Positions 1-64,000 of a stretch of DNA of 64,000 bases are shown here, piece after piece. The stretch is from Caecitellus pseudoparvulus (taxonomy: Eukaryota; Protista; Bigyra: Bicosoecida), in the NCBI GenBank assembly GCA_965644315.1, contig CBFFRQ010000077.1, forward strand, positions 62,001 through 126,000, read 5' to 3'. The first letter of the stretch is position 1; each line of letters opens with the position of its first letter. The notes under the pieces were generated by a model. The model made no database searches. It worked only from the letters and a program-made list of their open reading frames with translations, and was not told the DNA's origin. The position numbers and the translations under genes were made by a program.

Positions 1-2016
1 CATGAACACACCCGGAACATCCAGCGCAGCGCCATGGGCGCCGGAGCACAGCATGCGGGCCGTGGCCAGGGCGGTGTCAGTGTCACTCTCGCTCCGCTCA
101 GCTGCAGCCAGCACTACTTCGGCCAGAACGCCACTCTCAGCCGGCGCCACCGCGGGCAGCGCTGCCACGAGCGCGGCTGCGATCGCAGTTGCTGTGCTGC
201 GTTGCGCAGCTCGGGCCGCCGCGTCTGCTGCTGCCTTGTGCGCTGCCTGCGTGGCTGCTGCGTTGGCCGCCACGGCAGCTTCCAGCGCAGCCATGTCGTC
301 ATCCTCCTCCTCTGGCGCGGTGACCGGCGCCGCCACACGCTTCTTCTTGGAGCGCTTCTTGCCCCTGCCCTTGCCCTTGGGCTTGGCCTGCTGTGCGCTT
401 CCTTGGGCAGCTGACACTGAGCGCGAGGGTGGTGCTGTGTCAGCCCGTGCATCTGTGACTCCTGGAGGCACAGTGGGTGACTCGCACCCTGCGCCCGCCT
501 CCACTGTCCCCACAAACTCTGAGGCGCCACATGCACCTTGGTCAGCTGCAAGCAGGGTGGGTGTGTCTTCGGCTGGGGCTGCGTCGGATGTGCTGCGTTT
601 CGAGGCAGGCGTTGACTCGCTGGTCTGTCGCGGCCGCCTGCTCACCCAAGCTCGGCGCAACTGGCGGTATGCACTTAGCAGCTCGGCGTGGCTGGGCTTC
701 TTGGTGACGAAGGGTATGCGGCGAATGCGCGGGTCTGTGCGGGGGAGAGGCAGGCTCCCATCCCCCGTGGCAACGGCCGTGGCACCGCTTGCACCCTGCT
801 CGGCTGGTGCGACGTGCTCGGCTGGCAGGGGCGGCGGCGCCACTGCTGCTGGCGGGCGCCACACCTGTCCCCCGGGCAGTGCGTCGAACGCCGCCGCGGC
901 AGCGACAGCAGCTGGCGCCAGGGGGGTGTACGTGTGCACGTGGGTGAGGCGGCCTGCGGCACTGTCTGGCATGCCGCCCCCACTGCCGTGCAGAATGCCC
1001 ACAGTGCCCTTGGAGGCCCCGACGAAGATGTGCGAGCAGCGGTCCAGCAGCGGTCGCCAGGAGGCCAGCAGCTCGTGCACCTTGACGGCCAGGTGCACTT
1101 CGTTGGCACGTCGCATTTGCGAGCCGATGCTGCGTGGGCGACCGCCACCTGTGTTGTCGCGGCGACTCTGGGCGCCGCCCTGCTTGGCCCGGTTGGTGTA
1201 GGCCCGCATGGTCTTGTGCAGGACACAGGTGTGGCCACAGGCGTGGTGGGAGGCGTGGGGCGGCCACTCGCCAGTGGGCAGCGTGCGCGCTCGCGCTGCG
1301 ACCAGGTCCTGCGCCACATCGACCAAGTCAACAGGCGTGACGTCAGCTGACTGGTCCAGCGCCGACAGTGTCGCCCACGCTGTCGCCTGCCGCTGTGCAT
1401 CGCTGCCAGAGACGCTGCTGGAGGGTGCACTGCCACTGCCGCCCTCTGCTGCTTCCTCTGCCGCTGCGGTGAGGGCGGCGTCAGCTGCCGCCTTGACAGC
1501 TTTGGGCAGTTGAGGGGGGGCGGCCTGGAAGACTCCCGCTGAGAAGGCGCCTGACCGGAACAGCAGCACTGCCCACAGGGCTCTGGGCCCGCCAGTGAGG
1601 ACGTCCGTGGGCATGGCAATGCAGGGTGGGAGCGAGGGATGTTCGTGCAGAACAGAGGCGAAGTTGCCGAAGTCGGCAGGCAGCAAGCACTTGTGCACGT
1701 GGGTGAGGCGGTCTCCCAGTGCTGCCTCGCCGCTCCCTGGCGCTGTCAACAGCAGGCTGGCCACGGGTGAATGCTGCCACAGTCTGCGTGCCGTGGCCTC
1801 CACTTCCTCTGCCGCAGAGGATTCGTGGGAGGACACACGGCTCAGGAGGGGCGGCGGAGACGGCAGCCCGCCGAGAGCCTGGCCGTGCGGCACCGCTGCA
1901 GAGAGCGTCGCCGCGTGTTCGGGGCTCTTGAAGTGTTCGCGCTGGGCAGCGACGTCAGGGAATGTCAGCCCGCACTTGCGGCATGTGGGCTGCCCCATGG
2001 CCGGGGTGTCCGACAT
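1..2016 (-). CDS. ANKZF1: ANKZF1/Vms1 family tRNA endonuclease/peptidyl-tRNA release factor (ribosome quality control); 3' end lies outside the window
   Basis: The minus frame from ATG 2016 (gccATG) appears open off the window edge, so it is absent from the ORF track. It has a C2H2 finger CRKCGLTFPDVAAQREHFKSPEH and VLRF1 motifs WAVLLFRSGAFSAGVF, LHKTMRAYTNRAKQGGAQSRRD, SIGSQMRRANE and RIRRIPFVTKKPSHAEL. Confidence 0.88.
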   Translation of the reverse strand, partial: MSDTPAMGQPTCRKCGLTFPDVAAQREHFKSPEHAATLSAAVPHGQALGGLPSPPPLLSRVSSHESSAAEEVEATARRLWQHSPVASLLLTAPGSGEAALGDRLTHVHKCLLPADFGNFASVLHEHPSLPPCIAMPTDVLTGGPRALWAVLLFRSGAFSAGVFQAAPPQLPKAVKAAADAALTAAAEEAAEGGSGSAPSSSVSGSDAQRQATAWATLSALDQSADVTPVDLVDVAQDLVAARARTLPTGEWPPHASHHACGHTCVLHKTMRAYTNRAKQGGAQSRRDNTGGGRPRSIGSQMRRANEVHLAVKVHELLASWRPLLDRCSHIFVGASKGTVGILHGSGGGMPDSAAGRLTHVHTYTPLAPAAVAAAAAFDALPGGQVWRPPAAVAPPPLPAEHVAPAEQGASGATAVATGDGSLPLPRTDPRIRRIPFVTKKPSHAELLSAYRQLRRAWVSRRPRQTSESTPASKRSTSDAAPAEDTPTLLAADQGACGASEFVGTVEAGAGCESPTVPPGVTDARADTAPPSRSVSAAQGSAQQAKPKGKGRGKKRSKKKRVAAPVTAPEEEDDDMAALEAAVAANAAATQAAHKAAADAAARAAQRSTATAIAAALVAALPAVAPAESGVLAEVVLAAAERSESDTDTALATARMLCSGAHGAALDVPGVFM

Positions 2017-2225
2017 GGCGACGGAACGGCGTGGTGGCAGGTGTTCAATTTCCGCACCTCACACGGTCGGCGCCAGCGGCTTCTGGCTTGCAGGGGACCT
2101 TCAAGACGCTGCAGTAATGCGTGCTTGAGATCAATGAAAAGCCGTACGCAGCCCATGCAGTGTGCGGTGAATTGTTGCGGGGCCGGCGAGTGTGAGGCGC
2201 CGTCCATTCCTGCCGTGCGCTGGCT

Positions 2226-5200
2226 TCACAGGTCGTCCCCCACAGACACTGTCATGGTGCCGCGCTTGAAGCCCTGCGTGGACATGCGGCCCACCTCGCC
2301 TCTCTGGCGCGTCCGCGCCGCCCCCAGCTGCATGACCATGCCGTCTGGCGCCTGCACGTGCAGTGCCGCGGCAGTTCCCACGTTCCCCGCTCCCCGCCGC
2401 GCCAAGTTGGAGAAAATGTCCGACAACGGCTTCGCCCGCGCCTGCCGGGCCCGCAGGTTGTCCAGCACCGCCCGGTCAGCGGCGCCACCCGCATTGATGT
2501 CTCGTGTGGGCAGGGACTGTGCCGTGCCAGACCTGCTGCGGCCATGGGGCGGCGAGGCCCCAGTGGCGGCGGAGCCGGCGGCGAAGGCGGCACTGTGTGC
2601 AGTTGACGCCAAGGCATGGCCTGGGCGCCCCCCCCCACCACGAGCCAGGGTGAGCACGACACTGTCTCGACACGTCTCCCACGGCGCAGCACTGTGCACG
2701 CCTGCAAAGGCATGCCCTGCACCGCGCAGCTGGGGTGCTGACGGTGCGCCCACCACCTCCACCGCCGTGGTGTCTGCTCCGACACTGCCGGCGCGCCCAG
2801 AGCCCCCTGCCGTGCGCCGAGCACGCAGCTCAGCGGACAACCCACCGCCCTCCACCTGGGCTGCTGTGACAGCCGTCACAACGCCGTTCTCGTCGCGGTG
2901 CAGTGCCGACACGCCGGTGCCTAGGACGATGGTGAAGTCCCCAGGCCCGGCCTCAGCGGCGCGGGGGGGGGTCAGGCCCGCACGCAGCATCTGAGCCAAA
3001 CCGCCGGCATACGTGCCAGGCGGCCCCGACGCCACCCCCCTCCCGCTGGACGTGTGCAGCTCCTTGATGCGTTCAAACACGTTGTGCGCGATGAGGTCCT
3101 TGGCGGTGCGCAGGATGGACTGCTCGTAGCCGTAGGCGCCCAGCATGCCCTGGATGGTGTCGCGAAACGCACCATACTCCCGCGCACCATACTGCCGCAG
3201 CACCTTCTCCAACAGCATGTCCAGCGGCAGCACCCGCCGCATAGCATCCAGCACAGACATGGTGCTCTGCCGCAGCAGCTCCTCGCTGGCGCGCAGAGCA
3301 GTCAGGTCACTGGCAGCGGAGCTGGCGCGTTCGATGGCGCGTGAGTCAGACTCTGACACGTCGTCGTAGCCCCTGAACCGGGCGGCCTCTGCCGCTGCGG
3401 CGGCGGTGTCCTGTTGCAACGCGACGAGGGAGTCCAGGAGCGCCAGCCACAGGCATGCGCCGTGGACGAGGTCTTGTGAGTCGTCAATGTGCGGGAGGTG
3501 TGAGGAGTGGCCTCTGGCGTGGTGGTGGCTGGTGTGGGGGGAGGTGGAGGGCGGTGCGAGCAGGGAGGGCGACTGCTGCGCCACGAGGCGCAGGCGTTGA
3601 CGGATGGACTCCCCGCCCGCCAGCAGCACGCCCTCGTCCGTATTACGCTGACACAGGTCCAGCGCGAACTGCAGCTGCGCGTGGAAGTCTGCCAGGCTAG
3701 TCTGCAGCTCAGGCACCTGCGCCTCCAACACCACTGCCTGCAGCCAGGACTCCGATGACAGCTCCGCCAGCTGTGATGCCTGGCGCGGCTCCAGTGGTGC
3801 GCCCTGCTGTGCATCGCCCTCTGCCGCATGGGCCAGGGCGGCGGCAGCTGTCCCTGCGAAATCGCGCTGCTGCAGCGTAGGCCGCAGGGAGGCCGACACG
3901 CCCCGCATGCGCCCCGCCATGGACGGACCGTGCGCAGCGCTGCGAGAGGGTGCCCTGCGCCCCGCCAGAGATGCACGTGTGTCGCGCCGGGTGGCGGTGG
4001 CAGTGGGCGAGGTGCTACTCTGTCCGTCGCCGCCTTCGCCCCCCTCGGAGCTGATGAGGCCCACCGCGATACGGCAGGCGGCCTGGGAGAGGGGCGCGCG
4101 GAGGGCATCCAGTGCCCCTGCTAGGGCCTGCACCAGCACTGCCAGGGCGGACAGCGGCGCAGCCTTGCGCTCCAGAATGAAGGCTGTGGCTTCGTGGCGG
4201 GGCGTGCGGGACAGTACGCCTAGTGTGACCTCCAACGGCACGTCCTCATGCTGCTGCAGGTAGGGTAGGACCTCGCCCGGGGCGAACTCACACAGCAGCT
4301 CCACGTAGCGAAGGTGCAGCTCTGGCGTGATGGAGATGGAGCTGTGGGCCATCAAGCTGTCCATGCTGTCCTGGCCGTACACGCCGCCCCACACCGGCGG
4401 CGTGGACAGCATCACCATTGTGCCGGGGCGCAGGCTGGCGCTGGGCGGCGGCGCTGCGTCCAGCACCTGGGCAGGCGACGGCGGCACCCTGTCTGCGCCG
4501 CCGAACAGCCCACTCACCACCTGCTGCACTGCCCGTCCCAGCTGCAGGCCTGTGTGCTTGGCAGGGTGGGTGTCAGGGGCGGCAGGCTTGGCGGCGGCCG
4601 CTGCGGCTGCTGCGGCAGGGGGCGCTGTGCCTGGTGGAAGCACGCGACCACGGGCGACGTCAATGGCCATGCCAACGAGGTGCTGGTCGCGCGAGACGAC
4701 CTCCAGCCCCGATGGCGTCCACCCCAGCGTCAGCGGCAGTGCCCGCACAATGTGCAGCGGCATGCCGCTCGCCGCCACATACCGACGCAGCGGGCCAGGG
4801 ATACCGGCGGGGTCTGCAGGCTGCAGGGAACGGGCTCCCAGCCAGATCTGCGCTGTGAGGGCGCAGTCGAAGCCGAGGGGCGGCAAAGGCGCCGCATCGC
4901 CGCCCAGGGCTGGCACGTATGCGAAGCACAGGGGCCCCTCTGAGGCGTCTGCCCCCCCCACGGCGGCAGTCCGCACCCCCGCCCCTGTCAGTGGCGTGGC
5001 GCTGCCATGTGCACCACCGTGCTGGCCTGAGGCGCCGCTGGGCGGCATCCACAGGTCGTCTGCGGCACGGTCGTCCTCTGCGCGCTGCCGCTTGGCGAGG
5101 TGCCCCATGAGCTGGCGGCGGTAGCGGAACTCGTACAGGCGCCCATCTGCCGCCTGCTGCAGGGAGGTGAGGACTTTCTGCACCGAGCCAGGGAAGCGCT

Positions 5201-8200
5201 CCACCACCACGCGCGCAGTGCCGTCTGCGTCCACCTTGACCAGGTCGCTCAGCTTGCCCAGCACGATGGAGCGGATGAAAGCGAGGCGGGCGGCGCCGGT
5301 GGATGAGGGCGTCACTTCGGCGTCGTCGTCGTGGAAGCCGCGTTGCCGGGCTGCGTGAGCGGGGTCGCTGTCTTCACTGTGGTCGGTGTCCGATGAGTCA
5401 CCTGAGTCAGAGCGCGTGCGCCGGCGCCAGGAGGTCGCCCCGCTCCCCCCTGCCCCCGCCATGCCCAGCAGGGCCCCCACCTCGCCCCGCTGCAGCACCC
5501 GCCGACGCCGCACAGGCGCAAAGGACATGCTGGCTGCCTCCAGCGCCTCAGCGCGGGCAGTTGTCGCCTGTGCTTCGGCCTGGGCGCACAGCGCCTCGTC
5601 GCGAATGTACAGCAGCGCGTGAGCTTGCATGGCGCGATCTGGGTCGCGCAGGAACGCCGCCACCGCCGCGCCGCTGACGCCTTCCAGCCTGTGCAGCAGT
5701 GCCTCCACTCGTGGCAGGGCTATGGCCGGGTGGGACACCACAGCGACGAGGTGTCGGTACAGACCCTCCGAGCGCGGGGGACACCGCACCAGCACCCGCA
5801 GCAGGAGGCTCTGCCAGACGTTCAGCACGACGGTGCGCTCCTCGCGACCTGTGGTCGGGGCAAAGGTCGGGTCCTCTGCGTGTCGCACGCGCCACACGGC
5901 TGCGCGCAGAGCCAGCCACGTACACACCCGGCGCAGCAGGCCTTCAGGTGGCGCGAACACTGCGTGGGCGACGGTGCTGCCACCACCCGCATCTGCACCG
6001 TACGCCTCCACCCCCGCCACACAGACATCCTGGTGTGTGGCGGGTGCATGGCTCACCTGAGTGGACGCACGGGCCCTGTCCACGACATCCGCGAGGCTGG
6101 CACCCGTGGCCTGCGCCGCGTGCAGGCGAGCTGCGTCGGCTCGCGCCACCTCCACCAGGCGCGGGGTGGGGAAGGGGTATGGCCGAGGCAGCGCCGACAG
6201 CAGGCGCGCCAGGAATAAGTACAGTGGGGCGCCGACATCCTCTGCACCCCAGGCATCGCTCCCGAGGCCGCCGCTGGCGCTGGCGCCACCCTCTTCAGAC
6301 GCTTGCTCCCACAGCGCCCACTGCTGCGCGGCCACCTTGCCCAGCATGCTACCGACCTTGCCCCAGCGGCTGCCTTTCTTCAGGCCGCCCTTGCGGGGGG
6401 CTGACGCTGCACCGCCACTCCCTTTGGGCAGGCTGGAGGGGGGGGGTGCCACCAGGCTGGACAGTTCCCGCTGCACACCCGCATCGCCAAGCACGGATGG
6501 GACACACAGAGGGGGCAGGTACGTGCCGATACTCGCGTGCAGCGCGCCCATGAACTCCCCGTGTGGGAGGGGGTCGGCCCCTGCGACGCGCTGTGCCAGG
6601 GTCGGCATCGCGTCGCGGCGTGCGGCGGCCTCCTCGTCGCCCTCATCCAACGCCTGACAGGCGGGGTCTGTGGCACAGGGCAGTTGCCGGCCCCCGAACA
6701 GTGCCCGCAGCTGGGCGGCCACACCCGGCGCCACCTTGTCTGGCACGTACCGGTACACAAAGGAACGCTCCTCCAGCAGCCACGCCTGCGTGATGGAGTC
6801 CACGCTCTGGGCAGCCCACGCCTGCGGGAAGCCAAACGACCCCGCCACAGCGTCCGCCACAGACGCCACCGCTGCATCGTGGGTGCAGACAGAGGTGCGG
6901 GCGACGGGGGCCCCCTGCAGCAGGGCGTTCAGGCTGGCCACCAGGCCCTCCCGCACCCGCACCAGCAGGGGCTTGGCCAGCGCATCCAGGAACTCCCCAA
7001 AGCCGTGCATGTTGGCCAGGGCCAGGCCCTGCAGGCGGGGGTAGGGGCCGGGGAGAGCTTGCACGGCTTGCAAGGAGGGGTCGGGAGGGGGGGCTTCCCG
7101 GCCCGTTGACCCCCCCTCCCGCCCCACCACTGCCTCCTCCCCCACCAACATGGGCTTGGCGGGCAGCATGCCGCTGGAGACGGCGGGGAAGCGGTCGGGG
7201 TCGCGGGTCCACAGCGCCGCCACGACCTGAGATCGCGCCGTCTCGGCCAGCCCCGCCTCCTGTGCCCGCCCCCACGGGAACTCGCACCCTTCCGCGGTGT
7301 GGTACAGGTACAGCAGCAGCTGCGCCGCCACCGCGTCGGCTGCTGTGTACACTGTCGGGCGTTCTTCTTTGCTGAGCAGCTTGCCTGCCGTGGTGGCGAG
7401 GCGGCGGCGGCCTCGAGGGCGGCTGCCGATCTGGGCTGTCGCGGCGGCGGCAGCGGCCTCAGAGTCCATCTCAGCCAGGATGCTGGCCACAGAGTGCGCC
7501 TGTCGGTGTGAGGGCGTGTCGGTTCGGGAGGTGCCGGCAGACAGGGCGTGTTGCGCTGTTCCGGCTGACACCTGCTTGGTGGCTGATGCGTCGGAGAGGA
7601 GTGCAAGGGGCACCTCGGGGATGTGTGTTCCGGGTGCGACGTGGGGGTGGTACGGAACACACGCACACAGCAGAATGTCCAGGGGCGTCACGTAGTCCAC
7701 GAGCCCCCGGCTGAACACGGCGATGAGAGCGCAGAACAGCCGGTGTGCCAGGCACAGTTTGATGGCGAAGTTGGTGTCCAGGGTGGCCAGCGACAGGTGT
7801 AGAAGGCAACGCTCCACTGCTGACAGGTTGCCGATGGACGCGTAGTGCCCAACGAGGGCCTGCATGATGGTGGGGTCCAGTGTCGAGACGCGGTCGTTCA
7901 GGATGTACGGTTCGAGGGTTTCCAGGAACAGTCCCGTGGGGGCGCGCCCGGCGGCCTTGAACCTGTCGAAAATGTGCGTGAACAGCAAATCCAAACACCC
8001 CACCCCGACACAGTAGTCGATGCAGACGGCTGCCTGCATGCGCCAGTGGCTGAGGAATTCCGGTGCGATGCTGCTGTACACTTCGGGCAGTTTCGGGTTG
8101 GGCAGCTGCCCCGGCTGCAGGGCGGCGTCGGGGGCGTGTTCCACGACACTGGAGACGTACCGCACGAGGACACCCTTGACTTCATCCATCACCGTGTGCG

Positions 8201-11200
8201 GCACGGGGTTGGCGCGCAGCCCCGCCAAGTACGCGCGCTCGGCATCCCGCAGACGCCCATCGGGGGACTGTGCCCGCGCCCTGCGCTCAGCCAGCATGAG
8301 CTGCAGCATGGCGTCTTTGAACTGCGCCACAAAGTGATCCTGCGCCAGGGCCAGCGCTGGCATCCACTGGTTGTCGTCTGCCAGCACGCTCACGCGCTGG
8401 CGCCAGGTCTGCAGGCGCACGGCGTGCAGGGAGTTCTCCCCCAGTAGGAACAGGCGCCCATCGCCGTCGGGAAAGGCAGAGGGGTACAGGCTGTCAGTGG
8501 CGCCGATGCGCACTTCCGTGGTGGAGTCCTTGCCAGGTGCGGCAGCGCCCCAGGTGGCCTGGCCACGCTCCACACCCAGCATGGCTTCCCGGGCGGCAGT
8601 GACGAGAGACACGTGTTCTGTGCTGGTGACGTCCAGCTCGCGCAGGGTGATGGTGTCTAGCACCATCAGCCGCAAATCACAGGTGAGAATGGCCAGGTGT
8701 GACTCGCCCAGCCACGCCAGGGACACGATGGGGGCGCTGCACAGCACGTCGTCCGTAGGCACCAACCAGACATGCCCCCGTCCCAGCACCGGCTCCAGGG
8801 CACGGAGCTGCTCAGGGCCTTGCAGGGGCGGACGGGCGGGGTCAGGCGCCGTCGCGTAATACGGTGTCGTGAAGTCCGGGTGGAAGCCGCCCCGAGGCTG
8901 CACTTGCAGCAGCTGCAGGTGTCGTCCCCATGCCCGCGCCAGCACAGGCAGCGCGAACGTCGTCGCGACACCCACAATGCTGGGCACAGTGGCTGGACCC
9001 TCCAGCCCCGACACGCCTGAGCCCTCCGAAGCTGTGGAGTACGCAGACACCGTTCGGCGGCCCCTGCCTCCAGGCTGGGGAGGTGCGTCGGCGTCAGCAG
9101 CGAACGCCGGCAACGCCACGCACTGCACCCGGAAACCCCGCACTCGCGCACGCCCCCACGCCGTGACGGGCAGCACGCCGTCAGGGGCGTCGGGGGGCTT
9201 GCCCCACACGAAGCAGGACATGATGGGCGGCGCCAGGGACACGATGTGCGTGGCGTTGGAGCGGGTTATGGCCAGCAGTGTGCCGGTGTTGGCCAGTGCC
9301 ACCAGGTCCGTGACGGGCAGTGCCGCGGCAGTGGCGTCGGCGGCACCGCTGCCTCCTTGTGCGCTGCTCGCCTGTAGGCGCACCCGTGAGGCCCCCCGTG
9401 TCCGGCTGTCCACAGCAGCCGCGGCAGTGGAGGGTGCGTGGGAAGGCAGGAGCACTGACAGAGCCAGCGTCGGCCCGCTGCGTGCGCCGTCCATGAGGCA
9501 GACACTCTCCACACTCCACTTGCGCCAGAAGGAGCTGAAAGACACTGTGTGCAGGTGCACACTACCACGTGCGTCAGTGACCACCAGGGCGGGTGGTGGC
9601 GCGTCGTCAGTGCCGGCACTGGCCAGCAGCGCCCCAGGCGCGACGACACCTGGCGCGTCACTGCGCTCCCACCCAGACACGAACCGCACAGCTGTCACAG
9701 GCGCTGACGGGCCGGCGATGATGCGGCCGCCCCCTGCGCCCTCCTCGCTGGAGGCCGGTGGCTCGATGTCCACAACCGTCGTTCCCCGCGTCACGTCGAA
9801 CACCGTCACGCGGCCGCTGGCGAACCCGGCAGCCAGCAGGTCCAGACGCTTATCCCGCCCCAGGAACCCCGCGTAGGCTGTTGTGACCATGTGCAGAGCC
9901 GTGACATGGCCATCCGTGGCTGTACGGCGCCCCGAGGCAGCCCCCGTGCCTGCCCGGCTCAACACCGCGCGCTGTTGCTGGTAGTGGTCGTACACCAGCA
10001 CGACACTGCGGGTGGTGCCCAGGCCGATGAAGCGTCGGCTGGTCGCAACGCAGGTCGCACGCCCGAACCCCAGCGCCGTGCTGGTGTTGCCCTTGAGCAA
10101 CTCTGATGAGATGGCGGGCAGGACGTCCATACGGATGACGCCAGTGGCGGCGCCCCCTGCCAGGGCGGCAGTGGCATCCCCTGCCCCCTCATCCATCCCA
10201 AAGCCAGTCAGTTCCCGGCGCACGCCCTCCGCCACGACATCTCGTACAGCGGCAGCAGCGCCCTTGCGCAGGAGGGAGCGCCCCCCCTCCCTGTACTGCG
10301 TCCCAGCACCACCCCCCACGAGAGGGATGCCGCCAGGACCCAGGGTGAGGCCATGGGAGGCGGCGGAGAGAGCGCCCCCCCGGCCCTGCACGCCGGTGCG
10401 CACCGAGTGGGGGTCTTCCTGCCGGTGCAGGGACAGCGGGCTGGCCATGGATGTGTTGCCGCCCGCTGTGATGGTGGTGGTGAACTCAGCTGCGGCGGCC
10501 ACCAGACCCCCCCCCGCGTCTGCCAGTGCCGTCACCAGCATGCCCATGGGGGCCAGCATGACACAGGCGTCATTGTGAGGGGGGGGCAGGCTGGCCGGCA
10601 CACCTGCACCGCCAGCCTGCGCGTCGCTTTCAGGCGCCCCCGGACTGTCCAGCTCACTCTGCCACGCAGGCGGCAGACTGGCCAGCACATCCTGCATGTC
10701 GTCGCCTCCCCCGTCGCCGAGGTCGGGCGAGTCACTGCGCGAGTCACTGCTGGAGTCGCTGTCCAGGGAACTGCCGCCCTCCCCCAGCTCTGCCAGGATG
10801 CCTTCCACCGTCAGGTCGCCATCGGCGGTCGTGAGGGGGGGGGCGTGGCTGCCGCCGTCCCCGGCACTGTCTGCGCCAGAGCCAGCGTCGCTGTCGCCGT
10901 CACTGACCCCGCCAAGAGCTGCCTCCAACTCAGCCTCTTCGTCCCGCAGCACTTGTGATGGGTGCACAGGAGCAGGTTGTGCCAGGCCAGTACCCTGTGG
11001 GGTGGAGCAGTGCGGGTGGCAAGCGTGGGCTGGATGGCAGCACAGGTGCAGTGCACCACACACCTGCCTGCTGCCTGGCATTCTGCGCAGGGTGGGGCAG
11101 GCACAGCAGAAGGGCGTGTGTGATCCACCAGACACGGGCTTGCAACACCTCACACACCCTGTGCCCGCGTCTTCGTCGCTCTCTTCAGCCAGAAGCGCTT

Positions 11201-11312
11201 CAATCTCCGCATTGGCGGCTGCAGACATGCCTTGCATGCCGGCCAAGTCGCCGTCATCGCTGTCCGCCTCTGCTTCCGCCAAAATGGCCTCCAACGAAAA
11301 CTCGTCGTCCAT
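2226..11312 (-). CDS. VPS8: Vacuolar protein sorting 8 (CORVET subunit)
   Basis: 3028-aa ORF. N-terminal beta-propeller (GRATCVATSRRFIGLGTTRSVVLVYD); Vps8 central domain (FLETLEPYILNDRVSTLDPTIMQALVGHY...VERCLLHL...DYVTPL); clathrin-repeat-like ELHLRYVELLCEFAPGEVLPYLQ; C-terminal FRDTIQGMLGAYGYEQSILRTA. Predicted introns 11083-11157 and 10995-11063. Confidence 0.9.
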   Translation of the reverse strand: MDDEFSLEAILAEAEADSDDGDLAGMQGMSAAANAEIEALLAEESDEDAGTGCVRCCKPVSGGSHTPFCCACPTLRRMPGSRQVCGALHLCCHPAHACHPHCSTPQGTGLAQPAPVHPSQVLRDEEAELEAALGGVSDGDSDAGSGADSAGDGGSHAPPLTTADGDLTVEGILAELGEGGSSLDSDSSSDSRSDSPDLGDGGGDDMQDVLASLPPAWQSELDSPGAPESDAQAGGAGVPASLPPPHNDACVMLAPMGMLVTALADAGGGLVAAAAEFTTTITAGGNTSMASPLSLHRQEDPHSVRTGVQGRGGALSAASHGLTLGPGGIPLVGGGAGTQYREGGRSLLRKGAAAAVRDVVAEGVRRELTGFGMDEGAGDATAALAGGAATGVIRMDVLPAISSELLKGNTSTALGFGRATCVATSRRFIGLGTTRSVVLVYDHYQQQRAVLSRAGTGAASGRRTATDGHVTALHMVTTAYAGFLGRDKRLDLLAAGFASGRVTVFDVTRGTTVVDIEPPASSEEGAGGGRIIAGPSAPVTAVRFVSGWERSDAPGVVAPGALLASAGTDDAPPPALVVTDARGSVHLHTVSFSSFWRKWSVESVCLMDGARSGPTLALSVLLPSHAPSTAAAAVDSRTRGASRVRLQASSAQGGSGAADATAAALPVTDLVALANTGTLLAITRSNATHIVSLAPPIMSCFVWGKPPDAPDGVLPVTAWGRARVRGFRVQCVALPAFAADADAPPQPGGRGRRTVSAYSTASEGSGVSGLEGPATVPSIVGVATTFALPVLARAWGRHLQLLQVQPRGGFHPDFTTPYYATAPDPARPPLQGPEQLRALEPVLGRGHVWLVPTDDVLCSAPIVSLAWLGESHLAILTCDLRLMVLDTITLRELDVTSTEHVSLVTAAREAMLGVERGQATWGAAAPGKDSTTEVRIGATDSLYPSAFPDGDGRLFLLGENSLHAVRLQTWRQRVSVLADDNQWMPALALAQDHFVAQFKDAMLQLMLAERRARAQSPDGRLRDAERAYLAGLRANPVPHTVMDEVKGVLVRYVSSVVEHAPDAALQPGQLPNPKLPEVYSSIAPEFLSHWRMQAAVCIDYCVGVGCLDLLFTHIFDRFKAAGRAPTGLFLETLEPYILNDRVSTLDPTIMQALVGHYASIGNLSAVERCLLHLSLATLDTNFAIKLCLAHRLFCALIAVFSRGLVDYVTPLDILLCACVPYHPHVAPGTHIPEVPLALLSDASATKQVSAGTAQHALSAGTSRTDTPSHRQAHSVASILAEMDSEAAAAAATAQIGSRPRGRRRLATTAGKLLSKEERPTVYTAADAVAAQLLLYLYHTAEGCEFPWGRAQEAGLAETARSQVVAALWTRDPDRFPAVSSGMLPAKPMLVGEEAVVGREGGSTGREAPPPDPSLQAVQALPGPYPRLQGLALANMHGFGEFLDALAKPLLVRVREGLVASLNALLQGAPVARTSVCTHDAAVASVADAVAGSFGFPQAWAAQSVDSITQAWLLEERSFVYRYVPDKVAPGVAAQLRALFGGRQLPCATDPACQALDEGDEEAAARRDAMPTLAQRVAGADPLPHGEFMGALHASIGTYLPPLCVPSVLGDAGVQRELSSLVAPPPSSLPKGSGGAASAPRKGGLKKGSRWGKVGSMLGKVAAQQWALWEQASEEGGASASGGLGSDAWGAEDVGAPLYLFLARLLSALPRPYPFPTPRLVEVARADAARLHAAQATGASLADVVDRARASTQVSHAPATHQDVCVAGVEAYGADAGGGSTVAHAVFAPPEGLLRRVCTWLALRAAVWRVRHAEDPTFAPTTGREERTVVLNVWQSLLLRVLVRCPPRSEGLYRHLVAVVSHPAIALPRVEALLHRLEGVSGAAVAAFLRDPDRAMQAHALLYIRDEALCAQAEAQATTARAEALEAASMSFAPVRRRRVLQRGEVGALLGMAGAGGSGATSWRRRTRSDSGDSSDTDHSEDSDPAHAARQRGFHDDDAEVTPSSTGAARLAFIRSIVLGKLSDLVKVDADGTARVVVERFPGSVQKVLTSLQQAADGRLYEFRYRRQLMGHLAKRQRAEDDRAADDLWMPPSGASGQHGGAHGSATPLTGAGVRTAAVGGADASEGPLCFAYVPALGGDAAPLPPLGFDCALTAQIWLGARSLQPADPAGIPGPLRRYVAASGMPLHIVRALPLTLGWTPSGLEVVSRDQHLVGMAIDVARGRVLPPGTAPPAAAAAAAAAKPAAPDTHPAKHTGLQLGRAVQQVVSGLFGGADRVPPSPAQVLDAAPPPSASLRPGTMVMLSTPPVWGGVYGQDSMDSLMAHSSISITPELHLRYVELLCEFAPGEVLPYLQQHEDVPLEVTLGVLSRTPRHEATAFILERKAAPLSALAVLVQALAGALDALRAPLSQAACRIAVGLISSEGGEGGDGQSSTSPTATATRRDTRASLAGRRAPSRSAAHGPSMAGRMRGVSASLRPTLQQRDFAGTAAAALAHAAEGDAQQGAPLEPRQASQLAELSSESWLQAVVLEAQVPELQTSLADFHAQLQFALDLCQRNTDEGVLLAGGESIRQRLRLVAQQSPSLLAPPSTSPHTSHHHARGHSSHLPHIDDSQDLVHGACLWLALLDSLVALQQDTAAAAAEAARFRGYDDVSESDSRAIERASSAASDLTALRASEELLRQSTMSVLDAMRRVLPLDMLLEKVLRQYGAREYGAFRDTIQGMLGAYGYEQSILRTAKDLIAHNVFERIKELHTSSGRGVASGPPGTYAGGLAQMLRAGLTPPRAAEAGPGDFTIVLGTGVSALHRDENGVVTAVTAAQVEGGGLSAELRARRTAGGSGRAGSVGADTTAVEVVGAPSAPQLRGAGHAFAGVHSAAPWETCRDSVVLTLARGGGGRPGHALASTAHSAAFAAGSAATGASPPHGRSRSGTAQSLPTRDINAGGAADRAVLDNLRARQARAKPLSDIFSNLARRGAGNVGTAAALHVQAPDGMVMQLGAARTRQRGEVGRMSTQGFKRGTMTVSVGDDL

Positions 11313-11778
11313 AGCTGAGGGATGAGTGCCTTTGCTTCAGCTCACACCTCCCCACTATGTGGGCTGGGCCAGTTCTCTGCCGCTGCACGGGCACACGTTT
11401 AGGTGCAGGCAGGCGGTGCTCAGTCCAGTTTCCGCTGCCCAGTGCGGCAAGCTTGAAGGCTCTGGTGGCCTGGAAGGCTGCACCGGCTGCACAGTAGGCA
11501 CAGTGGTGACCGTAGCAGACTTTTTGAGGATTCCTTTGTGCACTACCTGGCATGAATTGGCGGCGGCATAGGTTGTGCTTGCCGGTGCAGCCAGTGCTTG
11601 ACACAACAGCGATGGCGCTGCCGCCCACAGCCTGGGCCCCACACCTGGCAGACTTTTTGAAACCCACACACAATAGGACTGGAGGAGCTCCGCTGCCCTG
11701 TCTGGGCAGTTCGCAGCCCCTGGCTCATGCTCTGCTTCGGGTGATAGCCGAGTGTCGTGCTGTCCCGGCCGCCCCACT

Positions 11779-12167
11779 TCATGTGCTGGGGTTCCATGCC
11801 GCATCCAGGCTCCGGACCAAGGCGATGTACTCGCGCATGGCATCTGTGCGGGTGATGGTGCCCAGACCTGCCCAAGCAGACCTGTGGCAGGTCAAGCATG
11901 CAGCGTTACGAAGAGCAGGAAAGGCGCTGCGTAGCTTGCACATGCGCCGTACCACTTGGCATGCTTCACGAAATCAAAGGAAGACGGCTCCTTCTCCTTG
12001 CACGTGCCGCTGGCGCTGGCTTTGAACAGGGCGTAGAACTTCAGCTTTGTGTCTTGCGAGTCGGCCGACCCTGCCAGTGCCCCAGACTGCACATGCTCCA
12101 CTGCGCTCTGAAATGCGGCACGGAGGGAGGCAGCCGCCAGCATGCGAGATGCAGAAGCTTCAGCCAT
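11779..12167 (-). CDS. ACBP: Acyl-CoA-binding protein
   Basis: AFQSAVEHVQ...DTKLKFYALFKASASGTCKEKEPSSFDFVKHAKW, then intron 11882-11952 (GTACGG...CACAG), then SAWAGLGTITRTDAMREYIALVRSLDAAWNPST*. This matches the ACBP YxLFK and KWxAW motifs. Confidence 0.9.
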
Positions 12168-12535
12168 GATGCTTGTGTGAGCGCTGTGTGCCTGGGCGTG
12201 GTGCTTCCGGCTTGGGTGCCAAGTGTGCCGGCGGAAATTGCAGCAACACGCCGAGGGTCGAGGCAAAGGCACCTTGGCAGGCGTTCAGGAGGCTATGCCA
12301 GGACGCATAAGCAGTGTAAGGTTCTGCCACAAAACATAATTTGCCACAGCCCCCACATGGCATCTCTGCTGCACTGATTCCCTCTTTCAGCAGAAGGGGG
12401 CTCAAGGCACTCCACTCCGGTGCCTCGTGCCAGCGCCTCGCTCTCGGCCACCGTGACAGCTGCCGGGGAGGACAGGGAACGGCAGCGCGGGATCTCCTGC
12501 ACCGCTAGCACCCCAAACCAGTCTAAGAACCGGCC

Positions 12536-15454
12536 ATGCGCCCACTCCTTGCCGCTGCCAGCCTGCTGCTGGCCAGCTGTGCGGCTGCAAAGGCCACGTG
12601 GTATGGTCGCAGCGACACGAAGGCAGCCGCCATTCCACCCCCCGCCACGACTGGGGAGGGGCTGAACCCGAACCTGCACGCCACTGTGCGGACAGGGAGT
12701 CCCTATGCAGGTCGCCTGGCCGCCCAGGCGTGTGGCATTGACTTCCACAATGAGGTGAACTGGTACACGTTCGAGGACGGCGCGTGGGATGCGAGCCAGG
12801 CGCTGCTGCGGGTGGTGCGCCGGTCGGCGTTTGCGACCGAGACGGCGGCCGGCTTGATCGGCTACGAGCAGGAGGGGCTGCCTGCTGATTTGAGGTCAGC
12901 GGAAGACGCCAACGACCGCGTAGTGTTCTCGTTCGACCCTGCCACCGGCGGCATGCTGCCGACCGACCTGCCGCTGCGACCCTGCCTCGCCGCCCTGCTG
13001 CAAGCTGGTGCCGACCTGCAGCACCGCAATCGCCTGGAGGGAGAGTCAGCCCTGGACCTGGCTGTGCGCGCGGATGACGCGTGGATGGTGGGGTGCCTGT
13101 TGAACATGGGGGCTGACCCTCAGAAGCGGGATGCGCGGGGGCTCACGGCACTGCACTACGCAGCGCACGGGAACCACATCCACGCCCTGCAAGCCCTGGT
13201 CCACCACCCCAACACCGCCATTGACGCTGGCATTCGTCCCCAGCGCGTGAACGCCCTCATGATCGCCGCCCAGGCGGGGCATGCCGAGGCGGTGGCGGCG
13301 CTGCTGGTCGCAGGTGCCGACCCCAACGCAGTGGACAAGGGCGGCGTCACGGCCCTTGGCAAGGCGGCTGTGCTGGGCCACGTGGACATCGTGCGCCGCC
13401 TGGCTGAGGCGGGGGCAGACCCCTTTGCCCTGGACAAGAACGGCGCCTCTCCCCTCGTCGCGTGTGTGAAGCAGAACGCGACGGAGGGGATCCGGGTGCT
13501 CCTGGACCTGGGCGCCGATGTCCACGCACCCATCCTGGCCGATGGCGCCACCATCCTCATGTACGCGGTGTCCCTGCCGGCCTCACGACCTGTCATCGCG
13601 ACGCTGCTGGCCGCTGGCGCTGACCCCAACGCCGTCACCCGCAGTGGCGCCACGCCCATGTCCGTCGCAGTGCGGACCTGCAGCAGCAGCATTGTGATGG
13701 ACATTCACAAGGCTGGCGGGAACGTAGAGACCAAGGTGGGTGGCAAGACCCTCCTGGTGCTGGCCTGTGAGAGCGGCCGAGCTGGTGGCGTGGCGTCCCT
13801 CCTGGCCCTGGGCGCCGACCCGAACCAGGTCGCAGACGCCAAGTGGCTCACGCGACCCCTGCACGTGGCGGCCATGGCGGGGCACCTGCCCACTGTGAAG
13901 GTGCTGCTCAAGGCTGGTGCGCGCCTGCACGACGCAGACCACGCCAAGCACACGGCCCTGCACTGGGCGGCGTACTCCGGCCACGCCGACGTTGCGGGGT
14001 ACTTGCTGCGACGTGGGCTGGACGCCAACGCCGTCAACAGCGACCAGCTCACCGCCCTCATGCTGGCCGCCCAGCAAGGCCACGCTGACGTCATCACGGC
14101 CCTGGCAGAGGCTGGCGCTAACTTGGACGTGCGCGAAGCTCGTCGCCAGCGACCACCTCTTCTCATGGCTGCTGGTCGCGGCAAGCTGGATGCCGTGCGA
14201 GCGCTGCTGGATGCTGGCGCCGACATCAACGCCACAGACAGCCGCCTGTGGACGGCGCTGTCACTGGCTGCCGTCAAGAATGACCGCAACATGACCCTGC
14301 TGCTGCTGCAGCGGGGCGCGTCGGTGAAGGCGTATTACCCGCTGGACACCGGCCTGCTGCCTGAGGACATGCAACTGTCAGATGCCGCCGTGCCAGGGCT
14401 GCCGCCGGGGGCGGGGGTGGTGCCTGAGGACGCCGTGGACTCGCACCTGTGTCTGTCCCTCACACTGCGCGCGGCACATTGGGACAAGTCGCCCGAAGGC
14501 CGCGCAGCACACGAGCGTGCCGTGGCTGAGGCGCATGAGCGGCACATGGAGCCTGAAGAGGCAGCTGTCTCTCGCAAGGCACGGGAAGCCAAGGATCGCC
14601 GCCGCTCTGCCAAGCGCAAGAGCAAGAAGGGGAAGAAGGGCAAGAAGGGGAAACGGAGCAAGAAGGGCAAGAAAGAGAGCAAGCGGCGCCTGAAGCACCC
14701 CGGCGAACACTCGCCTGAGCTGGAGTACCCGCCCACGCCCTGGGATGTCGCCGTGCCCGTGTGCCTGGCGGCATTTGGCGCACCCCGGGAAACGCTGCCC
14801 GAGGTGGCTGACACGCTGTGTGGCTTCAAGGGGGACTTGCGCCGCCCTGCGTCACCCAGCTGCGGCGTGAATTCCATTCGCATCCCCGCTGCGAGCGTGC
14901 TGGTGAACCCTGGCGGCGTGTGGCCGAAAGTGGCGGACGAAATCGCCACACAGCTGGTGTTCTTCACACGGCGGTATTTCGCCGACCACCAGCACCACCG
15001 GCCGCCAGTGGTGCAGGGCGTAGAGTCCATCCTGGACACGCAGGAAATCCTCAACGCACGAGGCATCAGCCTGGACCACCTCGTGGACAAGTCCTTGGAA
15101 GAGGTGAACGAGATTCTCAACGGGCCAGCTGCTGCGTCAGTCACTACTGGCTTCCAGGCTGAGGCAGAGACACATGGGGACGACACACGCCATGCCAAGG
15201 CTGACTCTAGTGCAGACTCCGAGCAGCGTACGGGCGTAAAGCACAGCGCTGGAGACCAAGCACAGGCACCTGGCGAGGGCGATGCGTTTGCTGCAGCCGC
15301 TGCGACGCTGGGGTCCTTCACCAGTGCGAGTGAAGATCGCGCGCCTGTCTCCGGCTCCTCCCATCGCGCTGGACACCCCGGTGCTAGGGCTGGCAACACA
15401 GACACCTCCGGTCAGGATGAAATGGAGCAGGAGTTTGAGGAGCTGCTGGGGTAG
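12536..15454 (+). CDS. Ankyrin-repeat protein with predicted signal peptide and Lys-rich tract
   Basis: 972-aa ORF. About 12-13 ankyrin repeats (GLTALHYAA, GVTALGKAA, KHTALHWAA, QLTALMLAA; LLxxGADPN). Hydrophobic N-terminus MRPLLAAASLLLASCAAA; tract KRKSKKGKKGKKGKRSKKGKK. Confidence 0.85.
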   Translation: MRPLLAAASLLLASCAAAKATWYGRSDTKAAAIPPPATTGEGLNPNLHATVRTGSPYAGRLAAQACGIDFHNEVNWYTFEDGAWDASQALLRVVRRSAFATETAAGLIGYEQEGLPADLRSAEDANDRVVFSFDPATGGMLPTDLPLRPCLAALLQAGADLQHRNRLEGESALDLAVRADDAWMVGCLLNMGADPQKRDARGLTALHYAAHGNHIHALQALVHHPNTAIDAGIRPQRVNALMIAAQAGHAEAVAALLVAGADPNAVDKGGVTALGKAAVLGHVDIVRRLAEAGADPFALDKNGASPLVACVKQNATEGIRVLLDLGADVHAPILADGATILMYAVSLPASRPVIATLLAAGADPNAVTRSGATPMSVAVRTCSSSIVMDIHKAGGNVETKVGGKTLLVLACESGRAGGVASLLALGADPNQVADAKWLTRPLHVAAMAGHLPTVKVLLKAGARLHDADHAKHTALHWAAYSGHADVAGYLLRRGLDANAVNSDQLTALMLAAQQGHADVITALAEAGANLDVREARRQRPPLLMAAGRGKLDAVRALLDAGADINATDSRLWTALSLAAVKNDRNMTLLLLQRGASVKAYYPLDTGLLPEDMQLSDAAVPGLPPGAGVVPEDAVDSHLCLSLTLRAAHWDKSPEGRAAHERAVAEAHERHMEPEEAAVSRKAREAKDRRRSAKRKSKKGKKGKKGKRSKKGKKESKRRLKHPGEHSPELEYPPTPWDVAVPVCLAAFGAPRETLPEVADTLCGFKGDLRRPASPSCGVNSIRIPAASVLVNPGGVWPKVADEIATQLVFFTRRYFADHQHHRPPVVQGVESILDTQEILNARGISLDHLVDKSLEEVNEILNGPAAASVTTGFQAEAETHGDDTRHAKADSSADSEQRTGVKHSAGDQAQAPGEGDAFAAAAATLGSFTSASEDRAPVSGSSHRAGHPGARAGNTDTSGQDEMEQEFEELLG

Positions 15455-15630
15455 TAGCCGTGTGGCCGTTGGCTGCTTAGTGTGCCAGATTCCAGCCCTG
15501 TGCCAGACTTGGTGTGGCTTTGGGGGTCTCCTTCCTCGCTGTGTGTCGGTGTGGTGCTTGGGTCAGTGCCGGTGCGTTTCAGCGCAGTTTCTGCGCCCGG
15601 CCCTGCTGCGTTTCCAATGCAACCCCCGCC

Positions 15631-16894
15631 TCAGGCGCCCGGCGGCAGCAACTGCATGCTCTCGTACTTCTCCTCATCATAGAACTCCGCAGCCAGCTCA
15701 CGCCCACCCACGCTACGTCCAGCCAGCGCCGCCAGCGCCGCACTGGCCTGTGTTTCGCTGGAAAACTCCAGGAACACGCGCACCGCGCCGGCCTCCCCCG
15801 TGCGCGAAGCCTTGCGTTGTTCGTGGGACAGCTCCAACACGACACAATTCAGCACCTCGCCAAACTGCCCCGCCAACTGCTGCATGGCAGACTTGTGGCC
15901 TGGCGGCAGTGCGTGTGGTGCTGCGGAATTCAGCACCAGCACCACACGTGTCGCACCAGGCAGCGCTTGCCCTGGCGGCAGGGGCGTGTTCTGCGGCGCC
16001 GACGCGACGATGCGTCCCGTGTTCTTCCCTGTCTTGACGTGTTCCAGGGCGGTCGCCATGCCCGTCTCGTGCTTGCCCAGCCCGGCCCCTGCCGTGTACC
16101 CCATTTTGGCCATGATGCTGGCAGCCACTGACAGCCCGCCAGGCGCCGGAGACGCCGCCTTGGAGGGTGTGCTGCTGGAAGCCCAGGCCGGCAGCGTGGA
16201 GCCCCGACCACGCCCAGCCCCGCCACCGCCGCCCATGCCTGCCAGGGCGGCCGAGTACGCTGCTTGCCGCTCAGCCTTCATGTTCGCACGCTGGGCCTCC
16301 AACCACTGCATGTGCTGGGCCTGGGCCTCTGCTGCTGCCGCCGCTGCCTGTGCCGCCAGCACGCCATCGTACGTGTTGGGGTGGTCGGGGGCGTACTCGC
16401 CGTCAATGGACGGAGGCAGTGCCAGTGTGGAGCTTGCTGTGGGGGGGGGCTGGGTGGGTGTGGCAGGGGCCTGCATCGGTGGGGTTGGTTTGGATGCCAC
16501 GGCAGCAGCCGCTGCAGCAGCTGCAGCAGCCTTGGACGCCGCAATGGCCGCTGCCAGGTCAATGTTGTTGGATGAGCCAGTGGACGCCTTAGCAGGCGAC
16601 TGTGAGACTGTGACGTCAGTGTCCCCTGCACTGGGGGCCCGAGGGCGTTTCTGTCCTGCAGGTGCAGGTGTGCTCGGCTCACTCTGTGCAGGTGCGGCAT
16701 CGCAGCGTGAGGCAGGGGGCGGGGGGAGGACGTCGATGGGCCAAGTTCCGCACCTTGCCCTTGCGCCTCAATGCAGCAGGCATGAACGAGCGGGAGGAAG
16801 CCGGACGCGAGGACTGTGAAGCATTTGCATCTGGCACCGCAGTGTCCACACCCTCCACGTCCAGGCCGCTGTACAGCCCGCCAGAGCCGGACAT
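15631..16894 (-). CDS. RBM17: Splicing factor 45 (G-patch + UHM)
   Basis: N-terminus MSGSGGLYSGL; predicted intron 16684-16753; EYAPDHPNTYD (SPF45-like motif); G-patch ASIMAKMGYTAGAGLGKHETGMATAL; UHM QFGEVLNCVV...AVRVFLEF...ALAGRSVGGRELAAEFYDEEKY. Confidence 0.85.
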
Positions 16895-17153
16895 AGTCGT
16901 CAGAGCTGCCGAAAAGAAGCAGCACAACTGCCCACCTTCACCAAACAAAAACACCCCCATACATCTACCCAAGGTCCCACCAGAAGGAAGTGAGGTGATC
17001 TGGGTGTGGTGCTGCATTTTTGACCCGCTCCCGCCGGTGCACGCTGTGGGTTTCGCTGCAGTCCCGTCGCGTTTCGCCAGCGTTTCGTGCCTGCTACGCG
17101 GCCGACTTCGGTGGCCAGCAGCCGCCTCACACAGCACAGTAGTCGGTGACACG
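16895..17153. promoter_or_regulatory. Putative bidirectional promoter (RBM17/DDX27)
   Basis: About 260 bp between divergent ATGs, with relatively A/T-richer sequence. The same head-to-head layout occurs at 12168-12535, 35307-35800, 41860-42206 and 54797-54977. Confidence 0.5.
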
Positions 17154-19813
17154 ATGGATGACGACTTTGTGAGGACTGTGGGCAGTGATGACGAGGATGT
17201 CGTGCGTGTGCATGCCAGTGCAAGTTGCCCTGCCCCTGTTCACTTCTCGACTGGCGTGTTCGACTGCAGGAACTGGTGTCCAGCTCGGACTCGGAGGAGA
17301 GCGAGGCGGGCTCAGGGTCCGAGGCAGGCGGCGCACATGAAGGCCCTGCATTTGACGACCTTGGGGATGAAGAGGAGGAGGAGGAGGCTGGTGCCCAGCG
17401 TGCTGCCAGGAGGGCTGAGCGAGCGGCAGCCGCCGCCGCCGCCGCCGCTGCCACTGCCAAGGGCAGTGAGTGGAGCTTCGCAGCGTCAGGCGTGTCGGGT
17501 GTGCGGGCGCCCAGTGCCATGATGACGAGTGTGGCGTCCAAGATCGCCGCGCTGCGGGCGGCGAAACGCAGCGCGGGAGGCGGAGCTGGTGAGGAGTCAG
17601 AGGGGGATGAGGCCGCGGCAGCCCCCCCCGCACCCCCCTCCCGCAAGCGCAGTGGGGACAACATCACCGTCAAGCGCACTGCCGCTGCGGCCAAGGCCGC
17701 TGTGAGCGTGACGTTCCCTGAGCTGCGCCTGTCGCGTCCGCTGCTGAGGGCGGTGGGGGACATGGGGTACACTACCCCCACCCCCATCCAAGCACGCACC
17801 ATTCCGCTGGCACTGGCCGGCAAGGACATCGCAGGCAGCGCCGTGACGGGCTCTGGCAAGACTGCTGCCTTCCTGCTGCCGTCCCTGGAGCGCCTCATGT
17901 TCCGGGACAAGTCGTCTCCTGCGACGCGCGTGCTGGTCATGGCGCCGACCCGCGAGCTGGCGACGCAGTGCCACCAGGTCGCCACGCGACTGTGCAAGCA
18001 CACCGACATCTCCTGCTGCCTGGTGGTGGGCGGGCTCAGCGTCAAGGTGCAGGAGGCGGAGCTGCGCGCGCGACCTGACGTCGTCATCGCGACCCCAGGT
18101 CGCATGTTGGACCACCTCCGCAACTCCCAGTCCGTGCACTTGGAGGCTGTGGACATCGCCGTGCTGGACGAAGCCGACCGGCTGCTGGAGATGGGCTTTG
18201 CTGAAGAGGTGCAGCAGGTGTTGTCCTTCACGCCAGCCTCTCGCCAAACGCTGCTGTTCTCCGCCACCATGACGGAAGCGGTGCTGTCCCTGGCACGGGC
18301 GACACTGAAGAAGCCTGTCGCTGTCAGTGCCGACCCGCTGTTCGACATGGCGCGCAACCTGCGGCAGGAATTCGTCCGCATCCGCCCCTCACGGGAGGGC
18401 GACCGGGAGGCCATCCTGCTGGCGCTCATCAAGCGCAGCTTCCCGCGACGTGTCATCGTGTTCACATCGCGCAAGCGAGAAGCCCACCGCATGCTGCTGC
18501 TGCTGGCACTGGCAGGTGTCAACGCGACAGAGCTGCACGGGAACTTGAGTCAGAAGGCGCGCCTGGACGCGTTGGAGGATTTCCGCACCGGCGCAGCTGA
18601 CGTGCTGGTGGCCACAGACCTGGCGGCTCGAGGGCTGGATGTGCAGGGCACGGACACCGTGATCAATTTTCGCATGCCCAGTCAGCTGACGTCATATGTG
18701 CACCGTGTGGGGCGCACAGCCCGTGCTGGGCGGTCGGGCTGCGCCGTCACGCTGGTGAGCGAAGAGAAACGCACGATGATGAAGGAGATCATGAAACGCG
18801 CGAGCCAGAATGTCATGTCCCGCAGCGTGCCCGCGGAGGTGGTGGAGGCGTACAAGAAGAAGATCCAAGGCATGGAGGGCGACGTGGCGGCCATTCTGGA
18901 GGCAGAGCGTGAAGAGCGGCACATGCGGCTGGCAGAGGTGGAGCTGCAACGGGCCTCCAACCTCGTCACGCACGTGGATGAAATCGCCGCCCGCCCCAAA
19001 CGCACCTGGTGGACAGACGCCAAAGGCAAGGCTGAGTTGAAAGCTGCTGTGGACGCGGCACGCGCCAGCGGCACGCTGCACGGACAGGCGGCGGCGGCAG
19101 CGGGAGAGGGTGACGGCGCCGCTGACGGCGTGACCGTGGCGGACATCAAGCCCGTGTCAGCCAAGGAGCGCAAGCGGCTGCGCAACGAGGAAGTGCGTGC
19201 GGCGCAGAAGGCGGCGAAGGAGGCCGCTGCGAAGAAGACGCACCGGCTGACTCGCAAGAAACGCCGTCGGCAGGAGGCGCGTGAAGAGATCCAGCGCGCC
19301 ACCAAGGTCGCGCGCGGCGGGGGGGACGCCGTCACTGCTGCGTTGACGGGGTCGGATGACGTGGCCAAGGCTGCGAAGCTGGCGCGGTCCGTGGGGCGAG
19401 TGGACGCCAGCGTGCGGGCCGCAAAGCTGGCCAGCCGCAGTCTGTCCGCCAACATGGGCATGAGCGAGGGGCAAGCCAAGCACTTCCTGAAGAACCAGGC
19501 CCGCGCAGAGGCGCAGCGCAACAGGCGCAAGAAGCTGGAAGCTGCACAGGCCGCCACAGCCGAGGCGCAAGCACACGCCGCCATGGCCAGTGTGGAGAAG
19601 GCCCGTGGCAATGTGAAGAGTGCCCCATCTCGCTCAGCCTTGGGCGGCGGCCAGTGGGAGCGCAGGGACAAGCTGGCCACACGCAGGGGTGCAGTTTACC
19701 GTGGCCCCGAGCCAGACGACATCAAGGGCGGGCCGGGCGAGAACATGCTGCGCAAGGGCGGCAAGATCGGCCACTCCAAGTTCAAGAGCAAGGCGCGGTA
19801 CAAACGCAGGTGA
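17154..19813 (+). CDS. DDX27: DEAD-box RNA helicase DDX27/Drs1 (60S biogenesis)
   Basis: Q motif GYTTPTPIQ, AVTGSGKTAAF, PTRELA, DEAD, SAT, YVHRVGRTARAG; DDX27-type RPKRTW and C-terminal FKSKARYKRR. Intron 17202-17269. Confidence 0.93.
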
Positions 19814-20113
19814 AACGCAGCAACAATGCAGTCCACCACCGCGCACGGAGCTCCAAGGCAGGCGCTCATGCGCTCTCTTCCTGCCCTGCGAGCTGTGGCA
19901 GAAGGGGGCTGGAGACTGCGAGGGGGAGATGCTGCGTGATACGTGGCGCTCCGTGGACACCGCTTGGCAGGGCCGCAGTTCCGAGCGTGGGACACACTAG
20001 AGACCCACAAACGACACTTTGCTCTGCATCGCTTGCGTGAAACTCCATCCACGCGCTGCGTGGCCTCTACCAGCGCACCTCAGCAGCAACAAGCCAGCCT
20101 TCCGAGCAGCAAC

Positions 20114-21403
20114 ATGATGCGGCTGGCGCTGGTCCTGGCAGCAGGCTTTGTTGTGCAACAAGCGGCTGCCACGACGTGCAGAGCAACTGATGCCCGCCCT
20201 TTGTATGAAAGCCTCCGTCAGAATGCCTGCCATCAGCTGGAACTGGAGCACAGGTACGCCTTGCGCCGTGTTTCGGTGTTTGGAGCGAGACCAATTACCG
20301 CACCTTCGCCGACCTGCACGTGTCCTTGTCCTTCTTGCACAGCGCGCGGACAGGGGATGTGGCGGCGTTGGCTGACGTGTTCCCCACTGCCACCAACCTA
20401 GTGGACATCGAGGTGGAGGGGGTGCCCTTGTCCGGTGCAGGTGCGGAAAAGTTCGAAGGCGTGTTTCCCCGTGGCATGCGCAGCTACGGGATGACGCCAC
20501 ACCGTGTCCTGCACAGACTGCGAGGCGCTCGCCGGCGCACTTGCACTGCCCCGCCTGGATGACGTTGAAGCACCACGGGCTGGAGTGGACGATGCATGTG
20601 CAGGTGTGTTCGGGGCAGTGCTGGCCAGCAACCCGCCACTGCGTGAGCTGCAGCTGGCAGGCAACAGCATCACAGCTGACGGGTTGGGGGCTTTGCTGCT
20701 GGGCCTGGAGACGAACACCCACCTGCGGAAACTGGGGCTTAACGGCAACGCGCTTGACGATGCGGCCGCTGATCGGCTCGTGGAGTTTCTGCAGCACGCT
20801 CAAGGCAGCGGCCTGCACAGCATCGCGTTGAAAGGCAACGCGCTGTCGCACACTGCAGTGCAGACCATTGAGAATGCCGCACGGGCTGCAGGCGGCAGGA
20901 TTCGCTTTGACCTGCGGCACCAGCGCCCGGACACTGTGCGCTCTGTGCGCAACGCAGCGCCAGGGACGGCACCGGCACGCCATCCCGCTGCAGCGCCACG
21001 TGCCGGCCGCAGCGCCCCCGAACGGAGGATGCAACAAAGCCGGTCTGAATCAGCGTCAACAGGGCGGGTGGAACTGTTTGCAGGACCTGATGCCAGCGTG
21101 GGGCTGCGTGAGGCAGTGCGGGGTGTGGACGCTGGCGTTTTGCCGCGCGGCAACCCCCTCACGCAGTGGGACGAGACTGCCACAGCCGAGTGGGTGGCCC
21201 TGTTAAACGCAAAGTTCGGCAAGTACCGCAAGCTGCTGGTAGATGGCGCGGTGGACTTTGCGCTGCTGGTGGATTTGGAGGACGCTGCGTTGGCGGAAGT
21301 TGGCATTGCGTCAGCAACCCACCGCCACCGCATCTTGCGCGAGGCACGGCAGCTGCTGGGGGAACTGCGCAAGCAGCTGCCTGTGAGCCACACAGAGCTG
21401 TGA
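20114..21403 (+). CDS. Secretory-pathway protein: signal peptide + RNI-like LRRs + SAM domain, C-terminal HTEL
   Basis: MMRLALVLAAGFVVQQAAA; introns 20254-20342 and 20441-20516 join three ORFs in phase; LRRs LRELQLAGNSI, LRKLGLNGNAL, LHSIALKGNAL; SAM WDETATAEWV...VDFALLVDLEDAALAEVGIASATHRHRILRE; ends VSHTEL. Confidence 0.8.
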
Positions 21404-21555
21404 GGCGTGCCATGCTCACACTGCGTGTGCCGGCGGTGCACGTGCACAGTGCGGGTCACCGTACAATTCACAAGCTGCGTCGACTGCGGTTCCCTCGACA
21501 GAGGGAGCTTCCCAGGTGCTGCCGCCACGTTCCTGGCGTGACCCGCGCCGCCAGC

Positions 21556-24500
21556 ATGCAGCAGAGCCTGGGCCCCGCCTTTGTCGCGGGCTTGGCTGTC
21601 CGGGAGCGTGTTGGCGCTGGCAGTAATGGCGCAGTGGTGCGGGTGCAGCCACCGCCCGACCCTGCCGCAGCTGCAGCGGCGAGCGCCAATGCAGCCGGGG
21701 AGGAGGACCGGCGCGAGCAGCGCCTGGCGTCCACCGCCACTCTGTCTACACAGCCCTTTGCACTGAAGGTGGTGTCTCATTTCTGGAGCGAGGAGGCGCT
21801 GCAGAGCCTGGACGTGGAGCGGAAGTCTCTCACAGTCAGTGCCGCGGCGACGAGGGCGCTTCGGGCGGCACCACACGCCGCCGCTGTGCCTGTCACGCAG
21901 AGGTTGCCGCCGCACCCCAACATCATCCGATGCTACGGCGTGGACAAGGTCCTCATCCCGCCCTCCATTGTCGAGGCGCTGCCGGATGACATGGCTTCCG
22001 TGGTGAGTTTGGCGCAGCCAACGGAAGGGTGGCAGGTTGCGCCACTGTGGGCCGGAATGGCGGCCGTGTTTGCCCAAGCCGCTCCAGGCTCCTGTCTGTT
22101 CAGGGGTGGTTAGCTCGTGTGTTGTTCTTATTCGCTGGGCTGGCTGCGGTGGAGGCTGCGCCGGCGCGCCGGCGCTCGAAGTGCAGGCTGCGGAACTTGA
22201 ACCCACGCTGCACCCTTCCCGCGCAGGCACAAAGCGGGACGTACTCCACCCAGTTCTTTGCATTCCAGTACCACCCCACATCGTTAGATCAGTACCGCAA
22301 GTTGTTCCCCTGCCCCATGCCGTACCACATTCTCTTCAGGGCGGCCGTGGACATGCTCCTGGTGCGCAGCGGCAGCACTTGCACGAGCCGGGCGCTGAGA
22401 CGTGCACCCTGCGCCACGCCCCCCGCCCCCGCACAGGCTGCCGAGCACATGGCCCAGCACGGCATCGTGCACGGGGACTTGAAGGAGGACAACATCCTCG
22501 TCTCATTCGACGGCCGCTGTGTCATCGGCGACTTTGGGCTCAGCATGGCAGCGCCCAGCGTGCCAGCACCCCCTCCTGGCCAGTCGCCCCCCCGGCAACC
22601 CCACAGCCTGGCACACACAGGGCCCATGCTCATACCCGCCTTTTCGCCCCCGTCACCGCCCTGGGCGGCGCTGGCTCAGCAGTTGCGGGGCAGCAGGCGC
22701 CCCCCCCCTCCGCCGTCCTCCCGCCCCCCCCCCGCCACACACCCCGCCAAAACAGGCAGCCTGCAGGAGACTGCGCTGCAGGCGTCGTACATAGAGACGT
22801 ACAGCATGTCCCTGCACCGGGCCGTCATGCCGCCAGAGGTGCTTAACGCATACGACTTCGCCGACGGCCTGTTCGTGATGTTCAAAGACCGACCCCCCCC
22901 CTCGGGCCTGCCGGGGGGGGGGTACATCGGCACCGGCGCCCCCACCCCCACCACCTCCCACACGGACGTCGTCCTGGACTTCACACGGCAGGCCTCCTGG
23001 TCCATTGGCATGATGCTGTACGAGCTGGGCGCCGGCCACAGCGCGCTGCCGTCTTACCCCCGCCCAACGTGCCTGGTTCGCCCCTTCACACAGTGCACGC
23101 TGGAGGCGGGGGAGGGGCATGTGGAGGGGGGTGCGGGGGGGGAGGACGCCTCGTCACCCGACCCCCCCTCCACGTACCCCGTCCCCGGCGTCGGCTTCGC
23201 GTGGCACCGCATCCCCCTCCTGGACCGCGCCAGCTACCCCCCCCCCTTCATCGCCCTCCTCCGGCACCTGCTGCACCCAGACCCCAACCAGCGCATGGCG
23301 GTGGGCGAGGCGCTGCAGCACCTGCTCACCAGCCCCGAACTGCACCCCACCCTGCGGCACTTCCCCCTCGCCTTCCACAGCTCCGCCCATCGCGTGGCCA
23401 CGCTGACCAGTGTCTTTGACCGACAGGGGGCCAGCCGCCGTGAGCCCCTGCCGCCCATCAGCACGGTGCCCTGTCCCAGCCTCGTCACGCCGCCTCGCTT
23501 CGTCGTGGTGCGTTTCACGAACTGGCTGGGCCAGGTGCAGTGCGTGACGGGGTCCCTGGAAACCTCCCTGGGCGCCCTGCTGTTCAAACTACACAAGGAC
23601 TTCGTGCTGCCGACAGAGGGGGCCCAGGCTGCCCCTGGTTGCCTGGCCCTGGGGGGGTCCGTGTTGCATGCCGTGTCAGTGCCGTGGAAGGCTGGGCAGC
23701 GTGAGTTCGGTGACACAGAGGAGGCAGGTACGGTGCTGGGTGGCAGTGCGGCGGATGCGGAGGACATGACCCCCGTGCAGGGGGCGGCACCCCCGGGGCA
23801 GAACATCGTGGAGGGCTTCTCGTGGGAGCCGTCGACGTGGAGCACCCTGCGCGACGTGTGGCTGGTCGCAGCTGCCGACGGCGTGCCCAAGGCGGCCACC
23901 AGCACACGTGGCGTGGGGGGACGTGCCAAGGCGAACTTGGAGATGGACTTCGAAGCCACACCTGCCATGACCTACATGCGTGTGCCTGGTGTGACTACGG
24001 CTGTGCCCGTTGTGGACGTGACGGTGTGTCTGGGCGCAGAGGACATAGTGCAGGGCTCCCTCAGCACCCTGCTGCAGCGCCTCGCCGCCGTGGGGGAGGT
24101 GTTGGATGGCGCCGCCACCCTGCGTGAAAAGGCGCTGGTGATCGGCAACCCCTATGACGACAAGGTGGCGGGGCTGCTGCCGCCGACGCCGTGTGACATC
24201 ACGGCGCCGCTGAATCTAGCCTGGGGCCTGGCGTCGGAGGAGGAGGAGGAGGAGGGGTGGGGGCAGGCGGTGCAGGGCATCCAGCCCACGCTGTGCGCGT
24301 TCTTGCTGGAGAGACTGCAGTGGGTGGCGGCCCAGGCGGTTCGCAGCTCAGTGGAGGCACTGCCGTACACGACTGTGTGCGGCGCCGCCACCACCATCGC
24401 CCACACCTTCTCCCACCACGCAGACATCCTCACCAGCACCATGGGCGTCATCCGCTGCGTCTCCTGCACTCGCAGCCTGGACACGGCCGTGGAGCTGGTT

Positions 24501-25856
24501 CGGGATTACTCCTGCCTGGACTGGGCCATGCACGGGCTGCGGGAAGAGTCACTGCACTCTCGCCCCTCAGCAGTGGAAGACGCCCTCATGGCCATCGCCA
24601 ACCTGCTGCGTTTCCCCGAGATCCAGCAGGGGCACTTCGACCTGTCCATCGCCCCTGCCGACATCGCAGAGGTGGCGGTGTTTGCGCTGTACGCGTTCGA
24701 CTTCGAGGAGGCGGAGACGGAAGCTGTGCTCATCGCCGCCTGCTCAGCCTTCAAGCACCTGTCCCACTCTGTGTTTGACGAGGAGACGGCCAGCGCAGTG
24801 GCGGCCCACGGCACGGTCAGCATGCTCGTCGCCATGCTGCACCCCATGCGCCGGCGGCAGGATGAAATTGAGGAGTTGCTGACCGCCCTCAGCAACCTGC
24901 TGGTGTTCGAGGGGGTGCGGGACAACCACACAGAGTACAAAGTCGCTGCCAGTGCCGTGCTGCAGATCATGAACCGGCCGCAGTACGCGAGCGACGCGGG
25001 CGTGCAGACGCTCTGCATCAACGTCATGCGGAATTTGGCGTGTGTCGCGTCAGGCGAAGGCACCTCCTCCCTCACCGATGCCTCTGGCATGGTGACCTCC
25101 CCAGCCTACTACATCACGCAACTGGGCGCGGCAGTGGCCGTGGAAGGCGCCATGGAGCGCCTGCCCCAAGCTGAGCATGTGCAGGAAAACGGCCGGTGCT
25201 GCCTGTACAACCTCCTGCTCATCGCCACAAACGACATGGGCTTGCTCAAGTCCCAGGCACGCGAGGTACTGTCCCGGGCCACAGCTGCAGAAGCCAGGGC
25301 AGAGGCAGCTGAGGCAGAGCTAGCCCAGCTCAAGGCGGCGATGGAGGCTGAGCGCAGCGCTTCGGCCGTTTCTCATGGAAACGCAGCAGGCACCACACCC
25401 CGGCGCACCAGCCGCCGCTGGTCAGGCGCCTCAGCGGGCACGGGTGGCTCCGAGGGCCACCGCATTGGGCGCCTGCCGCCAGTGTCTGCCCGCATTGCCA
25501 AGTACCAAGCCGCCGCCAAGGCCCGGCAAGCTGCTGCGGCGGCAGGCGAGGGCGAGTGTGGTGACTCGGTGGCGGCGGCATCAGAAGGCGGCGAGTGGCG
25601 GCCGCCCTCCCCCCGTGGCTCAGAGGTGTTCGTGACTCCTGACTCGCTGGGCTCTGACTCAGAGGCCTCCGTGGGCCAGTCCACCAACCAGCCGTTGCCA
25701 GTGGCCTCCCCCCCACGCTCGCCGATGTCCACGACGCCCAGCCTCGCACCCGGCAGGGTGGTGGGGGGCACGCCGGGGGGCGGCTCAGGCACGCCCAAGG
25801 CGGCACGCCATAGCCGAGTCCTGCTGGCGGTGGGCAGCTCCCCCGTGCCGGGCTGA
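21556..25856 (+). CDS. Ser/Thr protein kinase (PINK1/NKF-like) with C-terminal ARM repeats and coiled coil
   Basis: VGAGSNGAV, FALKV, LPPHPNII, HGDLKEDNIL, IGDFG, MPPEV, LDFTRQASWSIGMMLYEL, HPDPNQR. ARM-like repeats about 24300-25230. Introns from 22003 (acceptor uncertain) and 22362-22436. Confidence 0.8.
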
Positions 25857-26146
25857 CACGACACGTGGCGTGTCCTGGCGCCAATGCACTGCACTCACAT
25901 TGCGTTACTCCTTCTGAATGGAGGTTTACGGCGAGAATCCATTGAGTGTTTGTGGTGGCAAGCTTTAGGCTGCGGGGAAGTTTGCGGAGTCTGCTCTGGG
26001 TGCGGAGAGTGCACTGCTGTGTGCCGTTGACGCAGACTGCGCCGCAGAACAATACCCGACCATGACGAGGCGAGAAGTGACAAGTGTGACAGTCTGCCAC
26101 GTCGCTACCGTCGCGGCATGCCGGAGGAAGTCCTTGCTCTGGCGCC

Positions 26147-29100
26147 ATGGCTGTCGACAAAGCGCCGCCACTCATCAGTGTCGCTGCTGTGCTCAGCGTG
26201 CCAGCCACCGGCGAACCGCGCGTGGTGTGGCAGCTGGTGTCCCCGGGCGTGAACCCTGCACCTGCAGTGGAGCCATGGGGATTGTTCCTCGTTGGACAGC
26301 AGGAGTCCCTCCTGCAATTCAGCACGACGAGCGAGAACCGGGAGGTCACGAACGTTACCGCAGCTTCGCTGAAACGCCAGCCTAACGCAAGTGTCACAAG
26401 TGGCCCTGCAAACGAAGCCCTCTGGTTCCTCGTCGCCCATGAACAGTGCGTTTGTACCTTCTTGAACTAAATCCCCTGCCCCCTTCGTTTCACACTCACT
26501 GCACTCATGATTGGTTCGCTTTCCCGCCCCGACACAGGCCCCTCTTGCTGTCGTGGAGGCGGTGGGTGTGTGGCGCACTCACCGGTGCACACCGGGCCGC
26601 AGCGGGCGCAGCCCCCGGCGAGTCCCCTGCTCTGTTCATGCGACAGCTGCAAGGCACGGTGTTGAACATGCTGCACGACGTGCCAGCGCCAGTGCGGGGC
26701 CTGGCGCAGGTTCGGGCGTGTGTTGGGGACGAAATGGTGCCCTTCGAGTTGCCACCCGCCAACGGCAACCCGAGCCCAGTGGACACGACATCCCTGCGCC
26801 TGCTCTTCACCTGCCTGCCCATTGACGACATCCTGGCCCTGTGGGGGGCGGTACTGGGCGAGAGCAAGGTGGTGCTGCACAGCGCCCATGGTGCCTTGTT
26901 GACTCCCGTCGCTGCTGCGTTGAACGCACTCCTGGCGCCGCTGACGTGGCAGCACACCTGCATTCCCCTGCTTCCACCTGCCATGGATCTGGCCACGCTG
27001 CTGGAGGCGCCCTGTCCCTTCGTCGTGGGCGTGAACAGCCACCAGCTGGCCAGCGCTGGCGTGGGCGTCACTGCCAAGGCACGGCCGGCCTGGCGCCCAG
27101 GAGGGGAGGGTAAGGGGGGGGCATCCACCCCTGGCAGGCGCCGGGCGGGGACACCCGCCGCCCCGGCCACCGTGCCCAGTCTCAGCGCAACAGGCTTGCC
27201 CCCTGACGTGTGGCTTGTGGACCTGACGCTGGGGGGGGTAGTACCCCCCCTCGAGCCAGACGCACCCCCCCTCCCACCCGCCCTCGCCGACCAAATGCTG
27301 TGCCGCCTGCACGACCTCGCGGCACACCTGTTCGCGCCACCTGCTGCGTTGCAACTCATGCACGACGTGGACGGCGCAGTGACTCAGGCAGTGGGCCCAC
27401 TGGGCCCCCACCTGGCGCAACTGCTCATGTCTCCCCAAGGGCAAGCTGATGTTGAGGGCAGTGAAGCGGGGACGCCCCCCCCTGCACCCCCCTCGACTGT
27501 GCAGCCCCCCTCCACTCCGCACCACAGCCAGCCGGGCAGCTTGGGCAGCACCTTCAACAGCACTGGCAAATTCCGCCGTGGCAAGACGTTGCAAGTGTTC
27601 TTGGAGGCCATGGTGACTCTCGTCGGCGACTACGACGACCACCTGGTGCCAGTTGGCGGGGAGGATGACATGGACATGCAGTTTGACTTCGAGGCGGCGG
27701 TGGAGGCGCGGGGAGACGTCGCGCCGTATTACGGACACCTGGTGGGCACCCAGGCCTTCCTGCAGTTTCTGGAACCCCGCATCACGCCCTGCCCTCACGT
27801 GTGCGCCGAGGTGCTGTGGTTTGACGCGGCAGTGGATGCGGCGGATGGGGCAGCGGACGAGGGGGGCCCCCTTTCCCCCCTGGACCCCCCTCACGTCGCA
27901 GCCGCCAAGGCCTTCCTCTCTGACGCCGCCTTCGCAGTGTCCCGCACTGTCGTGGCGCCTGCCCCACGTGGCCCCACAAGACACGTCTGGCGCGACCCTG
28001 ACGCAGCACGGGCCTCGTCGGCGGCATACCCCCGCCAACCAGTGGCCGACCTGCCGCCCCCCTCAGCCGTTCAGCGCCTGTTGCGCACAGCCCAGGACCG
28101 CCTCCTCGCAGGCGACCGCCGCGCCAGTGCCGTACACCGCCGGACATCGGGGCGTGTGCCAGCCGATGGCGGCGGCGGTGTACGGGAGGCAGCGGAGGAG
28201 GTGGCGACGCGTGCCGCCCACCAACGCAAGGCGGTCGAGCAGGGGGGGGGCGGCTCCTTCATCACACGCATGTGGGCTGCGGTGCGGGGCCGGGGGGGTG
28301 CCGCTGCACAGCACCCCCCCTCCGCCTTTGGCTCCCCTCTGGGCCACCGTGCCGTGAGTGCCGCGACGCCAGCCAGTGCACGGGAGCGGCTGCGGCGCCG
28401 GAACACGCTGAGAACACGGACGCCCGCACGAGGCGCCTCCCCTGCACTTGGCGCTCCGCCGGCAGTGACGCCCAGTGGGTTGAGTGTGGGGGGGGAAGAG
28501 GGGGTGGCGACCCCCCCCTGCACACCCCTCCCACCCCCCCCTGGATTGGACGTCCCTGGCGTGGTGCTGCTGGGGGCAGGGGGTGGCCAAGGCTCCGCCG
28601 CTCTGCCCCTGCCCACGGCCGCCCTGTGTGACAGCATGCTGTGCGCATGCCCCCTCCCACATGCGGACGAGGGGGGGTCCGAGGGGGGGGACACCTCCTT
28701 CGCAGGGGCCCAGGCAGACATCGCCTCCCCCACAGTGGGCGTGGCCCGCAGCCGCCCCGCCAAACACCCCACCTGGCCCCTGCCGCCCCGCAAAGCCCCT
28801 CAGCTAGGCAGCGCAGCGGCCGCCACTGCCCAGCTGTGCGGTCTGTGTGGGGGGTTGCAGGTGCTGTGGGGGGGGGTGGCGCGCCTGCCCAATCTGCGGG
28901 GCGCGGCAGGGGGGGGTGCGCTGCCCCCCCACATCCCCCTCAACGCAGCAGGCGGCGCCCCCCTGGCCCTGGTGCAGTCCGTCGCACTGCACCACACATC
29001 TGCCCTGGGGGAGTTGCTGCACGAGGGGGCGGTGTTCGCACCCCCCCCTCACACCCCTGCCGCCCTCGCCCTGCGCACTGAGCCATGTGGGCCCCCCCCT

Positions 29101-32100
29101 GGTTTCCGGGTGTTGCCCCCCTCCCACTTGCAGGCGTACTTGGAGCAGGCTGCCGGTGCACCCCCCCCAGCAAAAGCCCCTCGTCGAAGCGAGGGGGGGG
29201 GCAGCAGTCGGTCTGAGGGGGGGTCAGAGGGGGCGCAGAGCCCCCCCTCGGCATGCACCGCCCACTCCCAAATCCTGCAGGCAGCTGACCGGCTGTACGG
29301 CGCGTGGAGCGGCGTGGAAGTGGAAGGGGCCATCGGCGGGGTAGGGGGTCTGCGGAGCTACACCCCCCCTTCACCCCCCTCCGCCCTCGCCGCGTACTGC
29401 CGCCTGGTGGCGGGGTATGGGAGGGCGGGAGTGGGGGATGCTGTGGAGGGTGCTTGGGCTGAGTGGACGCAGTGGGTGGAAGTGAACGGGGAGGGCTTGG
29501 GGGGGGTCAGCAGTGGACCCGCCCCCCCCCGTGGACACCCCCGCATGTCTGGCGGGAGCTTGGACTTCGACTGGCTGGGGCGAGGGGTGGCGGAGGGGGG
29601 GGGACACGGCCGCGCGCGGGGGGGGTCCAGCGCCACCCTCTCCTCCCTCGTCGCAGCCACGGCAGTGCAAGGCGGGGCTCTGGCCGGAACAGCGCGCGTG
29701 TTCTCACACGTCATCCCCGCCCTGCTCGCGTGTGGTCGCAGCGATGTGGCAGTGCGCATGCTGTGGCATGGGCTGGGCATGGCTGGGGCCGAGGGGGGGG
29801 ACAGGGCACCCCTCCCTCCCACGCCCCTGCGGTCGCCACCCCCCCTGCTGAAGGTCGGAGGGGGGGGCTGCAAGACTGCCCGGCAGGGCCTCTCCGCACT
29901 GCAGCGTGCAGCAGCCACCTGGGCGCCACTCACCCTCACCGTGCCTGCAGGGTGTTTGGGTCTGACGCTGGAGGAGCTGGGGCCCAAGGCGGAACACATC
30001 ACGCGGGGTGTTCTGACTTGGGCGAGAGCACGGGAGGGCGTCAAGGCCGCGAAAGCCTGTGGCGGGCAAGACCCTGCTGAGGCGTTGGCGGCGGCAGAGG
30101 CGGTCACTGCTGCGTTGCAGGAAAGGGATGGGCCCATGGCGGGCGCAGGGGGGTGTGGGGCGTGGGTGGCTGGGCTGAACACGGGGCACGCCCCCTCCGC
30201 TGCCGCGCAGGCGGGCGTTCGGGTGGGAGACGTGCTGGTGAGCGTGGATGGGGTGGAGGTGCTGCGCTGGCGCCACGGCCAGCTGCTGGAGACCCTTGCA
30301 AAACGCAGCACATCAGGCATGCGCCTGGTCGTGGCGCGGCGGGTGTCGCTGCATCGACGCGGAGGGCGGAGGGGGGAGGGGTGTGACACCCCCCCCCTCA
30401 CACCCCTCACAGGCTCCTCCTCCTCCCTGGGCGGCTCCAAGCGCAGTCGCTGCGGGGGTAGCCAGGAGGCAAGGGTGCAGCAAGTGCCTGGCGAGGAGGA
30501 GCGCATCGTGCTTGCCTCTGAAGCGCCAAGTGCCTCACACCGCCCGCCTCCACTGGATCCGTTCGCTCAGGCAGCTGGTGTGATGGAGGGTGGCGGGGAC
30601 AGTGGGGCGGTGCTGTGCTCGCCTGAGGGGTGTGCAGGGGGGGGTCAGCCCCGTCCTCCGCCGGCAAAAGCCCCCCCTGGCCCCTCCACCTCCCCCACCA
30701 ACATTCGAGCAGCCACCTTTGGAGTGAGCCTGGTGACGGGGGCAGGTGGCGCGTGTCCTTCGTGCGGAACCCCGCACTCCGTATTACGCTTGCTGGCCGC
30801 AGCTGCCAAGGGGGGCAAGGGGGAGTACACTCTGCCCTGCCCCGTATGCGGCAAGGCCTTCGCCGCACGCGTGCAGGTCACCCTGCCGGGGGGAGAGCCG
30901 GCCTGGCGCCTCATCCTGCCGCGTCACACGCTGCTGGCAGCGCTATCCAAGATCGGACCTGTGGCTGACCCTGCGTCGATGGCACAGACGGCGCCTGACG
31001 CACACGCCAACGTGCTGCTGCTGGTGCTAGCGGCTGACTTGCCGCGCAGCCCAGCACAGATGGGTCTGTTGCCCCCCCTCGACACCCCTGCCTCCCCCCT
31101 CGCCTCCCCAGGCGGTGGCAGCACAATTGGAAGCTTCACGTACCAAGGCTTGGGCACAGGTCGGGCCAGCAGTTTTGGCAGTGTGCTGAAACGCATCAGC
31201 ATGGGCGTGCCGGATGGCGCAAAAGGGCCAGGGAGTGACAGTGACGACACCAGCTTGGTCAGGGCTGACCTTGATGCGTTGCGGAGTCACTCCGCACAGC
31301 TGGCGAGTGAAGTGGACGCGCTTGGCACGGCAGTGCTGAAGCCAACCTTGGCGGGGCTGGCACGGCTGACCCAAGCTTACAAACACCAAACGCAGCAGGT
31401 GCGGGTCACCGAATGGCGCCGCCTGACAGCTCTGAAGCGCTTCGGGGACAGCGCGCCGCCTGTGTTTGTCGCAGTGCGCCTGCGCCCCCCGCGGTCAGCT
31501 GAAACGCACCATGGCGAAGCTGAAACCGGGGAGTCCCCTGTGCGTGTCCTGGACTCTCGCCGCCTGGCCGTCGTGACTCCGGGAGCTGACAAGGCTGCTG
31601 GGTACCGTTTCGACGCCGTGCTGCCCAGCGACAGCTCACAGGAGGATGTGTTCCGCACTGTGGAACACTTGGCGGTGTCAGCCCTGCACGGCGTCAACGG
31701 GTGCATGCTGGCCTATGGGCAGACAGGGAGTGGCAAGACACACACCATGTTGGGGGGTGACGGGAGGCATGGGATGCCCCTCCCCCCCTGCACACCCCTC
31801 ACCCAGGACCCCGCGCTGCCCAGCCCTCCCCCCCACCACGGCATGCTGCAGCGCCTGCTGTGTGCTCTCTTTTCCGCGCCCCGTGCAGAGGCAGCCGCCA
31901 CTGGCGTCCCCATCCACTTCACCCTTACAGTGGGTGCTGTGGAGATATACAATGACAAGCTGCGTGACCTGCTTGGGCAGGGAGGTGCGGCAGCCGCACC
32001 CCCCACCCTGCAGCGCCGCAAGACCCCCTCCGGTGCAGTCATCGTGGACGTCAAGGGTGTAGCGCTGCTCCCCGCATCCAGTCCGTCTGATGCGTTACGC

Positions 32101-33006
32101 CTGCTCGCCAACGCACAAGCGGCTCGCTCCGTCGCGGACAACGGCGTGCATGCCGGCTCCAGCCGGAGTCATCTGTGCCTGCTGCTGCACTGCACTTGCA
32201 GTCGGGGCGGTGGGGCGCCTGTCCAGTCCAAGGTCGTCGTGTGCGACCTGGCAGGATCTGAGCGCCTGTCAGCCACCAAGCTCCACGAGCGGGCACCAGG
32301 CACGGCGGCCCTGGGCGGCATGGGATCCCCCAGCGCAGCGGACACGGCCGCCAGCGCGCGCCTGCGAGAGGCGCAGAGCATCAACTCCTCCCTCACCGCC
32401 CTGGGCAACGTCATCTCAGCGCTGGGCAAGGCCAGCGGCAAGGGCGGCCACATCCCCTACCGTGACTCCATGCTCACCCAGCTGCTGCAGGACTGTCTGG
32501 GCGGTGCAGCCCGCTGTGCTCTGCTGGCCACCCTGTCTCCCGATGCGCGTGACGTGCCTGAGAGCATCTGCACCCTCAACTTCGCCCTGCGCGCCAAGAA
32601 CATCAAGGTCGCATCACTGCGGCCTGAGGCGGCCGTGGGCGCAGAAGCCAAGGCCAAGGCTGCCACCGCTGCGGCTGCCGAGGCGGCGGCTGCGGCAGAT
32701 GTGCTGGCAGAGCAGTTGGTGGAGTGCCAGCAGCAGTTGGAGCAGCTGCAAGGCGAGCATGCTGCGTTGCAGGCCGAGCATGCTGCGTTGCAGGCCCGGC
32801 GCCGGGACAGCGGCGGGTCAACCTCCTCCCGCGGCACCAAACGCAGCCGAGGCGACACAGCCGACACGCTTGGCAGTGACCTACCCGTTCAAGATGGTGG
32901 CACATTAGCGGCAGCTGCGGGCTCTGGCGCCCACCGCCCGAAGACGCCCCGCAAAACGCCGCGTTTCAAGTACGACATGAACGGGCGCCGGGTTGCGTTG
33001 CGGTGA
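26147..33006 (+). CDS. DENN-domain (DENND4-like) Rab GEF fused to PPR-like motifs, PDZ, Zn-ribbon and a C-terminal kinesin-14-type motor
   Basis: Exon 1 from 26147, intron 26446-26537, then a single long ORF. cDENN (LWGAVLGESKVVLHS...LLAPLTWQHTCIPLLP...LEAPCPFVVGV); dDENN (TQAFLQFLE); PDZ (AAAQAGVRVGDVLVSVDG); kinesin motifs AYGQTGSGKTHTM, EIYND, SSRSH, DLAGSE, HIPYRDSMLTQLLQDCLGG. Confidence 0.88.
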
Positions 33007-33211
33007 CTGTGCAACGCCAAAGGCAACATCCTAGCAAATACCACTCCCACAAACTCACACTGGTCCCTTGCCGCGAACGCACCTTGCTGCCTTGCGTGCT
33101 GCACCCGCAACCACCTGCACCCCTGCCACGTGTTGACCAGCGTGGTCACGCCTGCGCTTGGACACTGTACTGGCCTTCACGCCCACCCAACACACCTCCC
33201 CGAAGCTCACC

Positions 33212-33971
33212 ATGCGCGTCACGACCATGTTGCTCGCGGGTTTGGCCCTGGTGGCCCTGACCGCCACGACTGTGGAGGCACGGAAGAGCAAGGACCCCAA
33301 GGCGTGCGAAGGTGCGTGGTGCAAATTCCGCTCCTGCGCCAGAAGCACCGCAGGTTTTGGGCCACTGCCTGATCTCTGCATTGCGAAGTGGCTGCACATG
33401 GAAATGATGTCACATTTCTGTTTCCTGCGTGCACTGCCCGAGCTGCACGTGGCCACCTTGTAGCGCTACCAGACACGCCGCCCACCACGTGTGCGCAGTG
33501 TGCAAGAAGGTCGTGAATACAGTCCTTGACCGGGCAGGGAAGGACAACGTGAAGAACCAGGAGGTTGTGGAGGATGCCCTCACCTCCTACTGCAAGGGCA
33601 CTCGCATGGACAGCAAGGAGAACAAGCTGGTGCGTTGACGAGTGGGGGGCCCTGTGTCGCACCAAGTCACCCTTCACCCGCTTTCCCCCCTGCAGTGCTA
33701 CTACGTCACGCCCGTCAAGCGAACCTTCAGCAACGCAGTGAAGCTGGGCGCCCCTGTGGACCGCATCTGCAAGAAGCTGGCCCGCGACACGCCCGAGGTG
33801 TGCCAGCTGCGTTTCCCCGAGAAGCTGGACTTGAGCAAGACCGACCTGAGCAAGCTGCGTGTGCGGCAGCTGAAGGCCATTCTGAACGAGCGGGGAGTCA
33901 CGTGCGATGGCTGCCTGGAGAAGCGGGACTACGTCCGCCGTGTGGAGGAGACCATGCACATGGACCTGTGA
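33212..33971 (+). CDS. MANF: MANF/CDNF (ARMET)-like ER protein
   Basis: Signal peptide; introns 33312-33498 and 33630-33695 give CEVC...YC...KENKLCYY...ICKKLARDTPEVCQLRFPEKLDL (saposin-like), then SAP-like KLRVRQLKAILNERGVTCDGCLEKRDYV; ends HMDL. Confidence 0.88.
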
Positions 33972-34115
33972 GGGTCGTTTCAGTTGAAACGCCGAGAGAT
34001 GCAGCTGCCATGTTCCTGAGGTGCATTGCACAAGGGGCAAGGCTAGGTCGCAGCACGCAAATGCACTGACAACCCACCCAAGCCCAGAGGGGCGGACGAG
34101 CCCGGGCGCGGAGGC

Positions 34116-35306
34116 TTACTTGCTGCCCAGCGTGGGGAAGTCAGCAGCCTTGGGCGCAGCGGCACGGCGGGGCTTGCGGTCGCCACCCTCACGACGAGGC
34201 TTGCGGTCGCCATCGCGACGAGGCTTGCGGTCGCCACCATCGCGGCGGGGCTTGCGGTCGCCGCCCTCGCGGGGCTTGCGGTCGCCACCCTCACGGCGGG
34301 GGGGGCGGTAGTCGTCGCCGCCAGACTTGAAACGCAGCAGCTTGGGGTCCACCTGGGCGGGGGCGCGGGTCTTCTTCTTGCCGGCCTTGGCGGCGATGCC
34401 CGAGCCCTTCATCTGGGCCAGGTAGTCGTCGCCAGACGCCTCGGCCTTCTTGTGGGCCTTGCCGTCCACGGCCTCCGCCTCGGCCTTGGCAGCCTCCAGC
34501 TCGCCAGCCAGGGCAGACGCCTCCTTCTCCTGGGCGGTCTGCTTCAGGAAGGCGTCCAGAGAGACGTAGGAGTCCTCGGGCTCGGGCTCGTAGGGGGTGG
34601 CGGCGCCCTCGGCCTCCAGGTCCTTGGCCACATCAGCGCCCTCGGCAGCCTCGGCGACGGCCAGGGCGTCCTCAGCCTTGCCGGCCTTGGAGGCGGCGGC
34701 GGCGTCGGCGGCGGAGTTGCCCCAGCCACCAGCGCCAGAGCCACCACGGCGCACCTCGTGCCCACGGCCAGTGCCGGAGCGGCGGTCGTACTCACGGCCA
34801 CGGCCGCCACCGTTGCGGGGTCCACGGCCACCTCGGCGGCTGCGAAGGGGGGTGAGGCGTGGGGAGTGCGTTCCTGCCGTGTGGGAAGTGGCAGCTGATG
34901 TCGGTGCAGTGCAGTTCGTTCCGACACCACGCCAAGTGCACGCTGCGCCGCTGCCCGCCGCGCAGACGGGCAGAAACGCAGCCACAAGATTAGCATGCAT
35001 GCACCCTGCACTCACTCCTCACGGGTGCGCTCAGAGCGGCGGGGGCGGGCGGCGGCACCCTCATTCTGGGTTGCCATGGCAGTGCTGCCACCGCGGGGCT
35101 TGCGGGCTGGGAAACGCGGGGAGGCGGGGCGTGAGCGGGGACTGCAGGGCAGCATCACAGAACGTGGGCATTCACGCACAGCCAGCGGGCTTGGAGGAGC
35201 CCACGGGGCCTCGGGAAGAGGAGGCCTTGGCGGTGGACTTGGTCACCTGCGGCTGGCGGGGCACCTCATCGTCCGAGTCGTCCAGGGCGGCGAAGTAGTT
35301 GGCCAT
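34116..35306 (-). CDS. SERBP1: SERBP1/HABP4/Stm1-family RNA/ribosome-binding protein
   Basis: MANYFAALDDSDDE; REYDRRSGTGRGHEVRRGGSGAGGWG; YVSLDAF; C-terminal DFPTLG. Predicted introns 35107-35179 and 34840-35015. Confidence 0.85.
34171..34300. repeat. Coding tandem repeat, 5 copies with core GGCTTGCGGTCGCC, periods 27/24/27/24 nt
   Basis: Units start at 34171, 34198, 34222, 34249 and 34273. They encode RREGGDRKP-like units in the SERBP1-like gene. Confidence 0.9.
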
Positions 35307-35800
35307 CTTGGAAGACGAAGCAGGGGGTTTGGTCAACAGCTGGGAGCCTAGAGGCTGAGCCTGCTGCCGAGCGAGCCGCGAGTCGGGGACTGCGCGGGCG
35401 TTCTGTGCTGCCTGCGGAAAATGCAGACGGCTGAACTGGAGTGTACTGACGGCAAGCAGAGCGCACCGCTGGCCGGGGGGAGGCAGCAGCAGTACAGGGG
35501 AGTGGACCGAGAGAGTTTGGATTGTTGTTAGAGCCGTCCTCTGTTCGAAATGCCCGACTGGCCGGCCTCGTCTCAGCGCCGGCCATCTGCAGGTGCGCAG
35601 CAATCGAAGGCGAGGCGCAAGCCTGGCACGAGCTGCACAAGCGCAAGGGCACAAATTCAATTGCTTGAGTGGAGCGGACACGCTATCGTCCACAGATTGA
35701 TCGCGCTCATGCTCGCCTGCCTCGTCGTCTGTCGGTACTGGGGCTTGCAACGTGCCGCCGACCAGCGCACCTGCGGCTTTTGGGCAGGCCAGCCAAGTCA

Positions 35801-37526
35801 ATGTCTCCCACGCAGCCATGCCGAGCTGGGCGGTGTGCTAGGCCACACATTGCAGTGGTCGTGCTGGCCATCTTAGTGTCAGCGACACTCACAGGCCAAG
35901 GGGCGGCCAGTGGCGGGCACTGGGTGCCGGCTGCGCTGCCGCTGGCTGAAGCCGTCTCTGGCGCTGCGTTGCTCAGCCGCCTCGCCAGCACGCCCCTGCC
36001 AGGCGACAGCGAGGTGCAAGTGAGCCAGTTCATCCGCACGCCGTCCGAGTCTGTCTGCATGCAGTCCCCTGACGTGCTCCTGGCGACACACTTGTCACCC
36101 GACAGGTGGCCCATGCTGCTCAGCCTGGCCGACGCTTGGCAAGGGTGCGTGCCCTACCCGCAAACCGCACAGCCCAGCAACGTGTTTGCACGTTCCAACT
36201 TCCTCACTCAGATGCTTGTCCGTCGCCGTGGTCCTCGCCTCGACGCAGCAGTTCAACGACACCCTCGCAGCGTTCGACTCCAACCCTGTCCGTGCGGCGC
36301 AAGCTCCGCTGCTTGTACACCCCTCAACGCACGCACACGACCCTGCACAGACACTCACACGATGGGCGGCTCTGCACGTCGTCGTAGAGCTGGGTGGCGG
36401 CAAGGACGCCCACGGCGGGCAGGCGCTCTACCCCTTCAACATCGCCCGCAACGCCGCTGGCATGTGGCCGCCCTCCACCGCCCTGCACGCCCCCACACCG
36501 CCCACACCCGCCATGCCGGCCGTGGAATCCGCCGCAAGCAATGCTTCAGAAGAGGTCTCCCCGCCACGCCTGGCCCTGCCGTCCCCAGCCTGGCTCCTGC
36601 TGCTGGACGTGGACACATTGCCCCTTACCAACGCACCGGCTTTCAGCCTCGCGCTGCGCCACGCCCAGGCAACAGCGCAAACCGGCCCAAACCCCACCAC
36701 ACGTGGCCTAACTGCCTTCATCCCCATGACTCTCCAGACGAAGCGCAGGGCTTCCGAGGCTCGCCTCTTGAAGGACCTGCGCCGGCGCGTGTCCGCCGCC
36801 AACGCTGGACTGCGACTGGGCAGCCTGCCGCCCTGCTGGCTGCACAGCCTCCCACCAGGCCTGGCAAGCGCCTTGGACGCACACAGCCCCACAGCTGCAC
36901 ATGTGCACCTGAACAAGACTGCCTTGGCCACCACCCTGCAGCGGGAACTGGAACCATTCCACGCGCAGGACTACCCGGCGGCGTATGTTGGCACCGTGGA
37001 CACCGCCGCCTGGTGGGCGGCAGACACCTGCGCACCACCAATCCCAGCCCGCTACACCCTGGACTTCGAACCGTACGCTGCAGTGCCCTGGCCCCTGCCG
37101 CTGCCCTTTGACGAGGCATACAGGGGGCACGGTTTTTCCAAATCAGATTGGTGGTTCCAGCTGTGTGCGGGGGCCAACTGCAGTCTGCACGTGCTGCCCG
37201 CTCCCGCCCTCCTCGCCCGCTGCAGCCTGGACACCGCCACGCACTCTGCCGTCCGCAATCGCCAGCAGAATTGGGGCCTCTTCGCGCAACGCCAGCGCCT
37301 GGCCAGAGCGGCCCAGGGCATCCACTGCCAGCCAGCTGGCCCCTGCACCCGTGTGGAGCCCACAGCGCCACCCATGCCCACGCCGACTGCAGAACCGACG
37401 CCCACACCCTCCCCGACGCAGCCCGATGCCGACGCTGCACCGGGTACGCGCAGGTCAGCTGGCATGCTGCGACGTCTCGCGGCGCTGCGTGAACGCTACA
37501 AGCTGCGGCAGGCAGGGAGCGGGTAG
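35801..37526 (+). CDS. GT49 family (LARGE/B4GAT1-like) glycosyltransferase, type II membrane
   Basis: N-terminal anchor IAVVVLAILVS; DVLLATHLSPDR...WQG|CLSVAV (intron 36145-36211); LYPFNIARN; DxD in LLLLDVD; YTLDFEPY; PFDEAYRGHGFSK. Confidence 0.8.
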
Positions 37527-37836
37527 TGGGGAATGCCAGTGCACTGTAGCATCCACACAGATGTCAAATGCAAGGAGCTGCGCTTCTAAATCCTCATCGA
37601 CTGTGGACCCTTGTACATACATTGCTGGGCGGTGGCTGAGTGTGATTGGGTTTCAATGCTGTGCTTATCAGGTTGGGCGCACGTGCGAGCTACAGTTGGG
37701 AGGGAATGGCTAAAAAGTGGAGCTCTGGCATTAACCATCAAGTTCACTACATGCCCATCTTCTCACTGCCTGCCAGCTGTCCACCACATCACAGAACGGC
37801 GCGACAACGCGGTGGGCTGCTCAGGCTCAGGCAGGC

Positions 37837-38604
37837 ATGGCCAGCTCGGGGCCCTTCACGCCGTTGGTGGCCAAGGGCAAGGACGGGGAGGAGATCGACA
37901 TCAGTTCATGGGTGCAGGTGTACCCTTGCTACATTTCGGAAGATAAGCGCCGTTCGGAGGGACGCAAGATCTCCAAGGAGGACTGTGCCGGGTGTGCGTG
38001 GGAGCAGCGGAAAATGACCGCACGTGTCCTCGACTTTGCACGCTATCGCCACGATACCGCGCTCCTGCTTCGTTTGTTCAGGCACCCGTGTTCACATTGG
38101 GGACATTCTCGGGTCTTGTCAGGAGCTGTCTCTGCAGGCCTGTCCTGAGGTGCGTGAGCAGAGCTGCAGCGCAGCTCCGCTGGCTCGAAAGCGAAACGCA
38201 GGTGGCACGCCCGGCATTGCGCAACCTCGCAGCCCAACAAGAAACACCCTCGCGATTGGGGCAACTTCGGCAGAGTGCGTGTGCAGTTGAAGACACCAGA
38301 TGGCGCCTTTGCCAAGCCTGAAATCACGACCCGTATGTATGCACCCCCAGTATGGCTGTTTCTGGACCATCATGCAGCGATGCGCCCCTCCCGCCACTGC
38401 GCAGGCATGCAATTGTACCGCGCCATCGCCAAGGTGCTGCCTGACAACGCAAACAGGCGCGCTCGTCTGGAGCACATGGCAGCGCAGCAGGCTGCCGCCA
38501 AGGCTGCCGCAGCAGGGGGCGGCAAGGGCGCAGCGGCAGCAGCCACGGCAGGCACCTCCACCAAGCCCAAGAAGAAGAAGGGCCGCAAGAAGAACCGGCG
38601 GTGA
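37837..38604 (+). CDS. SRP19: Signal recognition particle 19 kDa protein
   Basis: WVQVYPCYISEDKRRSEGRKI; PNKKHPRDWGNFGRVRVQLK; Lys-rich tail. Introns 37994-38081, 38150-38232 and 38333-38404. Confidence 0.92.
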
Positions 38605-38683
38605 TGCGCCAATGTAGCAGCTTGTCCCACTCACACACGACCTCCACCCGCCGCACGCCTCTTGCATTGTCTTGCCGCCTGCT

Positions 38684-40296
38684 TCACTTGGCAGTCCCAC
38701 ACTCACGCACGGCCCGCAGGGCGCTTGGCGTGGGTTCGTGGGTGGGGGCGAACCTCCGAAACAGGCTTTCCGCCGCGCCGACGCCTCCTCCGCAGCCACA
38801 CCCACCCCCCTTTGCAGGCCGAGTGTACCAGTACGTCACGCTGTCGCCACCCTCCCCGCCAGGGGGAGGCGCGGCGGCCGTGGCAGGGCCTTTTGTGACC
38901 CACCCCGCCCACTTGGAAGCGTCTGGCCGGTGTTGTGCTGAAACTGGCTGCAGCGTGTGCGGCACAGGCGTGTCATGTGCAGCAGGGGGTGCCGGGGGCA
39001 CACCCGCCACTGCGCCGTCGGCGGCGTTTGAGCCAGAAGCATGGCCCGTTGCAGCAGCCAGCGCGCGCTGCAACTCATCTGCCAATACTTGCAGCTCAGT
39101 CACACGACGAGCAAGCCACATGGCATGCTGCTCCAGCACCTCCACGCGCCGCGCGTCTGTGCGTGCTGCCATGTTGCTGCGCAGCTCCTGCAGTGCTTCG
39201 GCGTGTTGGCCCTCCGCGCGCTTCGCTGCTTGCCGCGCTGCGGCTTCCGCCTCCGACGCAGCAGTGCGCTGTGCCTGCAGGTCTTGTTGCAGCGCCTCCA
39301 GAGCTGCACTTGTGCGCTGCGCCTCGTCCTTAGCTTCGCTCCGCGAGGCTTCCAGCGCCTCCTGCGTTTCGCGCAGTGCAGCTTGCGCAGCAGCCAGCTC
39401 GTGCTGCAGCGCAGCTTCGCGGTCAGCTGCCTCTGCCCGCACCTCAGACACCGCCGAATTCACTGCTTGTTCCGTCTGCACAGCCACTGCGTGCGCCACA
39501 CCGCCCCTCAACTCTGCCACGCTCTGCTCAGCAGCGTCTGCTCTGGCCCGTTCTGCCGCAAGCGCAGCGTCACGCTGCCCCCTCAGGGTGGCCAGTTCCC
39601 CTTCATGCGCAGCTGCTGCTGCAGCCGCTGCAGAAGCCATGCCACTGCGCAGCTCGCTCACCTCCTGTGCGGCCTTCGCAGCTGTGTCTGCTGCGGCTTG
39701 CTCAGCAGAAGCGGCTGCCGCGTGCAGCTCACACAGGCGCTCTGCGACGGCAGCAGGGCTGGAGTTGGACGCTGAGATGCCCACAGCCTGCAACTCTGGC
39801 CCAGGCGCAGCAAATGTGTCGGACCACTCCTTCACCAGGCGTTCCAAGTACTGCACACGCCGCTCACGCTCGGCGTCTCGGCTCTGCAGCACCCTCACCA
39901 AGTCCTGCACCTCCCGACTCAAGTCATACAAGTAGCGGGCGGCAAGGGTCTTGGAGCTGTACTTGCCTGCACACTTCTTCTCGTAGTGGTGGCAGCATTT
40001 GATGACCTGCTCGTGCAGCGGAGCTGGGGCTGTGGGCGCTGTGCGGAAATTGAGCAGCCAACGGCATACCACCCACCTGTAGCAACGTCGCTTCTGGAAG
40101 CTGGCGGAAGGAGACACCGGAAGAGACAGGCTCAGGAGCCACTCTGCAGTGAGAAGGTTGCATGTGCCGGGTGCCAGGCCTGGGAAGCCCCCAATGGCAA
40201 TCCACCTGCTCACCTGTGTCGAGGCTGCGTTGGCAACGGCTGCTGTGGCTTTGCCCTGCCAACTGTGTCGAATCGCGGCTTGGCCGCAGCCGCCAT
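38684..40296 (-). CDS. Uncharacterised coiled-coil protein
   Basis: Long Ala/Glu/Gln/Arg heptad region. In-phase introns 40144-40213 and about 40008-40076 connect it to an ATG at 40296 (gccATG). Confidence 0.65.
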
Positions 40297-40485
40297 GGCT
40301 TCTGCGCGGCGCCGGGTGCAGCTGGATCGATAAGGGTAACAATCACCTGCATTCATTCCTTGCTTTTCGCGTGCTTGTCGTGCGCTGAGTTGTGTGCGAT
40401 CAAAAGCTTCTGACCCAGCAACGCACACACACTGCGTTTCTGCTCCCCGCAAGGGCCTGCAAGATGCGCCTTGCTCGGCACCCAT

Positions 40486-41859
40486 TCACGAAGTGCCACC
40501 ACCCGATCCAAACTCCTTCATCCACCGCTGCAGCTTCTCCGCACTGCCCTGCCCCGTGGAAGCCCGAATCACCGTCAGCGCCTCGTCAAAATCGGCAACA
40601 GTCACGTCAGGCACACTCGCCGCTGACGCCCCCAGCAGCCCAGACACACCGCCTGCCGCTTGAAGCCGGCGAAGAGGCGCCATGGCAGCCTCCTTGGCCA
40701 ACGCAGCAAGGTCTGAGCCAGAGTAGCCCGGCGTGGCGGCGGCAACCCGCTCGAAATCCGCCTCGCTCAGGCTGTGCGGCGTGCCAGTCAACAGGCTGGC
40801 CAACAGGGCAGCGCGCTGCTCAGGGCCAGGCAGCGGGATGTGGATGCGTTTCGGCAGGCGCCGCAAGAAGGCGTCATCAAGCGCCCACGGCCGGTTCGTC
40901 GCAGCCAGCACCATGACGCCCCCCCCAGCACCGGCAGCGCCGTCCATTTGAACCAGGAACTCTGTCTTGAGTCGCGCGGCGCTGTCCGAGTCACTGTCTC
41001 CACGGGTGGACAGCAGGGCATCCACTTCATCCAGGAACACGACACAGGGCGCGTTCCGAGCTGCAGCCCGGAACAACGCCCGCACCTGTTTCTCTCCCTG
41101 CCCCATCCACTTACTCGTGACTGAGGCTGCTGACACCACTAGCAGGCGGGCATGGGCACTGCCCGCCACAGCTCGAGCCAGCAGGGTCTTCCCCGTGCCA
41201 GGCGGGCCGAAGAGTAATACGCCCTTGGGCGGGGCCCGCAGCCCCGAGTACAAGTCAGGCCGCAAGGCGGGCAGCACAACCGCTTCCTGCAACGCAGCTT
41301 TGGCAGTGGCCAGCCCGACGATGCTGTCCCAGGCCACGCCTTGCGAGGGCGGCAGCATGTCCCGCTCAAAGGCAGCCTCCAGCTCGTCCACCGGCGCAGC
41401 TTGAGCGCCAGCTGCCGCTGCAGGCGCCCTCTGCTGGTGCCCCAGCCGAGCCTTGAGGGTCTCAGCATGTCGCAAGTACCGCCCGACATCTGCCTTAATA
41501 GCGGCTAGATCAGGGTGGTCCACAGGGAGCTCTGTGGATGTGTGAGGAGAGGGGGGGGCCCTTGCGTGCTTGGCGTTTCAGCGTTTCACGCAGCTGCTCC
41601 ACGCACGAGACACGGCGGGCACGACGACTTCCAGTCCTGCCAAGTACAGCTTGTAGGCAGCACTGGCATGTCCCTTGCGCTCCAGCGCCTCTGCCTGCCT
41701 CAAAATGCCCGCACCTCGCTGAGCCTCGTCGAGAGCAGCAGATGTGTGTGCTTGATGGGAGGAGGCAGGCTTTGTCTGAGAGCTGCTTGCTGCCGCTGCA
41801 GTCGCAGCAGCAGTGCTGCTCTGCAGGGGGGCATCCGGGGCACTTGCTCCCGCACCCAT
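40486..41859 (-). CDS. MIT-domain meiotic-clade AAA ATPase, spastin-like (microtubule severing)
   Basis: MIT-like helices (LRQAEALERKGHASAAYKLYLAGLE...YLRHAETLK) across intron 41532-41606; AKAALQEAVVLPALRPDLYSGLRAPPKGVLLFGPPGTGKT; FLDEVD; LKTEFLVQMDG; ATNRPW; WMKEFGS. Confidence 0.85.
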
Positions 41860-42206
41860 GCTATGGGTGCGGCCACTTGCCAGCGTATTAGGCTCGATGG
41901 CTGCGCAGAGTCTCTTCCAACGCCAACTAGCAGAAACGCCACAACGAGCGCGTGTCGACTGCCAGGCTAAGCCGCATTCATATGCAGGCAGCAAATTAAT
42001 TTTCAGCAATGTACACATAGAGGTATTCAGTGGAACTTAGTCATTGCCTCTTGTTGTGGCGTAGCAGCGCACACTGCGGCGCGGAAGGTCGGCGTGGCGT
42101 GCGGGACCTCGGCACTTTTTCCGCAGTCCACCGGCGAATCTCGCCGCCAGCTCCCTCGCCTTAGGCGCCGCACAGGGTGCCGTGCCTCACGTGATACCTG
42201 GGAAGA

Positions 42207-44271
42207 ATGTTCGATCAGTACCTATGGGTGGTGGTGCTGGGCGCCATTCTGTCTTTCTTCGCCGCCTTTGGCATCGGCGCCAATGATGTCGGTACGTCAT
42301 CAGCCCCGGCTCAACACGTGCATGCTCGGGCGCTTGCGACGTGAGAAGGAACTGATGGCGGCACCACATGTCTGCATTGTGCTGCTCATCGCTTACATCG
42401 CAGCCAACGCTTTCGCGACGTCTGTGGGCGCCCGCTCGTGCGTGCTTCGCTCCGCCCGGCACCAGGGATAATGGCCCGCACCCAACACCCGCCGCACAAC
42501 GCACCAGGTTGACCCTGCGCCAAGCGGTCCTGGTTGCAGCTGTTTGCGAGTTCGCAGGGGCCTTCGCCCTCGGCAGCCACGTCACGCAGACCATTCGGTG
42601 AGCCCCCCCTTGGCTGCACGCGATGGGGGTACACAGCCTCAACCTCACTGCCCACCCTCCACACTCACCGCCCCCTGCAGAGGCGGCATCACACAGGCAG
42701 ACGCCTTTGAAGACTTCCCCGAGCTGCTCATGGTGGGCATGCTGTGCGTCATTGTTGCGACGGGCGTGTGGCTGGTGGTGGCGACGCTGCTGCACATGCC
42801 CGTGTCGACAACGCAAGCCACAGTCGGCGGCATCATTGGCGTGGCCCTCGTGGCCAAAGGCACCGCAGCGGTGCAGTGGGAAGGCGTCGGACTCATTGTT
42901 GCATCATGGTTCCTGTCACCCGTGCTGTCTGCTGCGCTGTCGGGGGGGCTGTACGCCTTGGTGCGGCATGTTGTGTTGCGAAGCGACGACAGCTACCAAC
43001 GTGCCTTTGCTGCGTTGCCGATCCTAGTCGGAGTGACTCTGGCCATCAACGCCTTCTTCATCGTATATGAAGGGCCTCAGGCGCTCGCTGGCACGCCGCT
43101 GTGGCTGGCCATCGTCATTGCGCTGGGCGTGGGGGTCGTCAGCGGGCTGGTAACTGCCTTTGGCATTGTGCCCTGGGTGCGCCGCCACGTGCAGGCAGAC
43201 CTGAAAGATGCCGCTGGTGATACCTTGCTGAGCCAGCCATCTTCAGCCACTGATACGGCCAGCACGACAGGGGCGGAGGCCCCCCATGTGGAAATTGAAA
43301 TGCCCAGGCAGGAAGGCGACGTGGATGCAGTCGAGGGCGAGTCAACCGGCAGTGCAGCGTCGGACTCCCACCATGAACAGGGCACGTCGGGTGTATCTGA
43401 ACCCCAGGAAGACAGGGAAGGTGTACTCGTTGACGATGGGAACTCAGATTCAGGCGGTGGAGATGCGGCGGAGGCAGGGCAGGGGCCCGTGCATGCCGAG
43501 GCGCCGGTGGCTGAGCCCAGCGAGATCAAAGGTGGTGTCGCGGCCGAAGATGCAAAGGATGCGCCAGGGCCATCTTCACAAGCAACACCTTGGTGGAGTG
43601 TGCTGACTGCGGGCATGGATGTGGATGTGCATCGTGACGGCGAGGAGGGCGGGCGGGATGCCGCTGTCGCGGGCATGCACGCCGCAGCTGAGGCGTTTGA
43701 ACCACGCACCGAGCGTGTCTTCAGCTACTTGCAAGTGGTCACCGCCATGTTCGACTCCTTCGGGCACGGCGCCAATGATGTCGCAAACTCCGTCGGCCCC
43801 CTCGCCGCCATCGTGTCCATTTACGAGACGTCGCGAGTGGGCGGGCAGGCGGAAGTGCCACTGTGGATTCTCGCCTTGGGCGGCGTCGGCCTCGTGGTGG
43901 GGCTGGCCACTCTGGGCCACCACATCATCCGCGCCATCGGCGTCCGCTTGACCAAGGTGACGCCCTCCAGGGGCTTCACCATCGAGCTGGGGGCCGCCTT
44001 TGTCATCGTGGTGGGCTCGCGCCTCGGCTTGCCCCTCTCCACAACGCAAGCGCAAGTCGGCTCCACGGCGGGGGTGGGGCTCTGTGAGGGCCGCCGTGAT
44101 GCCGTCAACTGGTCCGAGATCGGCCGTGTGTTCCTGGGCTGGTGCCTGACGCTGCTTGTGACTGGCTCTCTCTCAGCTGCTCTCTTCGCATTTGCCGTGT
44201 TCTCACCCAACCTCGAAGCTGGAACAGCGGCTGAAGGGCTGAGTGTGCCTGGAAACTCCACCATGGTGTGA
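42207..44271 (+). CDS. PiT/PHO4 (SLC20) sodium-phosphate symporter
   Basis: Two GANDV signatures (FGIGANDV|ANAFATSVG; GHGANDVANSVGP), MPVSTT, TPSRGFTIE, LPLSTT. Introns 42292-42403, 42438-42507 and 42598-42680. Confidence 0.93.
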
Positions 44272-45132
44272 TGCCCGTGGATGATTCAGTGCTGGCATTG
44301 CCGGGCAGCTACCGGGCTTGGCGAGGAAATTCACGTCTTCATGAACTCGTGTGAGGTTTGCAGAGATCTTGACAGTGACTTGGCTGTGGAAGTAGCCCTT
44401 GGTTCTGCTGTTGGTTTGAGTGTGAATGCGTGCAGAGACTAAGCTCATTATGGAAAACGCGCAGTGTGTATCTTGGGGCGATGTTGAACTTCAATGTCCG
44501 CGGTTTGTGGTTGAGCGTCGAGAATGCGGAACTTGCGGGTTTGAGACATGCTGAGGCACGGTGAAGTGCAGACACGCTGCATTGGCGGTGTGGAAAGCCA
44601 AAAACTGCTGGGCATCAGCGGCTTACACGATCCTACTACCATGCTCACGATGTTTGGCTGCCACACTTGAAGCGTTGCTCGTTTCCTTAGCTCAGCTGAG
44701 AATCCATCAATTTCCGCAGATGCCGCGTTGCAATGGGCCAACAGAAACACAACCTGCACACAGCAACAATCGCTCAAAACCTAAAGATCATGGCAGTCTT
44801 CAAAGCTTCTCAGCCTGCTTGATCCCATTCCAGCATTCTGGAGCCTGGCTGTGCATGAAGTTCTGCGAGGGAAGGATTCCACCACGCTGCCCAGACAGCA
44901 AACGACCTGTGCAGCAAAGTCAAAGCCCCCCAAGCGCGACACGCTTTGCCAGGCGAATCCATACACCCTGTGTCTTGTTTCAGATTTGTTGTTTGCCGCC
45001 TAACGTAAAGGCTCCGCCCTGTCCGCATCATCGGGAGGAGCGGAAGAGATGGGTCACCATGCTGCGGGTTTCCCGGCTACTGGGAGACAAGCAGGCAGAT
45101 GCGCCCCCCTTCGCGGTGCCTCACCACTGTCG

Positions 45133-48100
45133 ATGGCACTCATTGCAGCATTGGTGCTGTCCCAGGTATCCCGATCGGTGGCACAATTGGAGATGATCAG
45201 GGAGGACTCTGACGTTCTTCCCGAAGGTCTCCCTGACGTTCTGGTAAAGAGCGACGCCACTGAGATTGAGCCAGATACGTTCTCTGAACTCGACAGGTAT
45301 GACATAGTGAACAGCATGCAATTATTCCTGCCCAACCTTGTGCGGCTGCCCGAGATGGCCTTTGGCGGGCGGAGGTTGCACATCCTAGGGATGTTCTACT
45401 TGAATGCCCCGAGGCTGGAGCACATTGAGGAAGGAGCTTTCGAAGGCCTTTCTGGGGTTTCAGCCTTGGTTCTCCGCAGTACTCTCGCAGAGTATCCCAC
45501 GGAGGCCCTCTCCGTCTTCAATGAAGTCGCCGACCTATTCGTGACGGGCGAATTCTCTGAGCTGCCCATCGGCGCGTTGGAGCACCATCCAAACCTTCAA
45601 TCATTGGACCTGCAAGAGACAAAGATAGCATGGCTCTACGCGGGGGCTTTGTCAGGGCTTCCCCGGTTCGATTCAGATCGCCGACTGCATCTCCCAGAAT
45701 CTGCTTCAAGGTGCGAAGGCATCCCCCGATCCAGCTCGTCGGTGCATTGGAACTGTGAGCGCCTCACCTTGAAAAAGGACGACGATGATGGCATTCGCTG
45801 GTGTTTCTGCAGGCGATTTCATCCACATGCAGGATATGTCTGGAAGTCCCACCTCGGCGAATCAGCCCTCGCTGCCAGCTCTCCACCTGGCGATGACACC
45901 GACAGTTTCGATCGGTGCTACCCACCCTCCTCAACTCTAAGTATGTGCACGACTGATGGAGCAAGCACGAGTGAGTATTGTTCAATATCCCCTCCATGCT
46001 AGAGCGAGTCAATGCCTTCCACTTTGCTCGACCACAGGAGTTTGCCCAGCAGGGGAGTATGTTTGGAAGTCTTTCTTCTTCACGTATTGCAGATCATGCG
46101 CAAAGGGAAGGTACCTCCCTGGTCCACACGCACAGACATCATGCTCAGACTGTGAAATCGGTAGGTACCAGCCCTCAACCGGGCAATCTAGTTGCCTGCC
46201 TTGCGCTGGTGCAAGGGAAACTGGAAGCACGGACTGCACTGCGACTGCTTGCGAGCCCGGCGAGGCTCCGAGTTCCACATCATCTGACGGGCCTGTGGTT
46301 GAAGAGGGCAAGGAGGACACTGTCAGTGACGGAGGCGGCGACTTTAAGGTAGTGGAAGACGTAAGTCCAAAGGACGACGAAGCAGTCATTGACGCCGGTG
46401 GCGATAAGCCTATTTCAGTTGATACGTCGACTTACTCTTCGTCTTGCAGTGGCTGCACTGAGCTCATGAAACGCCTTCTCCAGAAAAATAGCTGGAGCAG
46501 TTCATTTCTTGCTAGCAGCTCTGAGAATCGGGGGTTATCCAGGCTGCTTCAGACGCAGGAGGCGACTGCGGTGGTGCATGGGAACGACCCATTCCGTCTG
46601 CTGCTCAACTCAGACACTGGTCCCTTTCTCCAAGTGGAATCAATGACGAAGTCTCTGGCAAGTTCAACGCTTGTCACTCAATGGAAAGCGCCGAAGAGTA
46701 CTCACCGGCGACTGGCAGCCTGCGAGAAGTGTGACCCAGGCAAGTACGGCACAGATGGCAAGTCTTGCAAGCCTTGCGAAGATGGTACGTTTTCAAGCAC
46801 AAAAGGAGCGAAGGAGTGCGAGACTTGGAGAACTTGTGGCGCTGGACAGCGCGTGGATACCCGCGTGACGCCATCTACAAGTGTGGATCGCGCCTGCACG
46901 GAATGCCCAGGTGGCACCCTCCAAACTTCCCCTTCCCACACCCACACAACTTGCGAAGCCCACACTGGATGCGGCGCAGGGACGCGAGTCCTCTCGCCCG
47001 GAACCTCGACATCTAACCCAACGTGCACCAGCTGCACGGGGTCAACGTGGCAGGGATCCAGCAACTTCTTCGGCAAGTCGTGCGCTCCCCGCAGCACATG
47101 TCCAGCTGGCACGTACCAGACTTCACCCGGCGACTTCAAGACGGACCGAAAATGCGAGGAGTGCTCGGAAGCCTCGTTCTCCATCTCCGAGAATGCCCCA
47201 GCTTGCAACCTATGCAAGCCTTCCTTCTTCGGTACGGGCGTGGTTGGAGCTCGCAGCTTCGAGGAAGCGTGTGCCGAATGCCCGCCTGGACGCAGCACGC
47301 GTGGGGAAGGCATGAAGGATGAGGGCGAATGTGAAGAGTGTAGAGCAGGAGCGTACCGCAAGGCGGGCATGTCCGCATGCCAGCAGTGCGGCGATGGTAG
47401 CTACTCACCCGCCGGTGCAGCGTCGTGCTCTGCTTGCCCCGCCGGCTGGTACGGGCGTGGGGACGGCCTAGGGCCAGGGTACAAGGATGCCTGCGCACCT
47501 TGCGCAGCAGGGAAGGCTTCCACAACCAAGGGTGCCTCCGACGCCAGCACTTGCACCGCTTGTGGCACAGGCAAGTGGTCCAGTGAAGGCGCCACAACCT
47601 GCGCAGCATGCGGAGCTGGCACGTACCGCAACCCATCCACCGGCTGCCAGCCTTGTCCAGCTGGGCAGTACAGTGGCGGTGGCAAGGACACGTGCACGCT
47701 CTGCCCCAATGGGCGGTACCGCACCTCAACTGGTGGTAAGGTGGAAGAGGACTGCACTGCCTGTCCTGCTGGACGCTACGGACTGGGGACTGGGAAGTCG
47801 TCACTTGCAGCTGGCTGCGGCGCCTGCGCAGATGGCGCCTGGTCTGCTTCTGGTGCTGCTAGCTGCTACGACTGCCCGCCAGGGAAGCACCAGACCAGCG
47901 AGGGATGTGCCTCGTGTGGCAAAGGTACATACCAAGATGAACCCAAGACACTTTCGTGCAAGGATTGCCCTGTTGGCCGCCACAACACCATTCTGGGGCG
48001 AAGTACCCTGGATGCCTGCTACTGGTGCCCGGCTGGCAGGTTCACAGGCTCTTCAACAGAACCCTACATACGCAGCACTGGCCGATCATTCTGCACTGAT

Positions 48101-51100
48101 TGCCTGGCTGGGCGGTATCGTGCGGTGGATGAAGGCGGCAATTGCATCGCGTGTGGCAATGGCGAGTACCAGAGCAGCACCGGAGCCACAGAGTGCACGG
48201 CTTGCCCTGTGGGTCGCTACCATGCGACGTCCCAGAGGACTGCGCTGTCTCAGTGTGCGCTCTGTGCGCCTGGGAAGTACACAGGCTCCGTTCGCAGCAG
48301 CACGTGCAGCTCCTGTGACCCTGGTTTGTTTGCCAGTGAGTCTGGCATGTCAACTTGCACACTTTGTGCCGCTGGACTGTACGCGAGCAGTGGTGGGGTG
48401 GCGGCTTGTACTGAGTGTCCAGAGGGCAAGTTCATGGACGGCCTGGGCGCCACCACTTGCACTTCATGTCCCTCTGGGCGGTACCAGGACGGGGTTGGCA
48501 GCACGGTGTGCAAGGCTTGCCCAGCTGGTCGGCACCGAGACATTGAGCTCATAGAACATGCTGGCGCTACACAGTGCTACGCATGTGCGCCGGGCAGTTT
48601 CACGTCTCGAGAAGGCGTGCACATCACTTGCTCAGCGTGCACGCCAGGCTTCCACCAGGCAGAGTGGGGTCAGACTGGCTGTGACACGTGCAACTGGGGC
48701 ACGCACTCGCCAGGCTCAGGAGCATCTTCGTGCACAGTCTGCCCATCCGGTCGATACGAAGACAGCACCACCAGTGCTGTGATTGAGTGCAAGACCTGCC
48801 CCAAGGGGCACAAGTGCAGCGGCACTGGGCTGACTGCAGCACAGAAGTGCCCCCTTGGCCAGCACCAGCCCTTGACAGGGCAAACGGTCTGCAAAGCCTG
48901 CGGCGTTGGGACGTACGCTGGCAGCACAGGACTGGTGGACTGCACCATGTGCTCCAAGGGGCAGTTCCAGTCTGAGACAGGGCAGTCTCTTTGCGTGGAC
49001 TGCGAAGGCGGCCGATACTCGGGCACAACCGGGCAGTCCACCTGTGATGCCTGCCCCGCAGGCAAGCATGGAGGGGTTGGGCTGTCTGTGTGCCAGAACT
49101 GCCAAGCTGGCTGGGCACAAGGCAGCACTGGCAAGTCGACATGCGTGCTGTGTGGTGCAGGCAAGTTCCAGGGCGGATCTGGGGCAACGCTGTGCGAAGC
49201 ATGTGCGCCAGGAACAGTGAGCGGTGCGCCAGTTTTCTTCATCTCCACCACCTGGAACCTTGCATGCAGTGCCTGTGAAGTGGGTAAATCTCAGCCAAAC
49301 TCTGAAAAGGCAACGTGTGAGCCATGTGCGTCAGGCAAGTACCAGCCTTCCATGGGCAAGAGCGAGTGCCTCAACTGCCGACGCGGGGCGTACATGTCGA
49401 GCACAGGCGCGACAGCCTGCACGACATGCCCTGCCGGGCGGGCGACTCACTTGACAGGGCAGGGCACTTGCTCCACATGCCCCACTGGGAGGTATGCGTT
49501 GGGCGCGGCCAAGGGTGACCTGTCCAAGTCGTACTTGAACTCGTACTGCATGTGGTGCGGCCCAGGCACGATGTCGCTCGGCAACACTGGGAAGTCGACA
49601 GGCATTCTCGCAGGGGCCGTGTCCGAGGCCGTGCCTGGCTGGTCCGTTCTCGGTGTGGACGGCGTGTACGATACGAAGCACTCACTTGCAACTCCTGCTG
49701 TCATCGCGGCATCACGGCCGCCCAACGAAGCCAAGGGGCTGTGGCGCCTGCCACTGAGTGAGGCAGCTGCACTCACAAGCACGATACATGTCACACCAGA
49801 GATGGACAAAGTGATGAAAGCAGTGCTGGGAGGAGAGGGCTGCCTCATGTGCACTCCAGGCAAGGCCACCTCAGGCTGGAGTCAAGGTTCCTGCACGAAC
49901 TGTGAGCCAGGACTGTACCAGCCAGGGCACGGCCACCGCTTCTGCAATGCCTGTCCAAGTGGAAAGTACTCTGCAGAGAAGACAATCGGCGGCGTGTCGC
50001 GCGGCAGCACAGTCGGGGCGACGGCTTGCTGGGACTGCCCTGCAGGTCGCATGCAGGTCATGCGGGGCATGAGCACCTGCTCCAGATGCAGCCCTGGCTT
50101 CTTCAGCTCAGGTGTAGGCCAGGAAGTTTGCTCCCCCTGCCCTGCTGGTCGCTTCACAAGTGGCTACGGGGCCACTGAGTGCGATCGGTGCCCGGCTGGC
50201 AAGAGCAACCTGGTCGTGGGGCAGAGCGTCTGCGTGGACTGCTCCCCCGGGACGTACGCAGCAGGCTCTGGCATGAAGTTGTGCACACTGTGCTCCCCGG
50301 GCACATTCACGGATGCCACTGGCGTGTCGGCCTGCAGTCAGTGTGGAACAGGCAAGTACACTAGCTCTGCAGGCCGGACAGAGTGCCAGTCCTGCCCCGC
50401 TGGCAAGCACTCCAGTCTCATGGCCACACACAGCATCGGAGCTAGCATTTGCCAGGACTGTGCCAGAGGGCGGTACAGCCCCGAGGCAGGTGCTGAGCAG
50501 TGCACGAAGGCAACTCCAGGCAGGTACGTGTCAGGGCGAGGACAGAGCACCACACAGGCTTGCCCTGTTGGAAGGTTCAGTCGGGAACACGCCGCGGCTC
50601 CCAGCGAGGGAGCACTGGTTCCACCCTCAGCGGTTCCCATGCCAGGCGGCGTGGGCGTGCCAGTCATGGACTCCTCCGTCACTTGTGAGCTGTGCCATGC
50701 TGGCAAGTACTGTGATACTCCCGGCATGACACTCAGCGACGCGAAGCTGTGCAAGGCTGGGCGATGGGGGAGGCCAGGGGCGACTTCGCCGGCTTGCCAC
50801 GGGTCCTGCCCGGCTGGTCGTATGTGCCCAGACGGCACGGCTGAAGGCGCCTCCCGACCCTGCACTGCGGGCACGTTCTGCCCGGCGGGAACAGGCGCAA
50901 CAGGAACTCGGGTGACATCTGGATTCTACTCCTACGATTCGGCCGGTGGTAGTGCCAGCATCACAGGCGGCACAGACCAGGCCCGTTGTCCACCTGGGCA
51001 TTTCTGTGTCGACGGCAAGCTCGAGAAGTGCCCTGCCGGGCGATACGAGTCCAAGTTCGGCAAGACTGCGTGCAAGAACCTCTGTTCCGCGGGCTTCTTC

Positions 51101-52660
51101 TGTCCAGAAGGCTCGACGCAGGATCGGGTACAGGCCTGTGCAGCTGGCAAGGACTCGCCTCAAGAATGGTACTGCCCAGAGGGCGTGCCATCACCCATGC
51201 GCACGTCAGACTACACTGCAGCTTCTTCTCCTGGACAGTACACCCCAGCCTACGAACCACCCACTCAGCGCACCCAAGCTACGTCCTGCTCAGGCGGCAC
51301 AGCGTGCTGGAAAGGCGTGCAGTACCCGAGGCTAGCCTTCGCAGATGACGTGTGCAAGAACGGCTTCGGCTCCATCACTGCGACAGTCCCCAGCCTGGTG
51401 GGCGAGTCCACTATCACAATCGAGCCACATACCTTGACAGTGCAGGAGAGGATGTCTGGGCCGCTGCCCACTCCCATGAGCGCTGGTCTTGTGAGTTTCT
51501 CAGTGGGGGGCGCCCTATCTGCGCCGGGCTGCAAAGCAAGCAACCCATTTACACTGTCATCGGACGGTGTGCTGACCATGTCAGGGGCCATGTCCCCGTT
51601 TGAGTGCTTCTTCTGGGCGGTCCGGGTCAGGGCGAGGGCATCATCTACCACCATAACATGTGATATAATTGTCCGCATGCAAACTGACGAGGGTGCGATT
51701 CGCGAGCCTGCTGTGAGCATCGCAGCGGGGTCAGGACACGTCTGCTACATTTCACCGCCGGCTTCCACCACGTCCTTGGGCGGCAACTTGATCTGCCTGG
51801 CAAGTGGCGGGGATTCCACTCGTGAGAAAACGCTGGCAGCTCCCTCGTCATTGTATGGATGGATGCAAGTGGTAGCGGGTGCGGCACACGTCTGCGGTTT
51901 GGATTTTCTGGGCAATGTTGTGTGCTTTGGGCGCCAGCATGTATCCAGCCGCGGCACAGAGCATGTGTGGAGCACCCCAACTGACTGGGGACGTGCCCGC
52001 AGTGTGTCCGCAGGCGAGGACTTCACCTGCGTCATCGCTGTAGGAGTGAAGAAGGGGGACGCAGTGGAGGGTGCAGGGCGCCTGCACTGCATCGGATCCA
52101 ACGCGGAGCTCGGCTCTGCTTGGGCGGCGGCACAGCCAAGCTTCATGGACAAGCAGATCGCCGCAGTCTCCGTGGGTGGCAACGCAGTCTGTACCATTGC
52201 CTCCAGCGACGGCAGCCTCGCCTGCTTCGGCACGTCGGGCGCTTCTCGCTTACTGGCCAGCGTGCCGACTGGCGCGTTCAAGCAAGTCTCTGTGGGGCTG
52301 ACTGGAAACGCCTGTGGTCTACGGCGATCTGACTCCAAACTGCTGTGCTGGGGTGCGCAGTGGTCCGTTGGCACCATGGAGTACCCGGCCGCCTTCACCG
52401 CCGTGGCTGTGGGGGAGGACTGGATCTGCGGCGTGTTGCTTAGCGACAGCAAGCTGCAGTGCTACGGGAACATCATCCCGCGGGTCTTCTCCTCCTACAG
52501 CAACATCCCCACAGAGCCAGTCGTGCAGGTGGCGGCTGGCAAGGACATGCTCTGCGTCACGCAAACGTCCGGCTTGGTGCAGTGCTTTGGGCGCAGCCAG
52601 GTCAGCGCAAGTGCAGTGTCGCGGCTGGGCGAGGGTGTGCTGGCCCTGCTGCCCATGTGA
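45133..52660 (+). CDS. Giant secreted protein: signal peptide, LRRs, many GCC2/GCC3 (ephrin-receptor-like/TNFR-like) Cys repeats, cadherin/Ig-like segment, C-terminal RCC1-like propeller
   Basis: ORF 45049-46002 (MALIAALVLSQVSRSVA; LEHIEEGAFEGL; LQSLDLQETKI) joins ORF 45956-52660 in phase through intron 45971-46037 (GTGAGT...CACAG). Dozens of CxxCPAGxY repeats. RCC1-like units VSAGEDFTC, VAVGEDWICG, VAAGKDMLC. Confidence 0.8.
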
Positions 52661-53361
52661 GCCGCTTGAGCTCACAACTTGGCTTCTCCACACCACTTCG
52701 CTTAGGTTTGGGAGCGCTTGAATGTTCATCTTGACTATCTTCCACTGTTCAGGTCTTTTCCCTTCGTGTCCGTTCTTCTCACCTTACCGCAGCCTTGCAG
52801 TCAGATAGAAGCGCTGAGCACAGCATGCCTGGCATGCCAGCCAGGTCCGAGCTCAAGGGGCTTCCACACCAAACGATATTTTGGAACAAGCTCTTGGGCT
52901 GCCGCTGCAACACCTACTGTCCAATTCACTTGCTTTTTGTTGTGCAACGCAGGGCTGGGACACATGAAGATGGGTGTTGGTCTCTAAAGGTCCACTTCGG
53001 CGTCATTGACGTCTGAATCCAAGCAGCATGCAAACGTTCTCATCTAGCATGGTGTTATTGATGCCCTCTCTCGCAATTTCGCACTCAGTGATAGTTTCGA
53101 CGTGCCAGGGATCATCGCGTGTCGTGAACGATGAACTGCGCCACCTTTCGCCTTGATACTCTGAAGCAAATTCAGAGAAGAACACAAAATCACGCACAGA
53201 CCCTTAACTTATTGTGTTCCCTATGCGCTGTCTCATTTTGGAACGCACACTCCAGTTTTTGAGCCGCTGCGGCGCGTTCGCCTGCTACCTCGAGGTTGCG
53301 GAAATCGGTTCCACAGCCGTCTCCCTCCTTGTGCACCGTGCCTGGCCCCAAAGCTTCTAGC

Positions 53362-54041
53362 ATGGAGTGGAGGGAGCTTCACGCAAACCTTGGTCATTTA
53401 CTTCTTGGGGACGCCCCAAGCCTGGCTCGGCACCACTGGTGCGTGGTTTCTGGGGTTTGGCGTTGGTGCCTGCTGCTCACTTCCCACATCATTTCATTCA
53501 CCCCTTGTTGCGCAGCGTTTTAGGGCTCGCATCTGGCATCAATGAGATCCTCTGCCCTGCATGTGGCGTGCTGCTCGTATCTGGCGTGACGGGTTCGCAC
53601 TGCATTGAACGGGTCAAGCCGAGCAGCGCAGCGTCTGGGACAGCCGGTCTGGACACGCCCCGGCGACGAAGGCAGCGAAAGTACCGATGCCGGGTCAACT
53701 GCACAGCGTGCGGGCATCAGGGCACTCTACCCATATCCCAACCACGTGAGGCTCGCAAGAAACGCTCCCGTGGCGAACGCAGGCGCCGCGCCGTCGCGGC
53801 TGCCGCGGCAGCTGACGCCAAGACGCAGCAGCGGCTGGCATTGGAAGCGATTAAAGGTCGTGGGTTGCAGGTCATCGGTGGCGGCTCTTTGGCCTCCTCC
53901 TGCAATCGACTCCCCCCCAGCGCCGCCCGGGGCAAGCTGGGGTCGGGCCTCGCTGCGACCATGGGCATGGCTTCGTCGGCGCCTGCGACCAAGTCGTCTT
54001 TCCTGGCACTGGGGGCTGCCCTGAGGGGAGGGGGGCTGTGA
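53362..54041 (+). CDS. RNase P/MRP Rpp21/Rpr2/Snm1-like zinc-ribbon protein
   Basis: Intron 53439-53515 gives LARHHC...ILCPACGVLLVSGVT...RVNCTACGH, which has the Rpr2-like CxxC...CxxC spacing. Confidence 0.65.
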
Positions 54042-54044
54042 GCC

Positions 54045-54796
54045 TCACGTGTCTGACTCGCGCTGGCGCTTGACCCCCCCTCGCTGTGCAGGGGGGGGTG
54101 GCGCAGGGGGGACGTCCCATCTGGAGGTGGGGGGGGGGGCCCAGGTACCGGCACCCCCCCCCCGGTAGAGGGCGGGGGGGGCAGGGGTGGAGACGCCTGG
54201 GTGGCCCATGCAGGGCGGGTGGCTGCAGATGTTCCACGTTGGGGCGCTGCGTGTTCCCGCTGCGCCGCGCGCAGCGCTGCAGGTGCAAAGCCAGGCACAT
54301 CCACGTCAGCAGGCACCTGCCAGGTGACGCGGCCGTCCAGCGTGTTCCACCAATACACCGCCCCAGTGTCTTTCACCTGCACTGGTCGCCATGTCGGCGC
54401 CTGGCTCGCTGCCTCTTGGCGTGTTGCAGGGTGCCTCCAGCTGCTGGCGCCAGCCGCGTCGTAGTAGTACGTGGGCCCATCGGGCGGCACCCGGGCTGCC
54501 TTCCAGCCAGCAGGGAGACCTTCCACTGTAACAGGCACTGGGGCAGCTCTGGGGCGGGCGTGCAGGGCTGAGGCTGCCTGGGTTTGGGCCTTGGCTGCGG
54601 CTTGCGCCTTGCTTCGCTGCTGCACCATGCGCAGGGTGTTGTCTCGAGAGGCGCTGAGGCGAGGAGGGGCCGCCCGGGCAGAGGTGCCGACACTCTGACC
54701 AGCCTTGTTTAGATGTGCTCTGGCTGCGTCACGTGCTTTGCGCGCTGCGATCTCCTCTGCCGCGCGGTCAGCCAGGGACTTGGGTCGGGCTGGCAT
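54045..54796 (-). CDS. Tandem WW-domain protein with Pro-rich tail; 3' end uncertain (frameshift or intron)
   Basis: LPAGWKAARVPPDGPTYYYDAAGASSWRHP and WRPVQVKDTGAVYWWNTLDGRVTWQVP. The likely true end SRWDVPP...GVKRQRESDT* is in another frame, with stop at 54045. Confidence 0.7.
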
Positions 54797-54802
54797 GGCG
54801 GG

Positions 54803-54812
54803 CAATTTCCGC
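54803..54812. promoter_or_regulatory. Recurring motif CAATTTCCGC (candidate cis-element)
   Basis: Exact copies on either strand at 2046, 12231, 40043, 44708 and 54803, all non-coding. Confidence 0.45.
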
Positions 54813-54977
54813 AGCCTCCAGCACGGGCAACTGCTCACAACGCCTCCAGAAACAATCCAATAAGTCGCAGAATAAAGAAAAAACAGGTATTCGTTTGTGC
54901 GCAGTCGCACTTGGAGTGCCTGCTGCACCTCATTTTTCTGTTGTAGCCAACTGTCGCTTGTGTGCGGCTTGCTAGCC

Positions 54978-55453
54978 ATGACTGAGGCAGGGCAGCAAGA
55001 CGCCGAGGCCATCAGCAAGCAGCTGTATGAAACAATGAAGCCGCACGTCAAAGCTTGCAACGAGCAGCTGGAACAGATTGTGGACAACCAGCAGCGCACT
55101 GCCGCTGCCATTGAGGCCTGCCTGGCTCGTGAGTGTGCAACGCAGGCGAAACGCTGGTCTGCTCCCTTGCCCGTATCTTGCATGCGCTTCGCTCACGTGA
55201 CGTAGAGCTGGGCGAAGCTGGCAGCATTGAAATCTCAGAACACACAGCAGAGCTGCCTCTGCGTCTGCATGCTTTGCGCCGGCGAGCTGCAGCGGTGCAG
55301 AAGACTCTGACTGGCGCTGCAGCTGACTTGGCGCGCACCAGCGCATTGCTGGCGAGCCACGGCTTCCAGGGTCCGGTTCCTGCTGGGCAGGACACGACTG
55401 AGGATGAGGAAGTCCAGAGTCAGCCCGGCAGTGTCGCAGCTGACTCTCCGTGA
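54978..55453 (+). CDS. Snapin/BLOC-1/BORC subunit-like small coiled-coil protein
   Basis: ISKQLYETMKPHVKACNEQLEQIVDNQ, intron 55129-55205, then RLHALRRRAAAVQKTL. Size and pattern resemble the Snapin/Pallidin family. Confidence 0.55.
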
Positions 55454-55748
55454 GGTGGGTGCGGGGGCAGTCTCATGTGAGCAAGCCGTCAACCCTCTCA
55501 TGTTGGAGGAGGGCCAAGAGCACGGATCTGGAGAGTACAGGGCAGAGAACACAGGCAGCATGGACGCAGTGTGCGTGTGTTGATGTGCTACTGATGCTTC
55601 CTGGCGTGGAGGGGGTGCAGCGCTGAGTCATTGGAGGCAGAGTCGTGCAGCTGAGGCTTGTTGCCAAATGCACCCCTTCACGCGACACCACGGTTCCTGT
55701 GGCCCACATTATGGAATGTCCTGTTGTATCGCCCCACACACACCACGC

Positions 55749-57396
55749 ATGAGTTCTCGGCGCACGGGGGGTGGCAAGCGCGCTCGGGCTGCGCCTGCTC
55801 CCGCGGCCGGCGCAGGAAGTGGCAGTGAGGGGGAAGCATGGGTGCCGGAGGAAGAAGAGTGGGGCGTGGAGATCCAGCCCCAGCCAAAGGTGGCAAGAAG
55901 GGGCGGAGCTGGTGGAAAGGTGTGGCGCAGTTGCGAGAGGCCTTTACGCACGGCGCCGCGCAGCGTTTGCTGCACGTTTCATTCAAATGCCGCAGGCGAA
56001 ACGCGGGCGCAAGGCAAGCAAGGCCCCAGGCTCAGGCAAGGCGCCCACTGCGCGGAAAGTGACACCAGAAGAAGCACTCGCGCCGGTTGCGGCCCTGCAG
56101 TCCAGCATGCACACTGCCACAGCCCATGGTGCGGGTGACGCCACGTTGCAATCACTCGGCTACTCTGGCGTGCGGGAGGTGGCTGAGACGGGGCCGGTGG
56201 CGGTGCAGCGCCGCATCGAGCACATTGTGGCTGAAGTGGCACGCAGCATCCTAGAGGGGCATGGCTTTGCGTACGCCGTGCCGAATCGCGGCGCGTCGAA
56301 CCAGATGTACATCGCGGAGCTGGATCGCATCGTGCTGCGCGACAAGCTCAGCGTGCGACCCTTCGTCGGCACGTCCACGGTTCGCAAGACCGCCATCATG
56401 ACACGTGTCATGCAGCTGGTGCACGAGGTGTTGTCCAAGAACATCCACACCACCAAGCGTGACCTGTTCTACACCGATGTGAAGCTGTTCAAGAGCCAGG
56501 AGGAATCTAACGCAGTGCTGGATGACGTCGCCTGCATGGCCGGCTGCACCCGCACATCCCTGCACGTAGTGGCCTCCGAGAAGGGCGTCGTGGTGGGCCG
56601 ACTGCAGTTTCGAGGTGCGCCGTGTGCTGGCAGCTGCACCGCACCCCCCCCTTCACACCCCTCCCACCTCCCTTGCACAGAGGACGGGGACTTCATCGAC
56701 TGCAGCCGCATGGGTGTTGGGGGCAAGGCCATCCCCCCATTCATCGACAAAATCACAGAGCTCACATCAGACGCGAAGTTCGTGCTGCTGGTGGAGAAGG
56801 ACGCCGCCTTCATGCGCCTGGCAGAGGACAGGTTCTACAACAAGTACCCCTGCGTCATCATCACGGCCAAGGGTCAGCCCGACGTCGCCACACGCCTGTT
56901 CCTGCGCAAGGTCAAGATGACCCTGGGCATCCCCGTGCTGGGGCTGGTGGATGCCGACCCGTACGGGCTGAAGATCCTCTCCGTGTACATGTCCGGGTCC
57001 AAGGCCATGAGCTACGACTCGGCATCCCTGACGACGCCAGACATCAAGTGGCTGGGCGTGCGCCCCAGCGACCTGGACAAGTACGCCATTCCCGAACAGT
57101 GCCGCCTGCCCATGACGGAGAAGGATATCAAAACGGGCAAGGACCTGCTGAAGGAGGATTTCATCGCCTCCAACCCCGCCTGGCACGCCGAGCTGCAGAC
57201 CATGGTGACTAGCAAGGTGAAAGCGGAAATACGTGCGTGGCGCACCCTGAACCGGAAACAAGCCGCCTCTTGCGTGAATGTTCACCCCCCCCGCTCCCTC
57301 CTTCGCACGCACACAGAGTCCTTATCTTCGTACGGCTTCCAGTACCTGACAGAGGTGTACCTGCCGCAGAAGCTGGCCGACGGGGATTGGATTTAG
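55749..57396 (+). CDS. TOP6A: DNA topoisomerase VI subunit A (SPO11-3 type)
   Basis: [26 protein letters not shown] (catalytic Tyr), Toprim [28 protein letters not shown]. Introns 55920-55995, 56615-56680 and 57233-57316. Confidence 0.93.
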
Positions 57397-57603
57397 CCCA
57401 GACAGGGCAGCCTTGTTTACTTTCGCAAGTCACTGTCCAGAACAACGCAGCGATCTTCACAGCAGCACAGAGCGAGGTGCATCCAAATTGTGCATTCACC
57501 AGCGCCCTGCACAGTGCAGGTTCACAACGGGGAGAGGAAGTAGCACTCACACACACGGCGCACCAATCACGTTCACACACAGTCTCTCCAGCACATGCCC
57601 CCC

Positions 57604-60600
57604 TCACGCGAGCTTGCCCTGCATGGCGCGGTACGCTTCCATCCACAGCTTCAGCGTGTCCACCCACCGCCGCGCCTCGGGGGCCACGGTGGTCTCCAGG
57701 AACAGGGTGCGTTTCTCCGCCTGCACCCACAGGCAGCAGGCCGGGTCGGCGGGTTTGGGCCCGAACACGCCCTTCTTCTCCACCACGTGCTTGGCGCCGG
57801 GGCCAGCGTGCACGTCCAGAATGTGCACGATGTCCAGGGCGCCCTGCCGCGCGTGGGTCTTGGGGTGCAGCCACACAATGGACTTGAAATCGTCACTGGC
57901 CCGCACCACGACGTCCTTGCTACCCTTCCCATCCCACTTCTGCATGGTGTTGCCGGACAGCAGCGCGTGGCGGGCGGCGTCGAAGCGCTTCATGAGCGCC
58001 GCTAGCTTGGCCGCCAGCTCGCTCTCGCTCTCCTCCGCCTTCTCGCTGGACAGGTTGGCGGCTGCGGCGTTGCCGAGAGACTTCAGCGCCTCCATGGTGA
58101 TGAGGGCAGACTCGCACGCCTCCTGCAGTTCCGGCTCCGCCTTGTGCACATCCATGATGGTGCGGACAAGGGCCTCCCCACCCTCGTCCACGACGATGCT
58201 GCAGGCCTCGGTGGAGGTGGACGCCAGCTGGTCCAGGGTGGTGATGGCCTCCAGCAGCAAGTACACGTCATCGGGGTGCTTGCTCACGGCGGCAGTGATG
58301 GAGTCGATGCCGCCGTACTGCACGACGGCCTGGAAGGCTTGTTCGTGCTTGGCCAGCAGCGCCAGCACCTTAAAGGCACGCTCCACAACGCGGGGGTGGT
58401 CCATGTACCGCTCGACAGCCTTGATGATGAGGGGGGTGCCCTCGTCTCCCACCAGCCGCATGAGGTCCTCTGCGAAGCACACGCGCTGCAGCACGCGCAG
58501 GGACTGCTTCACGACAGACCGCGCCATGCCGGTCCACGTTCGCAGGGCGGTGAGGATGACTGGCAGCCCCTGCCGAGCCCGCAGCGCCGCGAGGCCTGCG
58601 TCGTCTTCACAGGTCATGGACAGGATGGCCAGGCTGAAAATGACGGGGTCTTCGGAGGAGGCGAAGGACTCCAGCGCATCCACGACCGCCGCCACGCCGC
58701 CACCGGCCACGAACTTCAAGCAGGCGGCGTCGCACTCCGTGACGCTGATGAGGGCTGACAGGGCCTGCGTCACCACTGACTCATCGTACTCGAAGTCGCG
58801 CAGGGCGTCCAGCAGCGGCTGCACCAGCACCACGCCCTCCGCCATGACTGCCTCCACGACATCTGGGTCGTCCAGGATGCTGGCTAGCGCCTTGCACACT
58901 GCCATGACGACGTCTGGGGCGCTGCCGAACTCCTCCAACAGGTGCATCAGCGCGGCGACGGCGCGTGCCTCAGCCAGGGCCAGGCGCAGTGCCCCTGGCT
59001 GCCACGCGCCGACGTCCATGGAGCCGTCGGGCGGGTCGTCTGACTCGGCGTCTGCGACGTGCAGGAAGCAGGATGCGAGCAGGGGCGCCTGGTCGGCAGA
59101 GGTGTCCTCCATGAAGGCACGCGCCTTGCAGGCAGCTGTGAGGTGCTGCCCACCCCCGCCACAGGCCAGGAACTGCGTCGCGTGCTGCCCCTTGGTGATG
59201 AAGGCCAGCAGCGTCAGCACGTTCTGCACCTGTTCCTCATCAGTCACGCTGGCGTCGGCGGTGAACGCGACCAGTGCCGGGCCCACGTGCACCGCCACGC
59301 CGTACGAGTGCTTGCTAGACACGGCGGCGATGTTGCGCACTGCAGCGAGGAGGGACCGAAGGACGGCGGCATCCCACCGCCACGCCAGCACCGCCCCCCC
59401 CAGCGCCTGCAGCAGGGCGGCGTCCAGGAACTCACCAGGCACGTCTGCGCCTGCCAGTGCTAGCATGGTCAGCACACTGGCGCCAGCCTTCACCACAGAG
59501 GCACAGTGCAGCCACGTGCCGGGCTCCGGCTCCGCACCCCCCTCCACATCCGCAGGGGATACCCCAGCCCACGCATGGGCCGTGAGCATGGCCAGAGCCC
59601 CTGCCCTCACCAGTGGCGCTCGGATGGAGGGCAGGCTGGCCAGGCGGGTGAGCAGGAAGAGCGTGCCGCCCATGCCCTCTTCGCTGCCTATGGCGGCACA
59701 CAGCAGGCCCAGGGTGACGTAACCCACCTGTGCCTGGGTCAGGCAGGTGAAGGTCGCGTCGCCAGCGGCGGCGCTGTCGGCGCCTGCGACCAGCTCTGCC
59801 ATGTTGGCCGAGTCGCGGATGAGGGCGCCGATGGTGCGGGCGATGGGCCCGGTGAGCTCTGGGCACCGGCGGATCTTGGCAGTGGCTGCGAGCAGGGTGG
59901 CCAGTACGCCCGCGTCCACCACCTCCACCTCCCGTCCCATGCTCTCCACTGTGCTGTGCAGGGTGGTCACGCGCTGGGCCAGGTCGCCGTACACGGTAGG
60001 CGCCTCCCACACCGCCTCCCCCGTGGACAGGTCAGTGTAGAAGAACACGCCTTCGTCAGGGGACAGGGTCTTGGTCACGGCGAGGCCCTCGGGTTGCGAC
60101 TCGGGGTCGCGCAAGAGGTCTGCCGGGTCCACGGTCGTGCCTGGCGCCGTCGCGTTGATGGCCTGCACCAGGTCCAGCGCCATGCCTGTCACGACGTTCA
60201 GGGCGTCGGGGTCGAACTTGCCATCCAGAGCCTCCAGTGCCGTCTCAAACATGGCCGCTTCCTCAGCCTCGGCGGCGGTCGCAGTGCGACGTGCCACCAC
60301 CATGGCCTGCATGCCTCGCTCGGACAGGTGCACCTCGTCCATGCTCAGGCCGCGGGAGACGAGGCCGATGATGTCGGCGGCGCGACCTGCGACGGCGTGG
60401 TCGACGCCCACGTCGCTGCGACCACGCCCCCCTCGCCCCGTGCTGTACAGCCCCACCGTGTCCGACAGCGTGGCCATGGCCCAGTCCTGGCCCAGCTCCC
60501 GCAGCACGGCCATGGAGCCCGTCACAGCGAGACTGCGGAGCAGCTTGAGCAAGTGCGTGGCATATGCTTTGTTGTCCATGTTCTGCTCCAGCGCAGCCAC

Positions 60601-63600
60601 CAGCACGTGCACGCCGCCGCCGTTCACAAACGCGTCGGAGGCAGGTGCGGAGAAATAGGTCGGCGGGTCCGCCTCCTCCACGCCAGGTGCCTGGGACACT
60701 GACATGAGCATGCCCACGCACATGTCCAGCATTTGCCCGTCCCCGCCCGGCGACCTGCCGGCGTCGCCCTCACCGCCGCCCGTCGCAGCGGTGGACTCGG
60801 CTGCCACCATGGTCGCAGCCAGGGCCGCCAGGGCACTGGGGCTGCTCGACCAGGCGGGTGGGTCGGCTGATGTGCCGGTGATGGGGCTGTCGCCCTCGCC
60901 GCCCCGCATGGCGGCCTGGGCCGCCGCCACGGCGCCCGCCTCCAGCCCCTGCTGGGCCAGGAGACCGGCCAGGGTGGCCTTGGTGGTGTCGGGGTCGACG
61001 CTGGCGGCGGCCTGCTGCACGCCTCGGCGTGTCGCAAGTGCCGAGCCCCGCCGCCGGTCCGCCGCGCTGGACGCCTTGCCGGACCGGTGCAGGGCGGCGG
61101 AGGAGGAGGCGGCGGCAGCGACGCCTGCGACCTCGCTGCCCAGCACCTTCCACAGCGCCTCGTCGGCAGCCGCGTCGTCGCTGGTCGCAACTGCCGACAC
61201 CAGGCGCTTGAACTGCTCCTGCCCCGCAGGCCCCGCCTGGGCGGTGGCCACCAGCACCTTGCCCAGCGCTTCGCTGGAGCCGGTCGAGCCGCCAGCACTG
61301 CCTCGGCGACCCACTGCCGCGACGTCGTCAGCTGCGACCTGCGCCATGGTCGCCAGGGCCCCCTGTGCCGCATTGGCCTGTCCCTCAGCGCCAGCGCTGC
61401 GGGCAGCTGCCGAGTTGGACAGCTCGTCGGCCAGGGCCACGAGCTGGTCGCAGCCGCCAGCCGACGCGACCGCCGCCACGCCAGCCCCCGTCGCGCCCAG
61501 GGTGCCGAGGCACTCAGCCAGGTGCTCCGCAGTCAGGCGGGCCTGCACAGACAGCATGTGCGCGCCGCTCTCCCGCAGGCGCTGGCAGCCGTCTGTCAAG
61601 GCATCACACACGGGTGTCAGGCAGGGTGGCTGCGCCTTGGCCAGGGCCACACAGGCGCTGGCAGCTGCTCGCACCGCGACGGCGTGGGGTCGCAGCAGCA
61701 GTTCGTCGTCTGGCGAGCCGGAGGTGGACCCCAGGTGCCGCACCAGCTGCACGAGTGCTGCGCGCAGGGCTGCGATGGCGTCCAGCGCTGCCGTGGTGGT
61801 TGCAGGGTCGTCGGTGGACCCCAGCATTCCGTCAATGGCCAGCAGAGCCGACACCTGCTGTACGTGGTCTGCAAGGGCATCGGCGGCGGCGGTGTCGCCC
61901 TCCTCCGCGGTGGCCGCGTCGCCGGTGGCGCCCTCCGTATTACGCAGCAGCTGCTGCACCTGCGACCCCGCCACGCCCAGCGCCGACAGCGCCGCCTTCC
62001 CCGCACCGGCCACAGCTGCATCGCCACCTGAAGCACTCAGCGCAGCCACCACGAAGTCAGACCCTGCACTGGCGCTGGTGCCGTCGCCCAAGGCACCCGT
62101 GCGCGCTGCGTCGGCGACGGCCTCCACGACCGCGGCGGCGGCGGCGGCATCCCCCACCAGGCCCTCCACGCTCCCCGCCTTATCCAGCACCTTGCCCACG
62201 GTGTCCGCCTCCGCCACAGCGGCCGCCGTGGCCTCATCCCCGGCCACAGCGCCTGCGAGGCGGGCCGCCGCGGCGACGATGGCGCGCTGCTGCTCCTGGG
62301 TGCCTGGTGCGTTGCGGCCCGTGTGCACGTCCAGTGCGTTTCGCAGCACCTCCAGCCCCCCACGCTCCACAACAGCGGCGCGCACGGCAGCCGCGTCGCC
62401 CCCATCGCCCCGCCCCGCCACGGCCAGGAAGCGCAACGCACCCAGCACAGCCTCAGGCGTCGCGTCACCAGCTGACTCATCCAGCCACATCACGGCCGCA
62501 GCGGCTTGCTCCGGTCCACACAACGCCTTGGCCGCTGTCGCCAGGCGAGTCACACTGCCCTCGTCCTGCGCTGCCGCTAACGCAGCTGCGGTGCCAGCGG
62601 CACTCGCCCCGGCACTACGTAACGCATCAGCTGCGGCAGCCTCCTGGGCGCTGTCTGACGCGCCGCCACTGCGCTGCGCCGCAACAGCAGATGCGGCAGC
62701 CGATGCCGCTGCAATGTCAGCGGCAGCGTGAAACGCAGCAGCGGCCATGTCCGCATCCACCTCCTCCTCCGTGATGCCGCACAGGAGAGTGGAGAGGCTG
62801 CCGCCACCCTCCTCGCCGCTGCCTGACGCAGCGATGATGCCGGCGGAGGCGGTGGCGGGGTCGGCGACTGCGACCTGCCGCAGCATGGACAGCGCCTCCG
62901 CCTTGCCCTCGGTCGAGCCCTCCCACGCCAGCACTGTCTGCGCAAACCCGACAAGGTCGGCGGCAGGCACCCCCCCCTCCTCCAGGCTGACCCCCCCTCG
63001 CATGAGGTGCGTCAGCGACCGCAGTGAAGCGCCCAGCAGGCCTCGTCGCACCTCCTCGCTCCCAGCGCCGTGGGCGGCGTTTGCGACCTGCATGACTTGC
63101 GACAGGGCGTCGCCGCCGGCACCGGCCGCCAGCTGGCCAGCGAAGGCGCTGGTGGAGGCAAGGTTGCCGACGCTGCGCACAGCGGTGATGAGGTCGTCCA
63201 GGGCCGCGAGGTCGTCACCTGCGACCAGCGTCGCGACGGAGGGGGCCAGCTCCTGCAGCGCCTGCAGACTGGCGGTCAGGTCGTCTTCGGTGACAAGGTG
63301 CCGCAGCAGGTCGCGCAGGGTCGCAGCGAGCACAGGGTCGCTGTCCTCCGCCGCTGACAGCGCCGTCGACACGCCCTCCACGGCGCCTTGCGACTGCAGT
63401 GCCTTGTAGGCCGCCGAGCCGGGCGGCGCGCCCGTCGCGACGACCTTCAAGGCGCGCGCGACGGCGGTGCAGGGCTCCGACATGGTCGCATCTCCCGCGT
63501 GTGCGACCAGGTATGCGACCAGCTGCTTCGTGCCGCCCTTGGACGTGACGGTGCCTGGTCCAGTGGGGGGCGACACGGCCCCCAGCGCGCCCAGGATGCC

Positions 63601-64000
63601 CGCTGCGGCGGTGACGGCCTGGATGCCGTCGGCGTCGGTGCCTGCGACACGCAGCACCGCCACACACGCCTCCACAGCACCCTTGCCCAGCGCCTCTGCC
63701 GCTGTCTCCGGCATGAGGGCCAGCTCTCGCAGGCCGCCCAGGGAGGTGAGGGTGTCGGGCTCCACGGATCGACCAGCGCGCAGGGTGGCGACGAGGCTGC
63801 ACATGATGCTGGTCGCGGTGCGAGCAGTTGCGACCTCGTCCAGGGCCCCCGTCTCCTCGTTCAGCACGCCGTGGCGCGCCAGTGACTTGGCCGTGTCCAG
63901 CAACGCAGCAGAGGCGGCGACACGCATGGAGGCGGCGCCCGCACCGGACCCCTTGGCGTTGGTGGTGAGCAGAGACACCAGGGCCGCGACTGCGCCCCCC
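57604..64000 (-). CDS. Giant ARM-repeat protein with WW-like and C-terminal PH domain; 5' end outside the window
   Basis: More than 2100 aa open. ARM units (GGIDSITAAVSKHPDD, GTPLIIKAVERYMDHPRVV); WW-like FFYTDLSTGEAVWEAP; PH-like LLSGNTMQKW...RTLFLETTVAPEARRWVDTL. Confidence 0.8.
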   Translation of the reverse strand, partial: GGAVAALVSLLTTNAKGSGAGAASMRVAASAALLDTAKSLARHGVLNEETGALDEVATARTATSIMCSLVATLRAGRSVEPDTLTSLGGLRELALMPETAAEALGKGAVEACVAVLRVAGTDADGIQAVTAAAGILGALGAVSPPTGPGTVTSKGGTKQLVAYLVAHAGDATMSEPCTAVARALKVVATGAPPGSAAYKALQSQGAVEGVSTALSAAEDSDPVLAATLRDLLRHLVTEDDLTASLQALQELAPSVATLVAGDDLAALDDLITAVRSVGNLASTSAFAGQLAAGAGGDALSQVMQVANAAHGAGSEEVRRGLLGASLRSLTHLMRGGVSLEEGGVPAADLVGFAQTVLAWEGSTEGKAEALSMLRQVAVADPATASAGIIAASGSGEEGGGSLSTLLCGITEEEVDADMAAAAFHAAADIAAASAAASAVAAQRSGGASDSAQEAAAADALRSAGASAAGTAAALAAAQDEGSVTRLATAAKALCGPEQAAAAVMWLDESAGDATPEAVLGALRFLAVAGRGDGGDAAAVRAAVVERGGLEVLRNALDVHTGRNAPGTQEQQRAIVAAAARLAGAVAGDEATAAAVAEADTVGKVLDKAGSVEGLVGDAAAAAAVVEAVADAARTGALGDGTSASAGSDFVVAALSASGGDAAVAGAGKAALSALGVAGSQVQQLLRNTEGATGDAATAEEGDTAAADALADHVQQVSALLAIDGMLGSTDDPATTTAALDAIAALRAALVQLVRHLGSTSGSPDDELLLRPHAVAVRAAASACVALAKAQPPCLTPVCDALTDGCQRLRESGAHMLSVQARLTAEHLAECLGTLGATGAGVAAVASAGGCDQLVALADELSNSAAARSAGAEGQANAAQGALATMAQVAADDVAAVGRRGSAGGSTGSSEALGKVLVATAQAGPAGQEQFKRLVSAVATSDDAAADEALWKVLGSEVAGVAAAASSSAALHRSGKASSAADRRRGSALATRRGVQQAAASVDPDTTKATLAGLLAQQGLEAGAVAAAQAAMRGGEGDSPITGTSADPPAWSSSPSALAALAATMVAAESTAATGGGEGDAGRSPGGDGQMLDMCVGMLMSVSQAPGVEEADPPTYFSAPASDAFVNGGGVHVLVAALEQNMDNKAYATHLLKLLRSLAVTGSMAVLRELGQDWAMATLSDTVGLYSTGRGGRGRSDVGVDHAVAGRAADIIGLVSRGLSMDEVHLSERGMQAMVVARRTATAAEAEEAAMFETALEALDGKFDPDALNVVTGMALDLVQAINATAPGTTVDPADLLRDPESQPEGLAVTKTLSPDEGVFFYTDLSTGEAVWEAPTVYGDLAQRVTTLHSTVESMGREVEVVDAGVLATLLAATAKIRRCPELTGPIARTIGALIRDSANMAELVAGADSAAAGDATFTCLTQAQVGYVTLGLLCAAIGSEEGMGGTLFLLTRLASLPSIRAPLVRAGALAMLTAHAWAGVSPADVEGGAEPEPGTWLHCASVVKAGASVLTMLALAGADVPGEFLDAALLQALGGAVLAWRWDAAVLRSLLAAVRNIAAVSSKHSYGVAVHVGPALVAFTADASVTDEEQVQNVLTLLAFITKGQHATQFLACGGGGQHLTAACKARAFMEDTSADQAPLLASCFLHVADAESDDPPDGSMDVGAWQPGALRLALAEARAVAALMHLLEEFGSAPDVVMAVCKALASILDDPDVVEAVMAEGVVLVQPLLDALRDFEYDESVVTQALSALISVTECDAACLKFVAGGGVAAVVDALESFASSEDPVIFSLAILSMTCEDDAGLAALRARQGLPVILTALRTWTGMARSVVKQSLRVLQRVCFAEDLMRLVGDEGTPLIIKAVERYMDHPRVVERAFKVLALLAKHEQAFQAVVQYGGIDSITAAVSKHPDDVYLLLEAITTLDQLASTSTEACSIVVDEGGEALVRTIMDVHKAEPELQEACESALITMEALKSLGNAAAANLSSEKAEESESELAAKLAALMKRFDAARHALLSGNTMQKWDGKGSKDVVVRASDDFKSIVWLHPKTHARQGALDIVHILDVHAGPGAKHVVEKKGVFGPKPADPACCLWVQAEKRTLFLETTVAPEARRWVDTLKLWMEAYRAMQGKLA

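Follow-up and report, generated by a model that had tools for sequence, protein, structure and literature searches.

A DENN module, a PDZ domain, a zinc ribbon, a coiled coil and an intact kinesin motor are, as judged from the conservation of the sequence, joined in one real and conserved gene on the 64,000-nucleotide stretch of Caecitellus pseudoparvulus DNA analysed here (the window). The gene probably consists of two exons separated by a 92-nt intron and would encode a protein of about 2255 aa, in which a DENND4/Crag-type scaffold is extended by an added PDZ domain and a kinesin (Table 1). This architecture appears to be undescribed. A survey of DENN proteins contained no kinesin (PMC3521125), and neither the text nor the 13 supplements of a kinesin survey covering 105 architectures contained DENN or PDZ (PMC2867816). 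We found no paper on a combination of DENN and kinesin or on the fusion of a microtubule motor to a Rab GEF, and none of the source-given names among the matches and clusters examined describes such an architecture. The statement in the preliminary description that no protein of this kind had been described is in agreement with these searches.

Table 1. Features of the DENN-kinesin gene, with positions in the window.
Feature	Position	Strand	Evidence and remarks
Exon 1	26147-26445	+	ATG ORF, 99 codons plus 2 bases; GT donor at 26446; presumed uDENN region
Predicted intron, 92 nt	26446-26537	+	GTGCGT...CACAG, GT..AG; interrupts after codon base 2; frame restored on splicing
Exon 2	26538-33006	+	uninterrupted to TGA stop at 33004-33006; codon-position GC pattern sustained
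Core DENN domain	26644-27048	+	Pfam PF02141 (ORF aa 67-201), E 1.6e-26; DENN region 43% identical to P0001
dDENN and conserved following segment (AFLSDAAFAVSRTVVAPAP)	27721-27966	+	Pfam dDENN (aa 426-448), weak, E 0.094; conserved columns across family alignments
Long low-complexity linker, poorly conserved	27970-29390	+	family alignment
Two PPR-like helical hairpins	29395-29430 (YCRLVAGYGRAG) and 29698-29739 (VFSHVIPALLACGR)	+	motif positions
PDZ with two-helix insertion	29929-30342	+	Pfam PDZ_6 (aa 1251-1275), E 5e-7; strands 2 and 3 separated by an insertion of about 50-60 aa
Four-cysteine zinc ribbon and alpha-helical domain	30706-31050	+	CPSC at 30754, CPVC at 30838; DENND4/Crag-type C-terminal module
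Coiled coil and neck (TEWRRL at 31408)	31255-31461	+	runs straight into the motor; neck degenerate here
Kinesin motor domain	31477-32604	+	Pfam PF00225 (ORF aa 1678-2053), E 5.5e-72, profile 1-327/327
Neck-linker-like segment (RAKNIKV), then second coiled coil	32587-32805	+	compared with N-kinesin RAxNIKN and kinesin-14 RVRxVELG endings
Basic C-terminal tail	32827-33003	+	SRGTKRxRG and terminal YDMNGRR, conserved with P0001 and P0002

Gene structure and conservation of the fusion

The preliminary description had reported one uninterrupted reading frame apart from a short first exon. ORF listing and translation confirmed this, as positions 26446 to 33006 of the forward strand form a single open frame of 2186 codons preceded by a conserved 5' exon; all coordinates given earlier were accurate, and a motif search found every quoted motif in place. 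Among the ORFs overlapping positions 24000-35000, the next in length is that of the adjacent kinase gene (1275 aa); ORFs on the other strand or in other frames reach 523 aa at most. The stop-free run of 2186 codons is therefore far above chance. Analysis of the GC content by codon position revealed that GC3 equals or exceeds GC2 in all 300-nt blocks of the long frame and is clearly higher except in blocks 28339 and 30439. The predicted intron has a GC content of 53%, compared to 66-84% in the coding frame, and splicing is predicted to join ..HEQ to PLLLSW... Exons 1 and 2 were searched separately; the peptide encoded by exon 1 matched an ORF located just upstream of the homologue P0001 with 31% identity over 77 aa (E 8e-8).

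DENN and kinesin domains were also found within one ORF in five other proteins (P0001, P0002, P0003, P0094 and P0294; 27-48% identity), encoded on contigs of 7.7-73 kb, and at least five further protists, all uncultured, retain the fusion. An assembly misjoin between positions 27800 and 31400 is unlikely because the same join is found in homologues of five other origins. Separate phylogenies of the two parts both fit a single fusion event, with the motors being monophyletic (95/95) and the DENN domains falling into one group of ten with a support of 90. No kinesin was found in the neighbouring DNA of the motor-less relatives P0241 and P0362 (Pythium oligandrum). The window has its adjacent kinase and MANF-like genes in common with the loci L004 and L006, and two homologues are flanked by the same neighbours. 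The source organism is marine, and its genome comprises 30.6 Mb with 67% GC and contains few introns.

The probable DENND4/Crag-type scaffold

Crag/DENND4 proteins comprise MABP, u/c/dDENN and PPR together with an alpha-helical domain and a zinc ribbon described as novel (PMC2881412), and DENND4 carries a 'long extended unstructured linker' (PMC12311110). The preliminary description had recognised this layout in the window, an assignment which is largely supported by our sequence comparisons, although the PPR matches stayed below threshold, no MABP was detected and the DENN domain lies outside the PPR-bearing clade. The CPSC...CPVC ribbon is present as described. Of 146 DENN relatives that lack a motor, none of them a bona fide animal DENND4, 56 were matched by a profile of the zinc ribbon and the helical domain at E values between 5e-18 and 3e-6; 45 of these 56 also carry a PPR module. 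In these 56 proteins the module is C-terminal, with a median of 31 aa to the end, and its homology to their C-termini fits the published layout (PMC2881412). The four cysteines are invariant in 46 sequences. The predicted structure of the module (pLDDT 74) had its best shape matches in a cluster of DENN proteins (TM 0.58) and in an unnamed cluster of mainly diatom fragments (TM 0.59); no shape match was obtained in the PDB. The C-terminal domain, reported to be unique to DENND4 (PMC12311110), is extended here to many protist DENN proteins.

The preliminary description had placed a u/c/dDENN unit at about 26150-27790. The core DENN domain is strong, and dDENN, though weak in the window, reaches significance in P0003, P0094 and P0294 at the corresponding alignment position. 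No uDENN was detected by Pfam in exon 1 or in the long ORF, and BLAST did not align exon 1 with the N-terminus of P0094, a protein in which a weak uDENN match was obtained (E 0.0018). We regard the triad as probably present, with a strong cDENN, a weak dDENN and a presumed uDENN. In a FastTree phylogeny of 152 DENN regions, which included no named DENND4 reference, the DENN domains of the fusion family form their group of ten beside, but outside, the PPR-bearing clade. The clusters gave no DENN subfamily name, being nameless or annotated as 'hypothetical protein', and a feature search of the ESM Atlas led to generic DENN clusters at 0.80, under the trust level. The DENN structures in the PDB are those of DENND1A/B only. 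Chytrid relatives were considered as DENND4-like and rejected, as they are DENN+C1 proteins.

For MABP, Pfam, which may hold no model of it, returned no match at all on exon 1 (99 codons) and no MABP-type match on the long ORF. Because MABP is reported for animal and ciliate members (PMC2881412), its absence may be typical of the lineage. The motifs of two PPR-like helices are found at the places named in the preliminary description (29395 and 29698), but they stayed below threshold in every PPR search. Pfam returned no PPR match on the window protein even at E up to 10, a custom profile of the PPR module was non-significant on the family, and a comparison by hhalign with the PPR module from DENN+PPR relatives aligned the second motif non-significantly (E 0.043, probability 1.2%). 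At both aligned motifs, Pfam gave sub-threshold matches, with E 0.016 for P0003 and E 0.0039 for P0094.

The PDZ domain with its insertion, also noticed before, was recovered by Pfam and by structure prediction. The AlphaFold model (residues 1-165; pLDDT 58-89 per 10-residue block) matched only PDZ-domain entries among its best 50 Foldseek hits in the PDB, including Scribble PDZ1 (7qs9_B, E 1.8e-4, TM 0.77 by target). PDZ_6 was also found in P0001 (E 9.4e-7) and in P0002 (E 4.9e-4, below Pfam's cut-off). Both homologues conserve the CLGL loop and a histidine at the start of helix B, and a PDZ fold with a carboxylate-binding loop is confirmed at the level of the predicted model. The domain may bind receptor tails, as the preliminary description suggested.

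DENND4A/B/C, Drosophila Crag and C. elegans DENN-4 are GEFs of the Rab10 family. The window protein resembles them in having a DENN triad and, after a linker that is long and disordered and contains putative PPR-like hairpins, a zinc ribbon followed by a helical domain. It differs from DENND4/Crag by the lack of a detected MABP, the sub-threshold PPR, the PDZ domain in the linker and a DENN domain in a clade of its own. Furthermore, the point at which relatives terminate is followed here by about 650 aa that include a coiled coil and a kinesin motor. The preliminary description named this layout as that of a Rab10-family GEF, and the window protein might have the same specificity.

The kinesin motor and its class

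The motor domain is complete, as had been claimed, with a Pfam match over the full length of the profile and intact P-loop (GQTGSGKT, 31717), switch I (SSRSH, 32158) and switch II (DLAGSE, 32245) motifs in addition to HIPYRDS. Its assignment to the kinesin-14 type in the preliminary description is only partly supported by the sequence. The preliminary description had pointed to a coiled coil and an ExRR neck before the motor; the coil does adjoin the motor, and the neck of P0003, RERRRLANEVQSLTGAVRVLCRVRP, keeps the kinesin-14 consensus ..RKKLxNxxQELKGNIRVxCRVRP well, as does that of P0094 in part, but the neck of the window protein, TEWRRLTALKRFGDSAPPVFVAVRLRP, is degenerate with no N and no GN neck-motor junction. 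The best PDB matches of the window motor are mixed (KIF3C, KIF7, KIFC3, KIF15). KIFC3 is the top PDB match for both P0003 and P0094, the homologues that evolve most slowly, and all kinesin family names carried by the top 120 matches of P0003 are kinesin-14 names. In a comparison of profiles which separates true kinesin-14 and N-kinesin members by 45-200 bits, P0003 and P0094 scored 21 to 48 bits higher with kinesin-14, whereas the window protein, P0001, P0002 and P0294 favoured N-kinesins by 14 to 37 bits (the window protein by 14).

Phylogenetic analysis of the motors (IQ-TREE, LG+C20, UFBoot/SH-aLRT) placed DENN-kinesins (95/95), kinesin-14 (95/81) and N-kinesins (98/99) on three sides of a central node, and a second tree gave the same topology. 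The DENN-kinesin motors are closest to kinesin-14 by path length, yet lie outside the kinesin-14 clade as sampled in this tree, whose sampling did not extend to kinesin families 3, 6-11 and 13 or to true kinesin-14A. In this tree the motors are not nested within kinesin-14, contrary to the preliminary description. According to the best explanation of these data, which we consider likely, the motor is a member of a small orphan clade branching beside kinesin-14, and the family would define a small orphan kinesin clade.

As in kinesin-14 proteins (KIFC3/KIFC2, plant KIN-14, KCBP, Ncd), the coiled coil enters the motor directly via an ExRR-type neck, which is degenerate in the window protein. Unlike these, the window protein has no GN junction and carries RAKNIKV and a coiled coil after the motor, as N-kinesins do. 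Classification as an N-kinesin on the strength of this post-motor segment was rejected, as the necks and the best-match data of P0003 and P0094 contradict it. The direction of movement cannot be read from the sequence because of the separate clade, the N-kinesin-leaning profile score, and the neck-linker-like segment with its second coiled coil. The occurrence of a kinesin-14-like neck before and a neck-linker-like element after the motor is of interest for the question how direction is encoded.

Proposed role of the fused protein

In animals, equivalent coupling of a motor to a GEF needs separate proteins. KIF1A and KIF1Bbeta bind DENN/MADD in trans, by which a kinesin is coupled to a DENN-type Rab GEF, and the GEF and the Rab vesicle travel on microtubules. 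Here, a kinesin is likewise physically coupled to a DENN-type protein; the KIF1A/KIF1Bbeta-DENN/MADD coupling is non-covalent and involves two gene products, a kinesin-3 and another DENN subfamily, whereas the window encodes a single polypeptide. Fusions of a motor to a GTPase regulator are known from myosin IX (RhoGAP) and Dictyostelium MyoM (RhoGEF). In these, too, a single chain combines a motor of the cytoskeleton with a regulator of small GTPases, but they are actin motors regulating Rho-family GTPases, whereas the window protein joins a microtubule motor to DENN.

The DENND4/Crag-type scaffold would have received two lineage-specific additions, namely the PDZ domain in the linker and a C-terminal extension composed of coil, motor, neck-linker-like segment, coil and basic tail. 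The coiled coils may dimerise the protein, the motor would bind to, and probably walk on, microtubules, and the DENN module may activate an exocytic Rab, as DENND4 proteins act on Rab10. The microtubule array could then position or shift Rab activation without a separate motor-GEF complex. We tentatively propose that the protein might represent the first case of a microtubule motor naturally fused to a Rab GEF, in which a dimeric motor carries its own exchange factor of the DENND4 type, together with a PDZ domain as cargo hook, along microtubules and an exocytic, Rab8/10-like Rab is switched on where the motor accumulates, e.g. in the minus-end-rich region of the basal body or flagellar base of a flagellate. 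The preliminary description envisaged a self-transporting GEF which would move vesicles towards microtubule minus ends. The gene structure, the domains with their conservation within one ORF and the homology of each part are evident from the sequence, whereas GEF activity, the Rab target, motility and its direction, and the PDZ ligand are inferred.

Processive transport is not assured, because the class of the motor is ambiguous and unusual long insertions follow the P-loop and switch II. The motor may instead serve as a microtubule anchor or organiser, either holding the GEF static on an array (e.g. flagellar roots, basal-body region) or acting as a non-processive kinesin-14-like cross-linker with a membrane-recruiting DENN. 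This is rather unlikely, even though the divergence of the motor with its insertions, the coiled coils on either side of it and its ambiguous class are all consistent with such a function, and many kinesin-14s are non-processive. Loss of the ATPase and microtubule-binding motifs would be expected in a pure anchor, but these motifs are intact and conserved in all six family members.

It is less probable still that the DENN module is inactive as a GEF and serves as a Rab- or membrane-binding cargo adaptor, which would make the protein a kinesin with an unusual cargo-binding tail. Pfam scored the window DENN at 94 bits, compared to 144-158 bits for P0003 and P0094, and uDENN escaped detection; moreover, a 2026 preprint reports Avl9 as an Arf1 GAP, i.e. 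some DENN-fold proteins can do other things than act as GEFs. Against this, the core DENN columns are invariant across the alignments of the fusion family, and the whole DENND4-type scaffold including its C-terminal domain has been retained.

Near-identical contigs of 151-230 nt from one marine metatranscriptome lie on exon 1, DENN, zinc ribbon, coil and motor, with DNA carry-over being possible; none of the contigs of this RNA library crosses the 26446-26537 intron or links two domains. An artefact, either a chance read-through of adjacent DENN and kinesin genes in DNA rich in GC or a misassembly, is extremely improbable, for although stops are rare at the 67-74% GC found here and no transcript contig of this short length spans the junction, about 1200 stop-free codons with a coding GC pattern lie between the two domains, this interval contains the conserved PDZ and zinc ribbon, the same single ORF recurs in five homologues of other origin, and contigs from a different strain (X4) follow the stretch with minor interruptions. 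'Joints' listed for X4 were rejected, since their sides of just 20-21 nt look like repeat artefacts.

The site of Rab activation is thought to follow the position of the GEF, and motors usually meet GEFs via adaptor complexes. If the proposed motor-GEF function applies, the conserved single-chain DENN-motor would represent a natural experiment on this idea and a compact system in which to test whether moving a GEF along microtubules suffices to position a Rab domain. The same genome also contains a motor-less paralogue with DENN and zinc ribbon; as this copy has been kept, the fused gene is probably an extra, specialised one.

Reading frame and gene model

The window DNA is GC-rich and eukaryotic (59-74% GC) and belongs to an assembly of 30.6 Mb in 215 contigs. 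Most of the gene lies in one stop-free frame of 2186 codons. The second-longest ORF overlapping positions 24000-35000 is the adjoining kinase gene (1275 aa), and the longest antisense or off-frame ORF in this interval covers 523 codons. GC3 was at least as high as GC2 in all 300-nt blocks of the long frame and clearly higher in all but two, and GC falls to 53-61% in the intron and flanks of the gene. The entire frame thus appears to be coding, including the 1200 codons which separate DENN from motor. The motif positions quoted in a preliminary description of the sequence all proved correct when checked.

The ORF located 5′ of the long frame is in a different frame; a predicted 92-nt intron restores an in-frame joint (..VAHEQ/PLLLSW.., read from the sequence), which would give a spliced protein of about 2255 aa. 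The exon 1 peptide matches a short ORF that immediately precedes the closest homologue (31% over 77 aa, E 8e-8), and because of this conservation exon 1 is regarded as a real coding exon. Domain and homology searches, run on each exon separately, revealed neither a Pfam uDENN match in exon 1 nor an alignment of exon 1 with the N-terminus of the homologue P0094.

Features of the DENN-kinesin gene, of related loci and of other genes in the window
Feature	Position	Strand	Evidence
ORF 5′ of long frame	26147-26470		
Exon 1	26147-26445	+	
Predicted intron	GT 26446, AG 26536-26537		read from sequence
Exon 2	26538-33006	+	
Stop-free frame	26446-33006	+	
DENN	aa 67-201 of frame	+	Pfam E 1.6e-26
dDENN, weak	aa 426-448	+	Pfam E 0.094
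PDZ_6	aa 1251-1275	+	Pfam E 5e-7
Kinesin motor, full length	aa 1678-2053	+	Pfam profile 1-327 of 327, E 5.5e-72
Proline-rich insertion, ~30 aa	31741-31850		
Post-switch-II insertion, ~25 aa	32263-32370		
Motor-less paralogue, same genome (G000 contig C31)	L007:1719-5621		
SAM-domain kinesin near P0003	L001:1497-4547		
P0241	L002:8001-11678		
Large ankyrin-repeat protein	12536-15451	+	Pfam
DEAD-box helicase	17225-19810	+	Pfam
Kinase	22443-25469 (region 22029-25856)	+	54-55% identity to kinase at L004/L006
MANF/ARMET-like	33672-33968	+	71-75% identity to L004/L006 counterpart
PHO4 phosphate transporter	42544-44268	+	Pfam
Spo11/topoisomerase VI subunit A	55771-57393	+	Pfam

The DENN-kinesin family

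DENN and kinesin domains were found in one ORF in five further proteins from public collections: P0001 (2408 aa; DENN region 43% and motor 48% identical to those of the window; PDZ_6 E 9.4e-7), P0002 (2439 aa; PDZ_6 E 4.9e-4, under the Pfam cut-off), P0003 (2169 aa, on a contig of 73 kb), P0094 (2013 aa) and P0294 (1454 aa). Each is a single gene call; the contigs, 7.7-73 kb long, come from four metagenomes and a Logan assembly of one sequencing run. When 1.84 billion representative proteins were searched exhaustively with HMMER and the family DENN profile, P0001, P0094 and P0003 scored highest (783-465 bits), the next match reached 211 bits, and P0294 was the only further kinesin-bearing protein among the best 150 matches. 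Owing to this drop in score and the single additional kinesin-bearing match we consider the family rare but real. All six motors form one clade (95/95) and their DENN domains fall within one group (support 90), a pattern that fits a single fusion event.

Two observations concern neighbours and relatives of these genes. Among the genes called on the P0003 contig, a kinesin with SAM domains (1016 aa) lies two places upstream of P0003, with a 196-aa ORF in between. P0241, a 1225-aa DENN and dDENN protein which the DENN tree places together with P0294, has neither zinc-ribbon module nor kinesin, and the following gene, on the opposite strand, begins 59 nt further downstream; in this lineage the tail was either lost or never present.

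The combination of DENN, PDZ, zinc ribbon and kinesin is a new architecture made from known parts. We found no literature description of a DENN-kinesin fusion, which upholds the initial view that the architecture was undescribed, and no match or cluster examined carried a descriptive name; within the family only P0094 and P0294 have source names, both 'hypothetical protein'. A DENN survey (PMC3521125) never mentions kinesin, and the text and 13 supplements of a kinesin survey (PMC2867816; 105 architectures, 45 eukaryotes) contain neither DENN nor PDZ.

PDZ domain and DENND4-like scaffold

An AlphaFold model of aa 1140-1540 of the long frame revealed a PDZ domain with a two-helix insertion between strands 2 and 3, a disordered stretch, and a well modelled zinc ribbon with helical domain (pLDDT 76-92). 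All 50 best matches of this model in a PDB shape search were PDZ-domain entries; together with the Pfam match this bears out the PDZ with insertion proposed earlier. A histidine, read from the sequence, starts helix B and suggests class-I C-terminal ligands.

The zinc-ribbon/helical profile matched 56 of 146 motor-less DENN relatives (E 5e-18 to 3e-6), where the module is C-terminal (median of 31 residues to the end); a separate profile detected PPR in 45 of these 56. The four zinc-ribbon cysteines are invariant in 46 sequences. A second model of the module (pLDDT 74) had no match in the PDB, its best shape matches (TM 0.58-0.59) being a DENN-protein cluster and an unnamed cluster of fragments, mainly from diatoms. 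On another contig the same genome retains a motor-less paralogue, a single ORF of 1301 aa that carries DENN, dDENN and the C-terminal zinc-ribbon module and whose DENN core shares only 33% identity with that of the window gene, and therefore the fused gene is an extra copy rather than a replacement.

In the published Crag/DENND4 layout (PMC2881412) the DENN triad precedes a PPR, a Zn-ribbon described as novel and an alpha-helical, uncharacterised domain; DENND4 alone is reported to have a C-terminal domain of mixed alpha/beta structure (PMC12311110). The non-motor part of the window protein follows the order DENN, zinc ribbon, alpha-helical domain, a likeness by description rather than by comparison with a named animal DENND4 sequence. 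However, its PPR is sub-threshold by Pfam and profile comparison, no MABP domain was found in the gene, and in the DENN tree the family lies outside the PPR-bearing clade and not nested in it. Given the zinc-ribbon homology and the published layout, the DENND4/Crag assignment is thus largely right, with these caveats.

P0242 and P0244, which are among the nearest DENN relatives, combine ArfGap, uDENN/DENN/dDENN and DUF3490, P0242 also having an IQ motif. Elsewhere DUF3490 forms the C-terminal domain of some plant kinesins; these proteins would connect DENN to a kinesin part in a second, different way.

Motor class, possible function and genomic setting

The assignment of the motor to kinesin-14 held only in part. 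For the slowly evolving homologues P0003 and P0094 the best PDB match was KIFC3; the 120 best database matches of P0003 bore, among kinesin family names, exclusively those of kinesin-14, and its neck closely matches the kinesin-14 consensus. In an IQ-TREE analysis, however, DENN-kinesins, sampled kinesin-14s and sampled N-kinesins formed three well-supported sides of one node (95/95, 95/81, 98/99), placing the family beside, not inside, sampled kinesin-14. Profile scores leaned by 21-48 bits towards kinesin-14 for P0003 and P0094 and by 14-37 bits towards N-kinesins for the window protein, P0001, P0002 and P0294, while true members of either class differed by 45-200 bits in a leave-one-out benchmark. 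The window neck is degenerate relative to that of kinesin-14, and after helix alpha-6 the motor reads RAKNIKV, resembling the first residues of an N-kinesin neck linker, followed by a second coiled coil. On this mixed tree, profile and neck evidence we regard the motors of the family as an orphan clade that has affinities with kinesin-14. The insertions after the P-loop helix and after switch II, both of which P0001 and P0002 also have, probably represent loops L5 and L11.

The predicted polypeptide unites a DENND4-type scaffold that is complete with a PDZ domain, a pair of coiled coils and a motor whose ATPase motifs are all intact, an arrangement kept across lineages more than 50% different in sequence. 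Such a protein would dimerise, bind microtubules and probably move on them, and would activate an exocytic Rab, whereby Rab activation would track the microtubule array. It may alternatively be a static GEF anchored on microtubules, or a kinesin whose DENN part is merely a Rab-binding tail. A gene-model artefact is very unlikely.

Near-identical contigs (151-230 nt) from a marine metatranscriptome (X1) fall on exon 1, DENN domain, zinc ribbon, coil and motor; none crosses the intron or joins two domains, and this RNA signal is thin, with DNA carry-over possible. Contigs of sequencing run X4 (organism A) over 26100-32099 differ by ~2%, mostly by third-codon-position transitions, and seem to come from a different strain or haplotype of the species that the window is from. 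The P0001 and P0002 genes (L004, L006) have a MANF-like gene on one side and a large kinase gene on the other; both neighbours flank the window gene as well, which is inverted relative to them in comparison with the homologous loci.
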